Virus record (IMG/VR): IMGVR_UViG_2724679570_000003
DNA length: 64,000 nt
Source: an uncultured virus (IMG/VR IMGVR_UViG_2724679570_000003)
Lineage: Duplodnaviria > Heunggongvirae > Uroviricota > Caudoviricetes
Strand: one strand, 5' to 3'
Made by a program: the position numbers and the translations under genes. Below the pieces are notes generated by a model. The model searched no databases. It was given only the letters and a program-made list of their open reading frames with translations, and was not told the DNA's origin. Positions 1-64,000 of this stretch are shown here, piece by piece (positions within the stretch are counted from its first letter, which is position 1; every line of letters starts with the position of its first letter).

Positions 1-395
1 ATCATAAGAAAATATGTAATTGTAGGATAGATTTTCTTCAGAAACTAACTACAGATTTTATTAATAAATATGATATTATTTGTTTAGAAGATTTAAATGT
101 TAGTGGTATGTTACAAAATCATAAATTAGCTAAAAGCATAGCAGATGCAAGTTTCTTTGAGTTCAATAGAGAGTTAGAATATAAATCTAAATGGTATGAT
201 AAAACAACATCTAAAATAGATAGATTTTATCCTAGTAGTCAATTATGTAGTAATTGTGACAATCAATCACAACAAACTAAAGATTTAGGAGTTAGGACTT
301 ATATATGTCCAAAATGTGGGTTAGAAATAGATAGAGATTATAATGCTAGTATAAATATTTTAAATGAAGGTTTAAGATTATTGAAAGCAAGTTAA
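1..395 (+). CDS. tnpB: IS200/IS605-family TnpB, C-terminal part (runs off left edge)
   Basis: EDLNV RuvC-II just upstream of the track start, YPSSQLCSNC..CPKC zinc finger, DRDYNAS RuvC-III. Confidence 0.9.
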   Translation, partial: HKKICNCRIDFLQKLTTDFINKYDIICLEDLNVSGMLQNHKLAKSIADASFFEFNRELEYKSKWYDKTTSKIDRFYPSSQLCSNCDNQSQQTKDLGVRTYICPKCGLEIDRDYNASINILNEGLRLLKAS

Positions 396-419
396 AAATA
401 ATTTAAATATATAAATAAA

Positions 420-512
420 TAACCATAGGAACTATGGAGATAGCTTGGTAAATTTACTTACAATAATAGGTATTACCCAAGAATCCCGGGACTTTTGTCG
501 TGGGAGGTTCAA
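420..512 (+). ncRNA. IS605 right end / omegaRNA scaffold
   Basis: Follows tnpB; subterminal hairpin cccgggacttttgtcgtggga and terminal GGTTCAA typical of IS605 right ends. Confidence 0.7.
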
Positions 513-550
513 AATATTGCCAACCTAGAAAAAGTTTTTATATATCTTGT

Positions 551-579
551 ATATTATAAAATTATTTTATATTTGTCAA
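551..579 (-). promoter_or_regulatory. sigmaA-type promoter with TAAAATAATTT box in spacer
   Basis: TTGACA-17 nt-TAATAT on minus strand. Confidence 0.6.
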
Positions 580-595
580 TATTTTTTATACTACT

Positions 596-620
596 TACTC
601 ACGACTGAAGTCACGAGTAT
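596..620. mobile_element. IS200/IS605-like end hairpin remnant
   Basis: tactcacgactgaagtcacgagta, same cacgac-N-agtcg(c/t)g family as 39825-39856 and 63149-63171. Confidence 0.5.
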
Positions 621-706
621 GCGTGGTGCTTTTATAATCAATTTGTTATAATATATACATATATTAAAATTATATATGGAATTATTTGTATATTGGAGGT
701 ATCATT

Positions 707-1066
707 GTGAAAAAGAAAAAGTTTTTTAAATTGGTCTTGCTATGTTTAAGTTTTATTTTATGTTTAGGATTGTTTGTTGGGTGTAGTGATAGTTCAGGCA
801 GAGGTAATGAGAGTGACGAAAGGTATAAAGCATATGAAACAGCAAAATCTTATGTTGAAGATGAACTAAAATCTCCAACTACAGCTGAGTTTGCAAGTAT
901 AAATGAAGCAAAAATAACTAAATTAGGAAAAGATGAATATCGAATCGAGTCTTATGTAAACGCACAAAATAGTTTCGGTGCAAAAATAAAAAGTACATTT
1001 AGTTGCAGAATTGTTGTTGATTATGACAAAGAAAAAGTAGATTGCTATGATTTGGTAATAAAATAA
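707..1066 (+). CDS. phage lipoprotein (possible superinfection-exclusion moron)
   Basis: GGAGG RBS before GTG 707; basic N-terminus, hydrophobic stretch, LFVGC lipobox. Confidence 0.65.
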   Translation: MKKKKFFKLVLLCLSFILCLGLFVGCSDSSGRGNESDERYKAYETAKSYVEDELKSPTTAEFASINEAKITKLGKDEYRIESYVNAQNSFGAKIKSTFSCRIVVDYDKEKVDCYDLVIK

Positions 1067-1085
1067 ATGTATATAATTAATTTTA

Positions 1086-1118
1086 AACCTCTAAATATAT
1101 GATAGTTAGAGGTTTTTT
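1086..1118 (+). terminator. rho-independent terminator
   Basis: aacctcta...tagaggtt followed by T-run. Confidence 0.75.
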
Positions 1119-1193
1119 GTATAAAAATAATATTTGAAAAACAGGTATGCTATAATAGTTTCAGATAAAACTATATGGAGGTTTTAAAAACAT

Positions 1194-1394
1194 ATGGCAG
1201 TAAAAAATAGATTGAAAGAAATAATAGATGGAAAAGGCTTAAAGCAAACATGGTTAGCAGAGCAAGTAGGAGTAACTAGAGGGACTATATCTAATATATG
1301 TAATAATAGATATAAAACTACTATTGAGCTTGGATTTGAAATAGCTAAAGTATTAGGGGTTGAATTTACTGATATATTTTATTATGAAGACTAG
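1194..1394 (+). CDS. Cro/XRE-family HTH regulator
   Basis: QTWLAEQVGVTRGTISNI helix-turn-helix, GGAGG RBS. Confidence 0.9.
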   Translation: MAVKNRLKEIIDGKGLKQTWLAEQVGVTRGTISNICNNRYKTTIELGFEIAKVLGVEFTDIFYYED

Positions 1395-1419
1395 TGTAAA
1401 AATTATTGTGCTTAATGTA

Positions 1420-1503
1420 TTGACAAACTAAACAAATAATAGTATTATAATATTTGCAAGGTAAAAACAACCAATTAATCCAAGCCTTGCAAATATTATA
1501 ATA
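1420..1503 (+). promoter_or_regulatory. promoter of small-ORF array with overlapping 19-bp inverted repeat
   Basis: TTGACA(1420)-17-TATTAT(1443); tattataatatttgcaagg 1443-1461 / ccttgcaaatattataata 1485-1503. Confidence 0.7.
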
Positions 1504-1516
1504 GGGAGTTGTCGAT

Positions 1517-1885
1517 ATGTTAAATAAAACAAATGCTATTAATAATATAGAGTGGAAACAAAAAATAATAAATAATGCTAAGAAGCATGAAAAAGAGAAT
1601 GAGGAAATGATTCAGGGGTTAGTCAAAAAACTAAAAACAATTAATCTATTCGGTACTTACATAAAACAAGATAATATTGCATTAGCTATAGAAGATTTCA
1701 TAGTAGAGGAAAATGACTATAACATTTTTATAATAGGACAAGCTTGTTTAAATACTGATGACGGAGAAGATTATATAGAAAATTGTATATTTGGAATTTC
1801 TAAATCAGGATTACTTAATTGGAATGATGATTTGGGAGATATAGAATTGGAATATGCAGATAACATAGTTTTATTAGAGTTATAA
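1517..1885 (+). CDS. hypothetical acidic protein
   Basis: ORF with GGGAG RBS. Confidence 0.7.
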   Translation: MLNKTNAINNIEWKQKIINNAKKHEKENEEMIQGLVKKLKTINLFGTYIKQDNIALAIEDFIVEENDYNIFIIGQACLNTDDGEDYIENCIFGISKSGLLNWNDDLGDIELEYADNIVLLEL

Positions 1886-1954
1886 TATAATTAAGAATAG
1901 TAATTGTAAGAGGATTATATTATGGAACAAAAAAAGGGGGGGGAGAGAGGTAGT

Positions 1955-2140
1955 ATGATAACATTAGATTCTATAAGAGAAAAAAATAAAAATGAACAAT
2001 CTTTTTTAAATACAAAAATAACTAAGAACACTCTTTCTCAAGAAGAATATGCAGAAGGAAGAGAAATATTTTCACAATTTGTAAAACCAATAAATGAAAA
2101 GTCTTTATATGATTATTTTAAAGAATGTGAAGATATATAA
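1955..2140 (+). CDS. small hypothetical protein (array member)
   Basis: GAGG RBS before ATG 1955. Confidence 0.6.
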   Translation: MITLDSIREKNKNEQSFLNTKITKNTLSQEEYAEGREIFSQFVKPINEKSLYDYFKECEDI

Positions 2141-2288
2141 TAGAAGTAATAATATATTTGAATTTACAGTATCCAAAGATGATTTCAATAGTATAGTTAA
2201 AAAGTTAGAAAAACCAGGACTAACTAAAGAATACTTAGATAAATGTAAAAGAGTTGCTAATTTATATAAGAAACCATCTAAAAAATAA
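2127..2288 (+). CDS. small protein resembling GNAT-antitoxin (DUF1778-like) C-terminus
   Basis: VSKDDFNSIVKKLEKP motif; start overlaps upstream gene, start uncertain. Confidence 0.45.
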   Translation: MKIYNRSNNIFEFTVSKDDFNSIVKKLEKPGLTKEYLDKCKRVANLYKKPSKK

Positions 2289-2312
2289 TTTCAAAAGTAT
2301 AGGAGAAAAATT

Positions 2313-2468
2313 ATGAATGTCAAAAGGTGGAATGATAATAAAAATAAGCTTAAAGAAAAAAATACATCACAAAACTATACAGTGGCAAATACTAAAGATG
2401 TAATTTTATCAATTAAAAAGTGTAATAAAAAATATGCTAAAGCGTTAAAGAAACTAGCTGATTCGTAA
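2313..2468 (+). CDS. 51-aa protein, C-terminus resembles Doc-neutralising antitoxin helix
   Basis: AGGAG RBS; MNVKRWND...KKYAKALKKLADS; below the ORF-track length cutoff. Confidence 0.55.
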   Translation: MNVKRWNDNKNKLKEKNTSQNYTVANTKDVILSIKKCNKKYAKALKKLADS

Positions 2469-2484
2469 GTACGGAGTGAAAATT

Positions 2485-2772
2485 ATGGGTAAAATAATTG
2501 ATATTTTTGATTATAAAAAAGAAATAAAACCAAAAGAAACCTTAACGAAGGAAGAAATAATGGAAGCAAAAGCAGATTTACTATATGATGATGATAGATA
2601 CTTAGATATGTTTTTTGAGGAAGATCATAATGATAAAATAGAAATTGAGGATATAGATGTAGAAGCAAAGTTAGCTAAAGGTAAGGAACTATTAGAACTT
2701 TTATTAATCAGGAGGAAGGATATGAGAAAGATAATAGATTTAGAAGCATACTCTCAAAACAAAAGAATATAA
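2485..2772 (+). CDS. small acidic hypothetical protein
   Basis: GGAG RBS; ORF track. Confidence 0.6.
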   Translation: MGKIIDIFDYKKEIKPKETLTKEEIMEAKADLLYDDDRYLDMFFEEDHNDKIEIEDIDVEAKLAKGKELLELLLIRRKDMRKIIDLEAYSQNKRI

Positions 2773-2919
2773 ATAGAATCTTATTCTATGTCAGATATGA
2801 TTGTTGACCCAAAAAAGAGAAAAGAAGTCTATGATTATTATGATAGAAATTATAAATCTACTCAAGAAGAGGATGAGATATGTAATAAAATGAGAGGAAA
2901 ATATAGAGAGGAAGATTAA
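2722..2919 (+). pseudogene. small ORF with in-frame TAA at 2770
   Basis: AGGAGG RBS before ATG 2722; frame continues IESYSMSDMIVDPKKRKEVYDYY...REED to TAA 2919. Confidence 0.45.
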
Positions 2920-2943
2920 ATAAGATTATTAAGAGGTTTTATT

Positions 2944-3204
2944 ATGAAAAAAATAAGTCAAAGACCTAATGATATATTAAAATCTATAGAAATAAGTTTT
3001 CAAGAAATACAGGATTTTAATAAAGGTAAGAAAAAATTAAAATCATTAAAAGAATCTCAACAATTATGGGATAAATGGGCAGAAGAAAAGTGTGAATGGG
3101 ATATTATTGCAGATATATTCACTAATGCTGCCAAAAAGAAAGGTTTAACAAAAGAACAGGTAGAAAATATAATAGAGAAGATCAAGAAAGAGACTAAGGA
3201 CTAA
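2944..3204 (+). CDS. small protein, apparent fusion of two antitoxin-like peptides
   Basis: ILKSIEISFQEIQDFNKGK + AAKKKGLTKEQVENIIEKIK. Confidence 0.55.
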   Translation: MKKISQRPNDILKSIEISFQEIQDFNKGKKKLKSLKESQQLWDKWAEEKCEWDIIADIFTNAAKKKGLTKEQVENIIEKIKKETKD

Positions 3205-3215
3205 GGAGTAATAGT

Positions 3216-3440
3216 ATGGATATAAAAAGATGGATGAACTGTAGTCAATCATTCACATTCACAAGAGATAAGCAAAAGACACATATTAGAGATGATAAAA
3301 AGAAACTAAAAGCTTTATTGATGAAAGATATAAAAACAGATGATAAAGGTAGAGTATTGTTAACTAAAGAAGATGAATGGAGAAAAGAAACAGAGTGGGA
3401 TGAATTATATAAAGATAATGATATCAAAAATATAAATTAA
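3216..3440 (+). CDS. small antitoxin-like protein
   Basis: AAGGAG RBS; MDIKRW leader; DDKGRVLLTKEDEWRKETEWD tail. Confidence 0.55.
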   Translation: MDIKRWMNCSQSFTFTRDKQKTHIRDDKKKLKALLMKDIKTDDKGRVLLTKEDEWRKETEWDELYKDNDIKNIN

Positions 3441-3459
3441 GGGACGAAGAGGTAGTTGT

Positions 3460-3633
3460 ATGGGGAATAAAGAAGAGAAGAAATTAAAAATAACGACACA
3501 AATAGCTGCAACACCAACATTATATGGAGAAGAAGCAAAAAAGGTTATTATGGAAGCGAAGACAATACCAAGTGAAAAAGCAAAAGAAAATGGACAAAAA
3601 CTATTGAATTATTTTAAAAGATTCAACAGTTAA
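3460..3633 (+). CDS. 57-aa orphan GNAT-antitoxin-like protein
   Basis: GAGG RBS; IAATPTLYGEEAKKVI aligns with MGVLPIIEGKQAKILL of 4944-5090. Confidence 0.6.
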   Translation: MGNKEEKKLKITTQIAATPTLYGEEAKKVIMEAKTIPSEKAKENGQKLLNYFKRFNS

Positions 3634-3712
3634 GTAAAAAGCTCATATCTTTAGTTTGTGTAAATGCTAAAATATGTATTATAAGATTAATAAGTTAAGA
3701 AGGATGATGATT

Positions 3713-3847
3713 ATGGAGAGAAATTGTACTATTTCTAAATCTCTTGAGGAAAGTTTAAAACAAATGAAGGCAATTAGAAGTGGTAAAATAAAAAAGAAGA
3801 CATGGAAAGAATTAAAGCAAGAACTTCAAGAAGAAGATAGTAATTAA
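3713..3847 (+). CDS. 44-aa antitoxin-like peptide
   Basis: AAGGA RBS; SKSLEESLKQMKAIRSGKIKKKTWKEL parallels N-half of 2944 ORF. Confidence 0.55.
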   Translation: MERNCTISKSLEESLKQMKAIRSGKIKKKTWKELKQELQEEDSN

Positions 3848-3901
3848 AAGTGTAGCTAAATAATTAGTCTTCAATATAATTATAAATGTGGAGGAAGAAT
3901 A

Positions 3902-4069
3902 ATGGATAGAGCGAATAAGAACAATATGGAGAAATTTTTCGGTATTGATAATATAGCCCCAATAAAGCTAACTCTATCAGATACATTAGACAAAGACGAA
4001 AAAGGTGATTGCTTTGCAGACTGGTATGAAGAAGAACTTATTGAAAAGTATAGAAAATATAATAGATAA
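3902..4069 (+). CDS. 55-aa hypothetical protein
   Basis: GGAGG RBS; MDRANK...KYNR. Confidence 0.55.
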   Translation: MDRANKNNMEKFFGIDNIAPIKLTLSDTLDKDEKGDCFADWYEEELIEKYRKYNR

Positions 4070-4131
4070 ACTAAGATATATAACTTATAAAGGGTTTATT
4101 ATAAATATTTGTACTGGGAGTGATGAATGTT

Positions 4132-4281
4132 ATGAAGAGGTCTCTGAATTTAAATAAATTAGCAACAAAAAACATAACTACTATATCATCAAAAGAGGCA
4201 TTAAAAAATGTTATACCTTTTGAATGGAGTGAGGAAGTATTAAATGGCACTAAAAAGATTAAACTTATAAAAGGTAGGTAG
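4132..4281 (+). CDS. 49-aa antitoxin-like peptide
   Basis: GGGAG RBS; ISSKEALKNVIPFEWSEEVLNG. Confidence 0.5.
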   Translation: MKRSLNLNKLATKNITTISSKEALKNVIPFEWSEEVLNGTKKIKLIKGR

Positions 4282-4289
4282 ATTCAATT

Positions 4290-4433
4290 ATGGTAAAAAA
4301 TATCTCATTAAAAAATAATACAGAACTAAGCATTAAAAATAAAAGCTTTAAAGATATGATTAAATGTGGAAAAAAAGTAAAAAAAATATTTAAATTAAAT
4401 GAGAAAGATATTTATGATTTGCTTAAAAAATAG
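4290..4433 (+). CDS. 47-aa basic protein
   Basis: AGGTAGG RBS; FKLNEKDIYDLLKK tail similar to GLTKEQVENII of 2944 ORF. Confidence 0.5.
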   Translation: MVKNISLKNNTELSIKNKSFKDMIKCGKKVKKIFKLNEKDIYDLLKK

Positions 4434-4943
4434 ATGATATAATGAGAAAGTATTTGAAATGTACTTCAAATTCTTTGATAAAGATGATGAATAATGGATT
4501 TTTGGACAATCCAATACGTTTAAGAGTGGCGTAGTAATATGTGAAAACTTAAATATCAAACAATGTGTAAAGAATTACATGACCTTAATCGTATGAGGTT
4601 TACGATCTTAATAAATCAAAGCTAAAAGTTTTCATTCGCTAAAATTGTCAATAAAACTTTGTATCTTAGTATATAATTAATAACTTTTAACATTCATCTT
4701 GTCTATATTTTTGGTACGAATTATCATCAAGTATATACCAATTTATGGTAATATATAAATATGCTAATTATTTAATATATACAAACGAAATAAATAATAT
4801 AACCCAAAAAGGCTTTATTATAAATATTTTGTAAAATATTGATAATTTGTACTGGGAGTGGTAAAATGAATATAGAGAGATGGACAAGTAGTAAAAAGAC
4901 TTATAAATTTAATAAAAGGAGAAGACAAAAAGGGGATGAGATT

Positions 4944-5090
4944 ATGGCAGTGTCAATGGGCGTTCTACCAATAATCGAAGGAAAACAAGCGAAAATATTA
5001 TTGGACAAACTTAGAAAACCTACATATGATAAAGAAACTTTAGAAAAGTATGCAAAGGAATCAAAGGAATTTTTCGATATTGAGGAATAA
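4944..5090 (+). CDS. putative antitoxin of GNAT toxin (alternative start 4866 with MNIERW leader)
   Basis: Small ORF overlapping start of GNAT gene; AGGGG RBS. Confidence 0.6.
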   Translation: MAVSMGVLPIIEGKQAKILLDKLRKPTYDKETLEKYAKESKEFFDIEE

Positions 5091-5607
5091 CAAACCGTCT
5101 ATAGAAAGAATAAATGCAGATAAACATTTGAGAATAATGGGTGATTTTGATTGTGGGTTAGAAGAAGAAATGACGGTTTTTTTTAAAAATGAAGCTCTTA
5201 ATTATGATGAAAACGGAGAAGGTAATACATTTCTTATTTTACACAACAATTGTAAAAACCAACGAACAATTATAGCATACTTTACTTTAAAGGCAAATAT
5301 AGTTAAAATAAAGGATGAAAAATATGAAGGACAAATTAGGATTATTCCATCATTAGAGATTGCCAGATTAGCTATAGATAAAGATTATCAAAATAAAGGA
5401 TATGGCAAGAAAATAATGAAGTATATAATTACTTTAGCTAACGAAATAAAAGAGAAAATTGCTATTAAATATATAATAGTGTTTTCAGTAGAATCAGCAT
5501 CAGATTTTTATAAAGAAAAGTTTAATTTTCAAGAGCTTGAAGTGAATAAGGATACTTTTTCAGATTCAGATAATGAAGGATGCAAACCGTTGTATATCGT
5601 AATATAA
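5080..5607 (+). CDS. GNAT acetyltransferase, TacT/AtaT-like toxin type
   Basis: FDCG..., IIAYFTL, IPSLEIARLAIDKDYQNKGYG acetyl-CoA motif, SASDFYKEKFNF. Confidence 0.8.
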   Translation: MRNNKPSIERINADKHLRIMGDFDCGLEEEMTVFFKNEALNYDENGEGNTFLILHNNCKNQRTIIAYFTLKANIVKIKDEKYEGQIRIIPSLEIARLAIDKDYQNKGYGKKIMKYIITLANEIKEKIAIKYIIVFSVESASDFYKEKFNFQELEVNKDTFSDSDNEGCKPLYIVI

Positions 5608-5640
5608 CCACTATATATGTTGTAAATATATAGTGGTTTG
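5606..5640 (+). terminator. terminator hairpin
   Basis: aaccactatata...tatatagtggtt. Confidence 0.65.
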
Positions 5641-5847
5641 GTCTTTGATATTAATTAAACAACTACATAAAGTTTCAAAAGTTTTACTAAAACTTCTAGC
5701 TTCAATTAGTTAGGAGTTTTTATTTTGCATAAAATTAAGATTTAAAGGCATTTTCATAATGTCTTTTTATTTTTGCTTAATATATCTACATAAAAAATAT
5801 TATGTAAATATAATTAAAGTAAACAAAATATGAAAGGAGGAATTTTA

Positions 5848-8800
5848 ATGAGCTTAGGAATACATACTTCGTTTACTTTAGAAGATTTAGGTTCTTTAAC
5901 TACTAGAGTTGAAACTCTTTTGGGTAAAGTAGGAGAAAATAGTAAAATAAAACTAGATTTTTCAGATGGAATGTCTTTAGATAAGATGCAACAACAAATA
6001 AATAAACTACAACAAGAAATTATTAAAGCTAGTAAACAGTCTAGTCAAACATTTATAAAGACTTTTGATAATGTAAATAAACAATTTGAACAACAAATAG
6101 ATAAAATAAAAAATAATTTAAAAAACATAGGGTCAAATGTAAATGTTAATTCTATAAAAGATGATTATGGAAAGATAATAGGTGCTATGGCTCAGTATGA
6201 AGACAAGGCAGGAAATATTGTAACAAAGAATTACGAGATAGATAAATCATTTAAAAATATAGGTAACGATGGAAAGTATATTAATAAATTAAAAGCTGTG
6301 ACTGATACAAGATTACAAGATCAGGATAAAATAATTAAATCATTGGAAAAAGAAAGAAAAAAGATAGAAGAATTAACTGGTTCTATAGCTAAATTAAAGG
6401 TTAGTGAAAGCGGAAATGGTAGAATTCAAAGTGCAAAAATTAGTTATGTAGATAATGATAATAAATTAGTTGAACAGGCGTATAAAATAAAAGAAGATAT
6501 AAAAAGAAAAGAAAATGTTATAAATAAAGGTTTGTCTTTAGAAAATACAGGTTTTAATACTACTGAAAATGTACAAAAAAGTATAAAAACATTAGAACAA
6601 TATCAGAAAACCATAGATAAATTGAATGAAAAAAATATAAAACTAGGTGATGGAAGCCAAAGTCAATTGTTTATTAAAAATCTTGAACAAGCACAGACAT
6701 TAATTGATAAAACAAAATCATCTGGTGAATCTATGAGCAAAAGTATTCAAAATGAACTTAATATTTTGATTAGTAAAATGAATTTTGAAAATAAAACAAT
6801 TAAAGAAAATAACACCGAAATGAAAAAAAAAGAAAAGATAATGAAAGATGCTCCTGTGGCAATACAAGGATATGAAAATAAAATAAAAAAATTAACAGAT
6901 TCTTATGGGAAATTAATTAAAGAAGCTGATTTAAAAAAACTAAGAGAAGAAATGGCTAAATTAGCAAATTCAAAAGAACCTGAAGAATACGCTAGGCAAT
7001 TGAAGGTTATAAAAAATGAATATGATAAATTAGAGAACTCTGTAAATAGTGGTGGTAAAAAGGGGAATGGGGGTATATTAGCTTCTATTGGTGAGGCAAT
7101 GACAAAGTTTCCCATTTGGATAGGTGCTACTACTGCTTGGATGGAAGCCATACATAAGGTCAAGGAAGGTATTGGCTTTATAGCTGATTTAGATAAAGCT
7201 CAAACTAATATAAGTATGATAGCTGGTATTGGTAAAAAAGAAGTCGCAGGTTTGACTGATGAGTACAGCAAATTAGCAGGTCAATTACATACTACTACAT
7301 TAGAAATGATGGGTGAACAAAGCACTATTGCCCATGTAAAACCTCGTGAACCTAGAAATCTAGGGTGTACATTTAACGTTAAAGTATCAAATGGGAAATA
7401 ATTTGTTAATAAATGTGCTAACAGGGGAAGAGAAATCCAATCCTGTGCGAAATTATATTTATTTTTAAATATATAATCGTTAAACGACTATCGAAACCAT
7501 AGCATAAATGTAATTAGGGTTGTTTATGTAAATAAGGAAGTAGAGTGAATTAACACTATTAGTACATCCATAGCGAAACTCTATGGGTGGAAGTGCGAGG
7601 ACTTAACCTAATAAGTATGATATAGTCTATTGATTAATTTAAATAATTAATGGGTGCAGAAGAGTTCCTTAGAGCTGGTAGAAGCGTAGAAGAAACTAAA
7701 GGATTATTAAAGGCTTCTACAATTGGTGGTGCAATTTCAGGACAAGATAATAGAGCAGTTTCAGAACAATTAATTGCAATAACTAACGGTTTTAGTAATA
7801 TGACTGAACAAGCACAGAAAGATGGAAAAAGTTATGAAGAGGTAGTAATGCATGTTATAGATACTATTTCAACATTAGATAATGCTTCTGCTACTTCATT
7901 CCAAGAAGTTGCTACTGCTATGATGAGAACATCATCTTCAGCACAAATGGCAGGAGTAAGTTTTGAAACATTAGCATCTTATGTGGCTACAGTTTCAGCT
8001 ACAACAAGAAAATCTGCGGAAAGTATTGGTGAATCCTTTAAAACCATGTTCGCAAGATTTCAAGATATTAAACAAAATATTAATGTTGATGATGGTGTAA
8101 CTATATCTAACGTTGAAAAGTCGTTGGATAAAGTAGGAGTTGCACTTAGAAAAGATAAGTATCATTTCAAAGAGTTTTCTCAAATTATTGAAGAGCTTAA
8201 ACCAAAATGGAAAGAATTCAATGATTTAGAAAAAGCAGATATAGCCAAAAGTTTAGCAGGTAAAATGTGTGCCTGAGTATACAGCAATGTATATTAAGAA
8301 GCGAACCATATCGGGAAAACCCCAAACATGTAATGATGTGGGCAATTCCGAGGAAAGATTATTTATTTAAAATATAGTGTAATAAAATAAAAAAGATGGT
8401 GATGAATATAAAGTGGACAAGCGAGAAAATAGAATTATTGAAAAAATATTATCCTAACAGTAGTTGGGATTTTTTATTTGAAGTTTTACAATGTTCAAAT
8501 AAAGAAAGTATAATCCATAAGGCATATAAATTAAATATAAAAAGACAGGGTTTTTATTATACAGATAAAGATATAGATTTTTTAAAAAATAATTATGATA
8601 AAATGCCTATAGAGGAGATAGCAAAACATTTAAATAAAACTCCAGTTGCAATAATGACAAAAGCTAATAATTTAAAATTACATAAAACAGATAAATGGTC
8701 AGAAGATGAAATGAAATTATTAGAACGAGTATATGGAAAATATACTAATAAAGAGTTGTCAGAAAAGTTTTTTACTAATAGAAATGTAGAAAGCATTAGA

Positions 8801-11800
8801 ACAATGGCTAATAAAAATAATTTAAAAAAAGATAAAAAAGGAGTAAAGAAATATAATCCAGATGATATGCTTGAACAATTGCAAAACTTAGCTGATAAAT
8901 TAGGTAGAACACCAAAAATACCCGAATTAAGATTATATAACTTGCCATCTGAGTCGTCTTATAGAAGATATTTTGGTTCTTATATTAATGCATGTAAATT
9001 AGCAGATTTAGATATTAATATATGTTTATTTGGCAAAAAAAGAAAAATACCTAAATCTTTAAACGGAGATGTTTGTTTTTCAAATGCAGAAACAATAATT
9101 ACTGATTTCTTTATAAAAAATAATATTAAATATATCAAAGAACCATATTATAAAGACTATATGGATGATGAAAGATGCAAAACCAAAAGATGTGATTGGA
9201 TTATAGATAATAATGTTTTTGTTGAATATTTTGGACTCCCAGATAAATCTTATTATTATAAAAAGATGGAAATAAAAAGACAGATATGTAAAGATAATAA
9301 CATAAAATTAATTGAATTATTTGAGAAAGATTTAGATAAATTAAATACTATATTTTAAATAAATAAAATCCGTAACGACTAGTACGTTCGCCTCCTATAA
9401 AAAATATAGGATGAAGATAGAGTCTGATCGTCTATGGAAACATAGAGAGGAATGGTCGGTATGAAATAATTACCTAAAGAAGTACCATTCCCGCCATAGC
9501 AAAATAATTTGTTATGGTCAGTAACTTGTTTTTGCAAGTGAAAGTAACAGCTTGACGCACCAAAGGGAAAATTTCTTGGTATTGATGAATAACTTAGATC
9601 AAGTGAATAACCTTCAAAAAGAGGTGAATAAAGCAGCAGGAGATTCCGAAGATAAATTTAATAAAATTTATGGAAATTCGCTTGAAGCAAAAGTTAAAGA
9701 TTTTAAACATACTTGGGAAGAGTTTTATCAATCCATAATTTCTAGTGATGCTTTAAAAGTAATAGTTCAATCAGGAACTAAATTGGTTGGTGTATTAGAT
9801 GCATTAGTTAATTCAAGTGGTGGTATGAAATTAAGTTTATTAGTTTTACTGCCAACAACAATTTTATTAGCAAAAAGATTTAAAGATTTTTTTAATGTTT
9901 TAAAAGATGGTAAAAACTTATATTCGATAAGTACAGCATTTAAAACATTATTTAATATAACTGATGCAGGATTACCATCTATAAGTAAATTAAAAGGGGC
10001 ATTTTCAAATTTAGGAACAGTCTTATTAAATTTAGTGACAACGCCAACGGGATTAATATTCTTAGGTATAGCAACAGCAATAGGTGTAGCAACAGCAGCA
10101 GTAATTAAACACATAAAACATCAATCAAAAATGAGAGAAGAAAATAAAAAACTAAAACAAAGTTATGAAGATTTAACCAAGGCAATGAAAGAAAATAATA
10201 AAGAAGCTATAAAAAATGCTTCAGAAGACCCTAAAAAGGCTCAAGATGAATTACAGGGTTTAATGAAAAAAAGGGAAGAACTGAAAAAGATGATGGAAGG
10301 TTCACCCAATATGAAAGATGGAGTAAGTTTAGGAGTTGCTAATCAGTTAAAAGAAACTGAAACTCGAATTCAAGAACTAAAAAAAGCACTTAAAGATAAC
10401 AACTTTACAATTGATGAAACAACAGGAAAGATAGCTGACCTAGCAAAAGCATCATCTCATATGGCTAATTTGGACATGGCAAATGCAATAAAAGAAAATG
10501 CAGATTATGAAATTCAAGAAAAAGATGCTATTATCGGGTTATATGATGAATATAATAGATTAATTTCAATTAAAAATAAAAACAAAAGCCAAGAAATGGA
10601 ATTAAGTCATGTATCCGAATCTTTAAATGATAAAGTTAAAGGGTTGATTCTGACAAAAGATAAAGAAGGTAATGTAATAATTGAGAATACAGGTTTGCTA
10701 AATACAGAGATAGATGTTCTTAACACTGAAGGACTTACTGTTGACAAACTTACTAAAGTTAAATTAGAAGCAGCAAAGCAACATGCTCAAGCACAACGAG
10801 GAATGACTAAAATGTCTTATGAAGAGACTAGAAAAAGGATACTTTTTTTACAAGAGGAAATTGGGAAAAAGCAAAAGTTAGCAGATACTTTTAATGAGGT
10901 TCTTCCAAGTTTAAAGATTACAGGAACAAATCCTTTTCAAAAACCAGTAGATATGTTGACAAGTGAAAAGTTAGATTGGCAAAAGGAACTGGATAGATTA
11001 GATAGCATTTATAAGCAACCCACTAGTACAACAACTCCCGATGTACCAGATTTCAACCCTACAGACCCAGAAAAATTTAAAAAAAGTACAGATGCATTAA
11101 AAGAAAATACAGGTGAGACGGATAAAAATAGAGAAGCTGTAAATAAAGCTAAAGAAGCGGTAAAGCAATATGAATTAGCATTAAAATCACTAGAAATTCA
11201 AATGACTAAAAATAATATCGCATTAGGAAGATTATATGAACATAGTGATAGTTACATAAATAAATTAAAAGAAAAACAGAATCTAATTAAACAAGAAATT
11301 GCATTAAATAAGCAACAAATTGCTATGAATGGACAATTAGCTAACTCACTAGGTGCTGTAGGTGGTTCATATGTTAATGGTATGGGCAATAGTATTGGTG
11401 AACAAGTAGTAAGAAATGCACAACAGTATTTAGGAAAACCATATAAATGGGGAGGCTCTAACCCCAGTGAATCTTTTGACTGTTCTGGATTAGTTCAATA
11501 CGTATATAAACAAGTAGGAATACAATTAAATAGAACTACATATGACCAAGTTAAACAGGGAACTCCTGTTGCTAAAAATCAATTACAAGTAGGAGACGCT
11601 GTTTTCTTTGGTAGTCCATCTTCACCACACCATGTAGGAATATATATGGGAAATGGACAATATATACATGCACCAAAGTCAGGTGATGTAATTAAAGTTT
11701 CTAGTTTAAATAGTAGAAGTGATTATGCAACTGCCAGAAGATATGCAAGTGGAGGAAGCTCTGTTAGTAGAACGACTTCATCTAACTATAGTGGTAAATA

Positions 11801-14699
11801 TGCTAGTTATATAAATGAAGCAGCTAGTAAATATGGAGTTTCTGCTGCGTTAATAGCTGCAATAATAAAAGCTGAATCAGATTTTAATCCTAATGACCGT
11901 TCTGGTGCAGGGGCAATGGGTTTAATGCAGTTGATGCCTGAAACAGCTAGAGAATTAGGAGTAAATAATCCATTCGATCCACGTCAAAATATTATGGGTG
12001 GTACACAAGAAATTTCTAAATATCTGAAAAAATATAATGGTAATTTAGATTTAGCTTTAGCTGCCTATAATGCAGGTATGGGAAATGTCCAAAAATATGG
12101 AGGAGTTCCACCGTTCAAAGAAACTAAAGATTATATTCCTAAAGTTAAAAAATTCATGAAGGAATATGGTGGTAGTGAATCATCTATTCATTCAACAATA
12201 GATGAACAAATGGATTTAATTGGAAAGTCAATGGATATGGAAAAGAAAAATCTTGAACTTCAAGAAGAATTAAATAAAATAAATATTCAAATATTGGAAG
12301 CAAGATTAGGACAGTTTGATGACAAAGTTAAATCTATAGATAGAACAATAACTCAGTTAAGAACCGATGTAGATTTACAAAATAAAAATGATATTAATTA
12401 TATCAACTATTTGTCTAAAATAGATGATTATACTCTTAAAAAGTTAGATGTTCTTAAAAAAGAAAGAGATTTTATAAAAAAAGAAATAAGCTCAGGAATA
12501 TATGATGAAAAAACTATAAAAATGCTAGGTGAAAAGTATTCTGATATAGGAACAGAAATGTTAAATGTAACTAAAACTATCAAAGATGTGAGTTTAGAAT
12601 TAGTCACTGCTAAATGGGAAGCCATCCAGCAGATTTATAAAGAAAATATAGAAATGATTTCAAATGAACTAGATAGACTTAGTTTACATGAAGAAAAAAA
12701 TATCAAACAAATAATGATATTAAAGAAACAATTAGTAGAACAAGATGAAGAAAATATTAGAAGAATGACTGAACTAATAAGAGAAACTAATGATATAGCA
12801 TATAAATATGGCAAAGATTTCTTGTTAGATAAAGTTAGAGAGTATACTGCTGAATTAGATAAAGCTAATACTGAACTAGAAAAGCATAAAAAAGAGCTAG
12901 AAGATATCAAAGACAAAATGTCTGAAATGAAGTCTACTATAGAAGATAAGTTAAGAGAAATTTTAACTAAAACTGCTGAATTAGCGAAAGAACAATTAGA
13001 TAAAGTTTTAAAGCATTTTGAAGAAACTATAGATGCTGAGTTAAAGAAATTAGATGAAGCAGAAAAAAGAAATAGTTATAACGAACAAAAAACTGAGCAA
13101 TTAAAGACTATAGCAGAATTACAAGAAAAAATAGCCAAATTAGCAACAGATGACAGTGAAGAAGGTATCGCAAGAAGATTAGAGTATGAGAAACAATTAC
13201 AAGAAGAAATGAAGAAAAAGACAGATTTACAGATGAAGCATAACAATGAATTAAAGAAAGAAGCTCTAACAAAACAAAAGGAAGAAAAGAAGAAAGAAAT
13301 AGAAAAGAAAAAACGTGATATCGATACTAGATTAGATAATGTTTATTTGAATCTGGATGCAAGAAAAGCACTAACTGAAGGCTATATTGAATGGATTGAT
13401 GGTAAAAGAATAGGAATCCAAAATGCTCTATTACAATTTGAAGATTTATTTGGGAAAGGCTTAACTTCATTAGGAGATAAAATAAAGAAAGAATTATTAG
13501 AACAATTAAAAGCAGCCCAAGACTTAGTAAATGGAATAGAGAAACAAGACCCTGATAAAATACTTGAAGAAAATAAAACTAAAAATGTATACGGTACAGG
13601 GGCAGATTTAGCCAATTCTCGAAAGATATTAGGTTCTTTAGGATATAACTATATTGACACAAGTTTAGTAGACAAAACTAAGTTGCATTTCGGAAAAGAT
13701 GATATAGTTGTAGGTGATACTGGTGCTATCAACGGTGTTGATAGACAAGATTTAAATGGAGCAATAAGACTAGGTGGGAAAAACAGATATGATACCGCAG
13801 GGATTATACAATTATATTCAGACATTCAAAGTGGAAGAATTAAGCCTGTTGGCGGAATTGTATATGGTACGGGACAAGATTTAAAAAATGCTATAGCATG
13901 GCTGAGTCCTCTAGGATATGAATTTGTAGATACATCTAAAATAAATCCTAAAGATATTAATTTTAATCCAAATGATATTATTGTAGGTGGCAAAGGAGCT
14001 AAAGGTGGAGTAGACTTTGATATTGATGGCGTCACTAGATTAGGTGGTTCTGATAGAAATGATACATATAATAAAATAAGAGACAAAGCACTAATTGATT
14101 TAAATGCTATGAATAAAGCTAATTATGTGCCTAAATCTAAGTATGGAAAAGTATATGGAACTGGTTATGATTTAAAATCAGCTAAGAAATATCTTACTAA
14201 ATTAGGTTATCAGTTTGTAGATACCAATTCTGTTAGAGATGTTGAATTAACAGCGAATGACATTGTTGTTGGTGGCACTATGGATGGTAAGGAGCAAATT
14301 TATAATAGTCAAGCGAGATGGTTATTTGGTAAAGATAGATATCAGACTGAGAGTGAGATAGCTAATTATGCAAATACCATGAGCGATATTAAAGGTTATT
14401 ATGATAAAGGTGGAGTTGCAGATTTTACAGGAAAAGCTATGCTTCATGGGAATCCTAATGCAGTAGAGACTATATTTAACGCAGAACAAGGTAAGAAATT
14501 ATATAATTTTGTTAATACCTTACCTATAAATAATTTTGGGTATGGAATGAATAGAAATCTACAACCCGCAATGGCAACTAGTAACAATAATAATATTGAA
14601 ATAAATTTTCATATTGATAAAATGTATGGAACAGAAAATGAAGCTCAAGGTTTTGCTACTAAAATAATAAATACTCTTAGAAATAGAGGAAAGTATTAA
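5848..14699 (+). CDS. tape measure protein with NlpC/P60, lytic transglycosylase and three C-terminal repeats; exons 5848-7314, 7653-8261, 9555-14699 (about 2406 aa)
   Basis: AAGGAGG RBS; TP901-type TMP core joined in frame across introns (MMG|GAEEFLRAG; LAG|THQRENF); FDCSG..HVG..IHA; AES..GAMGLMQLMP..AYNAG. Confidence 0.9.
7315..7652 (+). ncRNA. group I intron 1 (ORF-less, 338 nt)
   Basis: P1 atgggt/gcccat with U-G at the splice site, P10 gcact/ggtgc, P3 cctcgt/gcgagg, P7 gacta/tagtc, terminal G; removal restores frame. Confidence 0.9.
8262..9554 (+). ncRNA. group I intron 2 with homing endonuclease ORF (1293 nt)
   Basis: P1 caggt/gcctg, P10 tgtgt/acgca, P/Q tatcgggaa..ttccgagg, R cgtaacgacta, S gatagagtc, terminal G; removal restores frame. 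Confidence 0.9.
8402..9358 (+). CDS. intron-encoded putative homing endonuclease (W-x-x-E repeats, associated helical repeat, PD-(D/E)xK-like C-terminus)
   Basis: KWTSEKIELLK / KWSEDEMKLLE repeats, LGRTP..PS..Y.RYFGS, S..E...CDW..VFVEYFG; lies inside intron 2. Confidence 0.75.
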   Translation: MNIKWTSEKIELLKKYYPNSSWDFLFEVLQCSNKESIIHKAYKLNIKRQGFYYTDKDIDFLKNNYDKMPIEEIAKHLNKTPVAIMTKANNLKLHKTDKWSEDEMKLLERVYGKYTNKELSEKFFTNRNVESIRTMANKNNLKKDKKGVKKYNPDDMLEQLQNLADKLGRTPKIPELRLYNLPSESSYRRYFGSYINACKLADLDINICLFGKKRKIPKSLNGDVCFSNAETIITDFFIKNNIKYIKEPYYKDYMDDERCKTKRCDWIIDNNVFVEYFGLPDKSYYYKKMEIKRQICKDNNIKLIELFEKDLDKLNTIF

Positions 14700-14730
14700 G
14701 GATACAATTTTAATTGTATCCTTTTCTTTT
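14698..14730 (+). terminator. terminator
   Basis: aggatacaatt/aattgtatcct followed by T-run. Confidence 0.7.
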
Positions 14731-14749
14731 TAAAGAGAGGTGATGGTTT

Positions 14750-17700
14750 TTGATAAAGAGCAGTTTATATTTCAATTATGCAGGTAGAGATAGTTTAGAA
14801 TTTAATATTATAAATGGTTCTGTAGATAATGCAGAATTAAAAGAAAATTTTTTAGCTAATAAGAAAATAAAAGAAATAAATACTATAGAGGCTGATAAGC
14901 CTTATTTTCAAGGAATAGAAAGAAATCCATTACAACTTAAATTACAATTTTGTTTCACAGAAAAATGGAATAAAGAATTAATAAGGGAAGTGGAAAGATG
15001 GTTGGATCAAGATGAATATCAACCATTATATTTTTCTGAAGACCCTGAAAAGATTTATTATGCTATACCCGTTGATGATATAGAAATGACTCATTTTGGA
15101 TTAGAGCAAGGGTATTTAGATATAACTATGAGATGTAATACTTATCATGCGTATAGTAGGGAATATTTAAGTGAAACTTATGATTTAAGTGCAGATAATG
15201 AAAATGGTACAGAAATAATAATACCCAATTATGGAGATATTGATATTAAACCTGATATATGGATTAAGAAAATAGGTGATGGTAGTTTAGAAATAATAAA
15301 TAAAAATAATGGTGGAGAAGTTACAAGTTTTTGTAATGGCTCTAGTGGTAAGGGTATACTAAAATTCACAGGAACAGTATTTGATAGCGAAATCGTAACG
15401 ATAGGTGATAAGATATTTGAATTCGATACAGGTGATGGAATTGTAAATGAAAATGTTAAACAATGGACGCAAGGATTTAAATATATAGATGGAACAATAG
15501 TTAATAAAAGTGGGATTTTATACCAATGTATTAAGACAAATACTGATGAAGAATGGGATGAGAATCACTGGAAAAAGCTAGAGAAAAGCAATATAAAAGT
15601 AGATGTAAGTGCAGATGCTAACCCTGCACAAGCGAAATTAGTTTTTAATAACACACCCATTGAAGATAGTGATAATATTTCCATTGGTAATAACACCTAT
15701 GAATTCGATTTTGATGATGTCTATGAAGCTAAAAACGGTCATATTCCAATTAGTTTAAAAAACTATACAACGCAAGCAAATGGAAGATTAATAGCTAGAA
15801 GTAATTTAGATTTTGCAGGAAGTAAAATTAAAGTAGGAGATCAGGAATATGAAATAACAGCCTCATCAAATGAAGGAATTGCAATTACCAAGAATACTGG
15901 ATTGAAAGGTTGGAATAATTGGAGATTGGATTCTTATTTTGAATCCGATTCTGATTTTAAAGATGCAACCTTATTAATAAATGAAAAAAGAGACAACACA
16001 CTTGATGGAGTAAGGATACCTTTAGTAAGTGATTTCGTTAATAATAGAATAGATAAAGAAAAGCAGATTATTGAGCTGTTCAAATTAACAAAATTTTTAG
16101 GAATCCCTGCTGAAAGATATGCTGATACAGGAAAGTTCCAACCTGTTTCTGAAGGTATTAAAGGACAGGATATAGGTGATGAGTTGAGTGTTTATAAAAG
16201 AACTGGAAGAAGCTTTAAAGTAGATATGATAAATTCTACATCTAATAAATTTTATATTAACAAAATGTTTCAAAGAAATGGTGTAACTACTAAAAACATG
16301 GAAGCAAAAATAGGAGCAACTAATTAGTTGTTAAAAATATACTCAAATATAAATAAATATAGACAAAAGTATATTTTTAAAACAAAAGCTCCCTACATTC
16401 GTAAAGAGTGTAGAGTGATGATTTTAAATCATCCAAAACTCCTTTAATTGCTGGAAGTCCCTAAAGCTACATTAACCACAACGTAAGAATGAAATAAGTC
16501 TAAGCGTGAAGGTGATGAAAGTAGAAAAAATAATGTAGATAGCATAAGGTCAAATCCTAAGTGCCTTAATAATGGGTAATCAGCAGGTAAGCCTCGAATA
16601 GAGGAAACTTCAACGACTAGAGAGAAATCTCGTACCTTCAAGTGAGGGGAAATGGGGAGAACCTTAAATAATTAGGGTTGTGATATAGTCTGTGCGTCAT
16701 ATGAAAGTATGAGAAGTTCATAAGAGAACTGCATAAGAGTAACGATCTTATGTGAACACTCTAAAAATATATACAAATGTCAATTAGATAATTCGTAAAA
16801 CAACCGTATTTTAAAATTTTATAATTATTTATTTTCTAAATCTTTAATAATTAATTTATAAACATAATTACTAACAGAACGTTGTTCTTTACTAGCTTTT
16901 AATTTTAATTGTTCATTCATTTCCTTAGGAATAGTAATTTTAATTCTTGTATTATTTTTACTAATAGCCATAATGCCACACCTCAAAAATACATTTATTA
17001 AATTAAGAATATCATAAATCAAAGGTGTTGACAAGGTGGGGACACTATGATAATATATAAATATGGTAAATAAGTGAGGTGATTAATAATGGGTACTATC
17101 ATTAAAACAGTAAAACAATATTCCTATGAATTAGATGATGATATATTACAAGAATTAAAGTTTATAGCTAATCAATATAAGAATGTAAAGAATTATATCT
17201 ATTCAAGATACAGTGGAATTAATAGTATTCCATTATTAAAGAAACATAGAGAAATAAGAAATGAATGGACTAAAAATAAATTTTATGAACAATGGAAATT
17301 ACCAGCTAGGTATTGGAAATTAGCATTAACTGAAGCTATAAGTAATATAAAGTCAGAATGGAGTAATATTAAAAGAAGAGTAAAAGAACAATGTAAAGAA
17401 AACAATAATTTATCAAATGAAGATAAATATTATATTAATTATATTCTTAAATTTGATAATTATTATTGGAAAGTGTTAACGAATCAATCTTTTGAAATTC
17501 CTAAAACATTTCAAGATAAAGAATTGAATTATAAATATCTTAATAGTCTTATTAAAAGATATACAAGAAGATATAAAGGATGTATACCATATTCTAAAAT
17601 AAGCAATAGTTTTTCAATTGATAAAGGATTATATTCTTACAAAGATGGTTATATAAAGATTGCTTGTATCGAAAAATATAAAAGATTATCTATTAAATTA

Positions 17701-20240
17701 ACTGACAACAATAAGTATGATAAAACAATGACAGTTAAAATAATAAATAATAAAATAGTTATAAATTGTCCTTTAAAAATAAAAACTAGAAAGAATAAAA
17801 ATACTAATATTATAGGAATAGATAAAGGTTATAGATATTTATTTGCAGTATCAAGCGAAAATTTTTATGGAGAAAATCTTAATAATTATCTTAGCAAGGA
17901 AACTGAAAGATTAAATAAAGTTAATGCTCAAAGAAATAGATTTTGGGCTTTATATAATCAATATTTAGAGCAAGATAATATTAAGAAAGCTAATGCCATA
18001 AAAGAAAATAATTTAGGTAAAGTAAAATATAATCACAATAAGCAAAAACATGACCAAACAGTTAAGTCTTATATAAATTATTCATTGAATCAATTAATAA
18101 AAGAAGAAAAACCAAAAGAAATAGTTATGGAACAATTAGATTTTATTAATTGGAATGACAGATATCCTAAAGGTGTAAAACGTAAATTATCAAGATGGAT
18201 TAAGGGTTATATAAGAGAAAGATCAGAGTATAAATGTGATTTTTATAGTATTAAATATACTTATATAAATCCAGCTTATACAAGTAAAGTATGTAGTGTT
18301 TGTGGAAGTTTTGGTAAAAGAGATGGAGATGTATTTACTTGTCCTAAATGCGGAGAAACCCACGCTGATACTAATGCAAGTAAGAATATATTGAATAGAA
18401 AATATGATAATGACATTATTTTATATACAAATTATAAAAAAGTTAAAGAAATATTAGAAAATAGAGTAAAAGTAAGTTAAATTTAAATTGATATAAAAGA
18501 ATATTTAATCACAAATATATGTACCTCACAAATGAAGCATATATTTTATCAGAAATGAGGGTTAAATAATTCTTTAGTTATAAAATTTTAAAATACGGTT
18601 GTAGGATAATAAATGAATTTTAATTAAGTAATATATTAATTAAAATGATTTTATGAACTGGTATATCCAAGACTTTAAGCCATCATAAGGTGTGATAAGT
18701 GCGAATTATCTAAATTTGAGTACATTTGTATACATTTTTAGAACCAGATATAATTTTAATTGCTAAATGGCAAGAAAATAGAAAAAATGATTCTTTTGTG
18801 GAGTATGAAGGTAAGGAGTATATACAATCTGACTTTGAACTATTAAGAATAAAAAATGTAGGTGAAACTAAAAACAATAGTTTAATTTTAACTCATGAAA
18901 GTGGAACTTATTGGTATGAATTAGAAACTCCTAGTAAAATATTTAAAACTAATCCTTTATATTCTTATGGTGAAGGAAAAAGAGTTGTAGGAAGTGGATA
19001 TGATTTAGCAAATGCAAAAATTGTTTTAAATGGATTAGGTTTTTCTTTTGTAGATTCAAAGGGTTTATCGGAAGAAAATTTAAGAAAAATTGTTAGAAAT
19101 GGAGATATTATTTTAGGTGAGAAAGGTGCTAAAGGCGGAATTCCATTTGATATTGATGGAGCAATAAGATTAGGTGGAAGTGATAGATATGAAACTGCAA
19201 AATTGGTAAGAGATTATTATTGGGAAATCCATGATAAATATTATGCTAAAGGATATGATTATTATTATAATGTTATTTTATTTACAAAGCAAGGAGAAAA
19301 ATTATTGATTCAGGAGGATATTCCTTTAACAAGACCTTACCAGATTAGAATGGGAAGTAGTCTAGATGAAACATGTGAAAACATAGTAAAAGCTATAAAT
19401 GAAGAAGGTAGAGATTGGGTTGAGTATAGTAAAGGTACATATGAACATGATGATGTAAGAGCTGAATATGATAAAAGTTCAAAGATTATAAATATAAAAG
19501 CAAAAGAAAGAGGTAGTAAAGGAAATAAAATATCTTCAGTAGTAAATGATTGGGAAAACACTCAAAAATTATTAAGACAAAATTATAAAATAAACCAATT
19601 TGAATTTCCCAATTTGGTGAAAGGTAAGGATGCTATTTATAGTGAGCTAGATGACACAAATGGAAAATCATTAATAGCATATATAACAGATGTGTTAAAG
19701 ACAAATGAAGATAAAATGAATATTAGCTTTTCCAATAATACTATAAATATAATTTCTAAAAAATATGGAAGTATTAACAATATAATTCCTGTACTGTCTA
19801 ATTGCTATTCTTGTAATTTTTATGATATTAAAGACAATCCTGCTGTAACTTTAGAAGGGGGAAAAGATCCAAGTGTAAATACTATTTTACAAGCTTTATA
19901 TTCTACTATAGACAATGTATTTTGTAAGATGGATTTAGAGAATCAAACAATTACAGTGACTCATAAAGAAGTAGGTAAAAAAACTAATATTAATATAAGT
20001 ACAACTGCTATAAACGCTTACTGGGATAATGGTAAGAAATTATATGGCGGTAGAGATGGACTAGTTAATGATGAAGAAATATACATAGAAGGTGAGAGTG
20101 GATATATTGAAAGTAATAAAAACAAAGGAATTGTAGATGTATATAATGGTAATGATTTAGTTTTAAAATATGGTGAGAATAGACTATTAATTAAAGGAAA
20201 TTGTTTTATAAGATTTAAAACTAAGTATAAATTCTTGTAA
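14750..20240 (+). CDS. distal tail (Dit-like) protein with large internal insertion; exons 14750-16313 and 18748-20240 (about 1018 aa)
   Basis: Follows TMP; Dit-type N-terminus (YQPLYFSEDPEKIYYA) and C-terminus (YGENRLLIKGNC); joining G16313 to A18748 gives MEAKI-D-IILIAKW in frame. Confidence 0.8.
16825..16971 (-). CDS. Arc/RHH-like DNA-binding protein inside IStron
   Basis: TRIKITIPKEM..LK..A..EQRSVSNYV; GAGG RBS. Confidence 0.8.
   Translation of the reverse strand: MAISKNNTRIKITIPKEMNEQLKLKASKEQRSVSNYVYKLIIKDLENK
17028..17056 (+). promoter_or_regulatory. tnpB promoter
   Basis: TTGACA-17-TAATAT with extended TG. Confidence 0.65.
17089..18480 (+). CDS. tnpB: TnpB RNA-guided nuclease
   Basis: GIDKG, VMEQL, CSVC..CPKC, HADTNAS: RuvC D-E-D intact. 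Confidence 0.9.
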   Translation: MGTIIKTVKQYSYELDDDILQELKFIANQYKNVKNYIYSRYSGINSIPLLKKHREIRNEWTKNKFYEQWKLPARYWKLALTEAISNIKSEWSNIKRRVKEQCKENNNLSNEDKYYINYILKFDNYYWKVLTNQSFEIPKTFQDKELNYKYLNSLIKRYTRRYKGCIPYSKISNSFSIDKGLYSYKDGYIKIACIEKYKRLSIKLTDNNKYDKTMTVKIINNKIVINCPLKIKTRKNKNTNIIGIDKGYRYLFAVSSENFYGENLNNYLSKETERLNKVNAQRNRFWALYNQYLEQDNIKKANAIKENNLGKVKYNHNKQKHDQTVKSYINYSLNQLIKEEKPKEIVMEQLDFINWNDRYPKGVKRKLSRWIKGYIRERSEYKCDFYSIKYTYINPAYTSKVCSVCGSFGKRDGDVFTCPKCGETHADTNASKNILNRKYDNDIILYTNYKKVKEILENRVKVS

Positions 20241-20272
20241 ATAAAATAATTTGTTAAAGGAGGTGTTTCTAT

Positions 20273-22972
20273 TTGCCTGAAAATCAATTTGAAAGATATG
20301 GAATAGACAAACACTTAAGACCACCTAGAATAAAAATGACTTTATATAAAAATAAAAATGAAGCTATAGGTAGGATTAAAGATTTTTACGATGTTTCCAA
20401 TAAAATCACTCTAGGTAACACAAATGAATTAAGTTTCTCTATTCCTTTTAAAATAGAGAAAAAAAACAAAATGATAAAAAATACAATGTGGGATATTTTA
20501 AAATATAGATATTTGATATTGTTTGAATATAATAATCTCAAAGAATGGTATACAATATCTAATTTAACTAAAGATAGTGCAAATAAATCCAAGCAAGTTC
20601 AAGTAAGGTCTTTACAATACTTATTGAGAGGAACAAAATTATATAATTATGAGGCTGTTTCTTATACAATTCAAGAAGTATTAAATGGTAATCAATTAGA
20701 TAATAAGAGAGGAATATTATACAATACTACATGGTCATTGGGACATATAGATGAAACTTTAAAAACTAAAAAGCGTGGTATTACTATGAGTGGGGAAACT
20801 TCTGTACTCGATGCTATTTACACTTTAGCAGAAAAATTTAATGCTATTTTAGTATGGGATACAGAAAATGAAATTGTAAGTTTTTATGATGAAGAAACTT
20901 ACGGTGAAGATAATGGATTGTTAATACAATATAATAAGTATTTAGAGAGCATCAAAGAAGAAGAGAATCCAGATGAAATATGTACTATATTAAAAGTACA
21001 AGGTAAAGATAACACTGAAATATCTTCCATAAACCCTACAGGAAAGACTTATCTAACTAATTACAGTTTCTTTATGTATCCTTTTGAGGTTGATAAAGAT
21101 AATAATATAATTAAACATTCAAATTACATGTCAGACAACTTGTGTCTGGCTTTATTAAATTTTGATAAAAAAATAAATGAAAATAAAGGTAAATTGCAAG
21201 AATTAATTACTAAGAAATATGTCTATGATAATGCTATTTCACAAAAAGAAATGCAATTAACAGATTTACATGGTGAATATGATGCTATATTAAAGAAATT
21301 AGCAATAGCTCAATCTACTAATAGTCAAAAGGAAACCATTTTGGATGAAAAAGCGAAGAAGTTTGAGCAGATTCAACAAAGAGAAAAAGATATTAAATTT
21401 GTTAAACAACAAAGACAAGTAATAGAAACTCAAATAGATAGCATTAAATTTATTTTATCAGAAAATAATAATTTTACACCTTCTGAGATTGAAGAATTAA
21501 AAAATTTTAGAGAAGAAAAAACATATGTAAATAATAACATAACAGATGACAAAGAGTTATTTTTATCAGCAAATGAATATTTTCAAAAACTTATACGCCC
21601 TAAAAGAGTTATTACTTTGAGTATGATTGATTTTCTAAGAGTTGTAGAAGCTCAACGAGATTGGAACAAATTAAGAGTTGGTGATGTGATAACTATAAAT
21701 TATTATAAGTTTGGTATAGATAAGATGAAAGCAAAAATTGTTGAACTTGATATAACTCATGAAAATATGATGGTCAATATCACCATTGCCAATGTTAATG
21801 ATGTTGATGATGATGAGAAAAGGCTTTCTAAATTACTTTATAATACAAGTTCAACCTCTGCAATAATAGATGAAACTCCTTCCAAATTAAATACTTTAAA
21901 AGATACTGTAAATAATTTAGATGAAATAATTAATAATACATGGAAAACTGCACAAAGACAAATATTTGCTGGAACAAACAATACAACTATAGTTAACCAA
22001 CTGGGATTAACTTCTATGGAATCTGAAAATAAGAAGCGTGGATTAAGAATTAACAATGGTGCATTAATGTGTACATCAGAAGGAGAGAATCTTTTTAAAA
22101 CTATCATTAATGGTGATGGAATAATAGATATAGGAAATATACAAGGTAAAATAGATAAAGATACAGATATAAAGGTGGATATAGATAATATAGAAACAAG
22201 TGATGGAGAAAAAATAAGTGACTTAATAGACGATAAGGTAAATGGATTGGAAACTGAAATAGATAAGGCAGTTGAAGATTTAACAAATCGTGCAAATCAA
22301 CAAATAGAAAGAGCAGATGAATTAGCGGATTATATAGATGGGTTAACAGGTGAAATAGGAGTTTTTAAAGTTGAAACTGAAAAAGCATTGGCTACTAAGG
22401 TAGCTGATACAGAATTTAAATCTTATAGAATGCAGACAGCTGAAGATATTGCTGATAAAGTATCAAATTATAAGTTTGATTCATGGAGAACTCAATCTGC
22501 ACAAATGATAGCTGATAAAGTATCTAGTAATGCATTTGATAGCTATAGAACCCAAACAGATAGAGAAATTATGGATAGAGTAAAAGGTAGCGAGTTTAAT
22601 TCTTATATATACCAAACAGATAGAAAAATTTCTATGGTTGTAGATGACTATGGAAACATTAATGCTGCACAAATAGCAATGGGACTTGAAAAAGATTCTA
22701 GTTTTATAAGAATGATTGCAGACAAAATTGAAATTAAGCCAACAAGTGGCGTAATTGAGTTTCCTAATGGAACTGATATAGATTCTAGAGACTATGGGGA
22801 TGGAAGAAATATAATACGATTAAGAAGTAATTATAACAACTATATCTCAGTAAGTAGTAATGGGGTAGCCCTCTTTAATGGAAGTAGTGGAGCAAATGGT
22901 AGACCTTTTATGCAATTTGATGAAGATGCAGTTTATGTTCATGGAAAGAAAGTTAAATGGACTTATGCTTAA
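20273..22972 (+). CDS. tail spike / prophage tail endopeptidase-like protein
   Basis: Position after Dit; INPTGKTYLTNYSFF motif; ADKVS..FDSYRTQT repeats. Confidence 0.75.
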   Translation: MPENQFERYGIDKHLRPPRIKMTLYKNKNEAIGRIKDFYDVSNKITLGNTNELSFSIPFKIEKKNKMIKNTMWDILKYRYLILFEYNNLKEWYTISNLTKDSANKSKQVQVRSLQYLLRGTKLYNYEAVSYTIQEVLNGNQLDNKRGILYNTTWSLGHIDETLKTKKRGITMSGETSVLDAIYTLAEKFNAILVWDTENEIVSFYDEETYGEDNGLLIQYNKYLESIKEEENPDEICTILKVQGKDNTEISSINPTGKTYLTNYSFFMYPFEVDKDNNIIKHSNYMSDNLCLALLNFDKKINENKGKLQELITKKYVYDNAISQKEMQLTDLHGEYDAILKKLAIAQSTNSQKETILDEKAKKFEQIQQREKDIKFVKQQRQVIETQIDSIKFILSENNNFTPSEIEELKNFREEKTYVNNNITDDKELFLSANEYFQKLIRPKRVITLSMIDFLRVVEAQRDWNKLRVGDVITINYYKFGIDKMKAKIVELDITHENMMVNITIANVNDVDDDEKRLSKLLYNTSSTSAIIDETPSKLNTLKDTVNNLDEIINNTWKTAQRQIFAGTNNTTIVNQLGLTSMESENKKRGLRINNGALMCTSEGENLFKTIINGDGIIDIGNIQGKIDKDTDIKVDIDNIETSDGEKISDLIDDKVNGLETEIDKAVEDLTNRANQQIERADELADYIDGLTGEIGVFKVETEKALATKVADTEFKSYRMQTAEDIADKVSNYKFDSWRTQSAQMIADKVSSNAFDSYRTQTDREIMDRVKGSEFNSYIYQTDRKISMVVDDYGNINAAQIAMGLEKDSSFIRMIADKIEIKPTSGVIEFPNGTDIDSRDYGDGRNIIRLRSNYNNYISVSSNGVALFNGSSGANGRPFMQFDEDAVYVHGKKVKWTYA

Positions 22973-23005
22973 AATAATTTTTTAAAGGGAGTGAAATTTA
23001 AAAAT

Positions 23006-23254
23006 ATGGCTAATTTAAAAACAGAAAATGGATTTGAAAAAAGTACAAATTTAGTTATTTTAGAAATTAAAGATAAAATAATAAAAACATTAGATGAAGC
23101 AAATTTACCAATGACAGTGCATCAAATGATTATAAATGAAATAAAAGATTCAATAGATAGGGCAACAAGAATTCAAGTTGAAAAGGATAGAATTGAATAT
23201 GAAGATCATGTAAATTTTGTAGAAAAAAATAAAACTAAGGAGTGTGAAAAATAG
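23006..23254 (+). CDS. hypothetical tail-region protein
   Basis: ORF track, RBS. Confidence 0.6.
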   Translation: MANLKTENGFEKSTNLVILEIKDKIIKTLDEANLPMTVHQMIINEIKDSIDRATRIQVEKDRIEYEDHVNFVEKNKTKECEK

Positions 23255-23257
23255 AAT

Positions 23258-23491
23258 ATGGAATTAGATAAGATAATAAAATTTAATGATAAAATTATAA
23301 TTGAAGATAAAATGGTCATGGGGATTTATGGTGATTTTAATATTACAACAGGACATTGTAGTTTGTTCTGTAATCCTTTAGATACAACTACAATAAAAAA
23401 TAATAAAGAAGAAGTTCAAAAACAAATAGAAAAATTTAAAACTAAATTAAGAGATAACATGACAAGTGAAGGATTTTTATATACCATATAA
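23258..23491 (+). CDS. hypothetical tail-region protein
   Basis: ORF track. Confidence 0.6.
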   Translation: MELDKIIKFNDKIIIEDKMVMGIYGDFNITTGHCSLFCNPLDTTTIKNNKEEVQKQIEKFKTKLRDNMTSEGFLYTI

Positions 23492-23520
23492 TAAAATAAT
23501 TTTAAAAGTGAGGTGAGAAT

Positions 23521-26500
23521 ATGAGTACGTTTAGCGATACTTCACCAATTTTAATAAAAAAAAGAAAAGGTGATTCTACAGACCCTTTTAAGCCTATAAT
23601 TGAGAATTTAAAAATAATAAATAATGTAGCTATATTAGATGAGATTCCTAATAAGTTTAGAAGAGTAAATGTTGAAGGATTAGTAGAAAAAAGAACAGAT
23701 TTCTATAATGAAAACAATAATATAGATGAAAATGAATACATAGTTGACTATAAATATGGCTATGTATTTTTTAATGAAAAAATGAACAATAAAACTGTTG
23801 AAGCTGAATATTTAGGTACAGGAGTTGTTTTATATCCTTCATCAAGGATTTATGATACTGGACGGGAAGATATAATTATTACTATCCAAGAAATGATAAA
23901 TGGTGGAAGAGAAGCTATAGAAGCATATGCAAGTATAGATAATGCTATAAAAACCGCTGAAGAGTATTATGCAAAAATATCTACTTGTGTTGATGGAATA
24001 AAGGAAATAAGTGACACTTTAAATATATCAATTGTAAATGCTAAAAACATAGATGATATATTAAATAAAACTATAGAAGAAGCAAGAAAAATAAATGATA
24101 CTCTAGGTGGAACTATCATAAATGGGACTAATAAAATAACTGAGATAGATAATATAATACAAGAATTATCTGTCTGTGAGGAATATAGTTCTGAAAAGGA
24201 GTATAAAAAGCTTAATAGAGTTTCTTTTAAAGGAAGTTCTTATGAGTGTATTAAAGATTGTAAAGATATACTACCTAGTAATAAAGAATATTGGAATTGC
24301 GTAGCTGAAAAAGGTAAAGATGGTAAAGACGGTGAAGGTTCGGGAAATATGCATACAGAGAAGTATGATAAAAACAATGATGGTATAGTAGATATTGCAG
24401 AGGTAGCTAATAGAATAGAATGGAATAATATACAAAATAAGCCTGATTTATCACAAGTGGGTAAGGTGAAGTCAGTAAATACTCAAACAGGAGATGTGCT
24501 TATATCTGCAATAGATATCAAAACAATTGATGGCATGACTGTAGAGAAAAACATAAGTAATATTCGAGAAAAGGTTGAGTCTAATTTAAATAAAATTGGA
24601 AATTTATCTACTCTTGAAAAAGAAATTATAGATAATCTAACAAATGAAAATAAGGAATTAAACTTAACAAATGCAATTAATTATCTATATAAAAATGGAG
24701 GAAATGGTGAAAGTGGAAATAATGATAATGATGGTTCTATAAAATTAGGTAGGATTGAAAATTTAACTGCCATTTCTGATATAGAAGGAACTAAAGCAAA
24801 TTTATCTTGGCAAAATCCAACTATAACAGAATTTGAAAAAGTAGAAATATATGTTAGTACACAAGATTTAACAAGTGCCAATTATGATTATTGTACTAAA
24901 AATGCTACTAAAATAGTAGATAGTAAAATAGAAACTTTCGAATATAAAGCTAAAAATAATACTACCTATTATTTTAAAGCTTTTGCTATTTATAATGTCT
25001 TTGGAGCAATGCAAAACTCAGATGGAGTTATTACTAGTGTTAAAGTTTTAGATACTAAACCACCTGCAACTGTAACAAATATAAAAGCTACTACAGGAAA
25101 TGGAGAAATAACTTTAACATGGATAAATCCTAAAGATACTGACTTTGAAAAAATAAAAATTGTAAGAAAAGAAAACAGCAAGCCTACAGACATAAAAGAC
25201 GGAATAGTAGTGTATGGGGGTAATAATATTACATATAAAGATACGACTGTAGTTAATGACGTTACCTATTATTATAGATTCTTTACTTATGATACAAATA
25301 ATAATGTAAATGATACGGATATTCAAATTATAAATGTTACTCCTATAGCAAATGGATATGATAAACCTATTAGTGATTTTACTGCAAAAGGTGGTGATGG
25401 AGAAGTAACTTTATCATGGATTTATCCATCAGATGCAAATTTTAGTACAGTAAAAATAATAAGAAAAGAAAATGGATATCCTACTGGAATAAATGATGGT
25501 GATTTTGTTTGTGAAAGTTTTTATGCTTCTTCGTCAGAATACTCTAATGAGAATATGATAGGTAGTGACATAGATGAAAATTTAACTAATGGCGTTAAAT
25601 ATTATTATCGTGCTTTCACATTCAATAAGAATAATCAATATTGTGATATTGAAGAAGGTCAACAAGTTACTGCAACACCCCAAGCATTTAAAGAATATGG
25701 TGTAAGATGGACAAAATCTACAGATATAGTAGAAAGATTAGGAGATGCTGTTGGTTTAACCGCCATAACAGGTGGTAAAAATGATTTTAATAATTTAATT
25801 CCTTGGTGTAGTATGAGAAGATGTAATCTATCAGATGACGGGATAGTTAATGCTTATTATGGAAATCCTATGTATAAAATTGATGGTAGTAATGGGCAAT
25901 GCATGGTAGAGATACCCAAATTTTGGTTTAAAATATATTATGTTAGCAATGATATCATAGAATTTTGGATATGTGATGGAGCTAAGGATGGATATGAAGT
26001 ACATCCAGCTTTCTTTAGAGATAGAAAACATTTATGTGATGATAATAGTGGAATTGCTGAAGAGGTAGATTATAGGTATCATCATACTTACTTGCCTAGT
26101 TTGAATAATGATAATTTAGAAAGTAAAAGCAGTGTTTTACCTAAAACATATTTTTTTATGAGTACAGCTAGAGATTATACTAAAAAAAGAGGAAATGGAT
26201 GGGGATTAGTAGATTTTAATTTAAGATATGCACTACAGTTATTGTATTTAATTGAATATGCAGATTTTAATTCTCAAAAGACTATTGGGTCAGGAGCTAA
26301 GTGTGAAGGTATTAATGATAGTTATACTCCATGTAAAACAGGGGGAACTAATTTATTAGGTAATATTACTGGTTGTATAAACAATGGTCAGATTTCTTAT
26401 AGAGGAATTGAAGACTTCTTTGGCAATTGTTATCAAATGATAGATGGCTTTTATATAACTGATACTTTAGAAATATTAATTAATAACAAAGGATTTCAAA

Positions 26501-26787
26501 ATGAACAAAAAGAATATGCCTTTAAATTTGGGACAGGATTTAATACAAAATTTCAGCAAGGAGCTATAAAAGATATATTTCATGATAAAAGATTAGGTTT
26601 TGTTCCAAATAATTTTAAAGGAACTTATTCTTCAGGGTTGTATGCTCAGGGAACATATGGAGATAGAAGCCACCTCTCATCTGGGGGAGATAATGGAAAA
26701 TATTCAAGTGTAGGAGTATTTTGCTTTAATTGTACAAATTCTTCAGGTACTGTAGGGTATAATATAGCAGCATCATTATCTTATTAA
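23521..26787 (+). CDS. tail fibre / receptor-binding protein with three fibronectin-III-like domains
   Basis: LSW.NP..F.KV.I.RK..YYYR.F repeats; C-terminal YRGIEDFFGN..GG..GVF..IAASL domain. Confidence 0.75.
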   Translation: MSTFSDTSPILIKKRKGDSTDPFKPIIENLKIINNVAILDEIPNKFRRVNVEGLVEKRTDFYNENNNIDENEYIVDYKYGYVFFNEKMNNKTVEAEYLGTGVVLYPSSRIYDTGREDIIITIQEMINGGREAIEAYASIDNAIKTAEEYYAKISTCVDGIKEISDTLNISIVNAKNIDDILNKTIEEARKINDTLGGTIINGTNKITEIDNIIQELSVCEEYSSEKEYKKLNRVSFKGSSYECIKDCKDILPSNKEYWNCVAEKGKDGKDGEGSGNMHTEKYDKNNDGIVDIAEVANRIEWNNIQNKPDLSQVGKVKSVNTQTGDVLISAIDIKTIDGMTVEKNISNIREKVESNLNKIGNLSTLEKEIIDNLTNENKELNLTNAINYLYKNGGNGESGNNDNDGSIKLGRIENLTAISDIEGTKANLSWQNPTITEFEKVEIYVSTQDLTSANYDYCTKNATKIVDSKIETFEYKAKNNTTYYFKAFAIYNVFGAMQNSDGVITSVKVLDTKPPATVTNIKATTGNGEITLTWINPKDTDFEKIKIVRKENSKPTDIKDGIVVYGGNNITYKDTTVVNDVTYYYRFFTYDTNNNVNDTDIQIINVTPIANGYDKPISDFTAKGGDGEVTLSWIYPSDANFSTVKIIRKENGYPTGINDGDFVCESFYASSSEYSNENMIGSDIDENLTNGVKYYYRAFTFNKNNQYCDIEEGQQVTATPQAFKEYGVRWTKSTDIVERLGDAVGLTAITGGKNDFNNLIPWCSMRRCNLSDDGIVNAYYGNPMYKIDGSNGQCMVEIPKFWFKIYYVSNDIIEFWICDGAKDGYEVHPAFFRDRKHLCDDNSGIAEEVDYRYHHTYLPSLNNDNLESKSSVLPKTYFFMSTARDYTKKRGNGWGLVDFNLRYALQLLYLIEYADFNSQKTIGSGAKCEGINDSYTPCKTGGTNLLGNITGCINNGQISYRGIEDFFGNCYQMIDGFYITDTLEILINNKGFQNEQKEYAFKFGTGFNTKFQQGAIKDIFHDKRLGFVPNNFKGTYSSGLYAQGTYGDRSHLSSGGDNGKYSSVGVFCFNCTNSSGTVGYNIAASLSY

Positions 26788-26820
26788 ATTATAATCTTAT
26801 GGTAGAAAGAAGGTGGTCAA

Positions 26821-27237
26821 GTGTTAATAGAATCCACAGTTGAACCTCAAAAAATAAAAATACAATATATAAAAGATCATATGGTGCATATTAGATTAAG
26901 AAAAAATATAAAACAAATCACAAAAGAAGAAAACGGACGACATATAGTAATGTTTGAATATGATGAAGTTATTTTTGATATAGATAATACGGATAATTTA
27001 ATAAAACAAATTGAAAATAACTTTGACTTATATTTTAATTATGGATTACAACAAATGGAATTAAATAAATCTAAAGAAAAAGCAGAAAAGCAAATATATA
27101 ATTTAATAAATCAACATAAGTTAGTAGATTTAAATAATAATACAGAAAGTGCAACTATGTTGTTAACATTACTTATGAGTGAAATAGATTCTTTGAAAAA
27201 TGAAATAAAATTTTTAAAAGAAAAGGTGGGTGTTTAA
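26821..27237 (+). CDS. tail-fibre-associated protein
   Basis: Directly follows fibre gene. Confidence 0.55.
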   Translation: MLIESTVEPQKIKIQYIKDHMVHIRLRKNIKQITKEENGRHIVMFEYDEVIFDIDNTDNLIKQIENNFDLYFNYGLQQMELNKSKEKAEKQIYNLINQHKLVDLNNNTESATMLLTLLMSEIDSLKNEIKFLKEKVGV

Positions 27238-27412
27238 TTTGAATGAAATATATTTAACAGAAACTTTTGATAAGTATGTAAATCCTACATTCTTTAATAT
27301 GTATGTAGTTGCAGTACAGAGTGGAAGATTGCCAATAGAATCATTACCACCTATTTATAAAGAGAGAGTTAATGAACTATTTAATGAAGAAGAAAATAAG
27401 AAGGATACATAA
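27230..27412 (+). CDS. small tail-assembly-type protein
   Basis: YVVAVQSGRLPIESLPPIYKERV; coupled to upstream gene. Confidence 0.5.
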   Translation: MFNLNEIYLTETFDKYVNPTFFNMYVVAVQSGRLPIESLPPIYKERVNELFNEEENKKDT

Positions 27413-27686
27413 AATAATTTTAAAAACCAACATGCTATAAAACTGTGATTTTACATTAATTGAAGGTGGTATAAATGGCTAAATCAAGCCATTCCTGAAG
27501 TGGAATTTTGAGAAAAATAGTAAAAATACATAATTTACTTTATATTTGATTTAGAATTGAGAAATATGAAAATTTAAGTTTTTGTATTTCTCATCTGTTT
27601 ATTGTGGACATATATGAATTTAAATGACTTAATTTTAAAATATTTTTTTTAAAACGAGGTGAAGATATGAAAGGAGATTTTTGATT

Positions 27687-28061
27687 ATGGATATGGAACA
27701 CCAAATACAAGACCATGAAAATAGAATTAGGAAACTAGAAGAAAGCGATATTAGACAACAAATTCAATTGGCTAATATTGAGAAATCTCAAGCAGAAATA
27801 AAAGTTATGATAAATGAAACTTCAAAAGAGCAAACAAAAAATATGAATGAGATTATGGATAAACAGCAAAATATAATGAACGACACAATGGATAAGCAAC
27901 AAAATACAATGAACGAAATGCTAAATAAAATAGTAGATACTTTCACAGATGGGGAAAAAAATAATCACGAAGAAAGATTTTATGAAAAGAAACAATTTTG
28001 GGGATTTATCATGGCTTTGGTTGCAATTGCAAGTTCAGTAATTACATATTTTTTAAAATGA
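27687..28061 (+). CDS. holin-like / XhlA-like membrane protein
   Basis: DHENRIRKLE coiled coil plus C-terminal TM helix, upstream of endolysin. Confidence 0.65.
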   Translation: MDMEHQIQDHENRIRKLEESDIRQQIQLANIEKSQAEIKVMINETSKEQTKNMNEIMDKQQNIMNDTMDKQQNTMNEMLNKIVDTFTDGEKNNHEERFYEKKQFWGFIMALVAIASSVITYFLK

Positions 28062-28081
28062 TAAAGTGTAGGTGATACTAA

Positions 28082-29677
28082 ATGGCTACTCCGATAATGG
28101 GAACTTCTAAAGCAACAATAGAACAATGTGAGTTGTTTTTACATAATGTTAATCCTAAAGCACCCTACTTAGCTAATATTTATAAGAAATATTGTGATAT
28201 TTATGGAATTAAATTAGAAATTGCATGGGTGCAAATGTGTTTGGAAACTAATTTTCTTAGATATTCAGATACAAGTATAACAACATTAGATATGCATAAC
28301 TATGCTGGATTAGGTGCTTTAGATGGAAACGGAAGAAAACAAGCTTTAAAATTTAATACAAAAAATGAAGGTGTTGAATGTCATATTCAGCATCTTTTTG
28401 CTTATTGTAGCAGAAATAATTTACCACAACAACAATTGATAGACCCTAGATTTAAATATGTAGATAGAGGTTGTGCTATTAATGTTGAAGATTTAGGAAG
28501 TGGTAAGTGGGCTAGTGATAAGCAATACGCAAATAAATTACTAGACTTATTAGGTAGACTTACAAATACAAAAATAGAAAAGAAAGGGGATAACGTAATG
28601 TCAAAAGGAATGATATCATATGATTTTGGACATATGGAAGGAGGAGAAGATACCTCTGCTAATGGGATATTATATGAATATTCTATTGTTAGAAACTATG
28701 GTTCTGTTGTTGTAAGAGAGTTACAAAAAGCAGGATACACATTAGTAAATTGTACTCCACCAAATGGAAGAATGAGTTTAAGCCAATCATTATCTTATAG
28801 AGTTAATAAAGCTAATTCAAGTGGCAGTATGTTGCATTTATGTTTTCATGCTAATTGCTATAATGGAAATGCTTATGGTTGTGAAATGGAAGTTGCCTCA
28901 GATTCAAGTGCTAGAATAGGACAATCTATACAAAATGAAGTAGTATCTTCTTTAGGATTTGCTAATAGAGGAGTAAAAAGACCTAGCTTGTATGTTACAA
29001 GAAATACAAATATGCCTTGTGTATTAACAGAACCATTTTTTATAGATAATAGAGGTGATTGTAATAAATATAATGTAGAAAAACTAGGTTGTGCAATAGC
29101 AACAGGTGTGTTAAAAGCATTAGGAAATAATTATAGACCATCTACAGGTGGGAATAATTCTAGTTCAAGCTCTTCACCTTCTAAGCCAACAGCAATAGTT
29201 ACAGCTAGTGCATTAAATGTTAGAGAGCAAAAATCTACTTCTTCTAAGATTTTAGGTGTGTTGTCTAATAACAAATCAGTTGAAGTATATAAAGTTGAAG
29301 GAGATTGGGTACATATTTATTATCCACCACATGGAGGATTTATTAGTAAGCAATATGTAAAACTATATAATATACCAGATTCTATTGTACAAAAACCTAA
29401 TAAACCAGTAGAAAAAAAGGAGGAAAAGAAAATGGATATAATATTATACTTTGGATATGTTGATGAATATGGTGCTAACTTATTGAGAGATAAATTAAAG
29501 TTACCAGTATTAAGTTTAGCTGATTTTAAAGCAAATACAAATTTAAAGAATAATGTAGGAAGAATTTATATGGTAGGTGGAAGTGAGAAACCTGTTTCAG
29601 ATACGGTTTTAATTTCTAGTGGTGGAAGATATGATACTGCACAAGCGGTCATAGAATACATAAAAAAATTAAAATAA
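28082..29677 (+). CDS. endolysin: glucosaminidase + Amidase_3 + SH3b + C-terminal cell-wall domain
   Basis: QMCLETNF..HNYAGLG; DFGH..E..CFHAN..LTEPFF; ALNVRE..WVHI..GFIS; IYMVGG..GRYDTAQAV. Confidence 0.9.
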   Translation: MATPIMGTSKATIEQCELFLHNVNPKAPYLANIYKKYCDIYGIKLEIAWVQMCLETNFLRYSDTSITTLDMHNYAGLGALDGNGRKQALKFNTKNEGVECHIQHLFAYCSRNNLPQQQLIDPRFKYVDRGCAINVEDLGSGKWASDKQYANKLLDLLGRLTNTKIEKKGDNVMSKGMISYDFGHMEGGEDTSANGILYEYSIVRNYGSVVVRELQKAGYTLVNCTPPNGRMSLSQSLSYRVNKANSSGSMLHLCFHANCYNGNAYGCEMEVASDSSARIGQSIQNEVVSSLGFANRGVKRPSLYVTRNTNMPCVLTEPFFIDNRGDCNKYNVEKLGCAIATGVLKALGNNYRPSTGGNNSSSSSSPSKPTAIVTASALNVREQKSTSSKILGVLSNNKSVEVYKVEGDWVHIYYPPHGGFISKQYVKLYNIPDSIVQKPNKPVEKKEEKKMDIILYFGYVDEYGANLLRDKLKLPVLSLADFKANTNLKNNVGRIYMVGGSEKPVSDTVLISSGGRYDTAQAVIEYIKKLK

Positions 29678-29715
29678 TATCTAATTAAAAAATAATTTAA
29701 AAAGGAGAGATTTAT

Positions 29716-30138
29716 ATGCCAGTTAATGATTTTATAAATTTACAACAAATTGCTACTTTTTCTGGGTGTTTATCAATAACGCTAATGATTGTGCAACTTT
29801 TGAAGGATTTGAGTTTTTTTAAACAAATGCCTACTAGATATCTAGCTGTTATTGTCGGTGTAATAAATGTAATTATAACATCTATTATGCTAAATACTTT
29901 TAGAATATCTGAATTATATTTAATGATTATAAATGGTATTTTTATAGGAATGACAGCAACAGTTACATATAATTTTAAGGGAGATAAAAACAATAAAGAA
30001 ATTCAACCTACAAATGATCTTTTTTATCATGAAGCACCACAAGATATAATAGAAAACTCAAATATAGATACTGATACAAAAGAATTTGATAATATAATAG
30101 AAGAAAATACAATAAGTGAAAACAAAATAAAAGGTTAA
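29716..30138 (+). CDS. holin
   Basis: Three hydrophobic segments, adjacent to endolysin. Confidence 0.7.
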   Translation: MPVNDFINLQQIATFSGCLSITLMIVQLLKDLSFFKQMPTRYLAVIVGVINVIITSIMLNTFRISELYLMIINGIFIGMTATVTYNFKGDKNNKEIQPTNDLFYHEAPQDIIENSNIDTDTKEFDNIIEENTISENKIKG

Positions 30139-30154
30139 TTTTAACAAAATTCTT

Positions 30155-30189
30155 AGGGTTGGTATTTTATGTACTAGCCCTTTATTTTT
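30155..30189 (+). terminator. terminator
   Basis: agggttggta/tactagccct followed by T-run. Confidence 0.7.
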
Positions 30190-30209
30190 AATTAAAGGAG
30201 GTAATTAGA

Positions 30210-30515
30210 ATGGGAGCATTAACTGAACATAGTTATTTTATATCATCCACAAAATATCCTAAAGCTGATGCAGAAGGGTATTACCAAGCTACCGATGGAG
30301 AAATAATACAAATGTATGATGATAATGATAGCCCTGTAACTATAAATGGTATAAGAATTATTTCACCAGATGAACCAATCTATATAGCTTTTGATAATAG
30401 CAAATCTTATGCTTTAATAACCCCAAACATGCCATTAGTTATTAATAAACTCAGCATATATAGAATTAAAGTTAAAAATGCTTGTAGATTTTATTTTGAT
30501 GGATTAACTTATTAA
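30210..30515 (+). CDS. hypothetical protein
   Basis: AAGGAGG RBS. Confidence 0.7.
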   Translation: MGALTEHSYFISSTKYPKADAEGYYQATDGEIIQMYDDNDSPVTINGIRIISPDEPIYIAFDNSKSYALITPNMPLVINKLSIYRIKVKNACRFYFDGLTY

Positions 30516-30543
30516 TCAAACTATTTGAAAAGGAGTGATTTTT

Positions 30544-31560
30544 ATGCCTTTTGTAAGTATGGGTGGAATTTCCAATGGTGGAACTAATGGCAGTTCTACA
30601 GATTTAACATATGTTAATAAAAGAATTAGTGCTAATACAACAGAAATAAACTCAATAAAAGAAAAAAATATTCAGCAAGATTCTAGTATAAGCATAAATA
30701 CTTCTACTATATCTACTTTAAAAACGGATAATACTCAAAATAAGAGCGATATATCCAAATTGAAAACAGAAATAATAAATAAAAAAGATGAGTTAGTAAA
30801 ATTAAATTCTTTAGACACAGCAGGTTATCTAGAAAACAAGATTGACAATAATTCTATTCAAATAAAGAATAATAAATTAATTGCTAGATCATTAGATGGC
30901 TTGGAAGTTACTGTTGCAGAACTTAATATGTTAAAAGGAATAAAAGATAATATTCAAAAGATGATGGATTTAACTCAAAAGGGTATGCAATTTCGAGGGT
31001 TTGTAAATACCTATGAAGAATTGACACAAATTCCTGATGTTGAAGCAGGATATACAGCAATTGTTAGAGCTGATGAACAAAGTGAAAATAAAAAAATGTT
31101 TTACATTTATGATGGTGCTAAATGGCAACCAACTTATGAGGTTTCTGCTGATAATATGGGCAGAGATTTTATTATAGAACCTTTAAATTTAATGGTAGAA
31201 ACTAAAGGTGTTTTACCTGAAAATCAAATAGATATAAACATAGCAAGAAAAACTGATATACAAACTAAATTAGATAAAGTTGCTAGTGCAACCCAAGATA
31301 ACATAGCTATACTAAATAAAGATGGCAGCTTAAAAGATAGTAATAACAAGTTAAGTGATTATGCTAAAACAGATCATACACATAAGGAATTAGAAGATAA
31401 GATGGCTTTAAAAACGGATTTACATAATCATATGAATAAAGACACTTTAAATAAATTAACTACAAGTGAGGATGGAAAATTATTATTTGATGGAAGCCTT
31501 ATTGAAGGAAATTCTAATGGCGGGACAGGAATATCTACATGGAATAAATTTGAAATATAG
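30544..31560 (+). CDS. fibre-like structural protein
   Basis: Coiled coil, YIYDGAKW, DHTH/HNH repeats. Confidence 0.6.
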   Translation: MPFVSMGGISNGGTNGSSTDLTYVNKRISANTTEINSIKEKNIQQDSSISINTSTISTLKTDNTQNKSDISKLKTEIINKKDELVKLNSLDTAGYLENKIDNNSIQIKNNKLIARSLDGLEVTVAELNMLKGIKDNIQKMMDLTQKGMQFRGFVNTYEELTQIPDVEAGYTAIVRADEQSENKKMFYIYDGAKWQPTYEVSADNMGRDFIIEPLNLMVETKGVLPENQIDINIARKTDIQTKLDKVASATQDNIAILNKDGSLKDSNNKLSDYAKTDHTHKELEDKMALKTDLHNHMNKDTLNKLTTSEDGKLLFDGSLIEGNSNGGTGISTWNKFEI

Positions 31561-31572
31561 GAGGTGTAGTTT

Positions 31573-32853
31573 ATGAATATTAGTTTTGAAGCCTTATTAG
31601 AGAAACCTTTAGAAGTGGTTTTAGGTAGAATATATTTTATTAAAGAAAACAACGAAGTAAATTTATATTTAGGTAAAAGCGATAAAACATTACAGTATAT
31701 AGGTAAGCAATTAGGTGATTCTTCAGTATTACCAACAGAGCTACAAGGGAAATCTATAATGGAAATGTTTGCTTACCTTTTTCAATATGCCAATAGAAAT
31801 AAGAACAATTTAAAAGTCTTAGTAGGAAATTCTATTGGCATAGATTATACTACTAAAACAGATGAAGAAATATCAAATGATATTATAAATAGAAAAGATT
31901 TAATTTGCAAAGCTTTATCAAATAAAGGTGTTATTGCTACAAAATCAGATGAGTTATCTGTTTATGCAGCTAAAATTAATTCTATAGTACAAAACTCTCA
32001 AATTAAAAACACTAAATTGAATATAAAAAAAGGAGAGACTAAGCAAATTGCATTAACAAATCCTACAGATATTCAAAATGTGTGTACAAGTGTATTAGAG
32101 TATAAAGCAGATCAAGATAATGTAGTTAAATATGATTGTGGGTTCAATAATGGGGATTTTACTAGCTTTGATTTTGTATCAGATATAACATTTGATGGGA
32201 AAATGAAACAAAATAATAAGATTAAAGAAGATGCTTTTATTAAAATACAAGAGAATGAAACTTTTATCGAAAGTCAATATCATATAAATAAAAGTTTATT
32301 CCATACTTTAGATAAAATTGAACCATATGAAGAAGGGGATATTGACAAGATTAAATTAACAGGTACTTATTTTCCTACTGTAGTAAAAGCTAGTGATGAT
32401 ATAAATTTAAATGGTATAAATAAAATCAACAAAATAATATGGGTAGCAAGTGATGGAGATGTTTCTAAGAATAGATTAATTTTCAGCTTAGATAGTGGAT
32501 TAACATGGAAAAGTTATGATATTAACAATAAAACTATAATAGATATCAATATAAATAATTTGTCTGAAGTAGAAAATAAAGGATTAACTATTGAGCAAGT
32601 AAATAGTTTAACAATAGAAGATTTAGATATATTAAGAGATAATAGTCCAAAGATTAGATTTGGATATTATTTAGAAAAGAATAATGCTTTTGATGATTTA
32701 TACAATGATAATTTATCTATTACAGTTGATATGAAGGGAAGAGATATTCCGAGTCTAAATTATATATGGAACTTTGATGAAGATGGAAAAACTATAAATT
32801 ATAAATTTATAGAGGATGGTACATATACAATTATCTATTGCGACAATGATTAA
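31573..32853 (+). CDS. structural/adhesion-cassette protein
   Basis: FSLDSGLTWKSY motif; precedes LamG genes. Confidence 0.6.
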   Translation: MNISFEALLEKPLEVVLGRIYFIKENNEVNLYLGKSDKTLQYIGKQLGDSSVLPTELQGKSIMEMFAYLFQYANRNKNNLKVLVGNSIGIDYTTKTDEEISNDIINRKDLICKALSNKGVIATKSDELSVYAAKINSIVQNSQIKNTKLNIKKGETKQIALTNPTDIQNVCTSVLEYKADQDNVVKYDCGFNNGDFTSFDFVSDITFDGKMKQNNKIKEDAFIKIQENETFIESQYHINKSLFHTLDKIEPYEEGDIDKIKLTGTYFPTVVKASDDINLNGINKINKIIWVASDGDVSKNRLIFSLDSGLTWKSYDINNKTIIDININNLSEVENKGLTIEQVNSLTIEDLDILRDNSPKIRFGYYLEKNNAFDDLYNDNLSITVDMKGRDIPSLNYIWNFDEDGKTINYKFIEDGTYTIIYCDND

Positions 32854-32879
32854 ACAAATGATAAAAGGGATTTGATGAT

Positions 32880-33005
32880 ATGAATAAAAGAGAATTAATT
32901 GCAAGTAAAATTATGATGATTTCTTATATATATAAAGAATGTTTAATAAGAATGGATATAGAAACTTTAAAAGAATTATATAAAAGATTAAGGAAAAGGT
33001 GGTAA
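32880..33005 (+). CDS. 41-aa hypothetical protein
   Basis: MNKRELIASK...RKRW, coupled to next gene. Confidence 0.4.
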   Translation: MNKRELIASKIMMISYIYKECLIRMDIETLKELYKRLRKRW

Positions 33006-33006
33006 A

Positions 33007-33942
33007 ATGATAAAAAAATATATACCTATAAAGGATTATAGTAATAATTTGGTAGCACAATATAAATTTGAAGAAACAAGTGGTGTAACTTGTATAGATA
33101 GTAGTGGTAAAGGTAACAATGGTATTTATGTTGGTACAACGAGTGTTACAGGAGAAAATGGAAATGCTAGAAGTTTTAATAATTTTTTATCGTCTACTTC
33201 TGCAATTGATTATATCAACTTTAATAATTCTATAATCCCTACTGGAAGGAAAACAATTAAATTTAAAATTAAATTTAAAGACAATATTGAATATGCTCCA
33301 ATATTAGGAAATTTATCTAGTAGTGGAGGGGTGTATGACAAGGGGTTGGGGTTTTTTATTGATTCAAATAAAATTAACGTTATGGTTAGAGATGGATCTC
33401 CCTCTTGTTTTAACTTTACATCTTCAAACCCAATAAATGATGGATTATATCATCAAGTAATGTTTACTTGGGATGGTACAAATGATAATGATACAATAAA
33501 ATTATTCATAGACGACATGATAAATCCTAATATTACAACCACAATACAACAAAATGAACCGATATATTCTCAAAATTTTATAATTGGAACAAGACCAGTG
33601 AAATCATATGGGTTTAAAGGCGAATTAGATGAGATAGAAATATATAATGAAGTTGTAGAATTTGCTGATAAAAGATATTTACTAAAACAAAACAACCATT
33701 ATTATACTATAAAATCCGACTTTTATAAAAATGGTAATTATGAATCTATTCCAGAATTAGAAGGAAAAGAAATATTAACTAAAACTGATTTTGAAACTTA
33801 TGGTATAGATGATTTAAATTTATTAACTAAAAATATCAATACTCAAGACATTAAAGGAACTGATAAGGGGAATTTGGGTAGTGGTAAGTTATTTGAAATG
33901 CCTTTTAATAATGATTTCATGAGTATAAGTGAGGTGAAATAA
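33007..33942 (+). CDS. LamG/concanavalin-like domain protein
   Basis: LVAQYKFEE..DSSG.GNNG..FKGELDEIEIYN. Confidence 0.8.
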   Translation: MIKKYIPIKDYSNNLVAQYKFEETSGVTCIDSSGKGNNGIYVGTTSVTGENGNARSFNNFLSSTSAIDYINFNNSIIPTGRKTIKFKIKFKDNIEYAPILGNLSSSGGVYDKGLGFFIDSNKINVMVRDGSPSCFNFTSSNPINDGLYHQVMFTWDGTNDNDTIKLFIDDMINPNITTTIQQNEPIYSQNFIIGTRPVKSYGFKGELDEIEIYNEVVEFADKRYLLKQNNHYYTIKSDFYKNGNYESIPELEGKEILTKTDFETYGIDDLNLLTKNINTQDIKGTDKGNLGSGKLFEMPFNNDFMSISEVK

Positions 33943-33944
33943 GC

Positions 33945-34874
33945 ATGGCTAAATATTATCCTAAGAAAGATTACTCATCAAACTTAGTAGCACAATATGA
34001 ATTTGAAGATAATGATAATATATGTAGAGATAGCAGTGGAAATGACAATAACGGTACTTATTATGGTACTACAAAAATTGTTGAAAATGGCAAAACATCT
34101 AGAAACTTTAATGGGACTAGTGATTATATACAATTTAATAAAACAATAACTCCTGCAAATGATTTAAGTATAAAGTTTGATATAAAATGTACTGATGTTG
34201 AAAGATTTAGTTTTGTATTTACAAATTCATATTCTTCAAGTGATAATGGGGTATTAATACAAATAAAAAACAATAAAATTGATTGTATTTTTCTTAATAA
34301 ATTATGCGAATCTAATAATGGACTAGTAAGTGCAAATTTAAATGAAAATACTTGGAACAGCATTTTAATTACGAAAAAAGATAAAGTTATTAAAATGTAT
34401 AAAAATAATTTAGCAATTCCAATATCAACTAGCGAAGTATTATATGATAATAATCCTTGCGAATATAATTTAAAAATAGGAGATTATAGTTATGCGCATT
34501 ATTATTATAAAGGTAATCTATCTAATTTGGAAATATATAATAAAGCTATAGAATTTACAGATAAAAAATATTTAATTCAGGATAAAAATAATGCCTTATA
34601 CACACTAAATCAAAATAATTTAGTCCAAGCTCCATCACAAATATTAGATGAAAATAATTTTAATAATAATGGATTTACAGATACCGATTTAATAACTAAA
34701 GATTTATTACTAAATAAATTTGAAAACTTAGAAGAAATTAAATTACTTGCATATACAGATAATTTAGAAAAGAATAAATGTGAAATGATTTATAATTGTA
34801 AGCCAAATGCTCCGAGAGATAAATTAAAATTAATAGGTAACGGTAAGTTTGATATATTAATGAAAGAATGTTAA
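33945..34874 (+). CDS. LamG/concanavalin-like domain protein
   Basis: LVAQYEFED..DSSGNDNNG..YKGNLSNLEIYN. Confidence 0.8.
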   Translation: MAKYYPKKDYSSNLVAQYEFEDNDNICRDSSGNDNNGTYYGTTKIVENGKTSRNFNGTSDYIQFNKTITPANDLSIKFDIKCTDVERFSFVFTNSYSSSDNGVLIQIKNNKIDCIFLNKLCESNNGLVSANLNENTWNSILITKKDKVIKMYKNNLAIPISTSEVLYDNNPCEYNLKIGDYSYAHYYYKGNLSNLEIYNKAIEFTDKKYLIQDKNNALYTLNQNNLVQAPSQILDENNFNNNGFTDTDLITKDLLLNKFENLEEIKLLAYTDNLEKNKCEMIYNCKPNAPRDKLKLIGNGKFDILMKEC

Positions 34875-34918
34875 AGAGAACGATATAAAATATTCATTTT
34901 AAATAAAGAGGTGGTATT

Positions 34919-35857
34919 ATGAGTAATTTAGCTTTAAAATTAAATGGGGAGACAAGTTATGCTGATATACCTAATTTTAATTTGTTAAAAAATTATACAA
35001 TAGAATTTGCTATAAAGCCATATAATTTGTCTGGTATTCAAATGATAATAAACAATGAAAATAGCTTTGCTATAGGATTTTATAATGGAAATTTAATATT
35101 TACAGATAAAATAGTATCTATGGATATAATAAAAATAAACGAGTGGAATTATATAACAGTAACATTTAATATTTATAATGAACCTACAGTTTTTATAAAT
35201 GGGAAAGAACAATCTATTTTAGGAAACGATCCTTGGACGTATTTAGGAAATTTTATAGGGAAAAGGAGAACTGGAAATTATTTTAATGGAGAAATTGATG
35301 AAATTAGAATTTGGAATAAAATTATAAGTAAAGATAGGATGTTGGCATATAAACAAAAAGGTAATGTTATTAAAGGTACAGAAGATGGATTAATTGCTTA
35401 TTATATTTTTAATAATAAAATTCTAGATAAAATAATAAATTTAGTAAATAATAGTGAAACAAATATGTATAATTGTGAATATTCCAATGGGACTATAATA
35501 AATATAATTAAATATCTAATCAATCAAAATAATAATTATTATTTAATTAATTCAAATTTCCTTAATCTTGGACAACCTACAGATAATACTCAATTAGAGA
35601 ATTGGTACAATAAATATGGTTCAGAAAATATAAATATCATAACTCAAAATCTAAACAATAAAGTATTCCCTATGAATAAGAATGAAAGTGGAATATGGAA
35701 AACTGATTTTGAATTAGATATGAATGACGTTACAGATAATATTGATCTAGTTGATATAGACGAGAATAATAAATCTATTAAATATAATTGCAATGATTAT
35801 AGAATAATAGATTTATGTGATAATGAATTTGATATTATGCAGTATAAGAAAAAATAG
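34919..35857 (+). CDS. LamG/concanavalin-like domain protein
   Basis: WNYITVTF..FNGEIDEIRIWN. Confidence 0.8.
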   Translation: MSNLALKLNGETSYADIPNFNLLKNYTIEFAIKPYNLSGIQMIINNENSFAIGFYNGNLIFTDKIVSMDIIKINEWNYITVTFNIYNEPTVFINGKEQSILGNDPWTYLGNFIGKRRTGNYFNGEIDEIRIWNKIISKDRMLAYKQKGNVIKGTEDGLIAYYIFNNKILDKIINLVNNSETNMYNCEYSNGTIINIIKYLINQNNNYYLINSNFLNLGQPTDNTQLENWYNKYGSENINIITQNLNNKVFPMNKNESGIWKTDFELDMNDVTDNIDLVDIDENNKSIKYNCNDYRIIDLCDNEFDIMQYKKK

Positions 35858-36332
35858 AGAAGGCTTATAGCCCCCTCTATTAAAGATAGCTAGTATTTGA
35901 TAATGTTATTCATATACTAGCATAAGTTTAAAAATATGTAAACCTCTTTTATTTTGTTTAAGTTGGCTGTAGAATTTTATTGGTGTACAAATATCTGTTT
36001 AATAAAATTCTACAGCCATAAATTTCACTAGAAATCGAAATAAATAATTTGATAAAAACTTTTATCAATAATTTTTATTATCAATTTATCCCCTATCTTA
36101 TTTTTAATAATAAGAATTATTGATTAATATAATCTATTAACATTAAGTTAAAATAATAAAATGGATTGAACAACTATTATCTAATATATTATTAATAAAT
36201 ATAAGTAATCAATATTGATTATCTATTAACTTGATTGTTATTTCATTATATAAAAATGACATAACTTTATATGATTGGTTGTAAGCCTTGATTTAACTAG
36301 TGTTAACGGCTATTTGAAGCTGTAAAATTATA

Positions 36333-36356
36333 TTCGCCAAATCTTTATTTAGCGAA
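36333..36356. other. candidate tyrosine-recombinase core site
   Basis: ttcgccaaa-tcttta-tttagcgaa: inverted arms with 6-bp spacer, upstream of recombinase. Confidence 0.5.
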
Positions 36357-36391
36357 GTTACTATATTTTTTAAGAAAAGTGGTGATAAAAA

Positions 36392-36589
36392 ATGAGATAT
36401 TACTTGTGTTTTTCATGGAAACAGAAAGAGTTTCTAAAAGAACATGATTTTAAATATGAATTTAAAGCTAGGCACATTGGAAACGGAAAAGTTTTTTACT
36501 TTTATTTTTGGAGCTATCGATTAGATTTATGTCTAAGAGAATATAGTGAGATCAAAAGAATTGAATTAGATTTAAAAAAGAGATTTTAG
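36392..36589 (+). CDS. hypothetical protein
   Basis: GGTGA RBS, ORF track. Confidence 0.6.
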   Translation: MRYYLCFSWKQKEFLKEHDFKYEFKARHIGNGKVFYFYFWSYRLDLCLREYSEIKRIELDLKKRF

Positions 36590-36648
36590 TTTGTTATTAA
36601 TAATAATAAAACAATTTGACAATTAAGTTTTACAAGGAGGCATATAAT

Positions 36649-37665
36649 ATGACTAAAGTTAAAAGAATTAAATATTTCACCAAAGAAAAATTAGATTTGA
36701 TTAGCAAAAGTAACTGGGATAAATATGAAAAATATTTAAAAAGTAATATAATCAAAAATAAAGATGTTAAAAATACTACATATAAGGTGTATAAGAATTA
36801 TATGCAACATTTTTTAGTCTATTTAGCGGAAGAATGGGATAATGTTGATCTATATAATGAAGATTTTATGGAAAATGCAATAGACATAATGGAAGGTTTT
36901 ATATTGTTCTGTCAAGATACATTAAAAAACAATAAGAAAGTAATAAATACAAAAATATCTGCGGTTTCTAGTTTTTATTTATGGAGTATGAGAAGAAGAC
37001 ACATAGAATTTCATCCATTTGATAAAAGATTAGAAAGAATGAAAGGAGCAAGAGAAGAAAAAATTATAAATGCTTATTTTTTAACAGAAGAACAAATAAA
37101 ACAAATCAATGAAGGATTAATAGAAAATAAAGGCAACAAATTTGATTTGCTAGACTTAGTGTTATGGAATGTAGCTTTAGATAGTGCTAATAGAATTGGA
37201 GCATTGAATAGGCTAACCTTATCTCAACTAGATTTGGATAATTGTTGCTTTAAAGATATTCGTGAAAAGGAAGGGTATATAGTAGATGTAAGTTTCAATG
37301 AAAATACAAAAGAACTAATCTTAAAATGGTTAGAACATAGAAAAGAACATATGGATAATCTTGAAATAGATGCTCTGTTTATATCAAGATATGATGGAAA
37401 ATACAATAAAATGACTAAAGGAACTCTACAAAGAAGAATAAAAAAGATTGGAACTATAATAGGACTAGATGATTTTCACGCACACTGTATTCGTAAAACA
37501 AAAAGTAATAGTTTGTTAGATACTGGAATAGACCCTAGCTTAGTTAGTCGATATCTCAATCATAAAGATATTTCAACAACTTTGTCATTTTATCAAAAGC
37601 CGAAATCTTCTACAGAAATTAGGGATGAGATTAAAAATCAAATTAAAAATTTATCAAGTAAATAA
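36649..37665 (+). CDS. tyrosine recombinase (XerC/D-like)
   Basis: Catalytic R (ANRIG), K, HxxR (HCIR), H (LNH), Y (SFY); AAGGAG RBS. Confidence 0.9.
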   Translation: MTKVKRIKYFTKEKLDLISKSNWDKYEKYLKSNIIKNKDVKNTTYKVYKNYMQHFLVYLAEEWDNVDLYNEDFMENAIDIMEGFILFCQDTLKNNKKVINTKISAVSSFYLWSMRRRHIEFHPFDKRLERMKGAREEKIINAYFLTEEQIKQINEGLIENKGNKFDLLDLVLWNVALDSANRIGALNRLTLSQLDLDNCCFKDIREKEGYIVDVSFNENTKELILKWLEHRKEHMDNLEIDALFISRYDGKYNKMTKGTLQRRIKKIGTIIGLDDFHAHCIRKTKSNSLLDTGIDPSLVSRYLNHKDISTTLSFYQKPKSSTEIRDEIKNQIKNLSSK

Positions 37666-37714
37666 TGATTTGAGATATATTCTTAATACATATAAACAAA
37701 AGAGGGTGAATTTG

Positions 37715-37924
37715 ATGAACAATAAGGAAATAAACATTGAGAAAAATAATCTTTCTAATACCCATATAACTAAAACTCAAGTTATGCAAATACTATACAA
37801 AGATTTGCAAGATACACATACAGAATTCCATAATACACATACTTTTGACTTTTCAAAAGGTTATATAAAAGGAAAAGAAGATACTATAAGAAAAATAAAA
37901 TTATTGTTGCAACTATTAGATTAA
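37715..37924 (+). CDS. hypothetical protein
   Basis: GAGGGTG RBS. Confidence 0.55.
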   Translation: MNNKEINIEKNNLSNTHITKTQVMQILYKDLQDTHTEFHNTHTFDFSKGYIKGKEDTIRKIKLLLQLLD

Positions 37925-37960
37925 ACAAAATAATTATATACTTAATAAAAATAAATTAAA

Positions 37961-38033
37961 TAATACCAAAACTATTAGTAAGGAAGGATACAATCAATGG
38001 GGTTGATAATACTACCTTCATAGTTTTGGTATT
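37961..38033. terminator. long hairpin at convergence of the two arms
   Basis: taataccaaaacta / tagttttggtatta. Confidence 0.6.
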
Positions 38034-38169
38034 ACAACCATATTTATTTAAATTTCTATTTAATTATATAATAATTATTTCCATATGTCAAACATTTATT
38101 CGATAGTTATTTGAAATATTTTGGAGATAATAGTCTATTAATTAGATTATTATCTCCATTTTTTTGATT

Positions 38170-38419
38170 TTATAGAACGTTATTTATTTGTTTTAGAACT
38201 ATTTTCATATTTATATTACTTTTTAAATATTCCAATCTTAATTTCTTTTCTCTAATTATATCTATAATTTTATAATACATTGCATGGTTTAAATAGTTAG
38301 TGTATATAAAAACTATATCTACATTATCAAGTATATTTATATCAAAATTAAGCATATCAGGACTTATAAATTTACAGCTTGGTAGATATTCTTTCATCTT
38401 ATTTTGCCAGTGAGGATGT
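38170..38419 (-). pseudogene. 3' remnant of DUF2325-like gene cut by tnpB element
   Basis: Frame reads (G)HPHWQNKMKEYLP..VDIVFIYTNYLNHAMYY directly after element end. Confidence 0.6.
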
Positions 38420-38612
38420 CCGTTGCATAAAACTTATAAAAAATTATAAATATATAAATTCTACATATGTCATTCGTTCCCAAATAACTTTCCTATTCAT
38501 AGAGTTCTATTTTGAATAATTACTTATTCTACTCTAGTTGGTATAACTCTCCAAGGACTTAAATTCCCGTACAACGCACGGTACATATAACATAATTTTT
38601 CATAATCACCAA
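38420..38612 (-). ncRNA. IS607-type right end / omegaRNA
   Basis: gtaccgtgcgttgtacgggaatttaag...ttttatGCAACGG terminus. Confidence 0.7.
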
Positions 38613-39749
38613 TTATGCTATTTTATAATTACCAAGATTAATTGAAGCATTTTTATCTCTATCTTCTTCTAAACCACATTCTGGGCATATATAAATTCTG
38701 TCTTTTAACTTTAAGTCTTTTTTAACATGTCCACAATTACTACAAGTCTTAGATGATGGATAAAATCTATCGGCTTGAATAAATTCAATCCTATTAAACT
38801 CACACTTATATTGCATCTGTCTAATAAATTCATAAAGACATTGTTCCGCTATTGATTTAGATAGATGCTTATTTTTCATCATTCCACTAATATTTAAATC
38901 TTCCATAACTACTCTATAAGGTCTTAATTTAACTATCATATTCGTAGCTTGATGTATGTGATTTAATCTTATATTACTAAGTCTTCTATGAATTAATTTT
39001 ATTTCTTTTTCTAACTTAATAATATTATTAGTTTTTATAAATTTATTTCCTTGTCTATTCGCTTCATATTTTCTTGATGCTTGTCTTTGTAATCTTTTTA
39101 ATCTCTTTTTTAATTTCCTAACTCTAATTGTTTTATTAATGTTTTTTATAGGTTTATCTAAACAATTAACTATTGCTAAATCTTTGACTCCTAAATCTAT
39201 ACCAATACTTAAATCTTGATTTAACTCAACTTGATTTTCGTTGTATTCATAATTAAATGTTAGATACCAATACTTCCCATCAAAATGACAATTTGGATTC
39301 ATATATTTTTTTAATATAGGGATATTATAATTAGTTTTATATTCAACCCTTCCTATTTTTTCAATACTAACCAATTGTTTATCTTTAAAAAATTTCATTC
39401 TATCATATCTAACATAAAAAGATTTTCTTGACTTTTTCTTAGACTTAAACTTAGGGTATCTTCCTGTTTTCTTAAAAAATCTATCATAAGCAGTTTTTAA
39501 GTTATCAAAAGGATGTCTTATTGCATCAGAAGAAACTTCGTTCAACCATTTATATTCTTCCTCTTTTTTTAATTTTGTAAATTCATTTCTTAATTTTCTA
39601 CATGATATAAATTTACCACCGTTTTTATAATTTTCTTCTTGTTTAGCTAATCCCCAATTATAAGCAAATCTTGCACAACCTATTGTTTTAAACATTAATA
39701 TTTCTTGTTCTTCTGTTGGAAATAACCTTATTTTTATTCCTTTAATCAA
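38613..39749 (-). CDS. tnpB: TnpB RNA-guided nuclease
   Basis: HTH_OrfB-type N-terminus, GIDLG, MEDLN, CSNC..CPEC, DRDKNAS. Confidence 0.92.
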   Translation of the reverse strand: MIKGIKIRLFPTEEQEILMFKTIGCARFAYNWGLAKQEENYKNGGKFISCRKLRNEFTKLKKEEEYKWLNEVSSDAIRHPFDNLKTAYDRFFKKTGRYPKFKSKKKSRKSFYVRYDRMKFFKDKQLVSIEKIGRVEYKTNYNIPILKKYMNPNCHFDGKYWYLTFNYEYNENQVELNQDLSIGIDLGVKDLAIVNCLDKPIKNINKTIRVRKLKKRLKRLQRQASRKYEANRQGNKFIKTNNIIKLEKEIKLIHRRLSNIRLNHIHQATNMIVKLRPYRVVMEDLNISGMMKNKHLSKSIAEQCLYEFIRQMQYKCEFNRIEFIQADRFYPSSKTCSNCGHVKKDLKLKDRIYICPECGLEEDRDKNASINLGNYKIA

Positions 39750-39778
39750 CTTTTTCTCACCTCACTCCCTGTAATTTA

Positions 39779-39807
39779 ATCTTATCAAATTATTTTATAT
39801 ATGTCAA
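39779..39807 (-). promoter_or_regulatory. promoter with TAAAATAATTT box
   Basis: TTGACA-17-TAAGAT. Confidence 0.65.
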
Positions 39808-39813
39808 ATACCT

Positions 39814-39857
39814 TTGGCAATTCATCTCGTAATTGAAGTCGTGCGATGAATTGCCAA
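39814..39857. repeat. IS605-like end hairpin / terminator
   Basis: ttggcaattcatc...gatgaattgccaa around gaagtcgtg. Confidence 0.6.
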
Positions 39858-39883
39858 GTCTTAAATATTAATATGTAATTTAT

Positions 39884-40540
39884 TTATTTCTGTTTAAAAT
39901 TTAAACATTTTTTCTCTCCTGTATCAAAATTAATTTCAACTTCTTCAATAATTCTACTTTCTAATATTTTTTTATATATAGAACAACCACCCTTTTGTCC
40001 TATTTTATTTCCTTTTTTACAATTGTTGCAATATGTATTTATAAACTTATTATAATCTTCTTCATTATCAAATATTCCTATATCTGGAGCATATTTTATT
40101 TCTAATTCTACACGAGGATTTTTTGAATCATAATAAATTTTTACATCTTTATTCATAGATATATTATCATCATTCCATATTTTTGTTTTTTTAAATTCAT
40201 CACTAAACTCTGTAATGGAATCTATTGCACATTTATACCTGTTATTTGTGTCATTTTTTATTGAAGGAAAGAACCAAGTCCAATATAAATATACGAATGA
40301 ATGATTTTCTATTGGTTTAAAATTTTGTTTATCTATTTCTTTTTTTATTAATTTAATCATATCTTTTTTAAATTTTTTAGCTTCAGCAGTTTCGTACATT
40401 GTTCCTATAGCATAATACTTTTTCTTTATAGGGTTGAATTTTAAAATACCTTTAGGTTTCATATAATCATTATTAATACTAGGTGGTATTGGTATTGTTA
40501 GTTTTAATGTGTTTGTGAATTCTTTACTAATATAAATCAC
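39884..40540 (-). CDS. RusA-like Holliday junction resolvase
   Basis: IPPSIN..DTNNRYKCAIDSI..WNDD..NPRVEL. Confidence 0.75.
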   Translation of the reverse strand: MIYISKEFTNTLKLTIPIPPSINNDYMKPKGILKFNPIKKKYYAIGTMYETAEAKKFKKDMIKLIKKEIDKQNFKPIENHSFVYLYWTWFFPSIKNDTNNRYKCAIDSITEFSDEFKKTKIWNDDNISMNKDVKIYYDSKNPRVELEIKYAPDIGIFDNEEDYNKFINTYCNNCKKGNKIGQKGGCSIYKKILESRIIEEVEINFDTGEKKCLNFKQK

Positions 40541-40561
40541 TCCTAGCCATACTTTAATAAA

Positions 40562-41137
40562 TTATTTTGCATTGTTCATTTGTTGCTCACAAATCAAATA
40601 AGAATATGGTAATGTTTCAATCCATTTACAAAATTCACGCCATTCAGGTAATCTATGATTCTTTCTTTGAGAATAGACAGTTTTTAAAGCTCTATAATTA
40701 GTTGTAAGCCTTGCGGTTAATTCAAACCCACTAGGGTTACTATATAGTAGTTTTAAATAGTCTTCTTTGTCTTGTGTTTTGTTGTATGTATCTTTTAATT
40801 CTTGCATAATATCTATCATTCTCTTATCAACATATTTATTATATTGAGTTTTTAAATCAAATTTAGCTATTCTATGCATTGTACTTTGACTAGATACAAA
40901 TTCAACAAATCTGTATCTCTCTAACTCTACCCATGCTTTATTACTAAAAGTTAAATCAAAAGCTACTCTTATACCTGTCATAAATTGGTCATGTCCTGTA
41001 CCTTTTTCACAATTAGCTAATTTTACAACAGTATTAGTTATTTCAGAACTACAATTATTTGTATCGATTGACATGGGATATTTACTTGCAGCTATACTTT
41101 CTTCCAAATCATATATTTTAACATTTTTTATTTTCAT
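40562..41137 (-). CDS. ThyX-like phage protein
   Basis: GHDQF..W.ELERYRF..SQSTMH..NYRALK..QRKNHRLPEW pattern. Confidence 0.55.
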   Translation of the reverse strand: MKIKNVKIYDLEESIAASKYPMSIDTNNCSSEITNTVVKLANCEKGTGHDQFMTGIRVAFDLTFSNKAWVELERYRFVEFVSSQSTMHRIAKFDLKTQYNKYVDKRMIDIMQELKDTYNKTQDKEDYLKLLYSNPSGFELTARLTTNYRALKTVYSQRKNHRLPEWREFCKWIETLPYSYLICEQQMNNAK

Positions 41138-41151
41138 TCTGATACCTCCAA

Positions 41152-41904
41152 TTATTTAATCTCTTCTAATTCATTTCCAAAGAAATAAGCAGTTTCGTTA
41201 CTATCAAATAATACTTTATATTTTCTATAACCATTTAGTACAACATGATTTGTATAAACTTGTCCTATTTTATCTACATGTTCTATTAAATGATGTGCTT
41301 TTTTAGGATTGTTAATTTGTTTAATCTTTACTTTGCTACCATTAGGAATGATAGGTTTATTAAATAAAATTACTTTATATATTTCGTTCACAGTATTATA
41401 TACCAATTTATTTTCAATACAATAATCCACTTCTGATTCTATATTGGAGAATAAGTTAATGTCACTGAGATATCTTCTGCATATCTCTTTACAACTAGGC
41501 TGAATTTCTCTATGTAAGCTCCTTAATAATCTTTCTTTGTCTTCTACATATATGTAAATTCCTACTACGTTTTCTTTACCTACATTCTGTATTATTTGTT
41601 TGTATCCATGTGGTTCTATAGCACATACATAGTCATTTTTAGATAAATCAAAATTATTAAATTCTTTATCAATACAATAATGCCACTCTCTGTACTGAGT
41701 ATTTTCTAATAAAGAATTGCTATTTTTTAGTTCTTCAAATTCTTTTTCTGATATATAATGATAATCTACACCTTCTTGCTCCCCTTCTCTTATTGGTCTT
41801 GTTGTTGTACTTATAATTCTTCTTTCACCTTTTTTTTCTAACATCTTTTCCACTGTAGATTTACCACTAGCTGATTTGCCTAATATACAATAAAGTTTTC
41901 CCAT
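41152..41904 (-). CDS. gmk: guanylate kinase-like protein
   Basis: GKSASGKST P-loop, STTTRPIREGEQEGVDYHY. Confidence 0.85.
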   Translation of the reverse strand: MGKLYCILGKSASGKSTVEKMLEKKGERRIISTTTRPIREGEQEGVDYHYISEKEFEELKNSNSLLENTQYREWHYCIDKEFNNFDLSKNDYVCAIEPHGYKQIIQNVGKENVVGIYIYVEDKERLLRSLHREIQPSCKEICRRYLSDINLFSNIESEVDYCIENKLVYNTVNEIYKVILFNKPIIPNGSKVKIKQINNPKKAHHLIEHVDKIGQVYTNHVVLNGYRKYKVLFDSNETAYFFGNELEEIK

Positions 41905-42319
41905 ACAACTACTTTCCACCTTTCTTAAATTGCTTTATTTCATGTTTTAATTGTTCTATAATTTCTTTATCTGTATCATTTTTATAATTAGTTTTCTCTA
42001 TTAGTTCCATAGCTTGTACATCATTTATTTCTGATATGTGTTTTTTTATTATTTTTATGTACTTGTTTATATTCATTTAATTGCCCTCCTAGATTTTATA
42101 TAGCAGTAATAAGAGTATGCATAAACACCATTAACATACCTGTAATAATACCCATGAAGTATTCATCAAAGAATGTAGATTTGGTTGTTTTAGTAATTCT
42201 ATCACCTACAAAATAAATTATTCCAGTCATAAGTAAGCTTAATAAATATCTCATATGGATTCCTCCTTTCAGTTTTAATAAAAGTTGAGATTTATATCAT
42301 TATTATTAAATTATTTTAT

Positions 42320-42733
42320 ATTAATTTTTAATTTTATTAATACTCATATTCTCTGGTATATATTCACATACAAAATAAGGATAATAATCATCTGTATTTT
42401 CAGTTCCAATTGCTAATATTAATTTATTATTTTTTTATCATATATTTCTAAAATATCATTTGTTTCAAAGTCATCATCATTACTTTTCCTCATTTTACAT
42501 ATAACATCTATAGGTTTAAAAATGTTACTCACTTTTCTATCTGTAATTTCTAGCTCATTCATAACGCTCCTATATCCATCATCAGGGTCTTCACTAGCTA
42601 AATATTTAATACCATTTAATATAAAAATTATAAATTCTCTATCATCTATTCCACCAAGAATATCTTTATACTTTTCTGTACCATACTCGAATCCTGATAA
42701 TTTATGATTACCAACTAAATCTTTTAATTCCAT
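42320..42733 (-). pseudogene. hypothetical gene frameshifted in an A7 tract near 42435
   Basis: Coding-like LILAIGTENTDDYYPYFVCEY continues in another frame. Confidence 0.55.
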
Positions 42734-42950
42734 TTATAAAATCCTCCTTAAATTTTATATTAATATAAATTTATCATTTTAATCTAATTTTCCTTCTTTT
42801 CTTAACAAGTACCATTCGATTATAAAGCCACAAGTCATAAATCCAGTTAACCATATTATAAAATTAGGTGCTATATGATTTTTAGATATTGTAAGTCCAA
42901 ATACATTCCAAAGTATTATAAATAAAAAAATTAATAAATTCTTTTTAATT

Positions 42951-43157
42951 TTATTCATCAGCTATATAACACTCCTTTACCATATCGAACAAAAGCAAAG
43001 TACCATCTTCTTGCCAATCTCCACAATTTAAATATTTACAATAACCACATTCTTGCTTGTCCTTATTAGAATTGAATCTATACCATTTACAGGGTATTAA
43101 TTTATTATTTTTGTATATGTAACAATATTGGGTGTGTTTAGGTATCCATTTTTTCAT
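42951..43157 (-). CDS. Cys-rich small protein
   Basis: ORF track. Confidence 0.6.
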   Translation of the reverse strand: MKKWIPKHTQYCYIYKNNKLIPCKWYRFNSNKDKQECGYCKYLNCGDWQEDGTLLLFDMVKECYIADE

Positions 43158-43186
43158 TGCACGTTTTTTAATTTTTAATCACCTCC

Positions 43187-43543
43187 TTATATTTCCTCTA
43201 ACGTCACTTTCTTTAAGAATTTAAATCCCTCATGCTCTTTTTCTATTAATTCTATTAATGTATCTCCAAATAAACATCTAAGTCCTTCAAGAGAAAAATC
43301 ATTTAAGTTTAACAAATCCATATGTTTTCCATCAGAAAGAGTAACCACTACAAATTTTAATTGCTCATCATATTTGTCGTCATTAAATACTAATACATCT
43401 TTTGGGAATATATATCTTGTTAATGGATTAATACTGATATTAGTATTGCCTACCCCACCACGAATTTTATTTGCGTCAGCTCCATAAGTTAAATTAAAAC
43501 ATGTTGCTGATTGGTTTACATAAACAGAATTTTCCTTTATCAT
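43187..43543 (-). CDS. hypothetical protein
   Basis: ORF track. Confidence 0.65.
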   Translation of the reverse strand: MIKENSVYVNQSATCFNLTYGADANKIRGGVGNTNISINPLTRYIFPKDVLVFNDDKYDEQLKFVVVTLSDGKHMDLLNLNDFSLEGLRCLFGDTLIELIEKEHEGFKFLKKVTLEEI

Positions 43544-43631
43544 TTCTTTGCCCCCATTTCTGAAACCTTTCTTTTATTTTATGAGTATCATTCATCCTTT
43601 TTATAATCTCCCCTTTATCAAATTATTTTAG

Positions 43632-43724
43632 ATAAAATACTGATTTTATAACATTTTTATCCTTGAAAAATGTAGCATGAGTGAGTATTTGGAAGTATTT
43701 AAGAGCAAAATTCAGTATTTTTAT
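43632..43724. repeat. 93-bp element bounded by inverted ataaaatactga copies; related copy at 50622-50700
   Basis: Shared gattttata.catttttat.cttgaaaaa..tag...a.tgagtatt core. Confidence 0.65.
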
Positions 43725-43816
43725 TAATAATAACTATAAGCAAGAGAGAAAGATTATAAATTAAAGTATGAGGTCTTTTGTTATGATATTAAGTTTTGTG
43801 ATTTCTCTCTTGTATA

Positions 43817-44103
43817 TTATAATATTTTTGTATTGTGTAGTAAAATTACTATATTGTCGGATTTGTTATAGCCATCCAAAACTTGGGTTGTCTACGACTA
43901 TATTTAAAAACTTCTTCATTTACATCAAAATAATAAAACCCCTCTTTTTCAAAAATAGTATCACCATCAGAATATTTGAAATAATTTTGAAGACTATAAG
44001 TTTCATTTTTTATGTCCAAGCACACCAAATATTCTTTTTCATGTATCAATTTATTTTTAATATTATCCCAATTCATTATTTTCTCTCCTTCATAATAAAT
44101 TCA
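43817..44103. repeat. 287-bp duplicated gene cassette, copy 1
   Basis: Near-identical to 56428-56714. Confidence 0.9.
43849..44076 (-). CDS. hypothetical protein (paralog of 56460-56687)
   Basis: Near-identical translation. Confidence 0.75.
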   Translation of the reverse strand: MNWDNIKNKLIHEKEYLVCLDIKNETYSLQNYFKYSDGDTIFEKEGFYYFDVNEEVFKYSRRQPKFWMAITNPTI

Positions 44104-44112
44104 TTTTGTGAA

Positions 44113-44505
44113 CTAATACATCACCATCTCAAATCTATATTTTTGTTGTACATCTGGATATTTTTTATGGTCTACCTCACTTGCAAACATATTTAAAGGT
44201 CTTGCATATGGGAATTTTGAACAATCATATAGTGATTTATATATTATTAAAGCTTCATCACTATCTTTAGGATTATGATAATACTGTCCTTCTTTTTCAA
44301 ACAATGTTATTGTAGTTTCTCTTTCTGTTAACTTGACAGTGAAAATATTAACTCCAACTGTTTTAAATAAATCATTAAGTACAGAATCATAATCTCTTAA
44401 TGGTTTGCTTAAAAACATTGTTACATACGTATAATTATTTAATACCCCATCTTTAGAATGTTTAAAATGTCTATATATTGCAGGGCATACTATTTCTCTA
44501 TTCAT
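44113..44505 (-). CDS. DUF1653-like protein
   Basis: [40 protein letters not shown]. Confidence 0.75.
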
Positions 44506-44548
44506 ATTAGGATTCTCCTTTCATGTTACGATATATTTAAGATGTCAA

Positions 44549-44854
44549 TTATTTAACGGTTGTGAATTCTATTCTTGTAGCAAAATCTACACCAAAAGGT
44601 TTTTTACACTTTTCACAATCCATTGAAAACTCACCTTCCATATCTCCTACCTCTATATAATCAAGACCATCATGTTCATGCTTACAATAAGGACATTTTA
44701 TCTTCTCATTTTCTTTAAATATTATATCAAAGTCTTTATCTTTGAGGTTATTCAGTATTTCTATATCTTCTTCAGTCCACCCATTTTCTTCTAATAACTC
44801 TGCATTTAATAAATTTTCTACAGCTTCTTTTATTAATTCTACTTCTTTATTCAT
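44549..44854 (-). CDS. zinc-ribbon protein
   Basis: CPYC..CEKC. Confidence 0.65.
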   Translation of the reverse strand: MNKEVELIKEAVENLLNAELLEENGWTEEDIEILNNLKDKDFDIIFKENEKIKCPYCKHEHDGLDYIEVGDMEGEFSMDCEKCKKPFGVDFATRIEFTTVK

Positions 44855-44901
44855 TAAATTTACCCCTTTCTATATAATAATTTTATATGGTATTATACAC
44901 T

Positions 44902-45147
44902 CTACCACTTCAAAATCTTTTTTACATATGTTATTCCTGCTTTTAAAGAATCTTCAATATGGTTAAAGGATTCCTCGTAAATTGACTCTCCATCTTCCAA
45001 TCTTATTACATAAACAGTATAAGTAGTTGGTGGCATTAAACCCTTTTTTATTTCTTCTTCATATCCATTTTGATATTGATCTACAACTGTATATTCTATT
45101 GCGTATCCCTTTTTAGATATTTCTTCAATTTTTTTTAATATATCCAT
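44902..45147 (-). CDS. hypothetical protein
   Basis: GAGGAGG RBS. Confidence 0.7.
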   Translation of the reverse strand: MDILKKIEEISKKGYAIEYTVVDQYQNGYEEEIKKGLMPPTTYTVYVIRLEDGESIYEESFNHIEDSLKAGITYVKKILKW

Positions 45148-45245
45148 AATTACCTCCTCGGGTTATATTTCCTCTACTTAACCATCTAAAACCCCATCAT
45201 AATATGAAATATCATTCTTTTTCATCCATGTGCATTTTATACTTT

Positions 45246-46109
45246 TTAATCAAATTTTTTAATTAGCATTCTATACAAGCAGTCTGTTAAGAATACTAAG
45301 CTCATCATGCTTTTGTTATTTATTAAATCTAATCTGTCTCCATGAAGAACATGTCTTGTTACAAATGTAGGACTTTTTGATGTAGATTTGTATATATAGC
45401 ATGTACCTTTTTCATTAAAAAATGTTGAATATAATTTTTCTAATTCTTTACTTTCTTTATATTTAAAACAATTTTCTGATAATACTTTGGTAATATTGTT
45501 AATAATCTTCCATTCGCCTATAGGCTTGTTTGTATTGAATCCTGATTCTCTTATTTTATATTCCATTAAAGTAAATAAGTTGAGAGTAGTGGAATATATC
45601 TTGTTTTGCATAAAATTTGTTTTTATTTCTTTTATAAAATCACGAATACAATCTGTATGTTCTTCATCTATCCAATTATCCATAGCTTTAATATAATATT
45701 CTTTAATATCTGAACTATTTACAACATTATTAATGTCAATTTTATTTACATATTCCTCATAGAATTCTATAATTTGATCTTCCATCATATCATCTAAAAA
45801 ATAAAATATTGGAGGAAATACTCCTTCTGTTATAAATTTATCTGAAAATATAGGATTCATTTCTAAGAACATAGTAGCAAAATATATATTTTTCTTTTTC
45901 TTATTGCTCAATTCTTTGATAATTGGTTTTAGTTCTTTAAAAAAGAAAGCATTAATTTTATATATTTCTTTGGATATAGGTATAATAGCTTCAGAAATAA
46001 TATTTTTGAAATTTACAAGTTGACTAAATTTTTTTCCTAAATCTTTACTTATTTCTTGTAATTCACATTGTGATTTTGAAAAAACACTAACATTAGTTTC
46101 CTTATTCAT
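45246..46109 (-). CDS. hypothetical protein with C-terminal R-x4-H (HEPN-like) motif
   Basis: TRHVLHG near C-terminus; own promoter at 46179-46207. Confidence 0.55.
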   Translation of the reverse strand: MNKETNVSVFSKSQCELQEISKDLGKKFSQLVNFKNIISEAIIPISKEIYKINAFFFKELKPIIKELSNKKKKNIYFATMFLEMNPIFSDKFITEGVFPPIFYFLDDMMEDQIIEFYEEYVNKIDINNVVNSSDIKEYYIKAMDNWIDEEHTDCIRDFIKEIKTNFMQNKIYSTTLNLFTLMEYKIRESGFNTNKPIGEWKIINNITKVLSENCFKYKESKELEKLYSTFFNEKGTCYIYKSTSKSPTFVTRHVLHGDRLDLINNKSMMSLVFLTDCLYRMLIKKFD

Positions 46110-46178
46110 AAAAACAACTACCTCCTAGAATATAATATCATAAATAAAGAATAATTTTAATGAGGTTAATTTATTTTT

Positions 46179-46207
46179 ATTTTATCAAATTGTTTTATGT
46201 TTGTCAA
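46179..46207 (-). promoter_or_regulatory. promoter with TAAAACAATTT box
   Basis: TTGACA-17-TAAAAT. Confidence 0.65.
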
Positions 46208-46223
46208 ATAAATAATTAATAAG

Positions 46224-48548
46224 CTATTCTCTTATTTTCATTTTAATTATTTTATCCTTCTTTTGTCTAGTATTATATATAAAATTACCTTGGTTAGCTC
46301 TTTTCATAGTTAAATAATCTTTCCACGACTTTTCTGTGTTTGTTGCCACATCATCAAGCATGTAGTCAATTTCCTTGCCTTTTTCACTATATATAGTGAA
46401 ATTATCTTCTTTGCAATCAATAATAGCACCTATGACCTTATTATCCTCTTTTAATCTAATGCCTACTACACCTTTTGTATCTCTTGATTTTGTAGGTCTT
46501 ATTCCAGACTTTTTAGTATTAACTATTAATGCTTTGCCTTCATCAGTTAATAAGAATATATCAACATCTTCTGTAACTACTTTAATATCTATTAATGGAC
46601 TTTCTGTATTATAAGCATCCATAGGCACTTGTCTGTTAGTTTTACATTTATATTTTATTAAGCCTGTTGATCCAATATTTCCGTTTTGAAATACAGTAAG
46701 AACTTGTCCTTTATAATCTTTTGTAGTTGCAATATGTATTATTTTTTCATTTTTTTGTAAATGTTCCCCTAGCCAATTAGGAATAAATGTACCATATGCT
46801 GATGGTTGCCATTCATCTAAATCATAAGTTTTACGTATTAATACATTTCCCTTATTAGTGAATAAAAGAATGTCTGTTTTATTTGTAGTTTGGAACATTT
46901 GTATAATTTCATCTTGTTCTTTTAATTTTTGTGATTCTGAATATTTAAGATTCTTTTTTAAGTAACCATCTTTAGTTAATACTAATGTTACAGTATTGTC
47001 TTCGATAAGGTTTTCTTGAGTTATCTCTTGAATATTGTCTTTGTAAACTAATTTAGTTCTTCTTTCATCTCCATATTTATCTCTTATTTCTATAAGTTCT
47101 TGTTTTAACACTTCTAGTAATTTATTTTCATTGTTGAGTATGCTATTTAAATAAACCACTGTATTTGTTAATGTTTTATATTCATCTTCTATTGTTGCTA
47201 TTTCAAGTCCTGTTAATCTTTGTAGTTTTAATTCTAATATTGAATTTGCTTGAATTTCATCTATTTTTAATTCATTAATTAATTTATCTTTGGCTTCAAT
47301 TTTACTTTTAGAGTTTTTAATTAATTTAATAGTTTTGTCAATATCTGATATAGAAATTTTTAATCCTTCTAATATATGAAGCCTTTTTAATGATTTATCT
47401 AATTCAAATTGTGTCCTGCGTGTCAAAACTTCTTTTTGATGTTCTATGTAATACTGTAATATTTTTTTAAGATTTAAATGTTCTAATAGCTGATTTGTGC
47501 CATATATAGTAGTAAAATTAGCATTATAATTACTTTGTAAATTTGAATATTTAAATAATAAGGGCAAAATTTTATTAGGATTTGTATTTTTCTTTAATTT
47601 TATATTTATTCTCATGCCATTTCTATCAGATTCATCTACTATTTCATTTATACCAGATATTTTGGCTTTTACGGTAACTTCTTCTTTTTTATTTCCACGT
47701 ATAATGGTTTTTGTTGTATCATTAGATAACATAAAAAGATTTTCTAATAATTGTGATTTGTTAACTTGGTATGGTATTTCTGTAAAAATTATATTTTTAT
47801 TTTTATTGCTTTCTTCAATATGATATTTAGCTCTCATAATAATTTTACCATATCCATTTGTATATACATTAATCATATTTTGAGGATTTATTATTTCTCC
47901 TCCCGTAGGAAAGTCAGGTGCTTTTAAAATTTTAATTAACTCCTTAATTTCACAATTAGGATTGTTTATTTGATAAATAACAGTATTTATGGTTTCTGAT
48001 AAATTATGAGGTGGAATTGCAGTAGCAACACCAACAGCTATACCTTCAGCTCCATTTACCAAAAGGTTAGGAAATCTTGATGGAAGTATTGAAGGTTCTT
48101 TTTCTTCACCATCAAAGTTAGGAATAAAATCAACTGTATTTTTATTTATATCTTTTAATAAATCTAAGGTAATCTTTTTCATTTTTGCTTCTGTATATCT
48201 ATACGCTGCCGCTGAATCTCCATCTATACTTCCCCAGTTTCCATGTCCATCTATTAAAGGATGCCTTAAACTAAAATCTTGAGCCATTCTAACCATAGAA
48301 TCATATACTGAAGAGTCTCCATGTGGATGATATTTACCAAGAACATCTCCTACTATTCTAGCAGATTTTCTATATCCTTTTTCAGGAGTTATACCTAATT
48401 CATACATAGAAAAAATTATTCTTCTGTGTACCCATTTTAGACCATCTCTCACATCTGGTAATGCACGACCCATAATTACACTCATAGCATAATCTAGATA
48501 TTTTGTTTTCATCACTTCTGATATATTAATTTGTTTAATATTACTCAT
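46224..48548 (-). CDS. gyrA: type IIA topoisomerase subunit A
   Basis: [25 protein letters not shown] catalytic Tyr. Confidence 0.92.
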
Positions 48549-48566
48549 TGTTATGCTCCCCTTTTT

Positions 48567-50486
48567 TTATATATCTAAACTTGTTCTTATTTTAGAATTA
48601 CTTTTTATAAATTCTTTTCTTGGTGTTACTTTATCTCCCATTAACAACGTTATAGTTTTCTCTGCTTCAATAGCATCTTCCATAGTTACTTGTAATAATG
48701 TTCTAGTTTCAGGATTTAAAGTGGTTTCCCATAACTGCTCAGGGTCTTGTTCTCCTAAGCCCTTATATCGTTGTATATCTATATTTTCATCTTTGTGTTG
48801 TGAAATAAAGTTTAACTGTTCATTTTCTGAATAAGTATAATAATGTTCTTTATTTATAGTGTTTCTATATAATGGTGGTACACAAAAATATACATGACCT
48901 TTTTCAATTAGAGGTCTCATATATCTATAAATATAAGTTAACCACAATGTACCTATATGATTTCCATCACTGTCAGCATCTTGCATTAATAGTATAGAAA
49001 AATATTCTAACTTGGTAATATTAAATTCTTCCCCCATGCCAGTTCCAATTGCAGATGAAAAAATAGCTAATTCTTCACTTTGTATTACTTTTTGTTCTTT
49101 TTGCTTTTCAACATTCATTATTTTGCCTTTGGAACTCATTATAGTTTGAAATCGTCTATCTCTAGCTTGTTTTGCACTTCCACCCGCTGAATCTCCTTCA
49201 ACTACGATAAATTCTTTTTCTGTTTTATCTTTACTTGTACATAAAGCAACTTTATTAGGAGGTATTAGTGTATTAGAATTATTTTTCTTTTTCCTTGTAG
49301 TTTCTTTTGCTTTCTTTGAAGCTAATCTTGATTGTTGAGATAATAAAATTTTATTTATAATTTCTTCTGCAATTTCTTTATTTTCAATTAAAAATACTTC
49401 CATATATTCTTTTATTGTGTTTGAAATTATACTTTGCACATATGTATTTCCTAATTTGGTTTTTGTTTGACCTTCAAACTCAGGTTCGGGTATCTTAACA
49501 GATATTATAGATGTTATTCCTTCTTTTATATCTTCTTTTTGAAAATTTTCGTCTTTTGCTTTTAAATGTCCATTATTTCTAGCATATTCGTTTAATATTT
49601 TTGTTAATCCATTATAAAAACCATTAACATGATAACCACCTTCTGTAGTATTTATATTATTAACAAAAGAATATAAATTTTCATTATAATTATTAGTATA
49701 TTGAAAAGCAATTTCCATTTGGCAATTATCTAATTCTTTTTCAATATAAATTATTTTACTTTGAATAGGTGTTTTATTTTCATTAATGAATTTAACAAAT
49801 TCCTTTAAACCACCTTCATAATGATAAGTTTGCAATTGTTCTTTGTTCATTCTTTTATCTTCAAATATAATAGTAATTTTTTTATTTAAAAGAGCAAGTT
49901 CTTTTAACCTTTTTGATAATGTATTATAATTAAATTCTGTTTCACTAAATATTTCATCATCTGGTTTAAATGTTATTATAGTACCAGTTTTATCACTTTT
50001 ACCAATAATACTAACCTCATCAATTTTTTTACCTTTTGAATAATGTTGTTGATATATTTTACCATCTCTATGTACTGTTGCTTCAAATTCAATAGATAAA
50101 GCATTTACAACAGAACTTCCTACCCCATGAAGTCCTCCTGAAGTTTTGTAACCTCCTTGACCAAACTTTCCACCTGCGTGTAATGTAGCTAAAACTACTT
50201 CTAATGTAGGAATACCCATTTTAGGATGTATTCCACAAGGAATTCCTCTCCCATTATCTTTTACTGTAACTGAATTGTTTTCATTTATAATTACATTAAT
50301 AGTATCACAAGAACCATTAACAGCTTCATCAATTGCATTATCTACTATTTCATAGACACAATGATGTAATCCATTTTTACCTGTGCTTCCAATATACATC
50401 CCTGGTCTTTTTCTAACTGCTTCTAAGCCTTCTAAAACACTAATACTATTTTCATCATATGTATTATTCTTTATTTCTTCTGTCAT
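48567..50486 (-). CDS. gyrB: type IIA topoisomerase subunit B
   Basis: LEAVRKRPGMYIG, GGLHGVG, VEGDSAGG, DADSDG, RYKGLGE. Confidence 0.95.
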   Translation of the reverse strand: MTEEIKNNTYDENSISVLEGLEAVRKRPGMYIGSTGKNGLHHCVYEIVDNAIDEAVNGSCDTINVIINENNSVTVKDNGRGIPCGIHPKMGIPTLEVVLATLHAGGKFGQGGYKTSGGLHGVGSSVVNALSIEFEATVHRDGKIYQQHYSKGKKIDEVSIIGKSDKTGTIITFKPDDEIFSETEFNYNTLSKRLKELALLNKKITIIFEDKRMNKEQLQTYHYEGGLKEFVKFINENKTPIQSKIIYIEKELDNCQMEIAFQYTNNYNENLYSFVNNINTTEGGYHVNGFYNGLTKILNEYARNNGHLKAKDENFQKEDIKEGITSIISVKIPEPEFEGQTKTKLGNTYVQSIISNTIKEYMEVFLIENKEIAEEIINKILLSQQSRLASKKAKETTRKKKNNSNTLIPPNKVALCTSKDKTEKEFIVVEGDSAGGSAKQARDRRFQTIMSSKGKIMNVEKQKEQKVIQSEELAIFSSAIGTGMGEEFNITKLEYFSILLMQDADSDGNHIGTLWLTYIYRYMRPLIEKGHVYFCVPPLYRNTINKEHYYTYSENEQLNFISQHKDENIDIQRYKGLGEQDPEQLWETTLNPETRTLLQVTMEDAIEAEKTITLLMGDKVTPRKEFIKSNSKIRTSLDI

Positions 50487-50563
50487 AAAATTTTCCCCTC
50501 TCTGCTATTTATTAAATTGTTTTAAATTATAAAATATAGGAATAAGAACAAATTACAATTTTA

Positions 50564-50592
50564 ATTATATCCTCATTCCTATATTTTGTCAA
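50564..50592 (-). promoter_or_regulatory. consensus promoter for gyrBA
   Basis: TTGACA-17-TATAAT. Confidence 0.75.
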
Positions 50593-50711
50593 GTTATTTT
50601 ATTAAATTATTTTATATTGCTTTAAAATGCCGATTTTATATCATTTTTATACTTGAAAAACATAGTATAAATGAGTATTCAAGAGTAAATAAGAGATGAT
50701 TTTTGATTATT

Positions 50712-51674
50712 TTAAGACTTTAGATTAAATATCTCATTTATTACTTTATTTCTAAACTCATCACTTATTGGACTTCCAGCAGCATTAGGATGTCCTCCAC
50801 CTTCGAATATTTCAGCTACATCTTTTCCTAAGTCTACCTTGTTACCTATGTTTCTATAGCTAATTGCCTTACTCATATTTATAATAACTATAAAATCTAA
50901 TTCGGGATGTGTTTCAGATAATCTATTTCCAACTTCTGAATGATATTGCTCTCCAAATATAATACCTGCTTTATATCCTAATATATCTTTAACTATTAAT
51001 TCTTTATCTTTAGATTTTATATAATTATCAATTTCTCTTTGTTTATATTTTAATAATTGCAGATCAAAATCACTAAATCCAAAAATATCATAGTGGGTTA
51101 ATCTATATAGTATACTTTCTATAAAATCTTCTCTACCCATTATATAAAATAAATCATTCCACTGTTTAGGAATTAAATAATTTTCTTCTTTCCATTGCCA
51201 TATATCATATTTTCTAACAATTTCAACAAATGTCTCTATATTAGTATATTGATTATATACTACTGCATGTGAATCTAAGTATCTATTTTCTTTTAAATAG
51301 TCATAAAACATTCTAGTTCCAGAAGTTTTTTCTTTATCATTTAAATTTATTTGAACTTTCGCCCAATCATACTTGTTTAGTTCTAATGCTGTTGGATGAT
51401 GGTCAAGTAATTGAATATCAGGATTATAAGTTTCATCTATGTAATACTGTTTTATTATCGTAGCTATTTTTTCATTTACAGATATATCTGTTATAAATAT
51501 TTTATCATATTCATTCTTTTCTGCTCCCATATAAAATTCTTTAACCTTTTCATTAACATCATCATAATTACAATATTCAATGTTTATATTATCTTTTCCA
51601 TAAGCTAAAATTCCTAAAATAGCACAACCTATTCCATCTAAATCTGTATGAGTAAATAATTTTATTTTTTTCAT
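50712..51674 (-). CDS. DHH/DHHA1 phosphoesterase (oligoribonuclease-like)
   Basis: HTDLDG, ITD, LDHH, GGGHPNAAG. Confidence 0.88.
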   Translation of the reverse strand: MKKIKLFTHTDLDGIGCAILGILAYGKDNINIEYCNYDDVNEKVKEFYMGAEKNEYDKIFITDISVNEKIATIIKQYYIDETYNPDIQLLDHHPTALELNKYDWAKVQINLNDKEKTSGTRMFYDYLKENRYLDSHAVVYNQYTNIETFVEIVRKYDIWQWKEENYLIPKQWNDLFYIMGREDFIESILYRLTHYDIFGFSDFDLQLLKYKQREIDNYIKSKDKELIVKDILGYKAGIIFGEQYHSEVGNRLSETHPELDFIVIINMSKAISYRNIGNKVDLGKDVAEIFEGGGHPNAAGSPISDEFRNKVINEIFNLKS

Positions 51675-51698
51675 ATAGATTACCTCCATTAAATTTAT

Positions 51699-52151
51699 TT
51701 ATATTCTGTTTTTTACAATTTTAAAAGGTATATGTTTATTTTCCTTCTCATAGATGCTCAATTGTATTGTATTAACTTTAGTACCTTCTATGAAGTCCCA
51801 ATCCCTATGCACTTTACAATATTTTTCTGCTTTGTTTTTTATTGTTACAGGAAATATTTCTATAACTTTATTCTTTATTTTATAAATATAATATATATGT
51901 TCTGCATTTTGCAGTAAGTTTATCTCATCCTCTTCAAACATATAATCTCCATCTAAGTTATAAGAATTTACATCATTACTACCTCTTGATAGTCTGGTAA
52001 TTACATGTTGCCCTATTGAATTATTATTAAATTGAGATATTTCCATAAATGCTTGAGGATATATTTGCTGTTTTCTTAGTTTCTTTTTCAATATATTAAA
52101 ATTAATTTCTACATTGTCACCTATATTAAATTTTGGTTTTGTTGATTTCAT
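51699..52151 (-). CDS. hypothetical protein
   Basis: ORF track, RBS. Confidence 0.65.
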   Translation of the reverse strand: MKSTKPKFNIGDNVEINFNILKKKLRKQQIYPQAFMEISQFNNNSIGQHVITRLSRGSNDVNSYNLDGDYMFEEDEINLLQNAEHIYYIYKIKNKVIEIFPVTIKNKAEKYCKVHRDWDFIEGTKVNTIQLSIYEKENKHIPFKIVKNRI

Positions 52152-52308
52152 TATATTATCTCCTTTCTATTTCTATATAAATATTCATTTGTTTTTCATG
52201 TATATATATTTATTAAATGGTTATTATAATAAATATAAATGGAATTATCAATAAGTATATTTTCATAAGAAAAATATACAATTATTGAACATTTAAACAC
52301 ATTTTTTC

Positions 52309-52347
52309 AAAATAAGAGTGGAAATAAATTTTTCTACTCTTATTTTG
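52309..52347. terminator. hairpin/terminator
   Basis: aaaataagagt...actcttatttt. Confidence 0.55.
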
Positions 52348-52420
52348 ATTTTTTGCTATAAAAAAGTCTTTTATTATTAAATTATTTTGTATTGTTGTAA
52401 AAGCAATATTTCATTTCATT

Positions 52421-55400
52421 TTAACTTATTAATCTATTCCATTTATCAGATAATTCTTTTAAAACTTCTTTTAAAGGTTTATATGTGCTATCATTATTAC
52501 TTATATCAATATTAAAATTTTCTTTTAAAATTTGATTAGGATGACTTATATTATTTATTTTCATTTTATCTAATACTAATCTTTTACTTAGCTGTTTTTG
52601 ATATTTATTCAATATTAAAACCTCCTTAATTTTTCTCTTTTTTCTTAAGGTTTAGCTAATAACTCATTTATTCTTTTTGTTAATTTCTTTTTAATTCTAA
52701 ATTTTTTAGTTTTATCATAAATATTTATTAGATTTATAATTTGTGCTTTATATGTTAGTTCTTCTATAAAGCTTTTACATGCTTTAATACTTTCATTTGC
52801 TAATTCTATAGATATAGGTTTATTTAATAACTCTATTGTATTTTGAATGTTATTTGATTGATTTTCTTCTATGTTCTCAAAATACGTTTTATCTATGGAT
52901 GCATCACAAGGTTGTCCATCAATATACACAGTCAATTTGTCTAAAAATATATCTTCTCCCATTATATCAACTCCTTTGTTAATTCATTTTTTAATATGTT
53001 TAATTCTAATAAACCTCTAATCATTCTTATTTCATATCTGCTAGGAGATTTTATTTTATAAGAATTTCCCTCTCTACATCCGCAATTTTGGCATTTATAC
53101 TCTACATCTTTATATACTTCACCAAAAGGTTTTGCTTTTCTATATTTTGTTTTTATTATAATCTCTCCACCACAAAGTTCACAAATCTCCATTGAGTTTC
53201 CTCCTTTTTTATTTTTTAAATTATTGTTTATTATCTTCTTTAACTTTTAATTTAATCTTATATATTTCGCCATTCTTTTTCTTATATAAAGTTTTATAAC
53301 CTTTTACCTTATCACCTTTATTAAGTGCATTATATAATTTTATATTATCTATGGTTTCTTCATTTTCTCCATCTGTTACGATTATATTATTTTGCTCGGC
53401 ATGATATATACAAGAAGTAGATTTACCATTAGAAATAACTTGAGTATATGCGTTTCTATGCTCTTTATTTTCAATTTCTAAAACAACTGGTATTATATCT
53501 TTTGTTGCTTTTGAATCTTGGGTATAGTCATAAAAAGCACCTAAGGGCAATCCTAACGTTATTAATATAATTATTACACATATAAAACAAACAAAGACAT
53601 CTCCTTCTTTAATACCTTGAATTAAAGTATATATTGCATAAAAACCTATTAATACTAAAATGGATAGTATTATTGTATTGACTATATTCAATTAAAATCA
53701 CTCCTTATTATTAAATTATTGTGTATAAAATTAACTTTTTATGTTATCTATTAATAACATTTAATTCTAAAATATCTTCTAAAACACATACTTCTTGTCT
53801 AAGAGTTTTGTAGATAAGAATATTTTCCGTATCTCCTTTTTCCAAACTATCAGCTTGTTTTCTTAATATATTTATTAATCGTTTTTCTATTTGTTCTTGG
53901 GTTTTCAAACTATTACACCTCTCTTTTTATAAAGCTTTTTCCGTTACATTGTCTACATGGAAAAATAAAATTATGTTTGATATAAGGATTATTACTACTA
54001 TGTACAATTCTAATATTATACTTTAAACATTTATGATCTATTTGTTCTTCTTCAGTTAAATTAATAAATTGACATTCATTACAATTAATGTTATCTATAT
54101 TCGTCATTGTACATCTCCCTCATAGTTTTTCCTCCACCTTTTATAACAGGTAAGCCGTATTCATTTATAGATATAATATTTTGGTTTTCATTAATAACTT
54201 CTTCTTGTGATATTATACAAGCTACTTGCCAGTATGCTTGTAATAAATTATCACCGCAATCTTCAAACCATTTTACATTTTGAGTAGGTGAATTTTTATT
54301 TAAAACTAAGCCAATTGAATAACCACCAATTGTATCTAAATAATCATATATGATTTTTGAGTTTGTTTTATTCTCTATAAACCGTCTTAATCGTTCTTCT
54401 GTTAATAGCGGTATTACTAAATCTGTTTTATAATGTATTTTCCCCTCATAATCTTCAAAATGTTTTTTATTAATAGGCACACAACCTACTATATTTATAA
54501 TGCTATCTATGTCCCAATAATCTTCAATAAATAAATCTCCAAATTCAGGTTGCCACCAATTTAAGAATACTTCTTGTATTTCTTTAGGCTGTTTTAAAAA
54601 ATTCTCAGCACTTATATAATTCACACTATCCCACCTTTAATATTATTTATCATAATTAATTCTTTAGCATATTCAATATTATTATCAGTTAATGTTAAAT
54701 AAGAATTAAATACATTTTGACTTATCGATAATGATTGTAAAGTTTTTGTATAGTTTTTTTGATATTCACTCGCAGATTTTAGAGCTGCATTATAATCTTC
54801 ACCTTGCAAAAGCAAGGATTTTAAATACATTAAGTTTTCTTTATTAAATTGTTTTAATTTTAGTTGTTCCTTATTAGATATCATTTTTATTTCAGTAATT
54901 AAGTTGTCAATTTCAATAAGTTCTTTAACTTCTTTATTTGAATAATTAGATTTTAACTGTTTTGCTAGGAAATCCAAGTTTATTATAATCATCTCCTTTG
55001 AATATTTCTGATTTCATTATAGTAAAAGTTCCATTTTTATTACATCGCATATAACATACACAAGAACAATCATACTCATCTTGTTTGGCTAAATCTATAC
55101 CTAATATATATGTATCATCACTTTTGTCTAATATTTTAAATTCTTTTGTAAATTGTTTGCTATTACTTAAAAATTTATTTATTTCATCTTTGGTATTATC
55201 AGAAAATATCTTTTTAATCATATACACCCTCATCTAGTACATAATCTATTAATCCTGTTATTTCACATCTTTCAGATTTAATCCTATCAGGGTATTTACT
55301 CCAATTAATAGGTCTCAATGTTATTTGACATCCTATCTCTGAGTTAAAATCTAATTCAGTAATAGTATCAGATATTTCATTCATTATATTTTTAATCACT

Positions 55401-55480
55401 TGCTTTTCTATATGATTCTTATTATTGTTTACATCATAATCTATGACTGAACATAATTTCATCCTTTTAGTAGGCAACAT
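52421..55480 (-). other. run of small hypothetical phage ORFs (52421-52612, 52645-52962, 52962-53192, 53221-53691 membrane protein, 53913-54107, 54091-54624, 54621-54992, 54946-55233, 55214-55480)
   Basis: Tightly packed or overlapping minus-strand ORFs with RBSs. Confidence 0.7.
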
Positions 55481-55534
55481 TATTATAGTTCTCCTTTTTT
55501 TAATTATTTTATATAAAATCTAAAGTTTATATCG

Positions 55535-55846
55535 TTATTTATTTATATTTACATCATTTGAATTATCTTTTATTTTGCCAAACTCTCTATAATACTCATG
55601 ATAATTGCATTTTGGATAATTTGAACAACCTCGGAATTTACCGTACTTACCTTTTCTGGTTATCATTTTACTACCACATTCAGAACAATATTTGTTCATA
55701 TCTCCATAATCATCATATTCCTTTTCCAAATCATTCATGTTTTTTAACAAAGCTTCATATGTCCATCTAAGTATATTTTCAGATTCACCCTCATACCTAA
55801 ATTCTATTATTTCTTTTAATTCCTCCCACATTTTCTTATAATACAT
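55535..55846 (-). CDS. protein with topoisomerase-type C4 zinc ribbon
   Basis: CSECGSKMITRKGKYGKFRGCSNYPKC. Confidence 0.8.
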   Translation of the reverse strand: MYYKKMWEELKEIIEFRYEGESENILRWTYEALLKNMNDLEKEYDDYGDMNKYCSECGSKMITRKGKYGKFRGCSNYPKCNYHEYYREFGKIKDNSNDVNINK

Positions 55847-55861
55847 CTTTACCCTCCTAGA

Positions 55862-56242
55862 CTATCTATAATCAGTTTCTTCTAGTTCTTCCGCATCATA
55901 TAAACCTTGTATATAATTCTTACAATTAACTGCTTCACTTTCTTCATCGAGAATAGCCATTAAAGCACATTTATACATACAACAAAATCCATCATAGAAT
56001 TTACAATTATAACAATCTTTTTTTATATTAGGTAGCTTATTATAAATTTGATTAATACAATTTCTATAATTTTTAAGTTGAACCTTATATTTTTCACTTT
56101 TCACCACAATATTTTCAGGTACATAAGTTATTTTTACTCCATATGATTGATGCTCCAAAGTATCTTCTTTTACTTTATCAGGCTTATAAGTTTCTATTTT
56201 TAAATCTTTTTTACTTAATCCAGTTGGCAAATATCCTTTCAT
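55862..56242 (-). CDS. release-factor (RF-1 domain)-like protein lacking GGQ, plus Cys-rich tail
   Basis: DLKIETYK...GVKITYVPENIVVKSEKYKVQLKN. Confidence 0.55.
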   Translation of the reverse strand: MKGYLPTGLSKKDLKIETYKPDKVKEDTLEHQSYGVKITYVPENIVVKSEKYKVQLKNYRNCINQIYNKLPNIKKDCYNCKFYDGFCCMYKCALMAILDEESEAVNCKNYIQGLYDAEELEETDYR

Positions 56243-56427
56243 TGTTTTTTATCCCTCCTCTATATTAATCTAATTTTTCTTAATATTTTACCTAAGAATG
56301 TTAGGTTCTCTTTAAAGGCTATTTTACAATACCAACATTCCCATTCTTTATTTCCATCTACATATTCAGTTTCTATCATATTTTGTTTGCATAGTGGACA
56401 TTTTTTTAGCATAGTTATATTTTCTCC

Positions 56428-56714
56428 TTATAATATTTTTGTATTGTGTAGTAAAATTATTATATTGTCGGATTTGTTATAGCCATCCAAAACTTGGGTT
56501 GTCTATAACTATATTTAAAAACATCTTCATTTACATCAAAATAATAAAACCCCTCTTTTTCAAAAATAATATCACCATCAGCATATTTAAAATAATTTTG
56601 AAGACTATAAGTTTCATTTTTTATGTCTAAACACACTAAATATTCCTTTTCATGTATCAATTTATTTTTAATATTGTCCCATTTCATTATTCTCACTCCT
56701 TCGTAATAAATTCA
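56428..56714. repeat. 287-bp duplicated gene cassette, copy 2 (CDS 56460-56687)
   Basis: Near-identical to 43817-44103. Confidence 0.9.
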
Positions 56715-56743
56715 AATTGTAATTCATTTGATCAACCATACAT

Positions 56744-59700
56744 TTAGTTTAATTTAACTACACAATCAACATATCTACCTAAATCTCTATTTACTAATGA
56801 TTCAATGTCTACAAAAGTTTCTTGTAGATAATTAATATCTGGTTTTCCTACTAATTGTTTATTATCTATTCTTACTATCTCTAAAAAGAACATTTTTCCT
56901 TTTATGTATTTAAAAATAATTTTATCCCCTTTATTTAGTTTTAAAAAATCTTCTTTAGTTTTTAATTCTTCAATATTTATCATTTATTTCTCCTCTCTTA
57001 GAATAGTTAAATCATTAGAATATATTAGATATCTCTTTCTCTTTAATTTCATCATAATTTTTAAATTGCTTGATTGAATCTATTAAAAGTTCCTTACTAT
57101 AAAATTCTTGAAGAATTAGAAGTAACATATCTAAACTTATATGTCTCATTATACCCTTACCAAAATCTATAGTTAGTATTTTATTTCGTTCATATTCTTT
57201 TCCTTGTGGAGTTGATTCTGTTAATGCAAATGGTGTACTGCTATAAAGATTATTAATAATAAATTGGTCTTTAGATGCTCTTTTTATCAAATCTTCTATT
57301 TTCATAAGCTTCCTCCTTTTTAAAATTAAATTATCAATTTTCAATCACTTCTTTTACTTGAAAAACATAAATCATATCTATGTTTTTTTCATCTGCAAGA
57401 TATTCATGTTGAGGATTTTGGACACCTATATAACTCCCCCATTTATGCCAACGCCAACCATATTCATCTTGACTACTTTTAAATATTGGTGTCATTACAG
57501 CTATATATTTCTTTTTTTTATATTTTTCGTATTCTTGTATTTCTTTATTGCAATAATCTAATACCTGTGAAGCATTATCACATACTCCATAATCAAATTC
57601 ATTGTACTCATTTACAAATTTATAATCTGTCAAATCTTGCAAACTATGTTTCCAATTTAAATTAGATATATAGATATTGTTTATATCTTTCATAGTATCT
57701 TTTATTGTTTTAATAGTCTTTTCTTGACCTAATTCTTTTAGCCATAATTCATAAGGGCTAAATCGGTCATTTATGTTTTTTAATTTTACTTTTTCCCAAT
57801 TTATATTAGGTTCAGAATTTTTTAATTCCTCACATAAATCATTGTGTTTCTTTATTTTCTCTTCGTTATTTATTAATTTAACTAATTTAATCATTTTACC
57901 CTCCAATAAATTTATTATATCTTTGAATTGTTAACTAGAAATTCTTTAATATAACCTTAATCGTCAAATCCTCCATCATGTGTACCTATATAGAAATGTT
58001 CTTCATAACATTTACTACAAGCTATATGTTTAAGATGACAATTATTACTACATTCCTTACTCTTGTCACATTGTATACAACATTTGTTACACCCAGAGGT
58101 CAACAAATTACCCTCGTTTAATTTCCACATAAAATCCCCTTCCTTCAATTACGATAAATCATTTATTTTATTAAATTATTCTTTTTCATTTTAGAAACAT
58201 ATAATGCAGGATAAATATAAGATAAAGTATGTGCTGGTGTAAACTCTTGAATACTCCAATTTTTATACATGTTTTCAAGAATTTTATTAACTTCCTCATC
58301 TACTTCTTTAATAATATCTTCCTTACTTATCATTTTTTGCACCTCCAATACAATAGTTCAGTATTGTAATTACTTTCATCTGGGGTGTCCTTCTTAATAT
58401 AATAATTATTATATTTTATATTGATTTGATATTTATCCTTCAAATATTTGATTATAATATTAAACTTTCTATTTTTTTGTAGCTTATCTTCATTTAATTT
58501 TACTAAAAATTCGTCTAATATAAAATGCGTTCTATTAATACCTGTTATAATTTTTTGTTCATTATTTATGTTGTATTCTAAAACCGTTTCAAATATTTTA
58601 TATATTAATTTATCCATTTTTTGAAATAATTCAATTAATAAATTTTGTATTAATTCATAACAATAATCTATTTCTTCTTGTCTATCTTTTGGAGTATCTT
58701 CATGGCGAAAAGTTGGCATATGTTTATTTAAATAATCTTTAGTTAAAGATTGAAATAATTTTATTATTGCTTCATAAGTATCAAAATCTGAGAATTTAGG
58801 AAGTATTAATTCTTTTATATAGCCTCTAAAAGCCATGTGACAATTATATTTTACAATGTTGTCGTCTCCTCCTAAATAATAATATATATTTTGAAAATAT
58901 AGATACACTCTACAACCTAATGTATCAACTTCCCATTTCTTTTCATTATTTGTATTGATATATGTTTCACCCCAATTTACATCTTTAATAAGGTTTGGCA
59001 AATCAAAAGAATTATCAACTATCATTTTTGATATTAAATATATTCTTTCAATCCAATCATCAGTTAAAATTATTTCATTATTTTTATTTATTATTAAAAA
59101 TTCATTTTCCAAATCATCTTGTTTATTTTTTCTTTCTCTTTCTTTTATTGCTTTTATACGCTTTTCTTCTGCAATCTGTTTTTGCCTTTCGATTTCTTGT
59201 TGTTTTCTTAATTCTTCTGCTTTTTTACGTTCTTCTTCTTTTTGTTTTTCTTTTGCTTCTCTTAACATTGATCTCAACATATCTGTATCTGAATGCCCAC
59301 AAAAACTTGATAAAGCTGTTTCATATTGTAAAATTTCTTTTTCTGTTCTACAATTTTTATATTTGCCACCCAAATAAGGATTCTCCATTGTTGTAAAAGA
59401 ATCAGAAAGTAAATGGTCATAATACAAAAAAGTATTTGGATTAGTGCAATCATATACTGTAACATTAAAAAAATCATCTTGAATTTTCTTAATCATTTTA
59501 CTATTATATTCATCTCTTGCAATGCTTGACTCTAAAGCCTTTTCTATTTCTTCTATTGTCATCTTTTACTCACTCCTATCGTTAAATTATTTTACGTTAT
59601 AAAAGAATGGTTTTATTAACTTATTTATGTAATTAATCTTCCTTGATATACCATTCTCCTTCAGCTATTAAATAAGGGGTTATACTATCTTCTTCAGCGA

Positions 59701-60603
59701 TACACCATGCATCTCTCACAAAAGAAGGTATATATTCTTTTGTTTCTTCTTTTTTATTTAAAGAATTTATATACTTAACTTTTATAGTTTTACCTTGTTC
59801 AAAAGCTTTCATGGCTTCTATACACTCTACTTTCTTATCTTTTTTAACTAATTTGAATTTACTTTTAAGCCATTCTGAAGTTATATAACATTTGTCCCAT
59901 ATTTTTTCGTAATCATCATCCTTTACCATTAAAAATCCATTTTCAAACTTAATTACAAGCCTATCTTCTTCCAAATAAACTTCAAATTCAGTACGTTCTG
60001 GAAATTCTATTGCTTCATGTATAGAATATTCTCTATCATAATCTATTTTATTTTCAATTGTATTATTATTTACGAAAAAAGCTTTCAAATAAAATTCTTT
60101 CTTACCATAATTAATGTCCCAATCTACTATTTTATACCCTAATTTTTCATAATGCTCTTTTGTTTTTTGCCATTCTCCATCATTGTCGAAAATCATTTCT
60201 ACACATTGTTCTCTTAACATATTATCTTCTCTCCTTAAATTTAATATTTTTTATTTATTAACCTTATGTATTAGAGTGTTATTATCCAAGTTTTTGACTT
60301 AACTTAAAAGCACATACAAAACATAATATTGTAAAACAACATATAAATAAATTAATAATTAAATCTATCATTTGTTCACCACTTTCTTCATATTGTTTTA
60401 TTAAATTGTTTATAGATAAGTTTAAATATATCACATCCTAAACACATTATTAAACATAATGTTGCAACTGAATTTATTATAGGACATAAAGCAACTATAA
60501 CATCTTTTATTGATATTTTATGGTTTATATCGTGTTTCATATATAAACCACACAATAAACTTCCTATTAAAGAAATTATGTAAATTGATATTAAAGTATT
60601 CAT
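56744..60603 (-). other. run of hypothetical ORFs (56744-56983, 57015-57305, 57334-57906, 57957-58130, 58163-58333, 58330-59562, 59633-60220, 60388-60603)
   Basis: Co-oriented ORFs with RBSs. Confidence 0.7.
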
Positions 60604-60628
60604 ATTTTCTCTCTCCTTTCATGATTCT

Positions 60629-60657
60629 ATATTACCAAATTATTTTATATTAGTCAA
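60629..60657 (-). promoter_or_regulatory. promoter with TAAAATAATTT box
   Basis: TTGACT-17-TAATAT. Confidence 0.65.
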
Positions 60658-60745
60658 GCTTTAAATAATGTTTTTAAAAATTATTGCATATAAGAATAGC
60701 TCCCTGAAAATCAAGAAGCTATTAATTGATGTCTATTTATTTAAT

Positions 60746-61048
60746 TTAAAACATGACAAAATAAAATATAAAATAAGCTATAATACCTACGCCATAACAA
60801 ATTGCTAACAGTCCCCAAATAACCCTAATAAAAGCTGGATCAATATTAAAGTATTCAGCAATTCCACTGCAAACCCCAAGTATCTTCTTATCTTCTGATA
60901 ATTTTAATTTTTTAGGCGGTTTGTTTTCCTTTGTTTGTTGAGTAATAGTTGAATTATTATCTATAGCTTTGATAATGTTTATATCTTTCACGAAAGGTAT
61001 AGATAATAAAATAAAAACTAATAATATTGATAACATTTTATATCTCAT
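60746..61048 (-). CDS. PspC-domain membrane protein
   Basis: KKILGVCSGIAEYFNIDP..R. Confidence 0.85.
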   Translation of the reverse strand: MRYKMLSILLVFILLSIPFVKDINIIKAIDNNSTITQQTKENKPPKKLKLSEDKKILGVCSGIAEYFNIDPAFIRVIWGLLAICYGVGIIAYFIFYFVMF

Positions 61049-61067
61049 TTAATTTTCCTCCTGCTAT

Positions 61068-61664
61068 TTATTTAATTATTCCTAGTTTCCAATTCTTCCT
61101 TGTTATTGGTTTATATTGAGTATCACCTACTTCTATTTCATCTCCATTTTTAATTATTCTATTATTAAAAATTTTTGCATTTACATTTGGTATATTCCCT
61201 TCACTATCTCTAGTAACCATAAATCTAATACAATCATGGTCAACCAATTCTATTAATCTTTTACTTCCTTTAAATAGATATCCTTTAAAATTAGTTAATA
61301 AAGAATAACAGTAGCAATCTATATTTAAAATATCTACTATATCTGATATTTGGTTTATTTGTTCTTCTGAAAGAAAATTACATTCATCTATAATAATTGC
61401 TTTAATATTTCCTTCAGTATCTATGTATTCCATTACTTTTGTAAAAATATTTTCATCAGTATCAATCCATTGTGCAGGAATTTTATTTCCATTCCTTGAA
61501 GATATGTAACATTCCTCTATGCCTTCTCTAGTGTCTATTCTGCTTTTTAAGGCTAATACATTCATTTTATTTAGTTTATATGAATTATATTCTCTAATTA
61601 AGTCTTCTGATTTTCCAACGCCCATACAAGCAAATATTACGTGCAGTTTAGCTATATTAATCAC
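61068..61664 (-). CDS. tdk: thymidine kinase
   Basis: MGVGKS, IDTR, ISSRNG, IIIDECNFL, LFKGSKRLIEL, IEVGD.QY. Confidence 0.85.
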   Translation of the reverse strand: MINIAKLHVIFACMGVGKSEDLIREYNSYKLNKMNVLALKSRIDTREGIEECYISSRNGNKIPAQWIDTDENIFTKVMEYIDTEGNIKAIIIDECNFLSEEQINQISDIVDILNIDCYCYSLLTNFKGYLFKGSKRLIELVDHDCIRFMVTRDSEGNIPNVNAKIFNNRIIKNGDEIEVGDTQYKPITRKNWKLGIIK

Positions 61665-62308
61665 TCTCCTTTATGTAATTTATTTTCATAATGAAATTTT
61701 AAATTGTGTAAATCTATACTTTTTTCTGCATTGTTATTTATTAAATTGTTTTGTATTTGATGAATTAGAGTGTAAAATTCTTTATGGTTACTTACTCTTA
61801 ACCCTTTCCATTTGTCATTCCAATGCTGAGAAAAAGCTACAGATATCCCGTCTTTTCTTTTCCATTCTATTAAGTTGTTTATATTGTCATCAAGCAACAC
61901 TCGATTATCTCTAGCTAATAATGATTTATCTCCAGTAAACACTAAATCTTTTTCAACATTTATAAAAGGTAAATATTCTTTTATCCATTTAACTTTTTCA
62001 CTAACACAATAATCTGAATTGTATTGAGGTAAAGTTATTATTTTAATTTTAAAGCCTTTTTCATGTAATATTGTAGCAATATTTATTGAATTATTGACAG
62101 GGCTGCTTTTATAAAAAGCACCCTTTTCTAATAATAAATTTTTAAAATACTCTTTACTGGCTTTATTACAATCACTCCACCAATATGATTTATTGTCATT
62201 AGGTTTCATATCATCATTAAAATCCTTATTATATTTATTTATAATATATGAACTTAGATCATATAATACTTCATCCATATCATAATATATTTCTAATTGC
62301 TTAGTCAT
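61661..62308 (-). CDS. 5'(3')-deoxyribonucleotidase (HAD, NT5C-like)
   Basis: DMDEVL, EKVKWI, GDK, LLDD, WN. Confidence 0.85.
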   Translation of the reverse strand: MTKQLEIYYDMDEVLYDLSSYIINKYNKDFNDDMKPNDNKSYWWSDCNKASKEYFKNLLLEKGAFYKSSPVNNSINIATILHEKGFKIKIITLPQYNSDYCVSEKVKWIKEYLPFINVEKDLVFTGDKSLLARDNRVLLDDNINNLIEWKRKDGISVAFSQHWNDKWKGLRVSNHKEFYTLIHQIQNNLINNNAEKSIDLHNLKFHYENKLHKGE

Positions 62309-62900
62309 CTGATACCTCACTTTCTATACTATCTTCAAAAATTTTCCATAGTTTTGTAAAACAATCTCCTAGTTTTTCATAGCAGCCTAAACTATTTTCA
62401 ATTTCTCCTTGGCAGTATTGATTTAAATAACCTACTTGATTTTTAAATGAAGGTTGATTAATATTAGGTTTAGTTTTAAATCTTATGTCATCAGCCCACC
62501 CTACAATACCTTTATATTTATTAGGTTCATATTCTATCATAGTTTTAAATCTACTTATTTCTCCACCTACTCCTTCATCTAATGGCAATTTAAGATGTGC
62601 TAATACAAAATTACAAGTTCGTAGTTGTGAATTATCTCCTTCTGCTATCATTCCTCCTGTTATAGTAAAGTCTTCTGTATCTTTCTTATTAAAATCTGCA
62701 TGTTGTGGTAAGTAATAATCTAAATTAACTTGTTCACATATATCAGCTATTAGTTCTAATCCTATTTGATCTAATTCACTAAATAATCCTTCAGATGCAA
62801 TATAAACCTTTGCTTTATGTTTAAAATCATAGTTATCTATAACTTCTTGTAGTTTGTGTTCCTGAACAAATTCTTTTACTCTTTTTTTAAAGTTTTTCAT
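62301..62900 (-). CDS. nucleoside 2-deoxyribosyltransferase-like protein
   Basis: VYIASEGLF, YLPQ, D..GVGGEI, DIR, LNQY..G. Confidence 0.75.
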   Translation of the reverse strand: MKNFKKRVKEFVQEHKLQEVIDNYDFKHKAKVYIASEGLFSELDQIGLELIADICEQVNLDYYLPQHADFNKKDTEDFTITGGMIAEGDNSQLRTCNFVLAHLKLPLDEGVGGEISRFKTMIEYEPNKYKGIVGWADDIRFKTKPNINQPSFKNQVGYLNQYCQGEIENSLGCYEKLGDCFTKLWKIFEDSIESEVSDD

Positions 62901-62914
62901 AAATTAAATCCTCT

Positions 62915-63142
62915 CTATTCTAAATTTAATTGCTTTTTAATTTCTACTACATGAAATGGTGTGTCTTTAGGTATTAAACTCTCTATTAAAATACTTTCTT
63001 GCTTATTATTTGAAAATGCTTTAATAGTCAATATTTTATCCACATCAAAATTATATCCTTTTGTAGTAAAAACTTCTAGGTTATTATTTCTTAGTATATC
63101 TGCAATTTCTTGACTTTGTTTTGTTGATTGAGGTAATATCTC
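62915..63142 (-). CDS. 3' exon/fragment (75 aa, no start codon) of gene interrupted by the tnpB element
   Basis: Open frame EILPQSTKQSQEIADILRNN...KQLNLE begins exactly after element end TTCAG. Confidence 0.65.
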   Translation of the reverse strand, partial: EILPQSTKQSQEIADILRNNNLEVFTTKGYNFDVDKILTIKAFSNNKQESILIESLIPKDTPFHVVEIKKQLNLE

Positions 63143-64000
63143 CTGAACCTCACACGACTAAAGTCGCGTGGTTCTTATTTCCTTAGACTTCCAATATACT
63201 CTCATTTATAGGATTTACATTATTTCGATAACCTATATCTTACAACATATAATGACTCATCTAATTATAATAAGACTTTTACTACCAAAGACATCATTAT
63301 GTCCATTAACGATAATATAACGGCTCGGTTCAAAACCATATTTATTAACATTTAATTATATTCCCATACTGCTTATTAATTTAATACCGTTTTTCTTTAA
63401 TTCTTTTAATCTATTTATTTCTTTGTCATGTAATTTTTTAAAATTATTATAAGTTTCAATACATTTTTCTCTATCTATTTTATCTAATTTCTTACCTGTA
63501 ACATTCATAATTAAAAATGCACTATACATATCTCTTTGTATCTTTATATCACTATTCCATCTATCTTTTAATTCTTTTTTATTATACTCATCTGTGAAAT
63601 GATTATATTGACTTGCTTTGCACTTCTTAGTATCTATCTTTAGTATTCCTAATTTCTCATATTTAAGTTTTCTACTAATCATTTCAATTAACATTGCTGG
63701 TGCTTTGTTTGCTAAACTCTTGCCAAATCTTTTCTTTTTGTTATACTTACCATTTTTATTAATAGTGGTTTTCTTACTTCTTCTTTGCAAACCTTTATAA
63801 TTCATAGCTTCAACTAAAATTCTATTACCTAAGGATATTATATAATTAGCCAATTTTTCATGACTTTGTTTTCTGATACTAGCTTGTTTCCTTTGTATAT
63901 CTCTTAATTCATTTTGTATTTTAATGTATTTATTAGATTTATACCATTTTAATTTGATTCCTCTTTTTATAGTACCATCTTCATTATAATTATTAAGATT
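63143..64000 (-). mobile_element. IS605-type tnpB element, probable IStron (runs off right edge)
   Basis: Right end ccacgcgactttagtcgtgtgaggTTCAG. Confidence 0.7.
63356..64000 (-). CDS. tnpB: TnpB-family protein, C-terminal part
   Basis: ILVEAMN RuvC-II, KAPAML, KASQYNH, IQRDMYSA RuvC-III; frame open to window edge. Confidence 0.75.
   Translation of the reverse strand, partial: NLNNYNEDGTIKRGIKLKWYKSNKYIKIQNELRDIQRKQASIRKQSHEKLANYIISLGNRILVEAMNYKGLQRRSKKTTINKNGKYNKKKRFGKSLANKAPAMLIEMISRKLKYEKLGILKIDTKKCKASQYNHFTDEYNKKELKDRWNSDIKIQRDMYSAFLIMNVTGKKLDKIDREKCIETYNNFKKLHDKEINRLKELKKNGIKLISSMGI

Follow-up and report, generated by a model that had tools for sequence, protein, structure and literature searches.

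The window, a 64,000-nucleotide stretch of DNA from an uncultured virus (IMG/VR IMGVR_UViG_2724679570_000003), raises the question of what a mobile element does with 13 tiny genes in a row. A first-pass annotation proposed that these genes form a library of stripped antitoxins that neutralises several families of host toxins. The present analysis partly supports a narrower reading, in which the region would be an accessory operon of mixed content, two or more of whose genes are orphans derived from antitoxins, rather than a demonstrated multi-toxin library. The window features given below by coordinates lie on the plus strand.

Genomic setting of the array

The accessory region appears to be a variable operon on a phage-plasmid (~200 kb) that belongs to the Clostridium botulinum/sporogenes group. 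The element matches 23 Clostridium plasmids by blastn (best identity 93.8%), and an IMG/VR virus with a completeness rating of 99% is its closest relative among the records compared. It carries tail, lysis, integrase, and nucleotide-metabolism genes, and the phage-like setting that had been proposed is borne out by this phage-plasmid content.

The array is located between a conserved pair of XRE regulators and the tail tape-measure gene. Sequence comparison indicates that it is mosaic and has been swapped with plasmids of the MPF_T type that share its hosts; its gene order and reading frames are preserved in two unrelated plasmid backbones. In the MPF_T plasmids, one flank of the array is composed of methyltransferase, PspC, PAPS-reductase-family, and NADAR genes, and the opposite flank of a replication-relaxation gene and an AAA ATPase. 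In L005 the array is absent and a PIN pair occupies its site, and sister elements carry a PHD_like and HicA-like pair close to it.

Organization of the tiny-gene operon

Upstream of the array is a 66-aa XRE-type HTH regulator gene (1194..1394; Pfam HTH_3, 4.6e-11; phrog_3, 6e-14), which is kept at 52-100% in sister phage-plasmids. It is followed by a near-consensus promoter-like site, TTGACA-17-TATTAT (1420-1448, 11/12), whose -10 element is overlapped by a perfect 19-nt inverted repeat (1443-1461 / 1485-1503). Together, 1420..1503 is likely the promoter and putative operator of the operon. The first gene behind it (1517..1885, 122 aa) has 73-100% identity in L001, L002, and L005, a dN/dS of 0.18-0.29, and no family match in Pfam, PHROGs, or NCBIfam. 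It is a backbone gene and also occurs in array-less sister elements.

The 13 small ORFs that had been described behind an XRE regulator and promoter are confirmed as consecutive ORFs of 30-95 aa within 1955-4534. As read here, they start at 1955, 2127, 2313, 2485, 2788, 2944, 3216, 3460, 3713, 3902, 4132, 4290, and 4442. Purifying selection is observed in 12 of the 13 (dN/dS 0.07-0.47), each compared with a diverged ortholog (dS >0.1), and the ratio remains well below 1 in comparisons where dS reaches 0.8. ORF 4442 has a single ortholog, which is near-identical. A Shine-Dalgarno core with a spacing of 3-8 nt is clear in nine ORFs, in agreement with the ribosome-binding sites noted earlier for most of them, and weak in one more; none was found for 2127, 2788, and 4442. 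Because of the selection on 12 of 13 ORFs and the Shine-Dalgarno cores of 9-10 of 13, the array ORFs can be taken as real genes that evolve as proteins. The only two terminator-like sites in 1000-6000 are hairpins at 5606..5720, before the tape-measure gene, where they close the unit.

A resident GNAT acetyltransferase and its small partner

At the distal end of the region is a 175-aa GNAT acetyltransferase gene of the AtaT/KacT/TacT toxin type (5080..5607; Pfam Acetyltransf_7, 1.4e-8; phrog_1758, 1e-31), whose start agrees with the annotation of P0006. The family profile retrieves 15 PDB sequences at E <=0.001 (2e-17 to 9e-8), all small GNAT acetyltransferases. One of these is named KacT; from their entry codes, the others are presumably AtaT, TacT, and relatives. 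These matches support placing the protein among GNATs of the tRNA-acetylating toxin type. The small partner gene (4866..5090) overlaps the GNAT gene by 11 nt and encodes a long form of 74 aa with a conserved core of 48 aa from 4944. This inner start has its own Shine-Dalgarno sequence, and record P0003 annotates the 48-aa form. The partner lacks a DNA-binding domain, as originally described. The pair is conserved in L001, L002, L013-16, and a Eubacteriaceae chromosomal MAG (L006). A conserved promoter/leader (4788..4865) with TTGATA-17-TAAAAT and a TG (4839-4867) precedes it, and partner and GNAT form a second unit with a promoter of its own.

ORF 3460 and its mini-protein family

ORF 3460 (3460..3633, 57 aa, dN/dS 0.24-0.31) has no GNAT gene of its own and is a member of a T-P-x-L-x-G-x-x-A family whose T, P, L, G, and A positions are invariant in 30 sequences, ORF 3460 among them. 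It matches the family profile at 98.6% (E 1e-15). The family comprises 1189 clusters at E <=0.001, with lengths of 46-192 aa in the best 150 of these, and none of 47 tested members has a Pfam match. Inspection of the gene neighbors of its relatives, which had been set as a check for the peptides, is informative here. Of 39 metagenome loci, 24 (16 tandem, 8 convergent) place a GNAT that fits the profile of the window's GNAT next to a family member, and so do both genome matches. The remaining metagenome loci comprise two with only an N-terminal GNAT piece, four that are too short for a decision, and nine without a GNAT. In 11 of 12 viral loci no GNAT is found within 2 kb, and at least eight related large viral contigs with the phiCD211 52-aa protein conserve orphan copies. 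Split GNATs lie beside family members in L017/L050/L055, L052/53, and L075, and the metagenome locus L065 has three family paralogs around one GNAT. The family thus described is large, widespread, and unnamed, and a GNAT of putative toxin type is usually directly beside its members, proteins of 46-90 aa. By the neighbors of its relatives, ORF 3460 would be an orphan antitoxin-derived gene.

The first-pass annotation considered ORF 3460 a paralog-like match to the ORF coupled to the GNAT gene. Pairwise, this similarity is not significant (z 1.5, p 0.09); as a distant kinship, it holds. With a 109-sequence profile of the 3460 family, the GNAT partner comes first among the 301 other ORFs of the window (hhalign E 5e-5, 65-67%), with a score of 16.0 for the next unrelated ORF. 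Profile against profile, the two align at 72% (hhalign E 3.3e-5) in the register drawn earlier. In L076, a GNAT-linked member has a motif intermediate between the 3460 family and the resident partner. These comparisons support the resident partner as a divergent, distant member of the family. Because Pfam and PDB profile searches find no sequence relation between the 3460 family and DUF1778, KacA, or TacA, the picture of a stripped antitoxin tail is drawn from pattern and position only.

ORF 4290, a shared leader, and a shared start motif

ORF 4290 (4290..4433, 47 aa, dN/dS 0.13-0.26) matches residues 42-87 of the product of 5960-6223 in L005 with 67% identity (tblastn 9e-17). That gene is followed by a PIN_3 gene (3e-14), in the same order in L030 and L031, and no PIN remnant is found in the window. 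Without a toxin of its own, ORF 4290 is an orphan copy of the C-half of the small partner that accompanies a PIN toxin in sister phage-plasmids. Its proposed resemblance to the C-half of 2944 was not confirmed (z 1.4 and -1.4). A chimera of 4290 with a GNAT partner is found in L013.

In relatives, a promoter/leader of ~60 nt is common to the PIN, GNAT, and HicA-like partner genes. A degenerate copy, marked by repeats D1 and D10, lies at 4069..4131 of the window, and the leader's exact 13-mer occurs only at 4110 and 4848. The start motif M-[ND]-[IV]-[KE]-R-W, a pattern drawn up after the three window sites had been noticed, has three matches in the window against 0.00 expected. In sister plasmids it has eight matches, all at annotated gene starts of the locus (control, 0). 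These six codons are all that ORFs 2313 and 3216 have in common with the toxin partners. ORF 2313 (2313..2468, 51 aa, dN/dS 0.14-0.20) scores z 3.2 against the GNAT partner. ORF 3216 (3216..3440, 74 aa), which begins with M-D-I-K-R-W, matches the GNAT-partner HMM with an E of 0.0015 for which its N-terminus is responsible, and has no AbrB/MazE match in Pfam.

Array genes without an established toxin link

Eight of the 13 members (1955, 2127 at best weakly, 2485, 2788, 2944, 3713, 3902, and 4132/4442) have no toxin-system link and no toxin-linked relatives in the collections searched. ORFs 1955 (1955..2140, 61 aa, dN/dS 0.33-0.41, no family match) and 3902 (3902..4069, 55 aa, dN/dS 0.16-0.26) are core members present in 6/6 array-bearing loci. 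ORF 2127 (2127..2288, 53 aa, dN/dS 0.14-0.22) has a GTG start that overlaps the preceding gene. It resembles the GNAT partner core by Smith-Waterman (z 3.9), the GNAT-partner HMM (E 0.013 among 342 window ORFs), and hhalign (E 0.0016, probability 16%), and is barely above decoys with the 3460-family profile. It has no DUF1778 match and is a weak candidate for a third member of the GNAT-partner superfamily.

The first ~70 residues of ORF 2485 (2485..2772, 95 aa) match the N-terminal part of what is one gene of 112-121 aa in both L002 and L004 (5501-5839 in L002). ORF 2788 (2788..2919, 43 aa, dN/dS 0.20-0.30) equals the tail of this fused gene and is therefore probably a split product of a larger gene. 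ORF 2944 (2944..3204, 86 aa) is an in-frame fusion of two L001 genes, 4845-5006 and 5010-5258 (z 33 and 25). ORF 3713 (3713..3847, 44 aa, dN/dS 0.07-0.28) had been matched to the N-half of 2944, a likeness that the comparison scores support modestly (z 3.8, p 0.003; z 4.4 when the separate gene of L001 is used instead). ORF 4132 (4132..4281, 49 aa, dN/dS 0.12) has 87-94% identity in L001 and L002, and 4442 (4442..4534, 30 aa) is a doubtful ORF.

Possible roles of the array

The reading that we consider, on balance, probable is a variable accessory operon with toxin-less antitoxin relatives (3460 and 4290) that would silence GNAT and PIN toxins. A single strong promoter, overlapped by an inverted repeat, lies ahead of the 122-aa gene and the 13 tiny genes. 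Family members would be antitoxins of which only the part that binds the toxin is left (short strand, helix, proline turn, helix), with no DNA-binding domain. On a mobile element, the toxin-less copies may bind related GNAT or PIN toxins, whether these belong to the host or to competing elements, and silence them, and entry and maintenance would thereby be protected. The other eight genes would be small accessory or establishment genes. Binding or neutralising of a host toxin by an array member is a prediction. Against this reading stand the non-significant pairwise comparison of 3460 with the partner and its moderate hhalign value, the eight members lacking a toxin-system link, and the convergent partner/GNAT pairs (8/39 loci), an arrangement atypical of toxin-antitoxin operons. 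Not all GNATs beyond the DUF1778-linked clade are proven toxins (PMC9177977).

In the broader proposal, most of the 13 peptides are stripped tails of DUF1778, Phd, AbrB/VapB, MazE, and RelB antitoxins that form a library against GNAT, Doc, PIN, MazF, and RelE toxins, which we regard as improbable. Part of it stands, as 3460, through its GNAT-linked relatives, and 4290, through the PIN partner, are antitoxin-derived by context, and 2313 and 3216 add the partner start motif. The three paralogs around one GNAT in L065 also fit a library. Array ORFs rank high among 342 window ORFs by the GNAT-partner HMM, but a common lysine- and glutamate-rich composition may explain these ranks. The Doc, MazF, and RelE parts do not stand, as no link to these toxins is found anywhere, nor does the claim for most members. 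A curated cut-off in Pfam or NCBIfam is reached by 0 of 15 small ORFs scanned. DUF1778, Phd, AbrB/MazE, and RelB are not found with Pfam, NCBIfam, PADLOC, PHROGs, or PDB profiles; Phd, MazE/AbrB, RelB, VapB, and DUF1778 have no match even at E <=1-10, and DUF1778/TacA1 has none for the relevant peptides at E <=10. PF08681 is absent from six-frame searches of four related plasmids, and of 250 Clostridia genomes sampled, just two contain it. With no library match, the DUF1778, Doc, MazF, and RelE family assignments are unsupported; so is the suggestion that about half of the members are antitoxin tails.

Alternatively, the site may be a hotspot for the exchange of toxin-antitoxin cassettes that have the promoter/leader in common, and the ORFs functionless leftovers in which toxins were lost and partner pieces kept. 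The leader before PIN, GNAT, and HicA-like partners, the PIN pair in place of the array in L005, and the split GNATs beside family members agree with this, and the deletion fusion 2944, the split 2485/2788, the L013 chimera, and the decayed leader (4110-4131) also fit such a graveyard. Leftovers are nevertheless distinctly unlikely in light of the selection on 12 of 13 ORFs, 3460 and 4290 included, the preserved order and frames across two backbones, and the orphan 3460-family copies kept in viral contigs. It is also unlikely that the array is a general set of early or establishment genes, whose small products would serve host takeover or the entry phase without relation to toxin systems (for example, peptides that act in regulation or against restriction), with the two antitoxin-like members as incidental passengers. 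That the array is one regulated operon, preceded by a gene of the XRE repressor type, would suit such a role. The array flanks in MPF_T plasmids resemble a leading region, a kind of region in which anti-defence genes are enriched (PMC11541004). In the general libraries searched, known anti-restriction and anti-defence families have no match among the members.

Comparison with known systems

The closest known systems are the GNAT-RHH pairs (KacAT, TacAT, AtaRT; DUF1778 / PF08681 TacA1). Along its entire length, the window's GNAT aligns with the solved toxins of this group, and a small gene lies directly upstream and overlaps it. KacT is wrapped by the C-terminal strand-helix-PPAP-helix of KacA, and a KacA from which just the first 10 N-terminal residues are missing can still neutralise KacT (PMC6698736). 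Judged from its sequence pattern, the partner core would follow the same order of strand-like stretch, helix, proline turn, and helix. Unlike these antitoxins, the partner is 48-74 aa, has no ribbon-helix-helix domain, and matches neither PF08681 nor profiles of the KacA, TacA, and AtaR chains. DUF4065 (PanA-type)-GNAT pairs are reported as a second antitoxin type and offer a precedent for GNAT toxins that swap antitoxin family, and the partners named in that source are DUF1778 and DUF4065 (PMC9177977). The window's partners are far smaller and lack DUF4065.

Phage orphan antitoxins resemble the array's candidates in being toxin-less antitoxin relatives on a phage or mobile element, as are the 11 of 12 viral 3460-family loci without a GNAT. 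T4 Dmd is one phage-borne orphan antitoxin that acts in counter-defence. In T4-like phages, an orphan antitoxin-like enzyme counters DarTG1 (PMC11825919). Those are single enzymes or proteins with shown activity, whereas the window has candidate mini-proteins, known from sequence, in a multi-gene operon. Leading-region anti-defence islands of conjugative plasmids (PMC11541004) are similar in their dense same-strand small genes beside transfer genes, as found in the array-bearing MPF_T plasmids; in the window, by contrast, the array lies in a phage-plasmid beside tail genes. The PHD_like (PF12910) and HicA-like pair of sister elements is absent from the window and has only its first ~35 residues in common, but its promoter/leader and its M-N-I-E-R-W start are shared by the GNAT and PIN partners.

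A regulated operon of tiny genes

The array is composed of 13 plus-strand ORFs of 30-95 aa, running from 1955 to 4534 and named here by their start positions. It is preceded, in order, by an XRE gene (1194-1394; HTH_3, 4.6e-11), a promoter-like site downstream of that gene (TTGACA-17-TATTAT, 1420-1448), and a gene for a 122-aa protein. Among promoter-like sites 3' of the XRE gene, the strongest has its -10 element overlapped by a perfect 19-nt inverted repeat (1443-1503), a likely operator. A Shine-Dalgarno core is clear in 9 of the 13 array ORFs, weak in one, and absent in three. Between 1000 and 6000, terminator-like hairpins are found only 3' of the GNAT gene that lies beyond the array.

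The array ORFs were compared with seven related loci by the Nei-Gojobori method. A diverged ortholog is present for 12 of the 13, with dN/dS values of 0.07-0.47 and dS of up to ~0.8; counts per gene are small and the direction is the same throughout. For ORF 4442, the seven loci hold a near-identical ortholog only. Because dN/dS is well under 1 and points the same way in all comparisons, the array ORFs are protein-coding genes. The first-pass annotation had described a run of consecutive tiny ORFs after an XRE gene and promoter, and that run is real: it is a regulated operon made of real tiny genes.

The element

The window has a G+C content of ~26%. In a blastn search, positions 1100-5700 matched 23 plasmid records, all from Clostridium botulinum or C. 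sporogenes. The top plasmid is pNPD1_1, with 93.8% identity over 78% of the query, and no plasmid record covers at least 80% of it. The phage collection gave zero blastn matches. The nearest record, an IMG/VR virus rated 99% complete, has 196,981 bases. Since this viral relative is as long as plasmid pNPD1_1, calling the element a phage is correct if a phage-plasmid is meant.

Elsewhere, the window encodes a three-piece tape-measure protein, Dit and tail proteins, an endolysin, and a holin, as well as an integrase, topoisomerase II, thymidine kinase, and several TnpB-type genes. The tape-measure pieces (5830-7401, 7650-8276, and 9552-14699) span 5830-14699. Two of them are separated by a 320-aa HNH/D5-like ORF (8396-9358), a layout suggestive of an intron or a homing-endonuclease insertion. 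The element also carries four dispersed transposase-like ORFs of the TnpB/IS605 type (3-395, 17089-18480, 38613-39749, and 63356-64000). GC and AT skew switch sign at about position 38000, where gene orientation also flips.

The resident GNAT module

The resident GNAT gene (5080-5607) matches Acetyltransf_7 (1.4e-8) and phrog_1758 (1e-31). As a single sequence searched against the PDB, its 175-aa product matches 6ajn (3.3e-6) and KacT (3.8e-5). A profile built with six relatives returns 15 PDB matches at E<=0.001 (2e-17 to 9e-8), all of them small GNAT acetyltransferases aligned over nearly their full length. KacT is the only named one; from their entry codes, we take the remaining matches to be AtaT, TacT, and relatives. 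A candidate catalytic tyrosine near the C-terminal F-Y-x-x-x-G-F, Y144, is invariant in six of six aligned relatives and aligns with the F-Y motif tyrosine of 9ilr_A and 7f37_B, the two best chains, both unnamed acetyltransferases. By sequence, the resident GNAT is of the AtaT/KacT/TacT toxin type. A second GNAT was ruled out, and 5080-5607 is the only one in the window.

The small partner ORF (4866-5090) lies upstream of the GNAT gene and overlaps it by 11 nt. Its conserved core starts at an inner M-A-V-S at 4944, which has its own ribosome-binding site, and the 48-aa form from this start is exactly what one public annotation calls. The pair is also found in pNPD1_1, pRSJ19_2, four IMG/VR contigs, and the chromosome of a Eubacteriaceae MAG, where a 66-aa ORF terminates in ATGA at the GNAT start. 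Word-indexed protein searches returned close C. botulinum relatives only, four for the partner and two for the GNAT.

ORF 3460 and its family

ORF 3460 has a weak tblastn match in Clostridioides phages of the phiCD211 type, to a stand-alone gene for a 52-aa protein. An alignment of ORF 3460 with the phiCD211-type sequences was used for further scans of viral, metagenome, and genome sequences. The residues T, P, L, G, and A of the motif T-P-x-L-x-G-x-x-A are invariant in 30 sequences, ORF 3460 among them. ORF 3460 matches the family profile, of which it is itself a row, at 98.6% (E 1e-15); its shuffle-based z of 11 to the phiCD211 protein supports membership independently. In an exhaustive HMMER search, the family comprises 1189 representative clusters at E<=0.001; the best 150 of these are 46-192 aa long, mostly below 95, with the motif at the N-terminus. 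The ten family clusters looked up are all named only "hypothetical protein," none of 47 members has a Pfam match at E<=0.001, and one of 31 metagenome members touches DUF7279. In the ESM Atlas, ORF 3460 retrieves only unnamed clusters, at 0.84-0.86, under the level taken as a lead. No description of the family was found in literature outside subscription journals on GNAT toxins, their antitoxins, DUF1778, or DUF7279. One locus (L028 1983-3086, the same as L071) encodes a 367-aa protein with a T-P-T-L-Y-G motif as its N-terminus and no Pfam family.

Many family members have a GNAT gene as neighbor. The GNAT profile (E<=1e-3) was run over all six frames of 39 metagenome loci, near-duplicates included. 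A GNAT adjoins the family member in 24 of the 39, or in 20 of 33 when counted by distinct partner sequence. It lies immediately downstream on the same strand in 16 loci, at a gap of -4 to +11 and with a frame change splitting the GNAT in 3 of the 16, and is convergent in 8, with the 3' ends touching or overlapping. Another two loci carry a 45-aa N-terminal GNAT-like piece alone, four are on contigs too short for a verdict, and nine have no GNAT. Among 401 sampled Clostridia genomes, the family occurs twice and is GNAT-adjacent both times. Viral contigs hold 12 family loci, 11 of them without a GNAT within 2 kb, and 8 of those 11 represent one phage lineage. In the viral locus L017, the family homolog terminates in ATGA where a GNAT gene begins; this GNAT matches both KacT and the GNAT family of the window (hhalign 96%, E 3.6e-9 for the latter). 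ORF 3460 itself has no adjacent GNAT; the window's only GNAT is 1.4 kb away with its own partner, and pCB111 carries a 3460 ortholog and no such GNAT.

Some of these loci have further peculiarities. The convergent layout, unusual for toxin-antitoxin pairs, belongs to one subfamily (L037, L049, L057, L058, L060, L061, L065, L073, and L075). One of its loci, the 2-kb metagenome contig L065, has three 3460-family paralogs (415-624, 1654-1863, and 1926-2075) around one minus-strand GNAT (697-1176), all within 415-2075. GNAT genes beside family members are split into two frames in L017 (2132-2753), L052 (1246-1383), and L075 (1717-2384), which reflects either toxin decay or assembly error.

Relationships among the small genes

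The resident GNAT partner is probably a divergent member of the 3460 family. Against a 109-sequence family profile, hhalign gives it 72% probability (E 3.3e-5), with the alignment running from the first methionine. Among 301 window ORFs of 30-130 aa, it ranks first after ORF 3460, scoring 28 against 16.0 for the next unrelated ORF. The partner keeps P, G, and A of the family motif and lacks T and L, and in L076, a genome member linked to a GNAT, the motif falls between those of the 3460 family and the partner. ORF 2127 is a weak candidate member: it reaches 16% (E 0.0016) by hhalign, and its score of 16.9 is barely above decoys.

Paralogy within the window was evaluated by pairwise Smith-Waterman scores against 2000 shuffles. 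The first-pass annotation had proposed three relationships, which fare differently. A likeness of ORF 3713 to the N-terminal half of ORF 2944 receives modest support (z 3.8, p 0.003), and a likeness of ORF 4290 to the C-terminal half of ORF 2944 is not supported and was rejected (z 1.4). The proposed match of ORF 3460 to the GNAT-coupled ORF is not significant as a pair (z 1.5) and is recovered in the same register by the family profile.

ORF 4290, the PIN pair, and a shared leader

Downstream of the XRE and 122-aa genes, the Su0604 plasmid and two IMG/VR contigs carry no array; an 87-aa gene and a PIN_3 gene (3e-14) occupy the site instead. ORF 4290 covers only residues 42-87 of this 87-aa PIN partner, at 67% identity (9e-17), the N-terminal 41 residues being missing. 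The window contains no PIN gene or remnant, and a candidate remnant in 4434-4865 was looked for and rejected. When viral contigs were scanned with ORFs 2127 and 4290, the matches were confined to the same plasmid lineage or to the sister form linked to PIN.

In one related locus (L013 1357-1479), a 40-aa chimera joins a 4290-type front to the C-terminal end of a GNAT partner, which points to recombination between partner genes. In MPF_T-type plasmids, the 4290 ortholog is followed by a 133-aa gene with no Pfam family and no similarity to PIN. These plasmids also have, immediately upstream of the array, genes for a NADAR-domain protein (2e-50) and a PAPS-reductase-family protein (L004 3071-3580, L008 1807-3294).

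The PIN partner, the GNAT partners, and a PHD_like gene (PF12910, 1.3e-13), which is paired with a HicA-like gene in these elements, have in common a 60-nt promoter/leader and an M-N-I-E-R-W start. ORF 4132 is preceded by a decayed copy of the leader. The six-codon start pattern, defined post hoc, occurs three times in the 64 kb (2313, 3216, and 4866) against 0.00 expected. In three sister plasmids it occurs eight times, each at a gene start in the array locus, against 0 in controls. Because the pattern was written after the sites had been seen, it only weakly suggests that ORFs 2313 and 3216 may be kin to toxin-partner genes.

Searches for known antitoxin families

Array members had been likened, by family pattern, to the toxin-neutralizing ends of known antitoxins. 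This likeness was not borne out: in Pfam and NCBIfam, all 15 small ORFs stay below the curated cut-offs, and no match to Phd/YefM, MazE/AbrB, RelB, VapB, or DUF1778 appears there at E<=1. The PADLOC matches likewise include no Phd/YefM, MazE/AbrB, RelB, or VapB, and consist of a single weak partial match to LmuA (1.1e-4) on ORF 2944. PHROGs gives weak matches only, to families of unknown function. For DUF1778/TacA1 (PF08681), Pfam shows nothing at E<=10, whether for the 2127, 3460, and 4944 cores or for four relatives. In six-frame searches, PF08681 was not found in any of four related plasmids, in the Eubacteriaceae MAG genome, or in a further record (G001). Across 250 Clostridia genomes, it has two matches, covering the N-terminal part only and too few for a profile-profile test. 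Family profiles A3 and A11, and ORF 2127 alone, find no KacA, TacA, or AtaR chain at E<=10 in the PDB; profiles of ~50-aa proteins have little statistical power. The observation that the small proteins lack a visible DNA-binding domain holds: these 48-74-aa proteins have no DNA-binding family match in Pfam or NCBIfam and no ribbon-helix-helix.

Possible roles of the array

Two serious alternatives concern most array members. They may be debris of cassette exchange: ORF 2944 is an in-frame fusion of what are two separate genes in pNPD1_1, and ORFs 2485 and 2788 are parts of what two other plasmids carry as one gene (112-121 aa). Alternatively, most members may be generic establishment genes. 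Six core genes (1955, 2127, 2485, 2788, 3902, and 4290) keep their order, at 63-87% protein identity, in the MPF_T-type plasmids pCB111, pOsaka2020-1, pCBH, and pRSJ11_1. The array there is flanked on one side by methyltransferase, PspC, PAPS-reductase-family, and NADAR genes and on the other by a replication-relaxation gene and an AAA ATPase. By gene content, its position looks like a leading region. The low dN/dS values speak against debris. The array also holds two toxin-less relatives of toxin partners, and the GNAT beyond it, which is of the toxin type, has a small partner lacking a DNA-binding domain.

In the likeliest mechanism, 3460-family members would neutralize the neighboring GNAT by binding it directly. 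Stand-alone copies on a mobile element would neutralize related toxins, whether those of the host or those of rival elements, as counter-defense or anti-addiction. The full version of the earlier proposal, a library against GNAT, Doc, PIN, MazF, and RelE toxins, is unsupported. A revised form of it seems to us unlikely: Firmicutes phages and phage-plasmids would collect toxin-less minimal antitoxins free of DNA-binding domains, chiefly from the GNAT-partner family and as PIN-partner fragments, in one regulated operon that serves as a multi-target shield against toxin-antitoxin abortive infection or plasmid addiction. On this view, ORFs 3460 and 4290, with ORFs 2127, 2313, and 3216 as further possible cases, would have separate targets among the toxins of host and rivals and would silence them. 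Arrays of sub-100-aa genes, commonly passed over by annotation, can carry interpretable functions.

Two antitoxin types, DUF1778 and DUF4065, are described for GNAT toxins in PMC9177977. There may be a third partner type, 46-90 aa long, without a DNA-binding domain, comprising 1189 clusters outside Pfam and often alone on phages; if true, it would enlarge the toxin-antitoxin catalogue and provide a concrete case of mobile elements with orphan antitoxins as counter-defense or anti-addiction tools. KacA's C-terminal region is given as strand-helix-PPAP-helix in PMC6698736, and the partner and its family resemble it at the level of sequence pattern only. Because the family profiles match no KacA, TacA, or AtaR chain, kinship with DUF1778 is not established. 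The mechanism proposed for the toxin-less copies fits a published idea, that of phage orphan antitoxins (PMC11825919).

Follow-up and report, generated by a model that had tools for sequence, protein, structure and literature searches.

A probable TnpA-less group B IStron in the distal-tail gene of a large Clostridium phage

The interrupted tail gene and the ends of the insertion

The window (64,000 nucleotides, the whole stretch of DNA analysed) comes from a large, roughly 197-kb Clostridium phage and carries a distal tail protein (Dit) gene whose reading frame is split by an insertion into an ORF at 14750–16327 and the frame of 18726–20240. The gene matches phrog_33/202 ("distal tail protein Dit", E about 1e-13) and lies between a tape-measure gene (9552–14699) and a Prophage_tail gene (20273–22972), in line with its earlier placement in the distal-tail gene. 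Exon 1 (14750–16316, plus strand; DUF6558/Sipho_tail, phrog_33/202) comprises 522 codons and the first base of the junction codon; exon 2 (18748–20240, plus strand) keeps the ORF frame and shares 96–97% nucleotide identity with uninterrupted relatives.

The inserted element (16317–18747, plus strand; 2431 bp) was delimited by comparison with empty alleles and by whole-length homology to 14 genome loci. We read it, with a probability of about 0.8, as a CsISt1-family IStron of group B (IS607 lineage) without TnpA, inserted after GGAG on the sense strand of the Dit gene. A group I intron, an Arc-like ribbon-helix-helix (RHH) gene and tnpB are all present, as expected from its original identification as an IStron.

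In the nearest virus record (G001) both flanks are matched and the insert is absent, and an unbroken 1021-aa Dit gene occupies the insertion site in all four IStron-free relatives. Two of these four read ...AAAATAGGAG before the site and ATATAATTTT... after it; the empty alleles L025 and L026 both read gcaaaaataGGAG on its left and atataattttaattact on its right. For a second family member, L010, the empty alleles L062 and L063 have ggtggagaaGGAG followed by aaggaatg. Because GAG (16314–16316) is present in L025/L026, and likewise in L062/L063, it is part of the target and not of the element. As AG is repeated at both ends (an AG at both junctions had been noted before and is seen here), 16315–18745 is an equivalent placement. 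The right end is exact at 18747, with a GAACCAG terminus in 13 of 13 loci that have a right end. At the DNA level the insertion is scarless: the empty alleles give a 1021-aa ORF and no target-site duplication is found. The predicted spliced product also has 1021 aa, the length seen in 4/4 uninterrupted relatives.

The original prediction placed the element at 16314–18747, with a splice junction joining aaaatag to atataatt and a target-adjacent motif (TAM) ending in ATAG. Its right end stands; its left end does not, the empty alleles putting the start at 16317. All copies share GAGCAAC at their start, and removal of 2434 nt likewise restores the frame, as had been claimed of excision; that junction, however, yields 1020 aa against 1021 aa in the four relatives, the GAG it assigns to the element is found in the empty alleles of both family members, and the P1 pairing with GCUCC (see below) does not extend to a splice site after 16313. 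We regard these ends as very improbable. The junction, 3 nt off, should join aaaataggag to atataatt, as the empty alleles indicate, and the flank reads GGAG instead of ATAG in 20/20 independent left flanks. Both are corrected here; assays designed on the earlier versions would have used the wrong ones.

The flank motif GGAG (16313–16316, plus strand) is target-derived and is a candidate both for the TAM and for the 5'-exon strand of P1. It occurs in the empty alleles L025/L026 and L062/L063. All 20 independent copies found in Clostridia lie after GGAG, their right ends reading GAACCAG. In 18 of the 20, the insertion lies in a sense ORF in the phase GGA G/nn, the phase into which 68–79% of GGAG occurrences in sense ORFs fall anyway; the two other sites gave no clear assignment. 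All copies have GGAG before the element and CCAG at its end, which agrees with the group B end rule (5' exon ending in G; target GG or AG; 3' end CGG or CAG).

Intron core and predicted splicing

The catalytic core of a group I intron (P2–P9) was located at 16389–16713 (plus strand) by a match to Rfam Intron_gpI (RF00028; 62.8 bits, E 1.2e-15, model positions 1–253). The score exceeds the gathering score of 50 and bears out the core proposed earlier. The match appears only in the search of a 541-nt slice; neither the whole-window search nor that of a 2.9-kb slice returned a group I intron, which we take as a filter effect. With the group I intron annotated in Clostridium phage D-1873 the core shares 80% identity, and compensatory changes between copies are seen in P2.

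The Rfam alignment places GCUCC (16388–16392, plus strand), a candidate internal guide sequence (IGS) that pairs with G16313–C16317, immediately 5' of P2; the predicted pairing puts G16316–C16389 at the splice site. AGCTCCCT, which contains GCUCC, is invariant in 18/18 elements, and the IGS is complementary to the GGAG(C) of 20/20 flanks. The candidate 5' splice site after G16316 has no canonical U-G wobble; a G-C pair stands at −1 and a C-G pair at +1. A 5' exon ending in G is described for group B (IS607-type) IStrons (Tourasse 2014, PMC4227781; PMC13565253), and a G-C pair at the junction is described for group B IStrons in PMC13565253; the earlier remark that the splice site follows G in place of the canonical U thus matches these descriptions. 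Inside the P1 loop, peripheral hairpins occupy 16318–16380 (plus strand; 16318–16329, and 16331–16343 paired with 16368–16380, a perfect 13-nt inverted repeat). They are dispensable, since copy L022 lacks this stretch.

A long AU-rich stem encloses the ORFs. Its 5' arms, recognized as inverted repeats (16760–16827, plus strand: 16760–16780, 16784–16795 and 16800–16827), pair with 3' arms at 18575–18602 and 18702–18742. Pairing between 16760–16827 and 18575–18742 persists across 18 elements, where G-U cells are roughly three times as frequent as A-C cells and compensatory pairs occur as well. Such a stem is listed among the features of group B IStrons by Tourasse 2014 (PMC4227781).

Splicing that restores Dit is, from these sequence features, predicted with good confidence, since the probable family member CseIStron-1 splices well. 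In the tail-gene transcript the 5' 440 nt of the IStron would fold into a group I ribozyme, in which exon GGAG and C16317, paired with GCUCC at 16388–16392, would form P1; the AU-rich stem would loop out the RHH and tnpB genes and bring G18747 to the core; and ...AAAATAGGAG would be joined to ATATAATT..., restoring Dit. Translation of unspliced RNA would stop at TAG 16325–16327. In the public runs searched for the locus, at most 22% of the sampled words were present, and the contigs obtained were those of relatives, which cannot show splicing. In one RNA contig of a relative, 16315–16793 is joined directly to 18721–18745; there is thus a derivative that lacks the ORFs and most of the right end.

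The genes within the element and its spread

The Arc-like RHH gene, whose coding sequence is most likely 16825–16971 (minus strand; 48 aa), matches PF07878 (E 8.8e-8) and the Arc-like repressor family phrog_582 (E 3e-5), which confirms the divergent RHH gene seen before. Its product is 44% identical to that of a small ORF in the D-1873 IStron. The gene is intact in only 2 of 18 elements, that of the window and L015, both phage-borne and with identical proteins. Divergent promoter-like sites lie in the gap between it and tnpB (17006–17056; plus strand TTGACA-17-TAATAT with TG, minus strand TTGTCA-17-TATTCT); as the count of such sites in the region is not above shuffled expectation (19 vs 22.4), they are given as leads only. 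The RHH protein probably represses divergent promoters.

The tnpB gene (17089–18480, plus strand) encodes 463 aa with RuvC residues D245/E348/D427 and a zinc finger (C402, C405, C418, C421). The protein matches PF07282 and NF040570 (114.5 bits; cut-off 100), has 289 homologues at E ≤ 0.001, and gave no match to the NCBIfam models IS607_TnpB or IS200_TnpB. The catalytic D-E-D triad, described as intact from the outset, and the four cysteines are invariant in 33/33 aligned homologues, down to 48% identity; E348 and D427 align to RuvC residues of Cas12f. The gene is intact in 10 of 13 loci and broken in 3.

No transposase was detected in the 18 full elements (2.0–2.9 kb), among window ORFs of at least 110 aa, or in G001; elements of this size leave no room for ORF A (the serine-recombinase TnpA), and the description of the element as TnpA-less holds. 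The IS607-type label receives indirect backing: CsISt1 and CseIStron-1 are assigned to IS607 in the literature, and a full-length TnpB relative, L068 (31% identical), lies directly behind a TnpA with MerR-HTH and resolvase parts.

A family that carries TnpA in no copy might spread at the RNA level, by reverse splicing after a GGAG chosen by the IGS, followed by reverse transcription and recombination, with no serine transposase acting in trans. The complementarity of GGAG to the IGS, the location of 18/20 sites in sense ORFs and the low copy number (1–4 per genome) are all in keeping with this. However, selection alone can purge antisense and out-of-gene copies, the phase of the sites is the common one for GGAG in sense ORFs in any case (68–79%, as given above), the AG common to target and right end fits the core dinucleotide of a serine recombinase, and the distant relative L068 has an IS607 TnpA; we consider such spread improbable.

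Right end, predicted guide and possible homing

The right end (18496–18747, plus strand) combines a candidate omegaRNA scaffold with the 3' part of the intron, as seen in an alignment and consensus fold of 13 copies. Covarying stems lie at 18496–18575 and 18681–18692; alternative local pairings join 18597–18606 with 18736–18745 and 18699–18706 with 18724–18731, ahead of the terminal G at 18747. In the consensus fold 96.8% of cells are paired, and 13 pairs are changed on both sides, compared with 7.7 ± 1.6 in shuffles (0/500) and at most 5 in slid controls. Covariation is present in stems outside the part needed for splicing; the pairing of 18597–18606 with 18736–18745 never varies among copies, hence it gives no covariation signal. 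The right end of the window's IStron has no match in Rfam.

The predicted guide and target, atataattttaattgcta... (18748–18767, plus strand), lies directly 3' of the conserved right end and is the start of exon 2, as had been proposed. It matches the empty alleles L025/L026 at 16 of 17 positions (mismatch at position 15); the other two of the four empty relatives, including the nearest, G001, have GGGG and mismatches at guide positions 5, 8 and 15.

RNA-guided cutting of empty alleles is, on this pattern, plausible at odds somewhat below even. A transcript from the internal promoter-like site (17028–17056) would provide TnpB and an omegaRNA running from 18496 into exon 2, whose local fold would exclude the long stem of the intron. 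The TnpB-omegaRNA complex would cut GGAG followed by atataattttaattgc in IStron-free alleles, and repair of the cut allele would copy the IStron in (intron homing). The right end of the occupied allele reads CCAG in place of GGAG, which is proposed to protect that allele from cutting.

Alternatively, the IStron may now be an intron only, which still splices but has lost DNA cutting by TnpB and its RNA; the tnpB frame would then be kept for another reason (such as RNA binding that tunes splicing) or by recent arrival. This we put close to an even chance, though short of it. CseIStron-1, as reported, combines robust splicing with largely absent omegaRNA reads and no detectable DNA cleavage; in addition, tnpB is broken in 3/13 loci, ORF-less derivatives exist, and there is no TnpA that could generate empty sites. 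The invariance of the catalytic triad and zinc finger down to 48% identity argues against it, as do the covariation in right-end stems that splicing does not need and the statement in PMC13565253 that TnpB stays intact after loss of TnpA in IStrons.

Were cutting retained, the IStron could act in the phage as an RNA-guided device for intron homing and competition, an extended reading that we consider unlikely. TnpB and omegaRNA would be expressed from the internal promoter with the Arc-like RHH in control, the device would cut GGAG followed by atataattttaatt... in the Dit gene of co-infecting phages that are related, lack the IStron and resemble L025/L026, and repair would introduce the IStron along with adjacent tail-gene markers. 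Escape alleles would be those of G001-type relatives (GGGG and three mismatches), and the presence of an intact RHH gene in only two phage-borne copies, with identical proteins, would point to a requirement for timed nuclease expression in the course of infection.

The element type, the 5' splice site that follows a G, copies without TnpA and the idea that TnpB-driven intron homing spreads them have all been published (Tourasse 2014; Zedaveinyte 2023; PMC13565253), homing being termed "awaiting experimental validation" in the review (PMC13565253). The IStron is ordinary in kind, and the case contributes something modest yet concrete: a natural series of occupied and empty alleles in an essential tail gene of closely related large Clostridium phages, a setting where homing between co-infecting genomes could be tested; a defined flank motif for the CsISt1-type family (GGAG at 20/20 sites), matching its IGS; and an Arc-like gene that survives only in phage-borne copies.

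Comparison with known systems

Clostridium sporogenes ATCC 15579 carries CsISt1, a group B IStron described as 2369 bp long, with an ORF B of 1392 nt and no ORF A, lying behind an AG and ending in CAG (Tourasse 2014, PMC4227781). On that published description we assign the window's element to its family. Both begin with an IA2 group I intron, have ORF B (TnpB) of 1392 nt as the only one of the two transposon ORFs, follow an AG, end in CAG and enclose the ORF in a long AU-rich stem; the sizes are 2369 bp for CsISt1, 2431 bp here and 2364 bp for L010. Unlike CsISt1, the window's element lies in a phage structural gene and has an intact Arc-like RHH gene, and the target, published for CsISt1 as "an AG site" (PMC4227781), is GGAG in 20/20 flanks here.

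For CseIStron-1 of C. senegalense ATCC 25772 (2364 bp, no TnpA), splicing of about 80% and hardly any omegaRNA reads are reported (Zedaveinyte 2023, 10.1101/2023.11.20.567912), and PMC13521648 describes it as showing no detectable DNA cleavage. CseIStron-1 probably belongs to the same family, as we infer, and is likely the closest studied relative: it shares the intron, the full-length TnpB and the lack of TnpA, its length equals that of the L010 element, and a 463-aa TnpB of C. senegalense (P0010) is 80% identical to the window's TnpB and 90% to that of L010. Unlike the phage copy, CseIStron-1 is chromosomal.

CboIStron / CbISt3-4 of the C. botulinum phages c-st and D-1873 are likewise phage-borne and share the intron core (80% identical), a small opposite-strand Arc-like ORF (44% identical), the order intron-RHH-tnpB, and a dinucleotide common to a G-ending target and a G-ending right end. 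These IS607 IStrons differ in their 376-aa TnpB of another lineage (the alignment is confined to the C-terminal 119 residues, with 33% identity), in their TAM and end (TGGG and UCGG; GGAG and CCAG here) and in a right end resembling RAGATH-18, that of the window being without an Rfam match. Phage group I introns with homing endonuclease genes (for example PMC11620839) also place a self-splicing intron in an essential gene together with a nuclease directed against the intron-less allele; in the window's IStron, by contrast, the nuclease would be the RNA-guided TnpB, its target set by the flanking exon and not by protein-DNA recognition.

Locus, insertion site and ends of the element

Phage tail genes form a module in the window: the tape-measure gene (9552-14699; 1715 aa, SLT and NlpC/P60 domains) is followed by the first part of the distal-tail (Dit) gene (ORF 14750-16327), with an N-terminus that matches DUF6558/Sipho_tail and PHROG families labelled 'distal tail protein Dit'; after Dit comes a gene of the Prophage_tail type (20273-22972). 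In the ORF list, a stop at 16327 ends the Dit frame, which is taken up again in the frame of ORF 18726-20240; the two parts are separated by structured non-coding sequence, a short ORF on the minus strand and an ORF of 463 aa (17089-18480). In the nearest virus record, G001 (197 kb, with 58% of the sampled window words), both flanks have a match and the insert is missing. Junctions were read directly in G001 and in three further IMG/VR contigs with a full-length match. The insertion in Dit noted in the original prediction is real: an uninterrupted 1021-aa ORF is found in 4/4 of these empty relatives (L024, L025, L026, L027).

The empty junction is gcaaaaataGGAG/atataattttaattact in L025 and L026, and gcaaaaattGGGG/atattatattaattact in L024 (same record as G001) and L027; the window reads gcaaaaatagGAG[CAAC...ACCAG]atataattttaattgct. 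Because the empty-allele junctions contain bases 16314-16316, these belong to the target and lie outside the element. The insert is 16317-18747 (2431 bp; 16315-18745 is equivalent owing to a repeated AG). The copy in Clostridium sp. FAM 1755 (L010), with two empty alleles in the genus (L062, L063) reading ggtggagaaGGAG/aaggaatgaaag, agrees independently with this left end. The left end first proposed, 16314, is therefore three bases off, since L025/L026 and L062/L063 contain those bases, and the proposed splice junction, aaaatag/atataatt, is shifted by the same distance: excision of 2434 nt would give 1020 aa, whereas excision of 2431 nt gives the 1021 aa of the relatives. Conserved GAGCAAC, taken as the element start in our first reading as in the original prediction, was overturned by the empty alleles. 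For a further copy, L016, an empty allele was sought in 30 genomes of its genus; two matched, both occupied.

Twenty independent left flanks were compared (window, 13 others and six later additions). All 20 terminate in GGAG, preceded by A in 13, T in six and G in one, so that the TAM, predicted to end in ATAG, is likewise displaced by three bases. All right ends observed read ...TTTTAGAACCAG (TTTTGGAACCAG in copy L021), followed by unrelated sequence. Insertion is into a sense-strand ORF in phase GGA G/nn at 18 sites, the remaining two (L042, L052) being ambiguous. As background, 79% of sense-ORF GGAG in window ORFs and 68% in bacterial flanks are in this phase, and antisense GGAG makes up 16-33% of all sites; the bias in orientation and phase is real, yet can largely be explained by codon usage and selection.

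Elsewhere in the window, gyrase A and B, guanylate kinase, thymidine kinase, 5'-nucleotidase and nucleoside deoxyribosyltransferase are encoded at 41152-62900 (minus strand) and a tyrosine integrase at 36616-37665 (plus strand). These nucleotide-metabolism and gyrase genes, together with the integrase, are in keeping with a Clostridium phage that is large (about 197 kb) and either temperate or plasmid-like.

Intron core, enclosing stem and right end

The Rfam group I model matches 16389-16713 (62.8 bits) in a searched slice of 541 nt. The match was absent when the whole window or a 2.9-kb slice was searched with Rfam; these blanks are taken as filter artefacts, because the 541-nt slice alone gave the match. 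The homologous intron in the IStron of Clostridium phage D-1873, annotated as a group I intron, scores 61.9 bits. GCUCC (16388-16392), directly 5' of P2 and invariant in 18/18 elements, can pair with exon GGAG and C16317, the first base of the intron, in a predicted five-pair P1 whose splice-site pair is G-C. A 5' exon ending in G is described for group B IStrons (Tourasse 2014, PMC4227781), where the junction G is reported to pair with C and the boundary to have been confirmed in vivo (PMC13565253). Compensatory changes occur in P2 between copies. A comparison of internal guide sequences with the D-1873 IStron was dropped, as a 7-nt repeat (GGTTACT) leaves the ends of that element ambiguous.

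Inverted repeats form an enclosing AU-rich stem (16760-16780 with 18722-18742, 16784-16795 with 18702-18713, 16800-16827 with 18575-18602). Its pairs are retained in 18 elements, among which several are altered on both sides; approximately 55 cells are G-U vs approximately 19 A-C (counted from the table). The two-sided changes and the excess of G-U over A-C point to selection on the plus-strand RNA. The stem corresponds to the 'IR stem enclosing the ORF region' of group B IStrons [as described in Tourasse 2014].

In an alignment of 13 copies of the right end, further stems at 18496-18575 and 18681-18692 are clearly covarying, with 13 two-sided pair changes vs 7.7±1.6 in shuffles (0 of 500 shuffles) and at most 5 in slid controls. 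Local pairings are predicted for 18597-18606/18736-18745 and 18699-18706/18724-18731; they have bases in common with the long stem and are invariant, hence neutral as evidence. This layout is the one expected if the right end had alternative folds, as the 3' part of the intron or as an omegaRNA scaffold; for CboIStron, such an either-or fold has been shown (Zedaveinyte 2023, bioRxiv 10.1101/2023.11.20.567912). If, like that of other TnpB systems, the omegaRNA extends beyond 18747, the predicted guide would be atataattttaattgc.... Against this guide, empty alleles L025/L026 differ only at position 15 and carry GGAG; L024/L027 differ at positions 5, 8 and 15 and carry GGGG. CCAG precedes the same target sequence in the occupied allele, and CCAG vs GGAG in the window parallels TCGG vs TGGG in CboIStron. 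The cutting of empty alleles by TnpB that had been proposed is hypothetical.

Among public sequencing runs, none with the locus was found (best share of sampled words 0.22). Two RNA runs (X19 and X20, 'organism E'), aligned on window 15900-19100, gave relatives' contigs with no joint across the element, uninformative on splicing and RNA ends. A relative's RNA-library contig (511 nt; 85-90% alike; depth 374) consists of 16315-16793 joined directly to 18721-18745; other relatives' RNA contigs, of 1.2 kb, cover the 3' half of tnpB and end at 18747. The joined contig indicates that derivatives exist without the ORFs and without most of the right end, which fits the report that about 18-20 nt of right end are enough for splicing (PMC13521648).

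Other group I sequences were seen in these phages. A free-standing core in IStron-free G001 (L003, G001:C1:133134-133466) is 76% identical to window 16433-16757; this core is all that it has in common with the element, whose P1 and ends it lacks, and no counterpart of it was found at window 7000-9600. The tape-measure region (5830-9552, plus strand) is split into ORFs 5830-7401, 7650-8276 (PhageMin_Tail), 8396-9358 (homing-endonuclease-associated HNH_repeat) and 9552-14699. A partial, weak group I match lies at 7421-7490 (Rfam, 20.5 bits, E 0.005), and position 7619 has the core motif GATATAGTC; one or two more introns are probable in the tail module. The reverse complement of the motif occurs once more, at 1283 (minus strand). 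No further intron was found at 22900-23600.

TnpB, RHH protein and distribution of the family

With group I core, RHH gene and TnpB all present, the element had been correctly named an IStron. TnpB matches NF040570 over almost its full length, and in Pfam the TNB domain only. Among proteins of solved structure, its best relatives are of the Cas12f type; in the alignment, E348 and D427 fall on the acidic residues of RuvC II and III, the catalytic residues of AsCas12f. D245, E348, D427, C402, C405, C418 and C421 are invariant in 33/33 homologues, down to 48% identity, and the D-E-D triad is intact, as predicted. The D-1873 IStron has a 376-aa TnpB that is only a distant relative (119 aligned residues, 33% identical). 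The intron cores of the two elements are 80% and their small RHH ORFs 44% identical, so that TnpBs of two lineages are carried on one intron/RHH chassis.

A second TnpB, of canonical type (38489-39749, minus strand; 378 aa; HTH_OrfB_IS605, OrfB_IS605 and TNB), is 70% identical to the D-1873 IStron TnpB; that it forms an IStron was ruled out, with just 134 nt upstream of the gene. Immediately downstream, at 38489-38557, lies RAGATH-18 (Rfam, 65.7 bits), and a similar stretch follows D-1873 tnpB; RAGATH-18 may be part of the omegaRNA of this TnpB lineage.

The start of a more distant TnpB relative, L068 (31% identical over the full length), is overlapped by a 219-aa protein with MerR-HTH and resolvase domains, an IS607-type TnpA, which lends some support to the IS607 label. 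The element was rightly called TnpA-less: 18/18 full elements (2.0-2.9 kb) leave no room for a transposase. No Resolvase-domain gene was found in G001; host genomes G002, G003 and G005 have 1, 6 and 3 matches, of which just 3/10 are in open frames (218-261 aa).

For the RHH protein, matches are to RHH_5 and to families of Arc-like repressors. Its gene is intact in two of 18 elements, both phage-associated: the window's and the C. rectalis copy L015 (contig also listed as viral, L066), whose 48-aa proteins are identical and whose element DNA is 89% identical; 13 others have decayed remnants and three none, chromosomal remnants being frameshifted or truncated. Of the promoter-like sites in this region, the best one (TTGACA-17-TAATAT with TG) falls in the gap separating RHH from tnpB, although the region shows no enrichment of them.

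TnpB homologues number 289 at E<=0.001, many of 460-470 aa and from Clostridium spp. including C. botulinum, C. senegalense and C. rectalis. The whole element is present in all fourteen genome loci compared, and tnpB is intact in 10/13 loci. In a family-level sample, 18/386 scored genomes have the element, with 1-4 matches each (fifteen more could not be scored). On plasmids (tblastn with TnpB), only relatives of at most 35% identity were found among the 25 of 118 matching records listed. Insertions of about 125 nt in the intron periphery (about window 16723; L012, L013, L018), about 80 nt after the tnpB stop (L014, L016) and about 310 nt inside L018 tnpB, breaking the gene, were also seen.

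Comparison with published IStrons

The family to which the element belongs was reported in 2014, and a 2023 study probably included it. CsISt1 of C. sporogenes ATCC 15579, at 1131431-1133799 of NZ_ABKW02000004, is a 2369-bp 'ORF B only' element of IS607/group B with an IA2 intron, an AG target site and the end CAG (Tourasse 2014, PMC4227781); its 1392-nt ORF equals the window's tnpB in length. CseIStron-1 of C. senegalense ATCC 25772, at 3159435-3161798 of that assembly (2364 bp; full-length TnpB, intron, no TnpA; Zedaveinyte 2023, bioRxiv 10.1101/2023.11.20.567912), has the length of the L010 element, whose TnpB is 90% identical to C. senegalense TnpB P0010. From these descriptions, the window's family, CsISt1 and CseIStron-1 are probably one. 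TnpB-driven intron homing as the means by which TnpA-less IStrons persist is stated, unvalidated, in a 2026 review (PMC13565253). For CseIStron-1, splicing in vivo at the predicted ends is reported to reach about 80%, and omegaRNA reads to be mostly missing (Zedaveinyte 2023); its DNA cleavage is described as not detectable (PMC13521648); this behaviour raises the odds of splicing in the window's element and lowers those of nuclease action.

Follow-up and report, generated by a model that had tools for sequence, protein, structure and literature searches.

Phage genomes are mosaics, and the roles of random joining followed by selection and of sequence-directed exchange are still debated. In the P1 plasmid prophage, many copies of the asymmetric C1 operator are scattered, and the late promoters have only a -10 element with an upstream palindrome at a fixed position. 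In integrons, attC is a long imperfect inverted repeat which folds as a stable single-stranded hairpin. T4-type phages carry promoter-early stem-loops (PeSLs), described in PMC2839356 and PMC4122927 as mobile regulatory cassettes. In L5 and the cluster A mycobacteriophages, more than 20 short repressor sites, the stoperators, are spread over the genome and are proposed to stop both transcription initiation and elongation (PMC9283540).

The element analyzed here, ATAAAA-N6-TTTTAT, is found in approximately 50 copies at the gene boundaries of a large (~200 kb) clostridial-type phage, to whose lineage the window, the entire 64,000-nt stretch of DNA under analysis, belongs. All gene coordinates, in the window and in its relatives, are crude ORF calls made in the analysis. 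In the whole window five exact sites are present against 0.32 expected, a number reached in 0 of 100 shuffles; with one mismatch or fewer the signal is weak, at 17 sites against 9.7 expected, with 4 of 100 shuffles reaching 17. Enrichment over shuffled intergenic DNA, which the first-pass annotation had set as a check, was borne out, as the intergenic set (8,504 nt, from the crude gene calls) holds 8 sites with a 6-bp spacer against 1.6 expected and 0 of 200 shuffles reach this count. A spacer of 3 gives 9 sites against 1.8 expected, a signal which is the box described below, and each of the other 13 spacer lengths gives 0–4 against about 1.6.

In the complete 200-kb relative G004, exact intergenic sites number 18 for a spacer of 6 and 0–1 for each of 14 other spacers; the constraint on spacer length holds in the scans of the window and of G004. 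In G004 the coding DNA, five times the size of the intergenic DNA, contains only 3 exact sites, the pattern read backwards occurs 0 times versus 22 forward, and 53 intergenic sites are found when up to one mismatch is allowed. Across six relatives' records, of which G001 and G003 are the same contig, there are 13–22 exact copies per record and 0–2 of the pattern read backwards. No enrichment is seen in five clostridial-type bacterial genomes of 2.6–4.8 Mb (9–31 copies versus 14–25 for the control), and no exact copy in the 41-kb early region, of the same G+C content, of Clostridioides difficile phage AR1086-1; the motif is restricted to this phage lineage. The placement of the sites at gene boundaries was likewise confirmed, with 21 of 52 G004 sites no farther than 10 nt from the stop codon upstream, as against 3 of 52 at that distance from the start codon downstream.

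A second phage-specific motif, the sense-oriented box AAAAYAATTT, usually comes after the palindrome, as with AAAATAATTT at 43620..43629 (minus strand); further boxes occur at 42308-42317, 50604-50613 and 53713-53722 and beside the palindromes given below. The window genes at 38-64 kb are on the minus strand, and the order of stop codon, palindrome, box and RBS proposed in the first-pass annotation is true for the six minus-strand sites at 43632, 50622, 52397, 53725, 55513 and 59599; at 42278 and 58154 it is reversed, the box preceding the palindrome. Of the twelve sites listed there, three are exact, five have one mismatch, two have two mismatches, and two fall outside the pattern.

The exact palindrome at 43632..43649 lies 2 nt upstream (sense) of its box, at whose 3' edge homology to five relatives stops. 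At the exact palindrome 53725..53742, 1 nt past the upstream stop codon, each side of the joint is replaced in different relatives, with G004 differing upstream and L004, L005 and G001 directly downstream. The exact site at 59599..59616, 16 nt past the upstream stop codon and 5 nt before the box at 59584-59593, is conserved throughout the five relatives, none of which shows a junction there. With one mismatch, 42278..42295 lies between its box, on the upstream side, and the RBS of gene 42096-42254 (minus); its arms are perfect in relatives, and homology to four of them starts at the box, 23–27 nt upstream. The site at 50622..50639, also with one mismatch, lies between an nrnB-like gene and gyrB and is followed 8 nt downstream by a box and then by a consensus sigma-A promoter, while 55513..55530 (one mismatch) is 4 nt past the upstream stop codon and 2 nt before the box at 55501-55510, the window and G005 diverging 2 nt from its edge. 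Two more one-mismatch sites are associated with plus-strand genes: 27437..27454, in the late region between the box at 27411-27420 and an RBS, and 34885..34902, 10 nt past the upstream stop codon and shortly ahead of the RBS of gene 34919-35857, where homology to G004 stops 5 nt downstream.

The weak palindrome at 42765..42782 has two mismatches and overlaps the stop codon of gene 42779-42958 (minus); it reads ATAAAATGATAAATTTAT in relatives, and homology to L002, L004 and L005 stops about 12 nt downstream. The degenerate site at 52397..52414, with two mismatches and the box at 52379-52388 located 8 nt downstream, has one mismatch in L001, L004 and L005. Two listed sites were rejected: 43707..43724 repeats the 43632 site in inverted, imperfect form and does not fit ATAAAA-N6-TTTTAT, and 52357..52374 is out of register, its arms being 5 nt apart and not 6. 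Absent from the earlier list are two one-mismatch sites at gene boundaries. At 58154..58171 the left arm abuts the box at 58173-58182, and four different downstream gene segments begin at the site's edge; 30127..30144 overlaps the end of gene 29716-30138 (plus), a terminator-like hairpin comes after it, and divergence from G002 is found 5 nt from its edge. Exact copies inside ORFs, at 15504 and 33709, were also missing from that list.

When G004 is compared with G001, palindrome gaps carry mosaic junctions at roughly threefold the rate of the rest, in 16 of 52 versus 18 of 173 cases (odds ratio 3.8, p = 0.0007), with adjoining non-palindromic gaps carrying them in 9 of 83 cases, and a local shuffle yields 8.2 +/- 2.1 junction-bearing palindrome gaps versus the 16 observed (p = 0.0004). 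This effect is independent of the box and of gap length, and the box, longer and more abundant than the palindrome, does not predict junctions. In the window a junction is present in 6 of 8 palindrome gaps and in 21 of the 57 remaining gaps (p = 0.048). For 15 of 76 variant pairs the sequences begin to diverge no more than 1 nt from the edge of the palindrome (box edges, 6 of 88; shifted anchors, 0 of 105), and for the other 61 they do so elsewhere; between G004 and G001, 36 of the 52 palindrome gaps are free of junctions, and of the 34 intergenic junctions 18 fall in gaps with no palindrome. The 16 junctions in palindrome gaps are all outside the spacers, and no exchanged spacer is seen among 168 allele pairs sharing flank and arm; the palindrome is inherited as an intact unit. 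Three blocks of 99.3–99.9% identity have palindromes at both ends. The breakpoint mapping asked for by the first-pass annotation thus placed junctions preferentially in palindrome gaps and never in spacers, and of its proposal that accessory genes are gained, lost and shuffled site-specifically, the link of gene replacement to the sites is supported and the recombinase mechanism is not, leaving the cassette-shuffling idea partly supported. Junctions close to the sites could reflect selection for intact units, but this does not account for the spacer never being exchanged.

Beyond the invariant arms, a symmetric extra pair is conserved in the G004 sites, T at -3 (37 of 52) and A at +22 (41 of 52). 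Outside the arms, positions pair at no more than the chance rate, with no covariation and no extended pairing, and the mean hairpin energy is -0.1 kcal/mol as RNA and +0.17 as DNA. As hairpin stability and covariation outside the arms are both missing, the palindrome looks like a dyad site in duplex DNA, 18 bp in length and most likely read by a lineage-specific dimeric protein. The preferred explanation, given a probability of approximately 0.45, is that it is a protein-bound boundary element which ends gene units and serves as a fixed joint for module exchange. Each gene unit would consist of a promoter-like box, RBS, one or more ORFs, a stop codon and the palindrome at the 3' end, the latter most likely having a role as operator or transcriptional boundary, similar to that of the stoperators dispersed over the L5 genome. 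As each unit starts after and ends in the same short element, whole units would be exchanged in recombination between relatives, with the palindrome left intact as the joint. Protein binding, the limiting or controlling of transcription and the way in which exchange is catalyzed are inferred. Mismatches are somewhat asymmetric, with 21 in the two outer/inner positions of the upstream arm versus 8 in the downstream arm, which counts against this explanation as a pure homodimer site does not predict asymmetry. No binding protein emerged for the palindrome, and no regulator gene is preceded by a site in an arrangement that would suggest autoregulation.

Alternatively, the palindrome may act at the RNA level, forming a weak hairpin by which the upstream-gene transcript is terminated, paused or marked for processing. 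The closeness of many sites to the preceding stop codon would suit such a role, as would the small share of same-strand gaps with a predicted classical terminator (21 of 185), but the near-zero energy, the lack of covariation or extension of pairing, and the conservation of the arms as sequence along with symmetric flank positions outside any stem make it highly improbable. An intrinsic terminator, with its G+C-rich stem and subsequent U tract, was specifically rejected, the arms being AT-only and the hairpin energy about zero. It is also rather unlikely that the palindrome is part of the promoter, that is, an RNA-polymerase contact or curved DNA like an UP element or -35 substitute, read by the host sigma-A polymerase or a phage YonO-like polymerase. 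The box itself is promoter-like, its promoter activity being predicted from sequence. In G004 the extended box occurs 36 times, each time oriented with local transcription, four bacterial genomes have 0–2 copies each, and many genes have a sense-oriented box 16–36 nt upstream. A full sigma-A-type promoter at 39779..39807 (minus strand) is composed of TTGACA, N5, the box, GA and TAAGAT, with the box forming the 17-nt spacer, and similar ones are located at 46179-46207 and 60629-60657. In favour of a promoter part, the -35 hexamer is present at 11 of 137 boxes and absent at 126; the palindrome is also just upstream of the box at the two commonest offsets, +27 (8 sites) and +21 (6), with -10 (5) preferred as well, and TAAAAT within the arms resembles a -10 hexamer. 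A YonO-like polymerase is encoded in the lineage, and the promoter of YonO-type enzymes was still undetermined in the 2017 account in PMC5467207. Set against a promoter part are the varying position relative to the box (2, 5 or 8 nt upstream, or downstream), the tie of the site to the upstream stop codon and not the downstream start, and the 13 of 52 sites with no box within 45 nt (39 have a sense-oriented one). Further, between G001, G004 and G006 the YonO-like alleles share only 23–38% identity, although the three do not differ in motif density.

The first-pass annotation had regarded the sites as an integron-like cassette array with tyrosine-recombinase core sites. The geometry does correspond, with inverted arms and a fixed spacer, strictly 6 bp and within the 6–8 bp range, and as with integrons a recombination-associated element is at the 3' end of each gene unit, the units are in one orientation and the neighbouring cargo differs between relatives. 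The array itself was rejected: unlike the long imperfect hairpin of attC, the 18-bp site lacks a stable fold, and many units have their own promoter-like box, whereas integron cassettes are promoterless. The sole recombinase in the window, Xer-like and encoded at 36616..37665 (plus), is neither adjacent to nor divergent from the minus-strand array, being convergent with it and ending about 4.6 kb before the 42278 site; its best hits are at most 88 bits against cut-offs of 220–335, and it has no match to the integron-integrase model TIGR02249. At least three Xer-like recombinases are encoded by G004, three of which score 112, 78 and 33 bits against this model (cut-off 265), and none in the window or its relatives reaches the threshold. 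The proposed tyrosine-recombinase mechanism was not supported either, as strand exchange at the spacer borders of unlike sites would give hybrid sites, and neither these nor a junction within a spacer was found. Exchange between identical-spacer sites would leave no hybrid trace.

A dedicated enzyme, a Xer-like recombinase or an edge-cutting nuclease of the phage, recombining only same-spacer sites is a reading of its own, though an unlikely one, in which approximately 50 unique-spacer sites permit in-register module exchange between co-infecting relatives and own genes are not deleted. The inverted arms and fixed spacer, the recombinases of G004 and the window, the sharp junction peak right at the edge, the blocks bounded by palindromes at both ends, the up to four cargo segments after the 58154 joint and the failure of the longer, commoner box to predict junctions all agree with it, as does the finding that the spacers of all 52 sites in G004 are different. 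However, 52 distinct spacers are also about the chance expectation, no recombinase is linked to the sites, only 6–7 bp per arm are conserved, most junctions lie away from the exact edge, the discrete distances to the box are indicative of a transcriptional role, and the model is silent on how new cargo first arrives beside a given spacer. Arms of 6–7 bp are short in comparison with known tyrosine-recombinase sites. The palindromes would here be some 50 natural 'heterospecific' joints, as in engineered recombinase-mediated cassette exchange, with the genome of the phage itself left unscrambled; the reading accounts for the unique spacers, absence of exchanged spacers, exact-edge junctions, multiple cargo variants and preserved gene order, but is doubtful.

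Among the described systems, PeSLs share several features: about 50 short composite intergenic motifs per phage genome, which start at the upstream stop codon and end at the next RBS, have a palindromic part at variable positions relative to the promoter part, concentrate beside small genes of unknown function, and coincide with the insertions, deletions and replacements that separate close relatives (as described in PMC2839356 and PMC4122927). The repeated module of box and palindrome at junctions is present here, with promoter activity predicted, and a stable terminating stem-loop is not. PeSL stems, as described, are stable, often G/C-rich terminators, whereas AT-only hexamers conserved in sequence are found here; the PeSL promoter is a full sigma-70 consensus, in contrast to the few boxes with a -35 hexamer; and exchange there is described as taking place between different PeSLs, a type of crossover that should leave hybrid spacers, of which there are none among the 168 allele pairs here. 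This phage is also of a Gram-positive anaerobe host type and not T4-like. In comparison to stoperators, the many copies of a short site in promoters and short intergenic spaces are shared (PMC9283540), but the L5 sites are asymmetric 13-mers bound by a monomer in one orientation only, in contrast to a dyad, no repressor has been linked to the palindrome, and the excerpted text of PMC9283540 reports no link between stoperators and mosaic junctions.

Scattered copies of one site in a plasmid-type prophage, together with -10-only promoters with an upstream palindrome, are reminiscent of P1, although the C1 operators are asymmetric and the P1 palindrome is fixed in position. In this lineage, one short motif marks the ends of gene units and predicts where close relatives differ, and the question of mosaic boundaries can now be put to the test in a phage group other than, and unrelated to, the T4-like phages. 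Together with the sense-oriented box and the full sigma-A promoters based on it, the palindrome makes up a compact set of signals for study in a lineage that also encodes a YonO-like polymerase.

The G+C content of the window is 25%, and its strand composition flips at ~38 kb. ORFs up to this point lie on the plus strand and encode a tape-measure protein, tail proteins, an endolysin and an Xer-like recombinase (36616-37665), and those from 38.1 kb to the window end lie on the minus strand and include gyrA, gyrB, a DHH/NrnB-like protein, thymidine kinase and many small genes. Comparison of 47 small or unannotated window proteins with PHROGs left most of those from 42-60 kb without a family match. 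Megablast of the window against a public phage collection found no near match, and among named phages the nearest are large Clostridioides phages, with 67% DNA identity over one gene. IMG/VR contains five close relatives of 130-200 kb, sharing with the window blocks of 99-100% identity between which the DNA is diverged or unrelated; one of them, G004, is a complete genome of 199,910 bp bearing direct terminal repeats. Gene calls were crude and made for this analysis (88 genes in the window, 280 in G004), and all distances to genes depend on them.

The first-pass annotation had listed 12 copies of the palindrome ATAAAA-N6-TTTTAT at gene boundaries, a list that stands in part: three are exact and five have one mismatch, and the rest comprise two with two mismatches, one with a 5-nt spacer and one that does not fit. 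The recurrence it noted, with a 6-bp spacer, was borne out by the intergenic excess at spacer 6 in both the window and G004. Exact palindromes in the whole window number 5 against 0.32 expected, with a weak excess at one mismatch (17 against 9.7). Intergenic DNA of the window holds 8 sites at spacer 6 against 1.6 expected, a count reached in 0 of 200 shuffles, and 13 other spacer lengths are at background; spacer 3 is enriched too (9 against 1.8) because a neighbouring motif, the box, is read as a palindrome. In G004, exact intergenic sites number 18 at spacer 6 against 0-1 at every other spacer, and coding DNA, five times the intergenic amount, holds only 3; allowing one mismatch brings the intergenic count at spacer 6 to 48, against 5-21 at other spacers and 32 at the box's spacer of 3. 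The relatives carry 13-22 forward copies each versus 0-2 of the pattern read backwards, five clostridial-type bacterial genomes carry 9-31 copies versus 14-25 for the backward control, and no spacer length gives an exact copy in an early region (41 kb, 26% G+C, same small-gene layout) of Clostridioides phage AR1086-1. An artefact of AT-rich composition is ruled out by the shuffles, the reversed pattern, the other spacers, the bacterial genomes and this C. difficile phage, whose G+C is the same. The motif is thus genuine, constrained in its spacer and specific to this phage lineage. A composite pattern scan of IMG/VR returned 19 stretches, mostly single matches on unrelated contigs, and a group III Clostridium genome paper does not mention such a motif in the passages searched. 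Exact palindromes also occur inside tail-gene ORFs (15504-15521 and 33709-33726), where they are conserved in relatives and could be functional or due to chance.

Alignment of 52 intergenic G004 sites, oriented with transcription, shows positions T2, A3-A5, T14-T16 and A17 to be nearly or fully invariant, with a preference for T at position 7 and A at position 12. One more symmetric pair is conserved beyond the arms, T at -3 in 37 of 52 sites and A at +22 in 41 of 52. Pairs inside or beside the arms match at a rate not above that of shuffled columns in these sites, and the mean energy of the 6-bp hairpin is -0.1 kcal/mol as RNA and +0.17 as DNA; on this absence of covariation and these energies, a hairpin, terminator or processing site is rejected. 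Conservation of a sequence with twofold symmetry, and not of a fold, points to recognition of the palindrome in duplex DNA. Palindromes themselves had no RNA family match in the Rfam scan, its sole family being a RAGATH-18 RNA (65.7 bits; 38489-38557, minus strand) directly downstream of the TnpB gene at 38613-39749. An upstream stop codon lies within 10 nt in 21 of 52 sites, the palindrome sometimes supplying the TAA itself, and a downstream start within 10 nt in only 3 of 52. The intergenic regions 43544-43848 and 50487-50711 have in common a segment of ~75 nt that ends in their palindromes, and the former also holds an imperfect inverted copy at 43707, 57 nt away.

The box had been noted in the first-pass annotation and reads AAAAYAATTT on the sense strand, within a wider consensus of ~20 nt. 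G004 has 137 boxes within 300 nt upstream of a same-strand gene start, most of them 16-36 nt from the start; a translation signal at a fixed distance from the RBS is ruled out by the 1-30 nt spread of that distance. G004 has 36 copies of the 16-nt form TAAAAYAATTTRRTAA, all facing local transcription (backward control 6); each of the other relatives has 24-47, and four bacterial genomes totalling 14 Mb have 0, 2, 0 and 2. In 11 of the 137 cases the box forms the 17-nt spacer of a perfect sigma-A-type promoter (TTGAC(A/T), N5, box, G(A/G), TAAtAT), the remaining 126 having no -35; the minus-strand half of the window contains three full promoters of this type. A box is found within 45 nt of the palindrome in 39 of 52 sites, with preferred starts at +27 (8 sites), +21 (6) and -10 (5), and the usual order in a gap is therefore stop codon, palindrome, box, RBS and start. 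Predicted terminators in 21 gaps precede the box in 12 and follow it in 9. At 52152-52420 on the minus strand of the window, a strong terminator-like hairpin stands no more than ~45 nt after a box, and the two enclose no ORF; this arrangement may be an attenuator or a short non-coding transcript. A literature search with the box sequence gave only unrelated uses among the matches listed.

Homology between the window and its relatives breaks at several of these elements. At the right edge of palindrome 58154 it breaks in all five relatives, among which four distinct segments follow downstream; the break at 53725 is at one edge or the other depending on the relative, and at 34885 it is 5 nt past the palindrome. 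Breaks at box edges occur at 42323, 43620 and 50512. Against the five relatives, 6 of 8 palindrome gaps in the window hold a junction versus 21 of 57 others (p = 0.048). Comparison of G004 with G001, with junctions defined by blocks of at least 90% identity, gave 44 junctions, 34 of which are in or beside gaps (18% of the genome); palindrome gaps hold a junction in 16 of 52 cases versus 18 of 173 others (odds ratio 3.8, p = 0.0007). Box gaps do not predict junctions in this comparison (19/112 versus 15/113), and in a logistic model the palindrome is the only term that counts (permutation p 0.002). The effect is local, as the nearest non-palindromic gaps hold a junction in 9 of 83 cases and label shuffling within ten-gap runs gives 8.2 +/- 2.1 junctions against 16 observed (p = 0.0004). 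Six sequences gave distinct variant pairs with one conserved and one replaced flank; in 15 of 76 of these, divergence starts within 1 nt of a palindrome edge, compared with 6 of 88 for box edges and 0 of 105 for anchors shifted 25 or 40 nt; in the other 61 it is not at the exact palindrome edge. In 10 of the 15 exact-edge junctions it is the downstream flank that was replaced, orientation here being a guess based on A over T. Palindromes lie at both ends of three blocks of 99.3-99.9% identity.

In place of the gyrB-gyrA pair of the window (46224-50486; against L002 and L003), G002 and G004 have a more distantly related type II topoisomerase pair, and the junction falls 2 nt past the box at 50514-50523. 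A small gene with no function assigned is duplicated at 43852-44076 and 56463-56696, both on the minus strand, with ~93% identity over ~290 nt that includes ~45 nt past the stop codon; a further copy in G001 is non-syntenic and inverted, and the ends of the duplicated gene do not coincide with palindromes. Four TnpB (IS200/IS605 OrfB, Cas12f-like) genes or fragments lie at 108-392, 17089-18480, 38613-39749 and 63356-64000. The tape-measure gene (5830-14699) is apparently split into three ORFs (5830-7401, 7650-8276 and 9552-14699), with an HNH-repeat homing-endonuclease ORF, absent from G004, at 8396-9358 within one gap; this could reflect an intron or other intervening element, and Rfam gave no intron at the gathering threshold.

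How junctions arise at palindromes is constrained by their spacers, all 52 of which are distinct in G004. A crossover between unlike palindromes could come from short homology in their arms, as in the strict mechanism of the promoter-early stem-loops (PeSLs) of T4-type phages, or from a recombinase that acts on unlike spacers. In either case the near and far arms should be hit equally often and hybrid spacers should be left, so that hybrids and exact-edge junctions should be about equal. Among 168 distinct allele pairs sharing a flank and the adjoining arm, no exchanged spacer was found, and the 0 hybrids against 15 exact-edge junctions rule out such crossovers, as they do integron-like cassette reshuffling between unlike sites; the palindrome is therefore inherited whole. 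Compatible models are exchange between two genomes at the same joint, some process at the outer boundary of the palindrome, and selection. For the integron-like array, proposed from the geometry of tyrosine-recombinase core sites, there is also no matching enzyme: the window recombinase is a generic Xer-like enzyme (best score 88 bits against cut-offs of 220-335) with no match to the integron-integrase model, on which three G004 recombinases score 33-112 bits against a cut-off of 265. The palindrome array is not an integron.

A Pfam search of 193 G004 proteins 70 residues or longer (E <= 1e-5) found no sigma factor or polymerase. The lineage encodes a YonO-like single-chain RNA polymerase: a 920-residue ORF of G004 (59865-62627; L116:866-3625), outside the span of the window, is homologous to SPbeta YonO with a pairwise E-value of 2e-11 and aligns DTDSD with the DNDGD of YonO. 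Encoded 2.6 kb downstream is an HU-like protein with 52% identity to SPbeta YonN, a proximity also seen in SPbeta. Small conserved DNA-binding proteins of the lineage also include HTH_3 proteins, a MerR-like protein and the Xer-like recombinases. At the same locus G001 has an allele of 1022 aa (L125, minus strand; 36% identity, 38% in the genome search) and G006 one of 945 aa (L124, minus strand; 23%), the DxDxD motif being kept in all; mutual identity of the three is 23-38% in genomes ~99% identical elsewhere. These genes lie directly downstream of one palindrome joint. The idea that the box is the promoter of this polymerase is weakened, as box and palindrome densities are equal across phages with such different alleles, and the box is therefore not assigned to it. 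Box enrichment is absent in a phage whose YonO-like homologue is 33% identical, the SPbeta yonO-yonK region has neither box nor palindrome, and literature searches gave no work on YonO promoters after 2017 among the matches listed.

The favored reading makes the palindrome an operator or boundary element, bound by a protein and marking the end of each gene unit, which in addition functions or is maintained as a fixed joint where modules are exchanged. In role it resembles both PeSLs and the stoperators, the dispersed repressor sites of mycobacteriophage L5; in structure it is unlike either. A dedicated, spacer-specific recombination system is a less likely explanation and would, if true, be the most interesting outcome.
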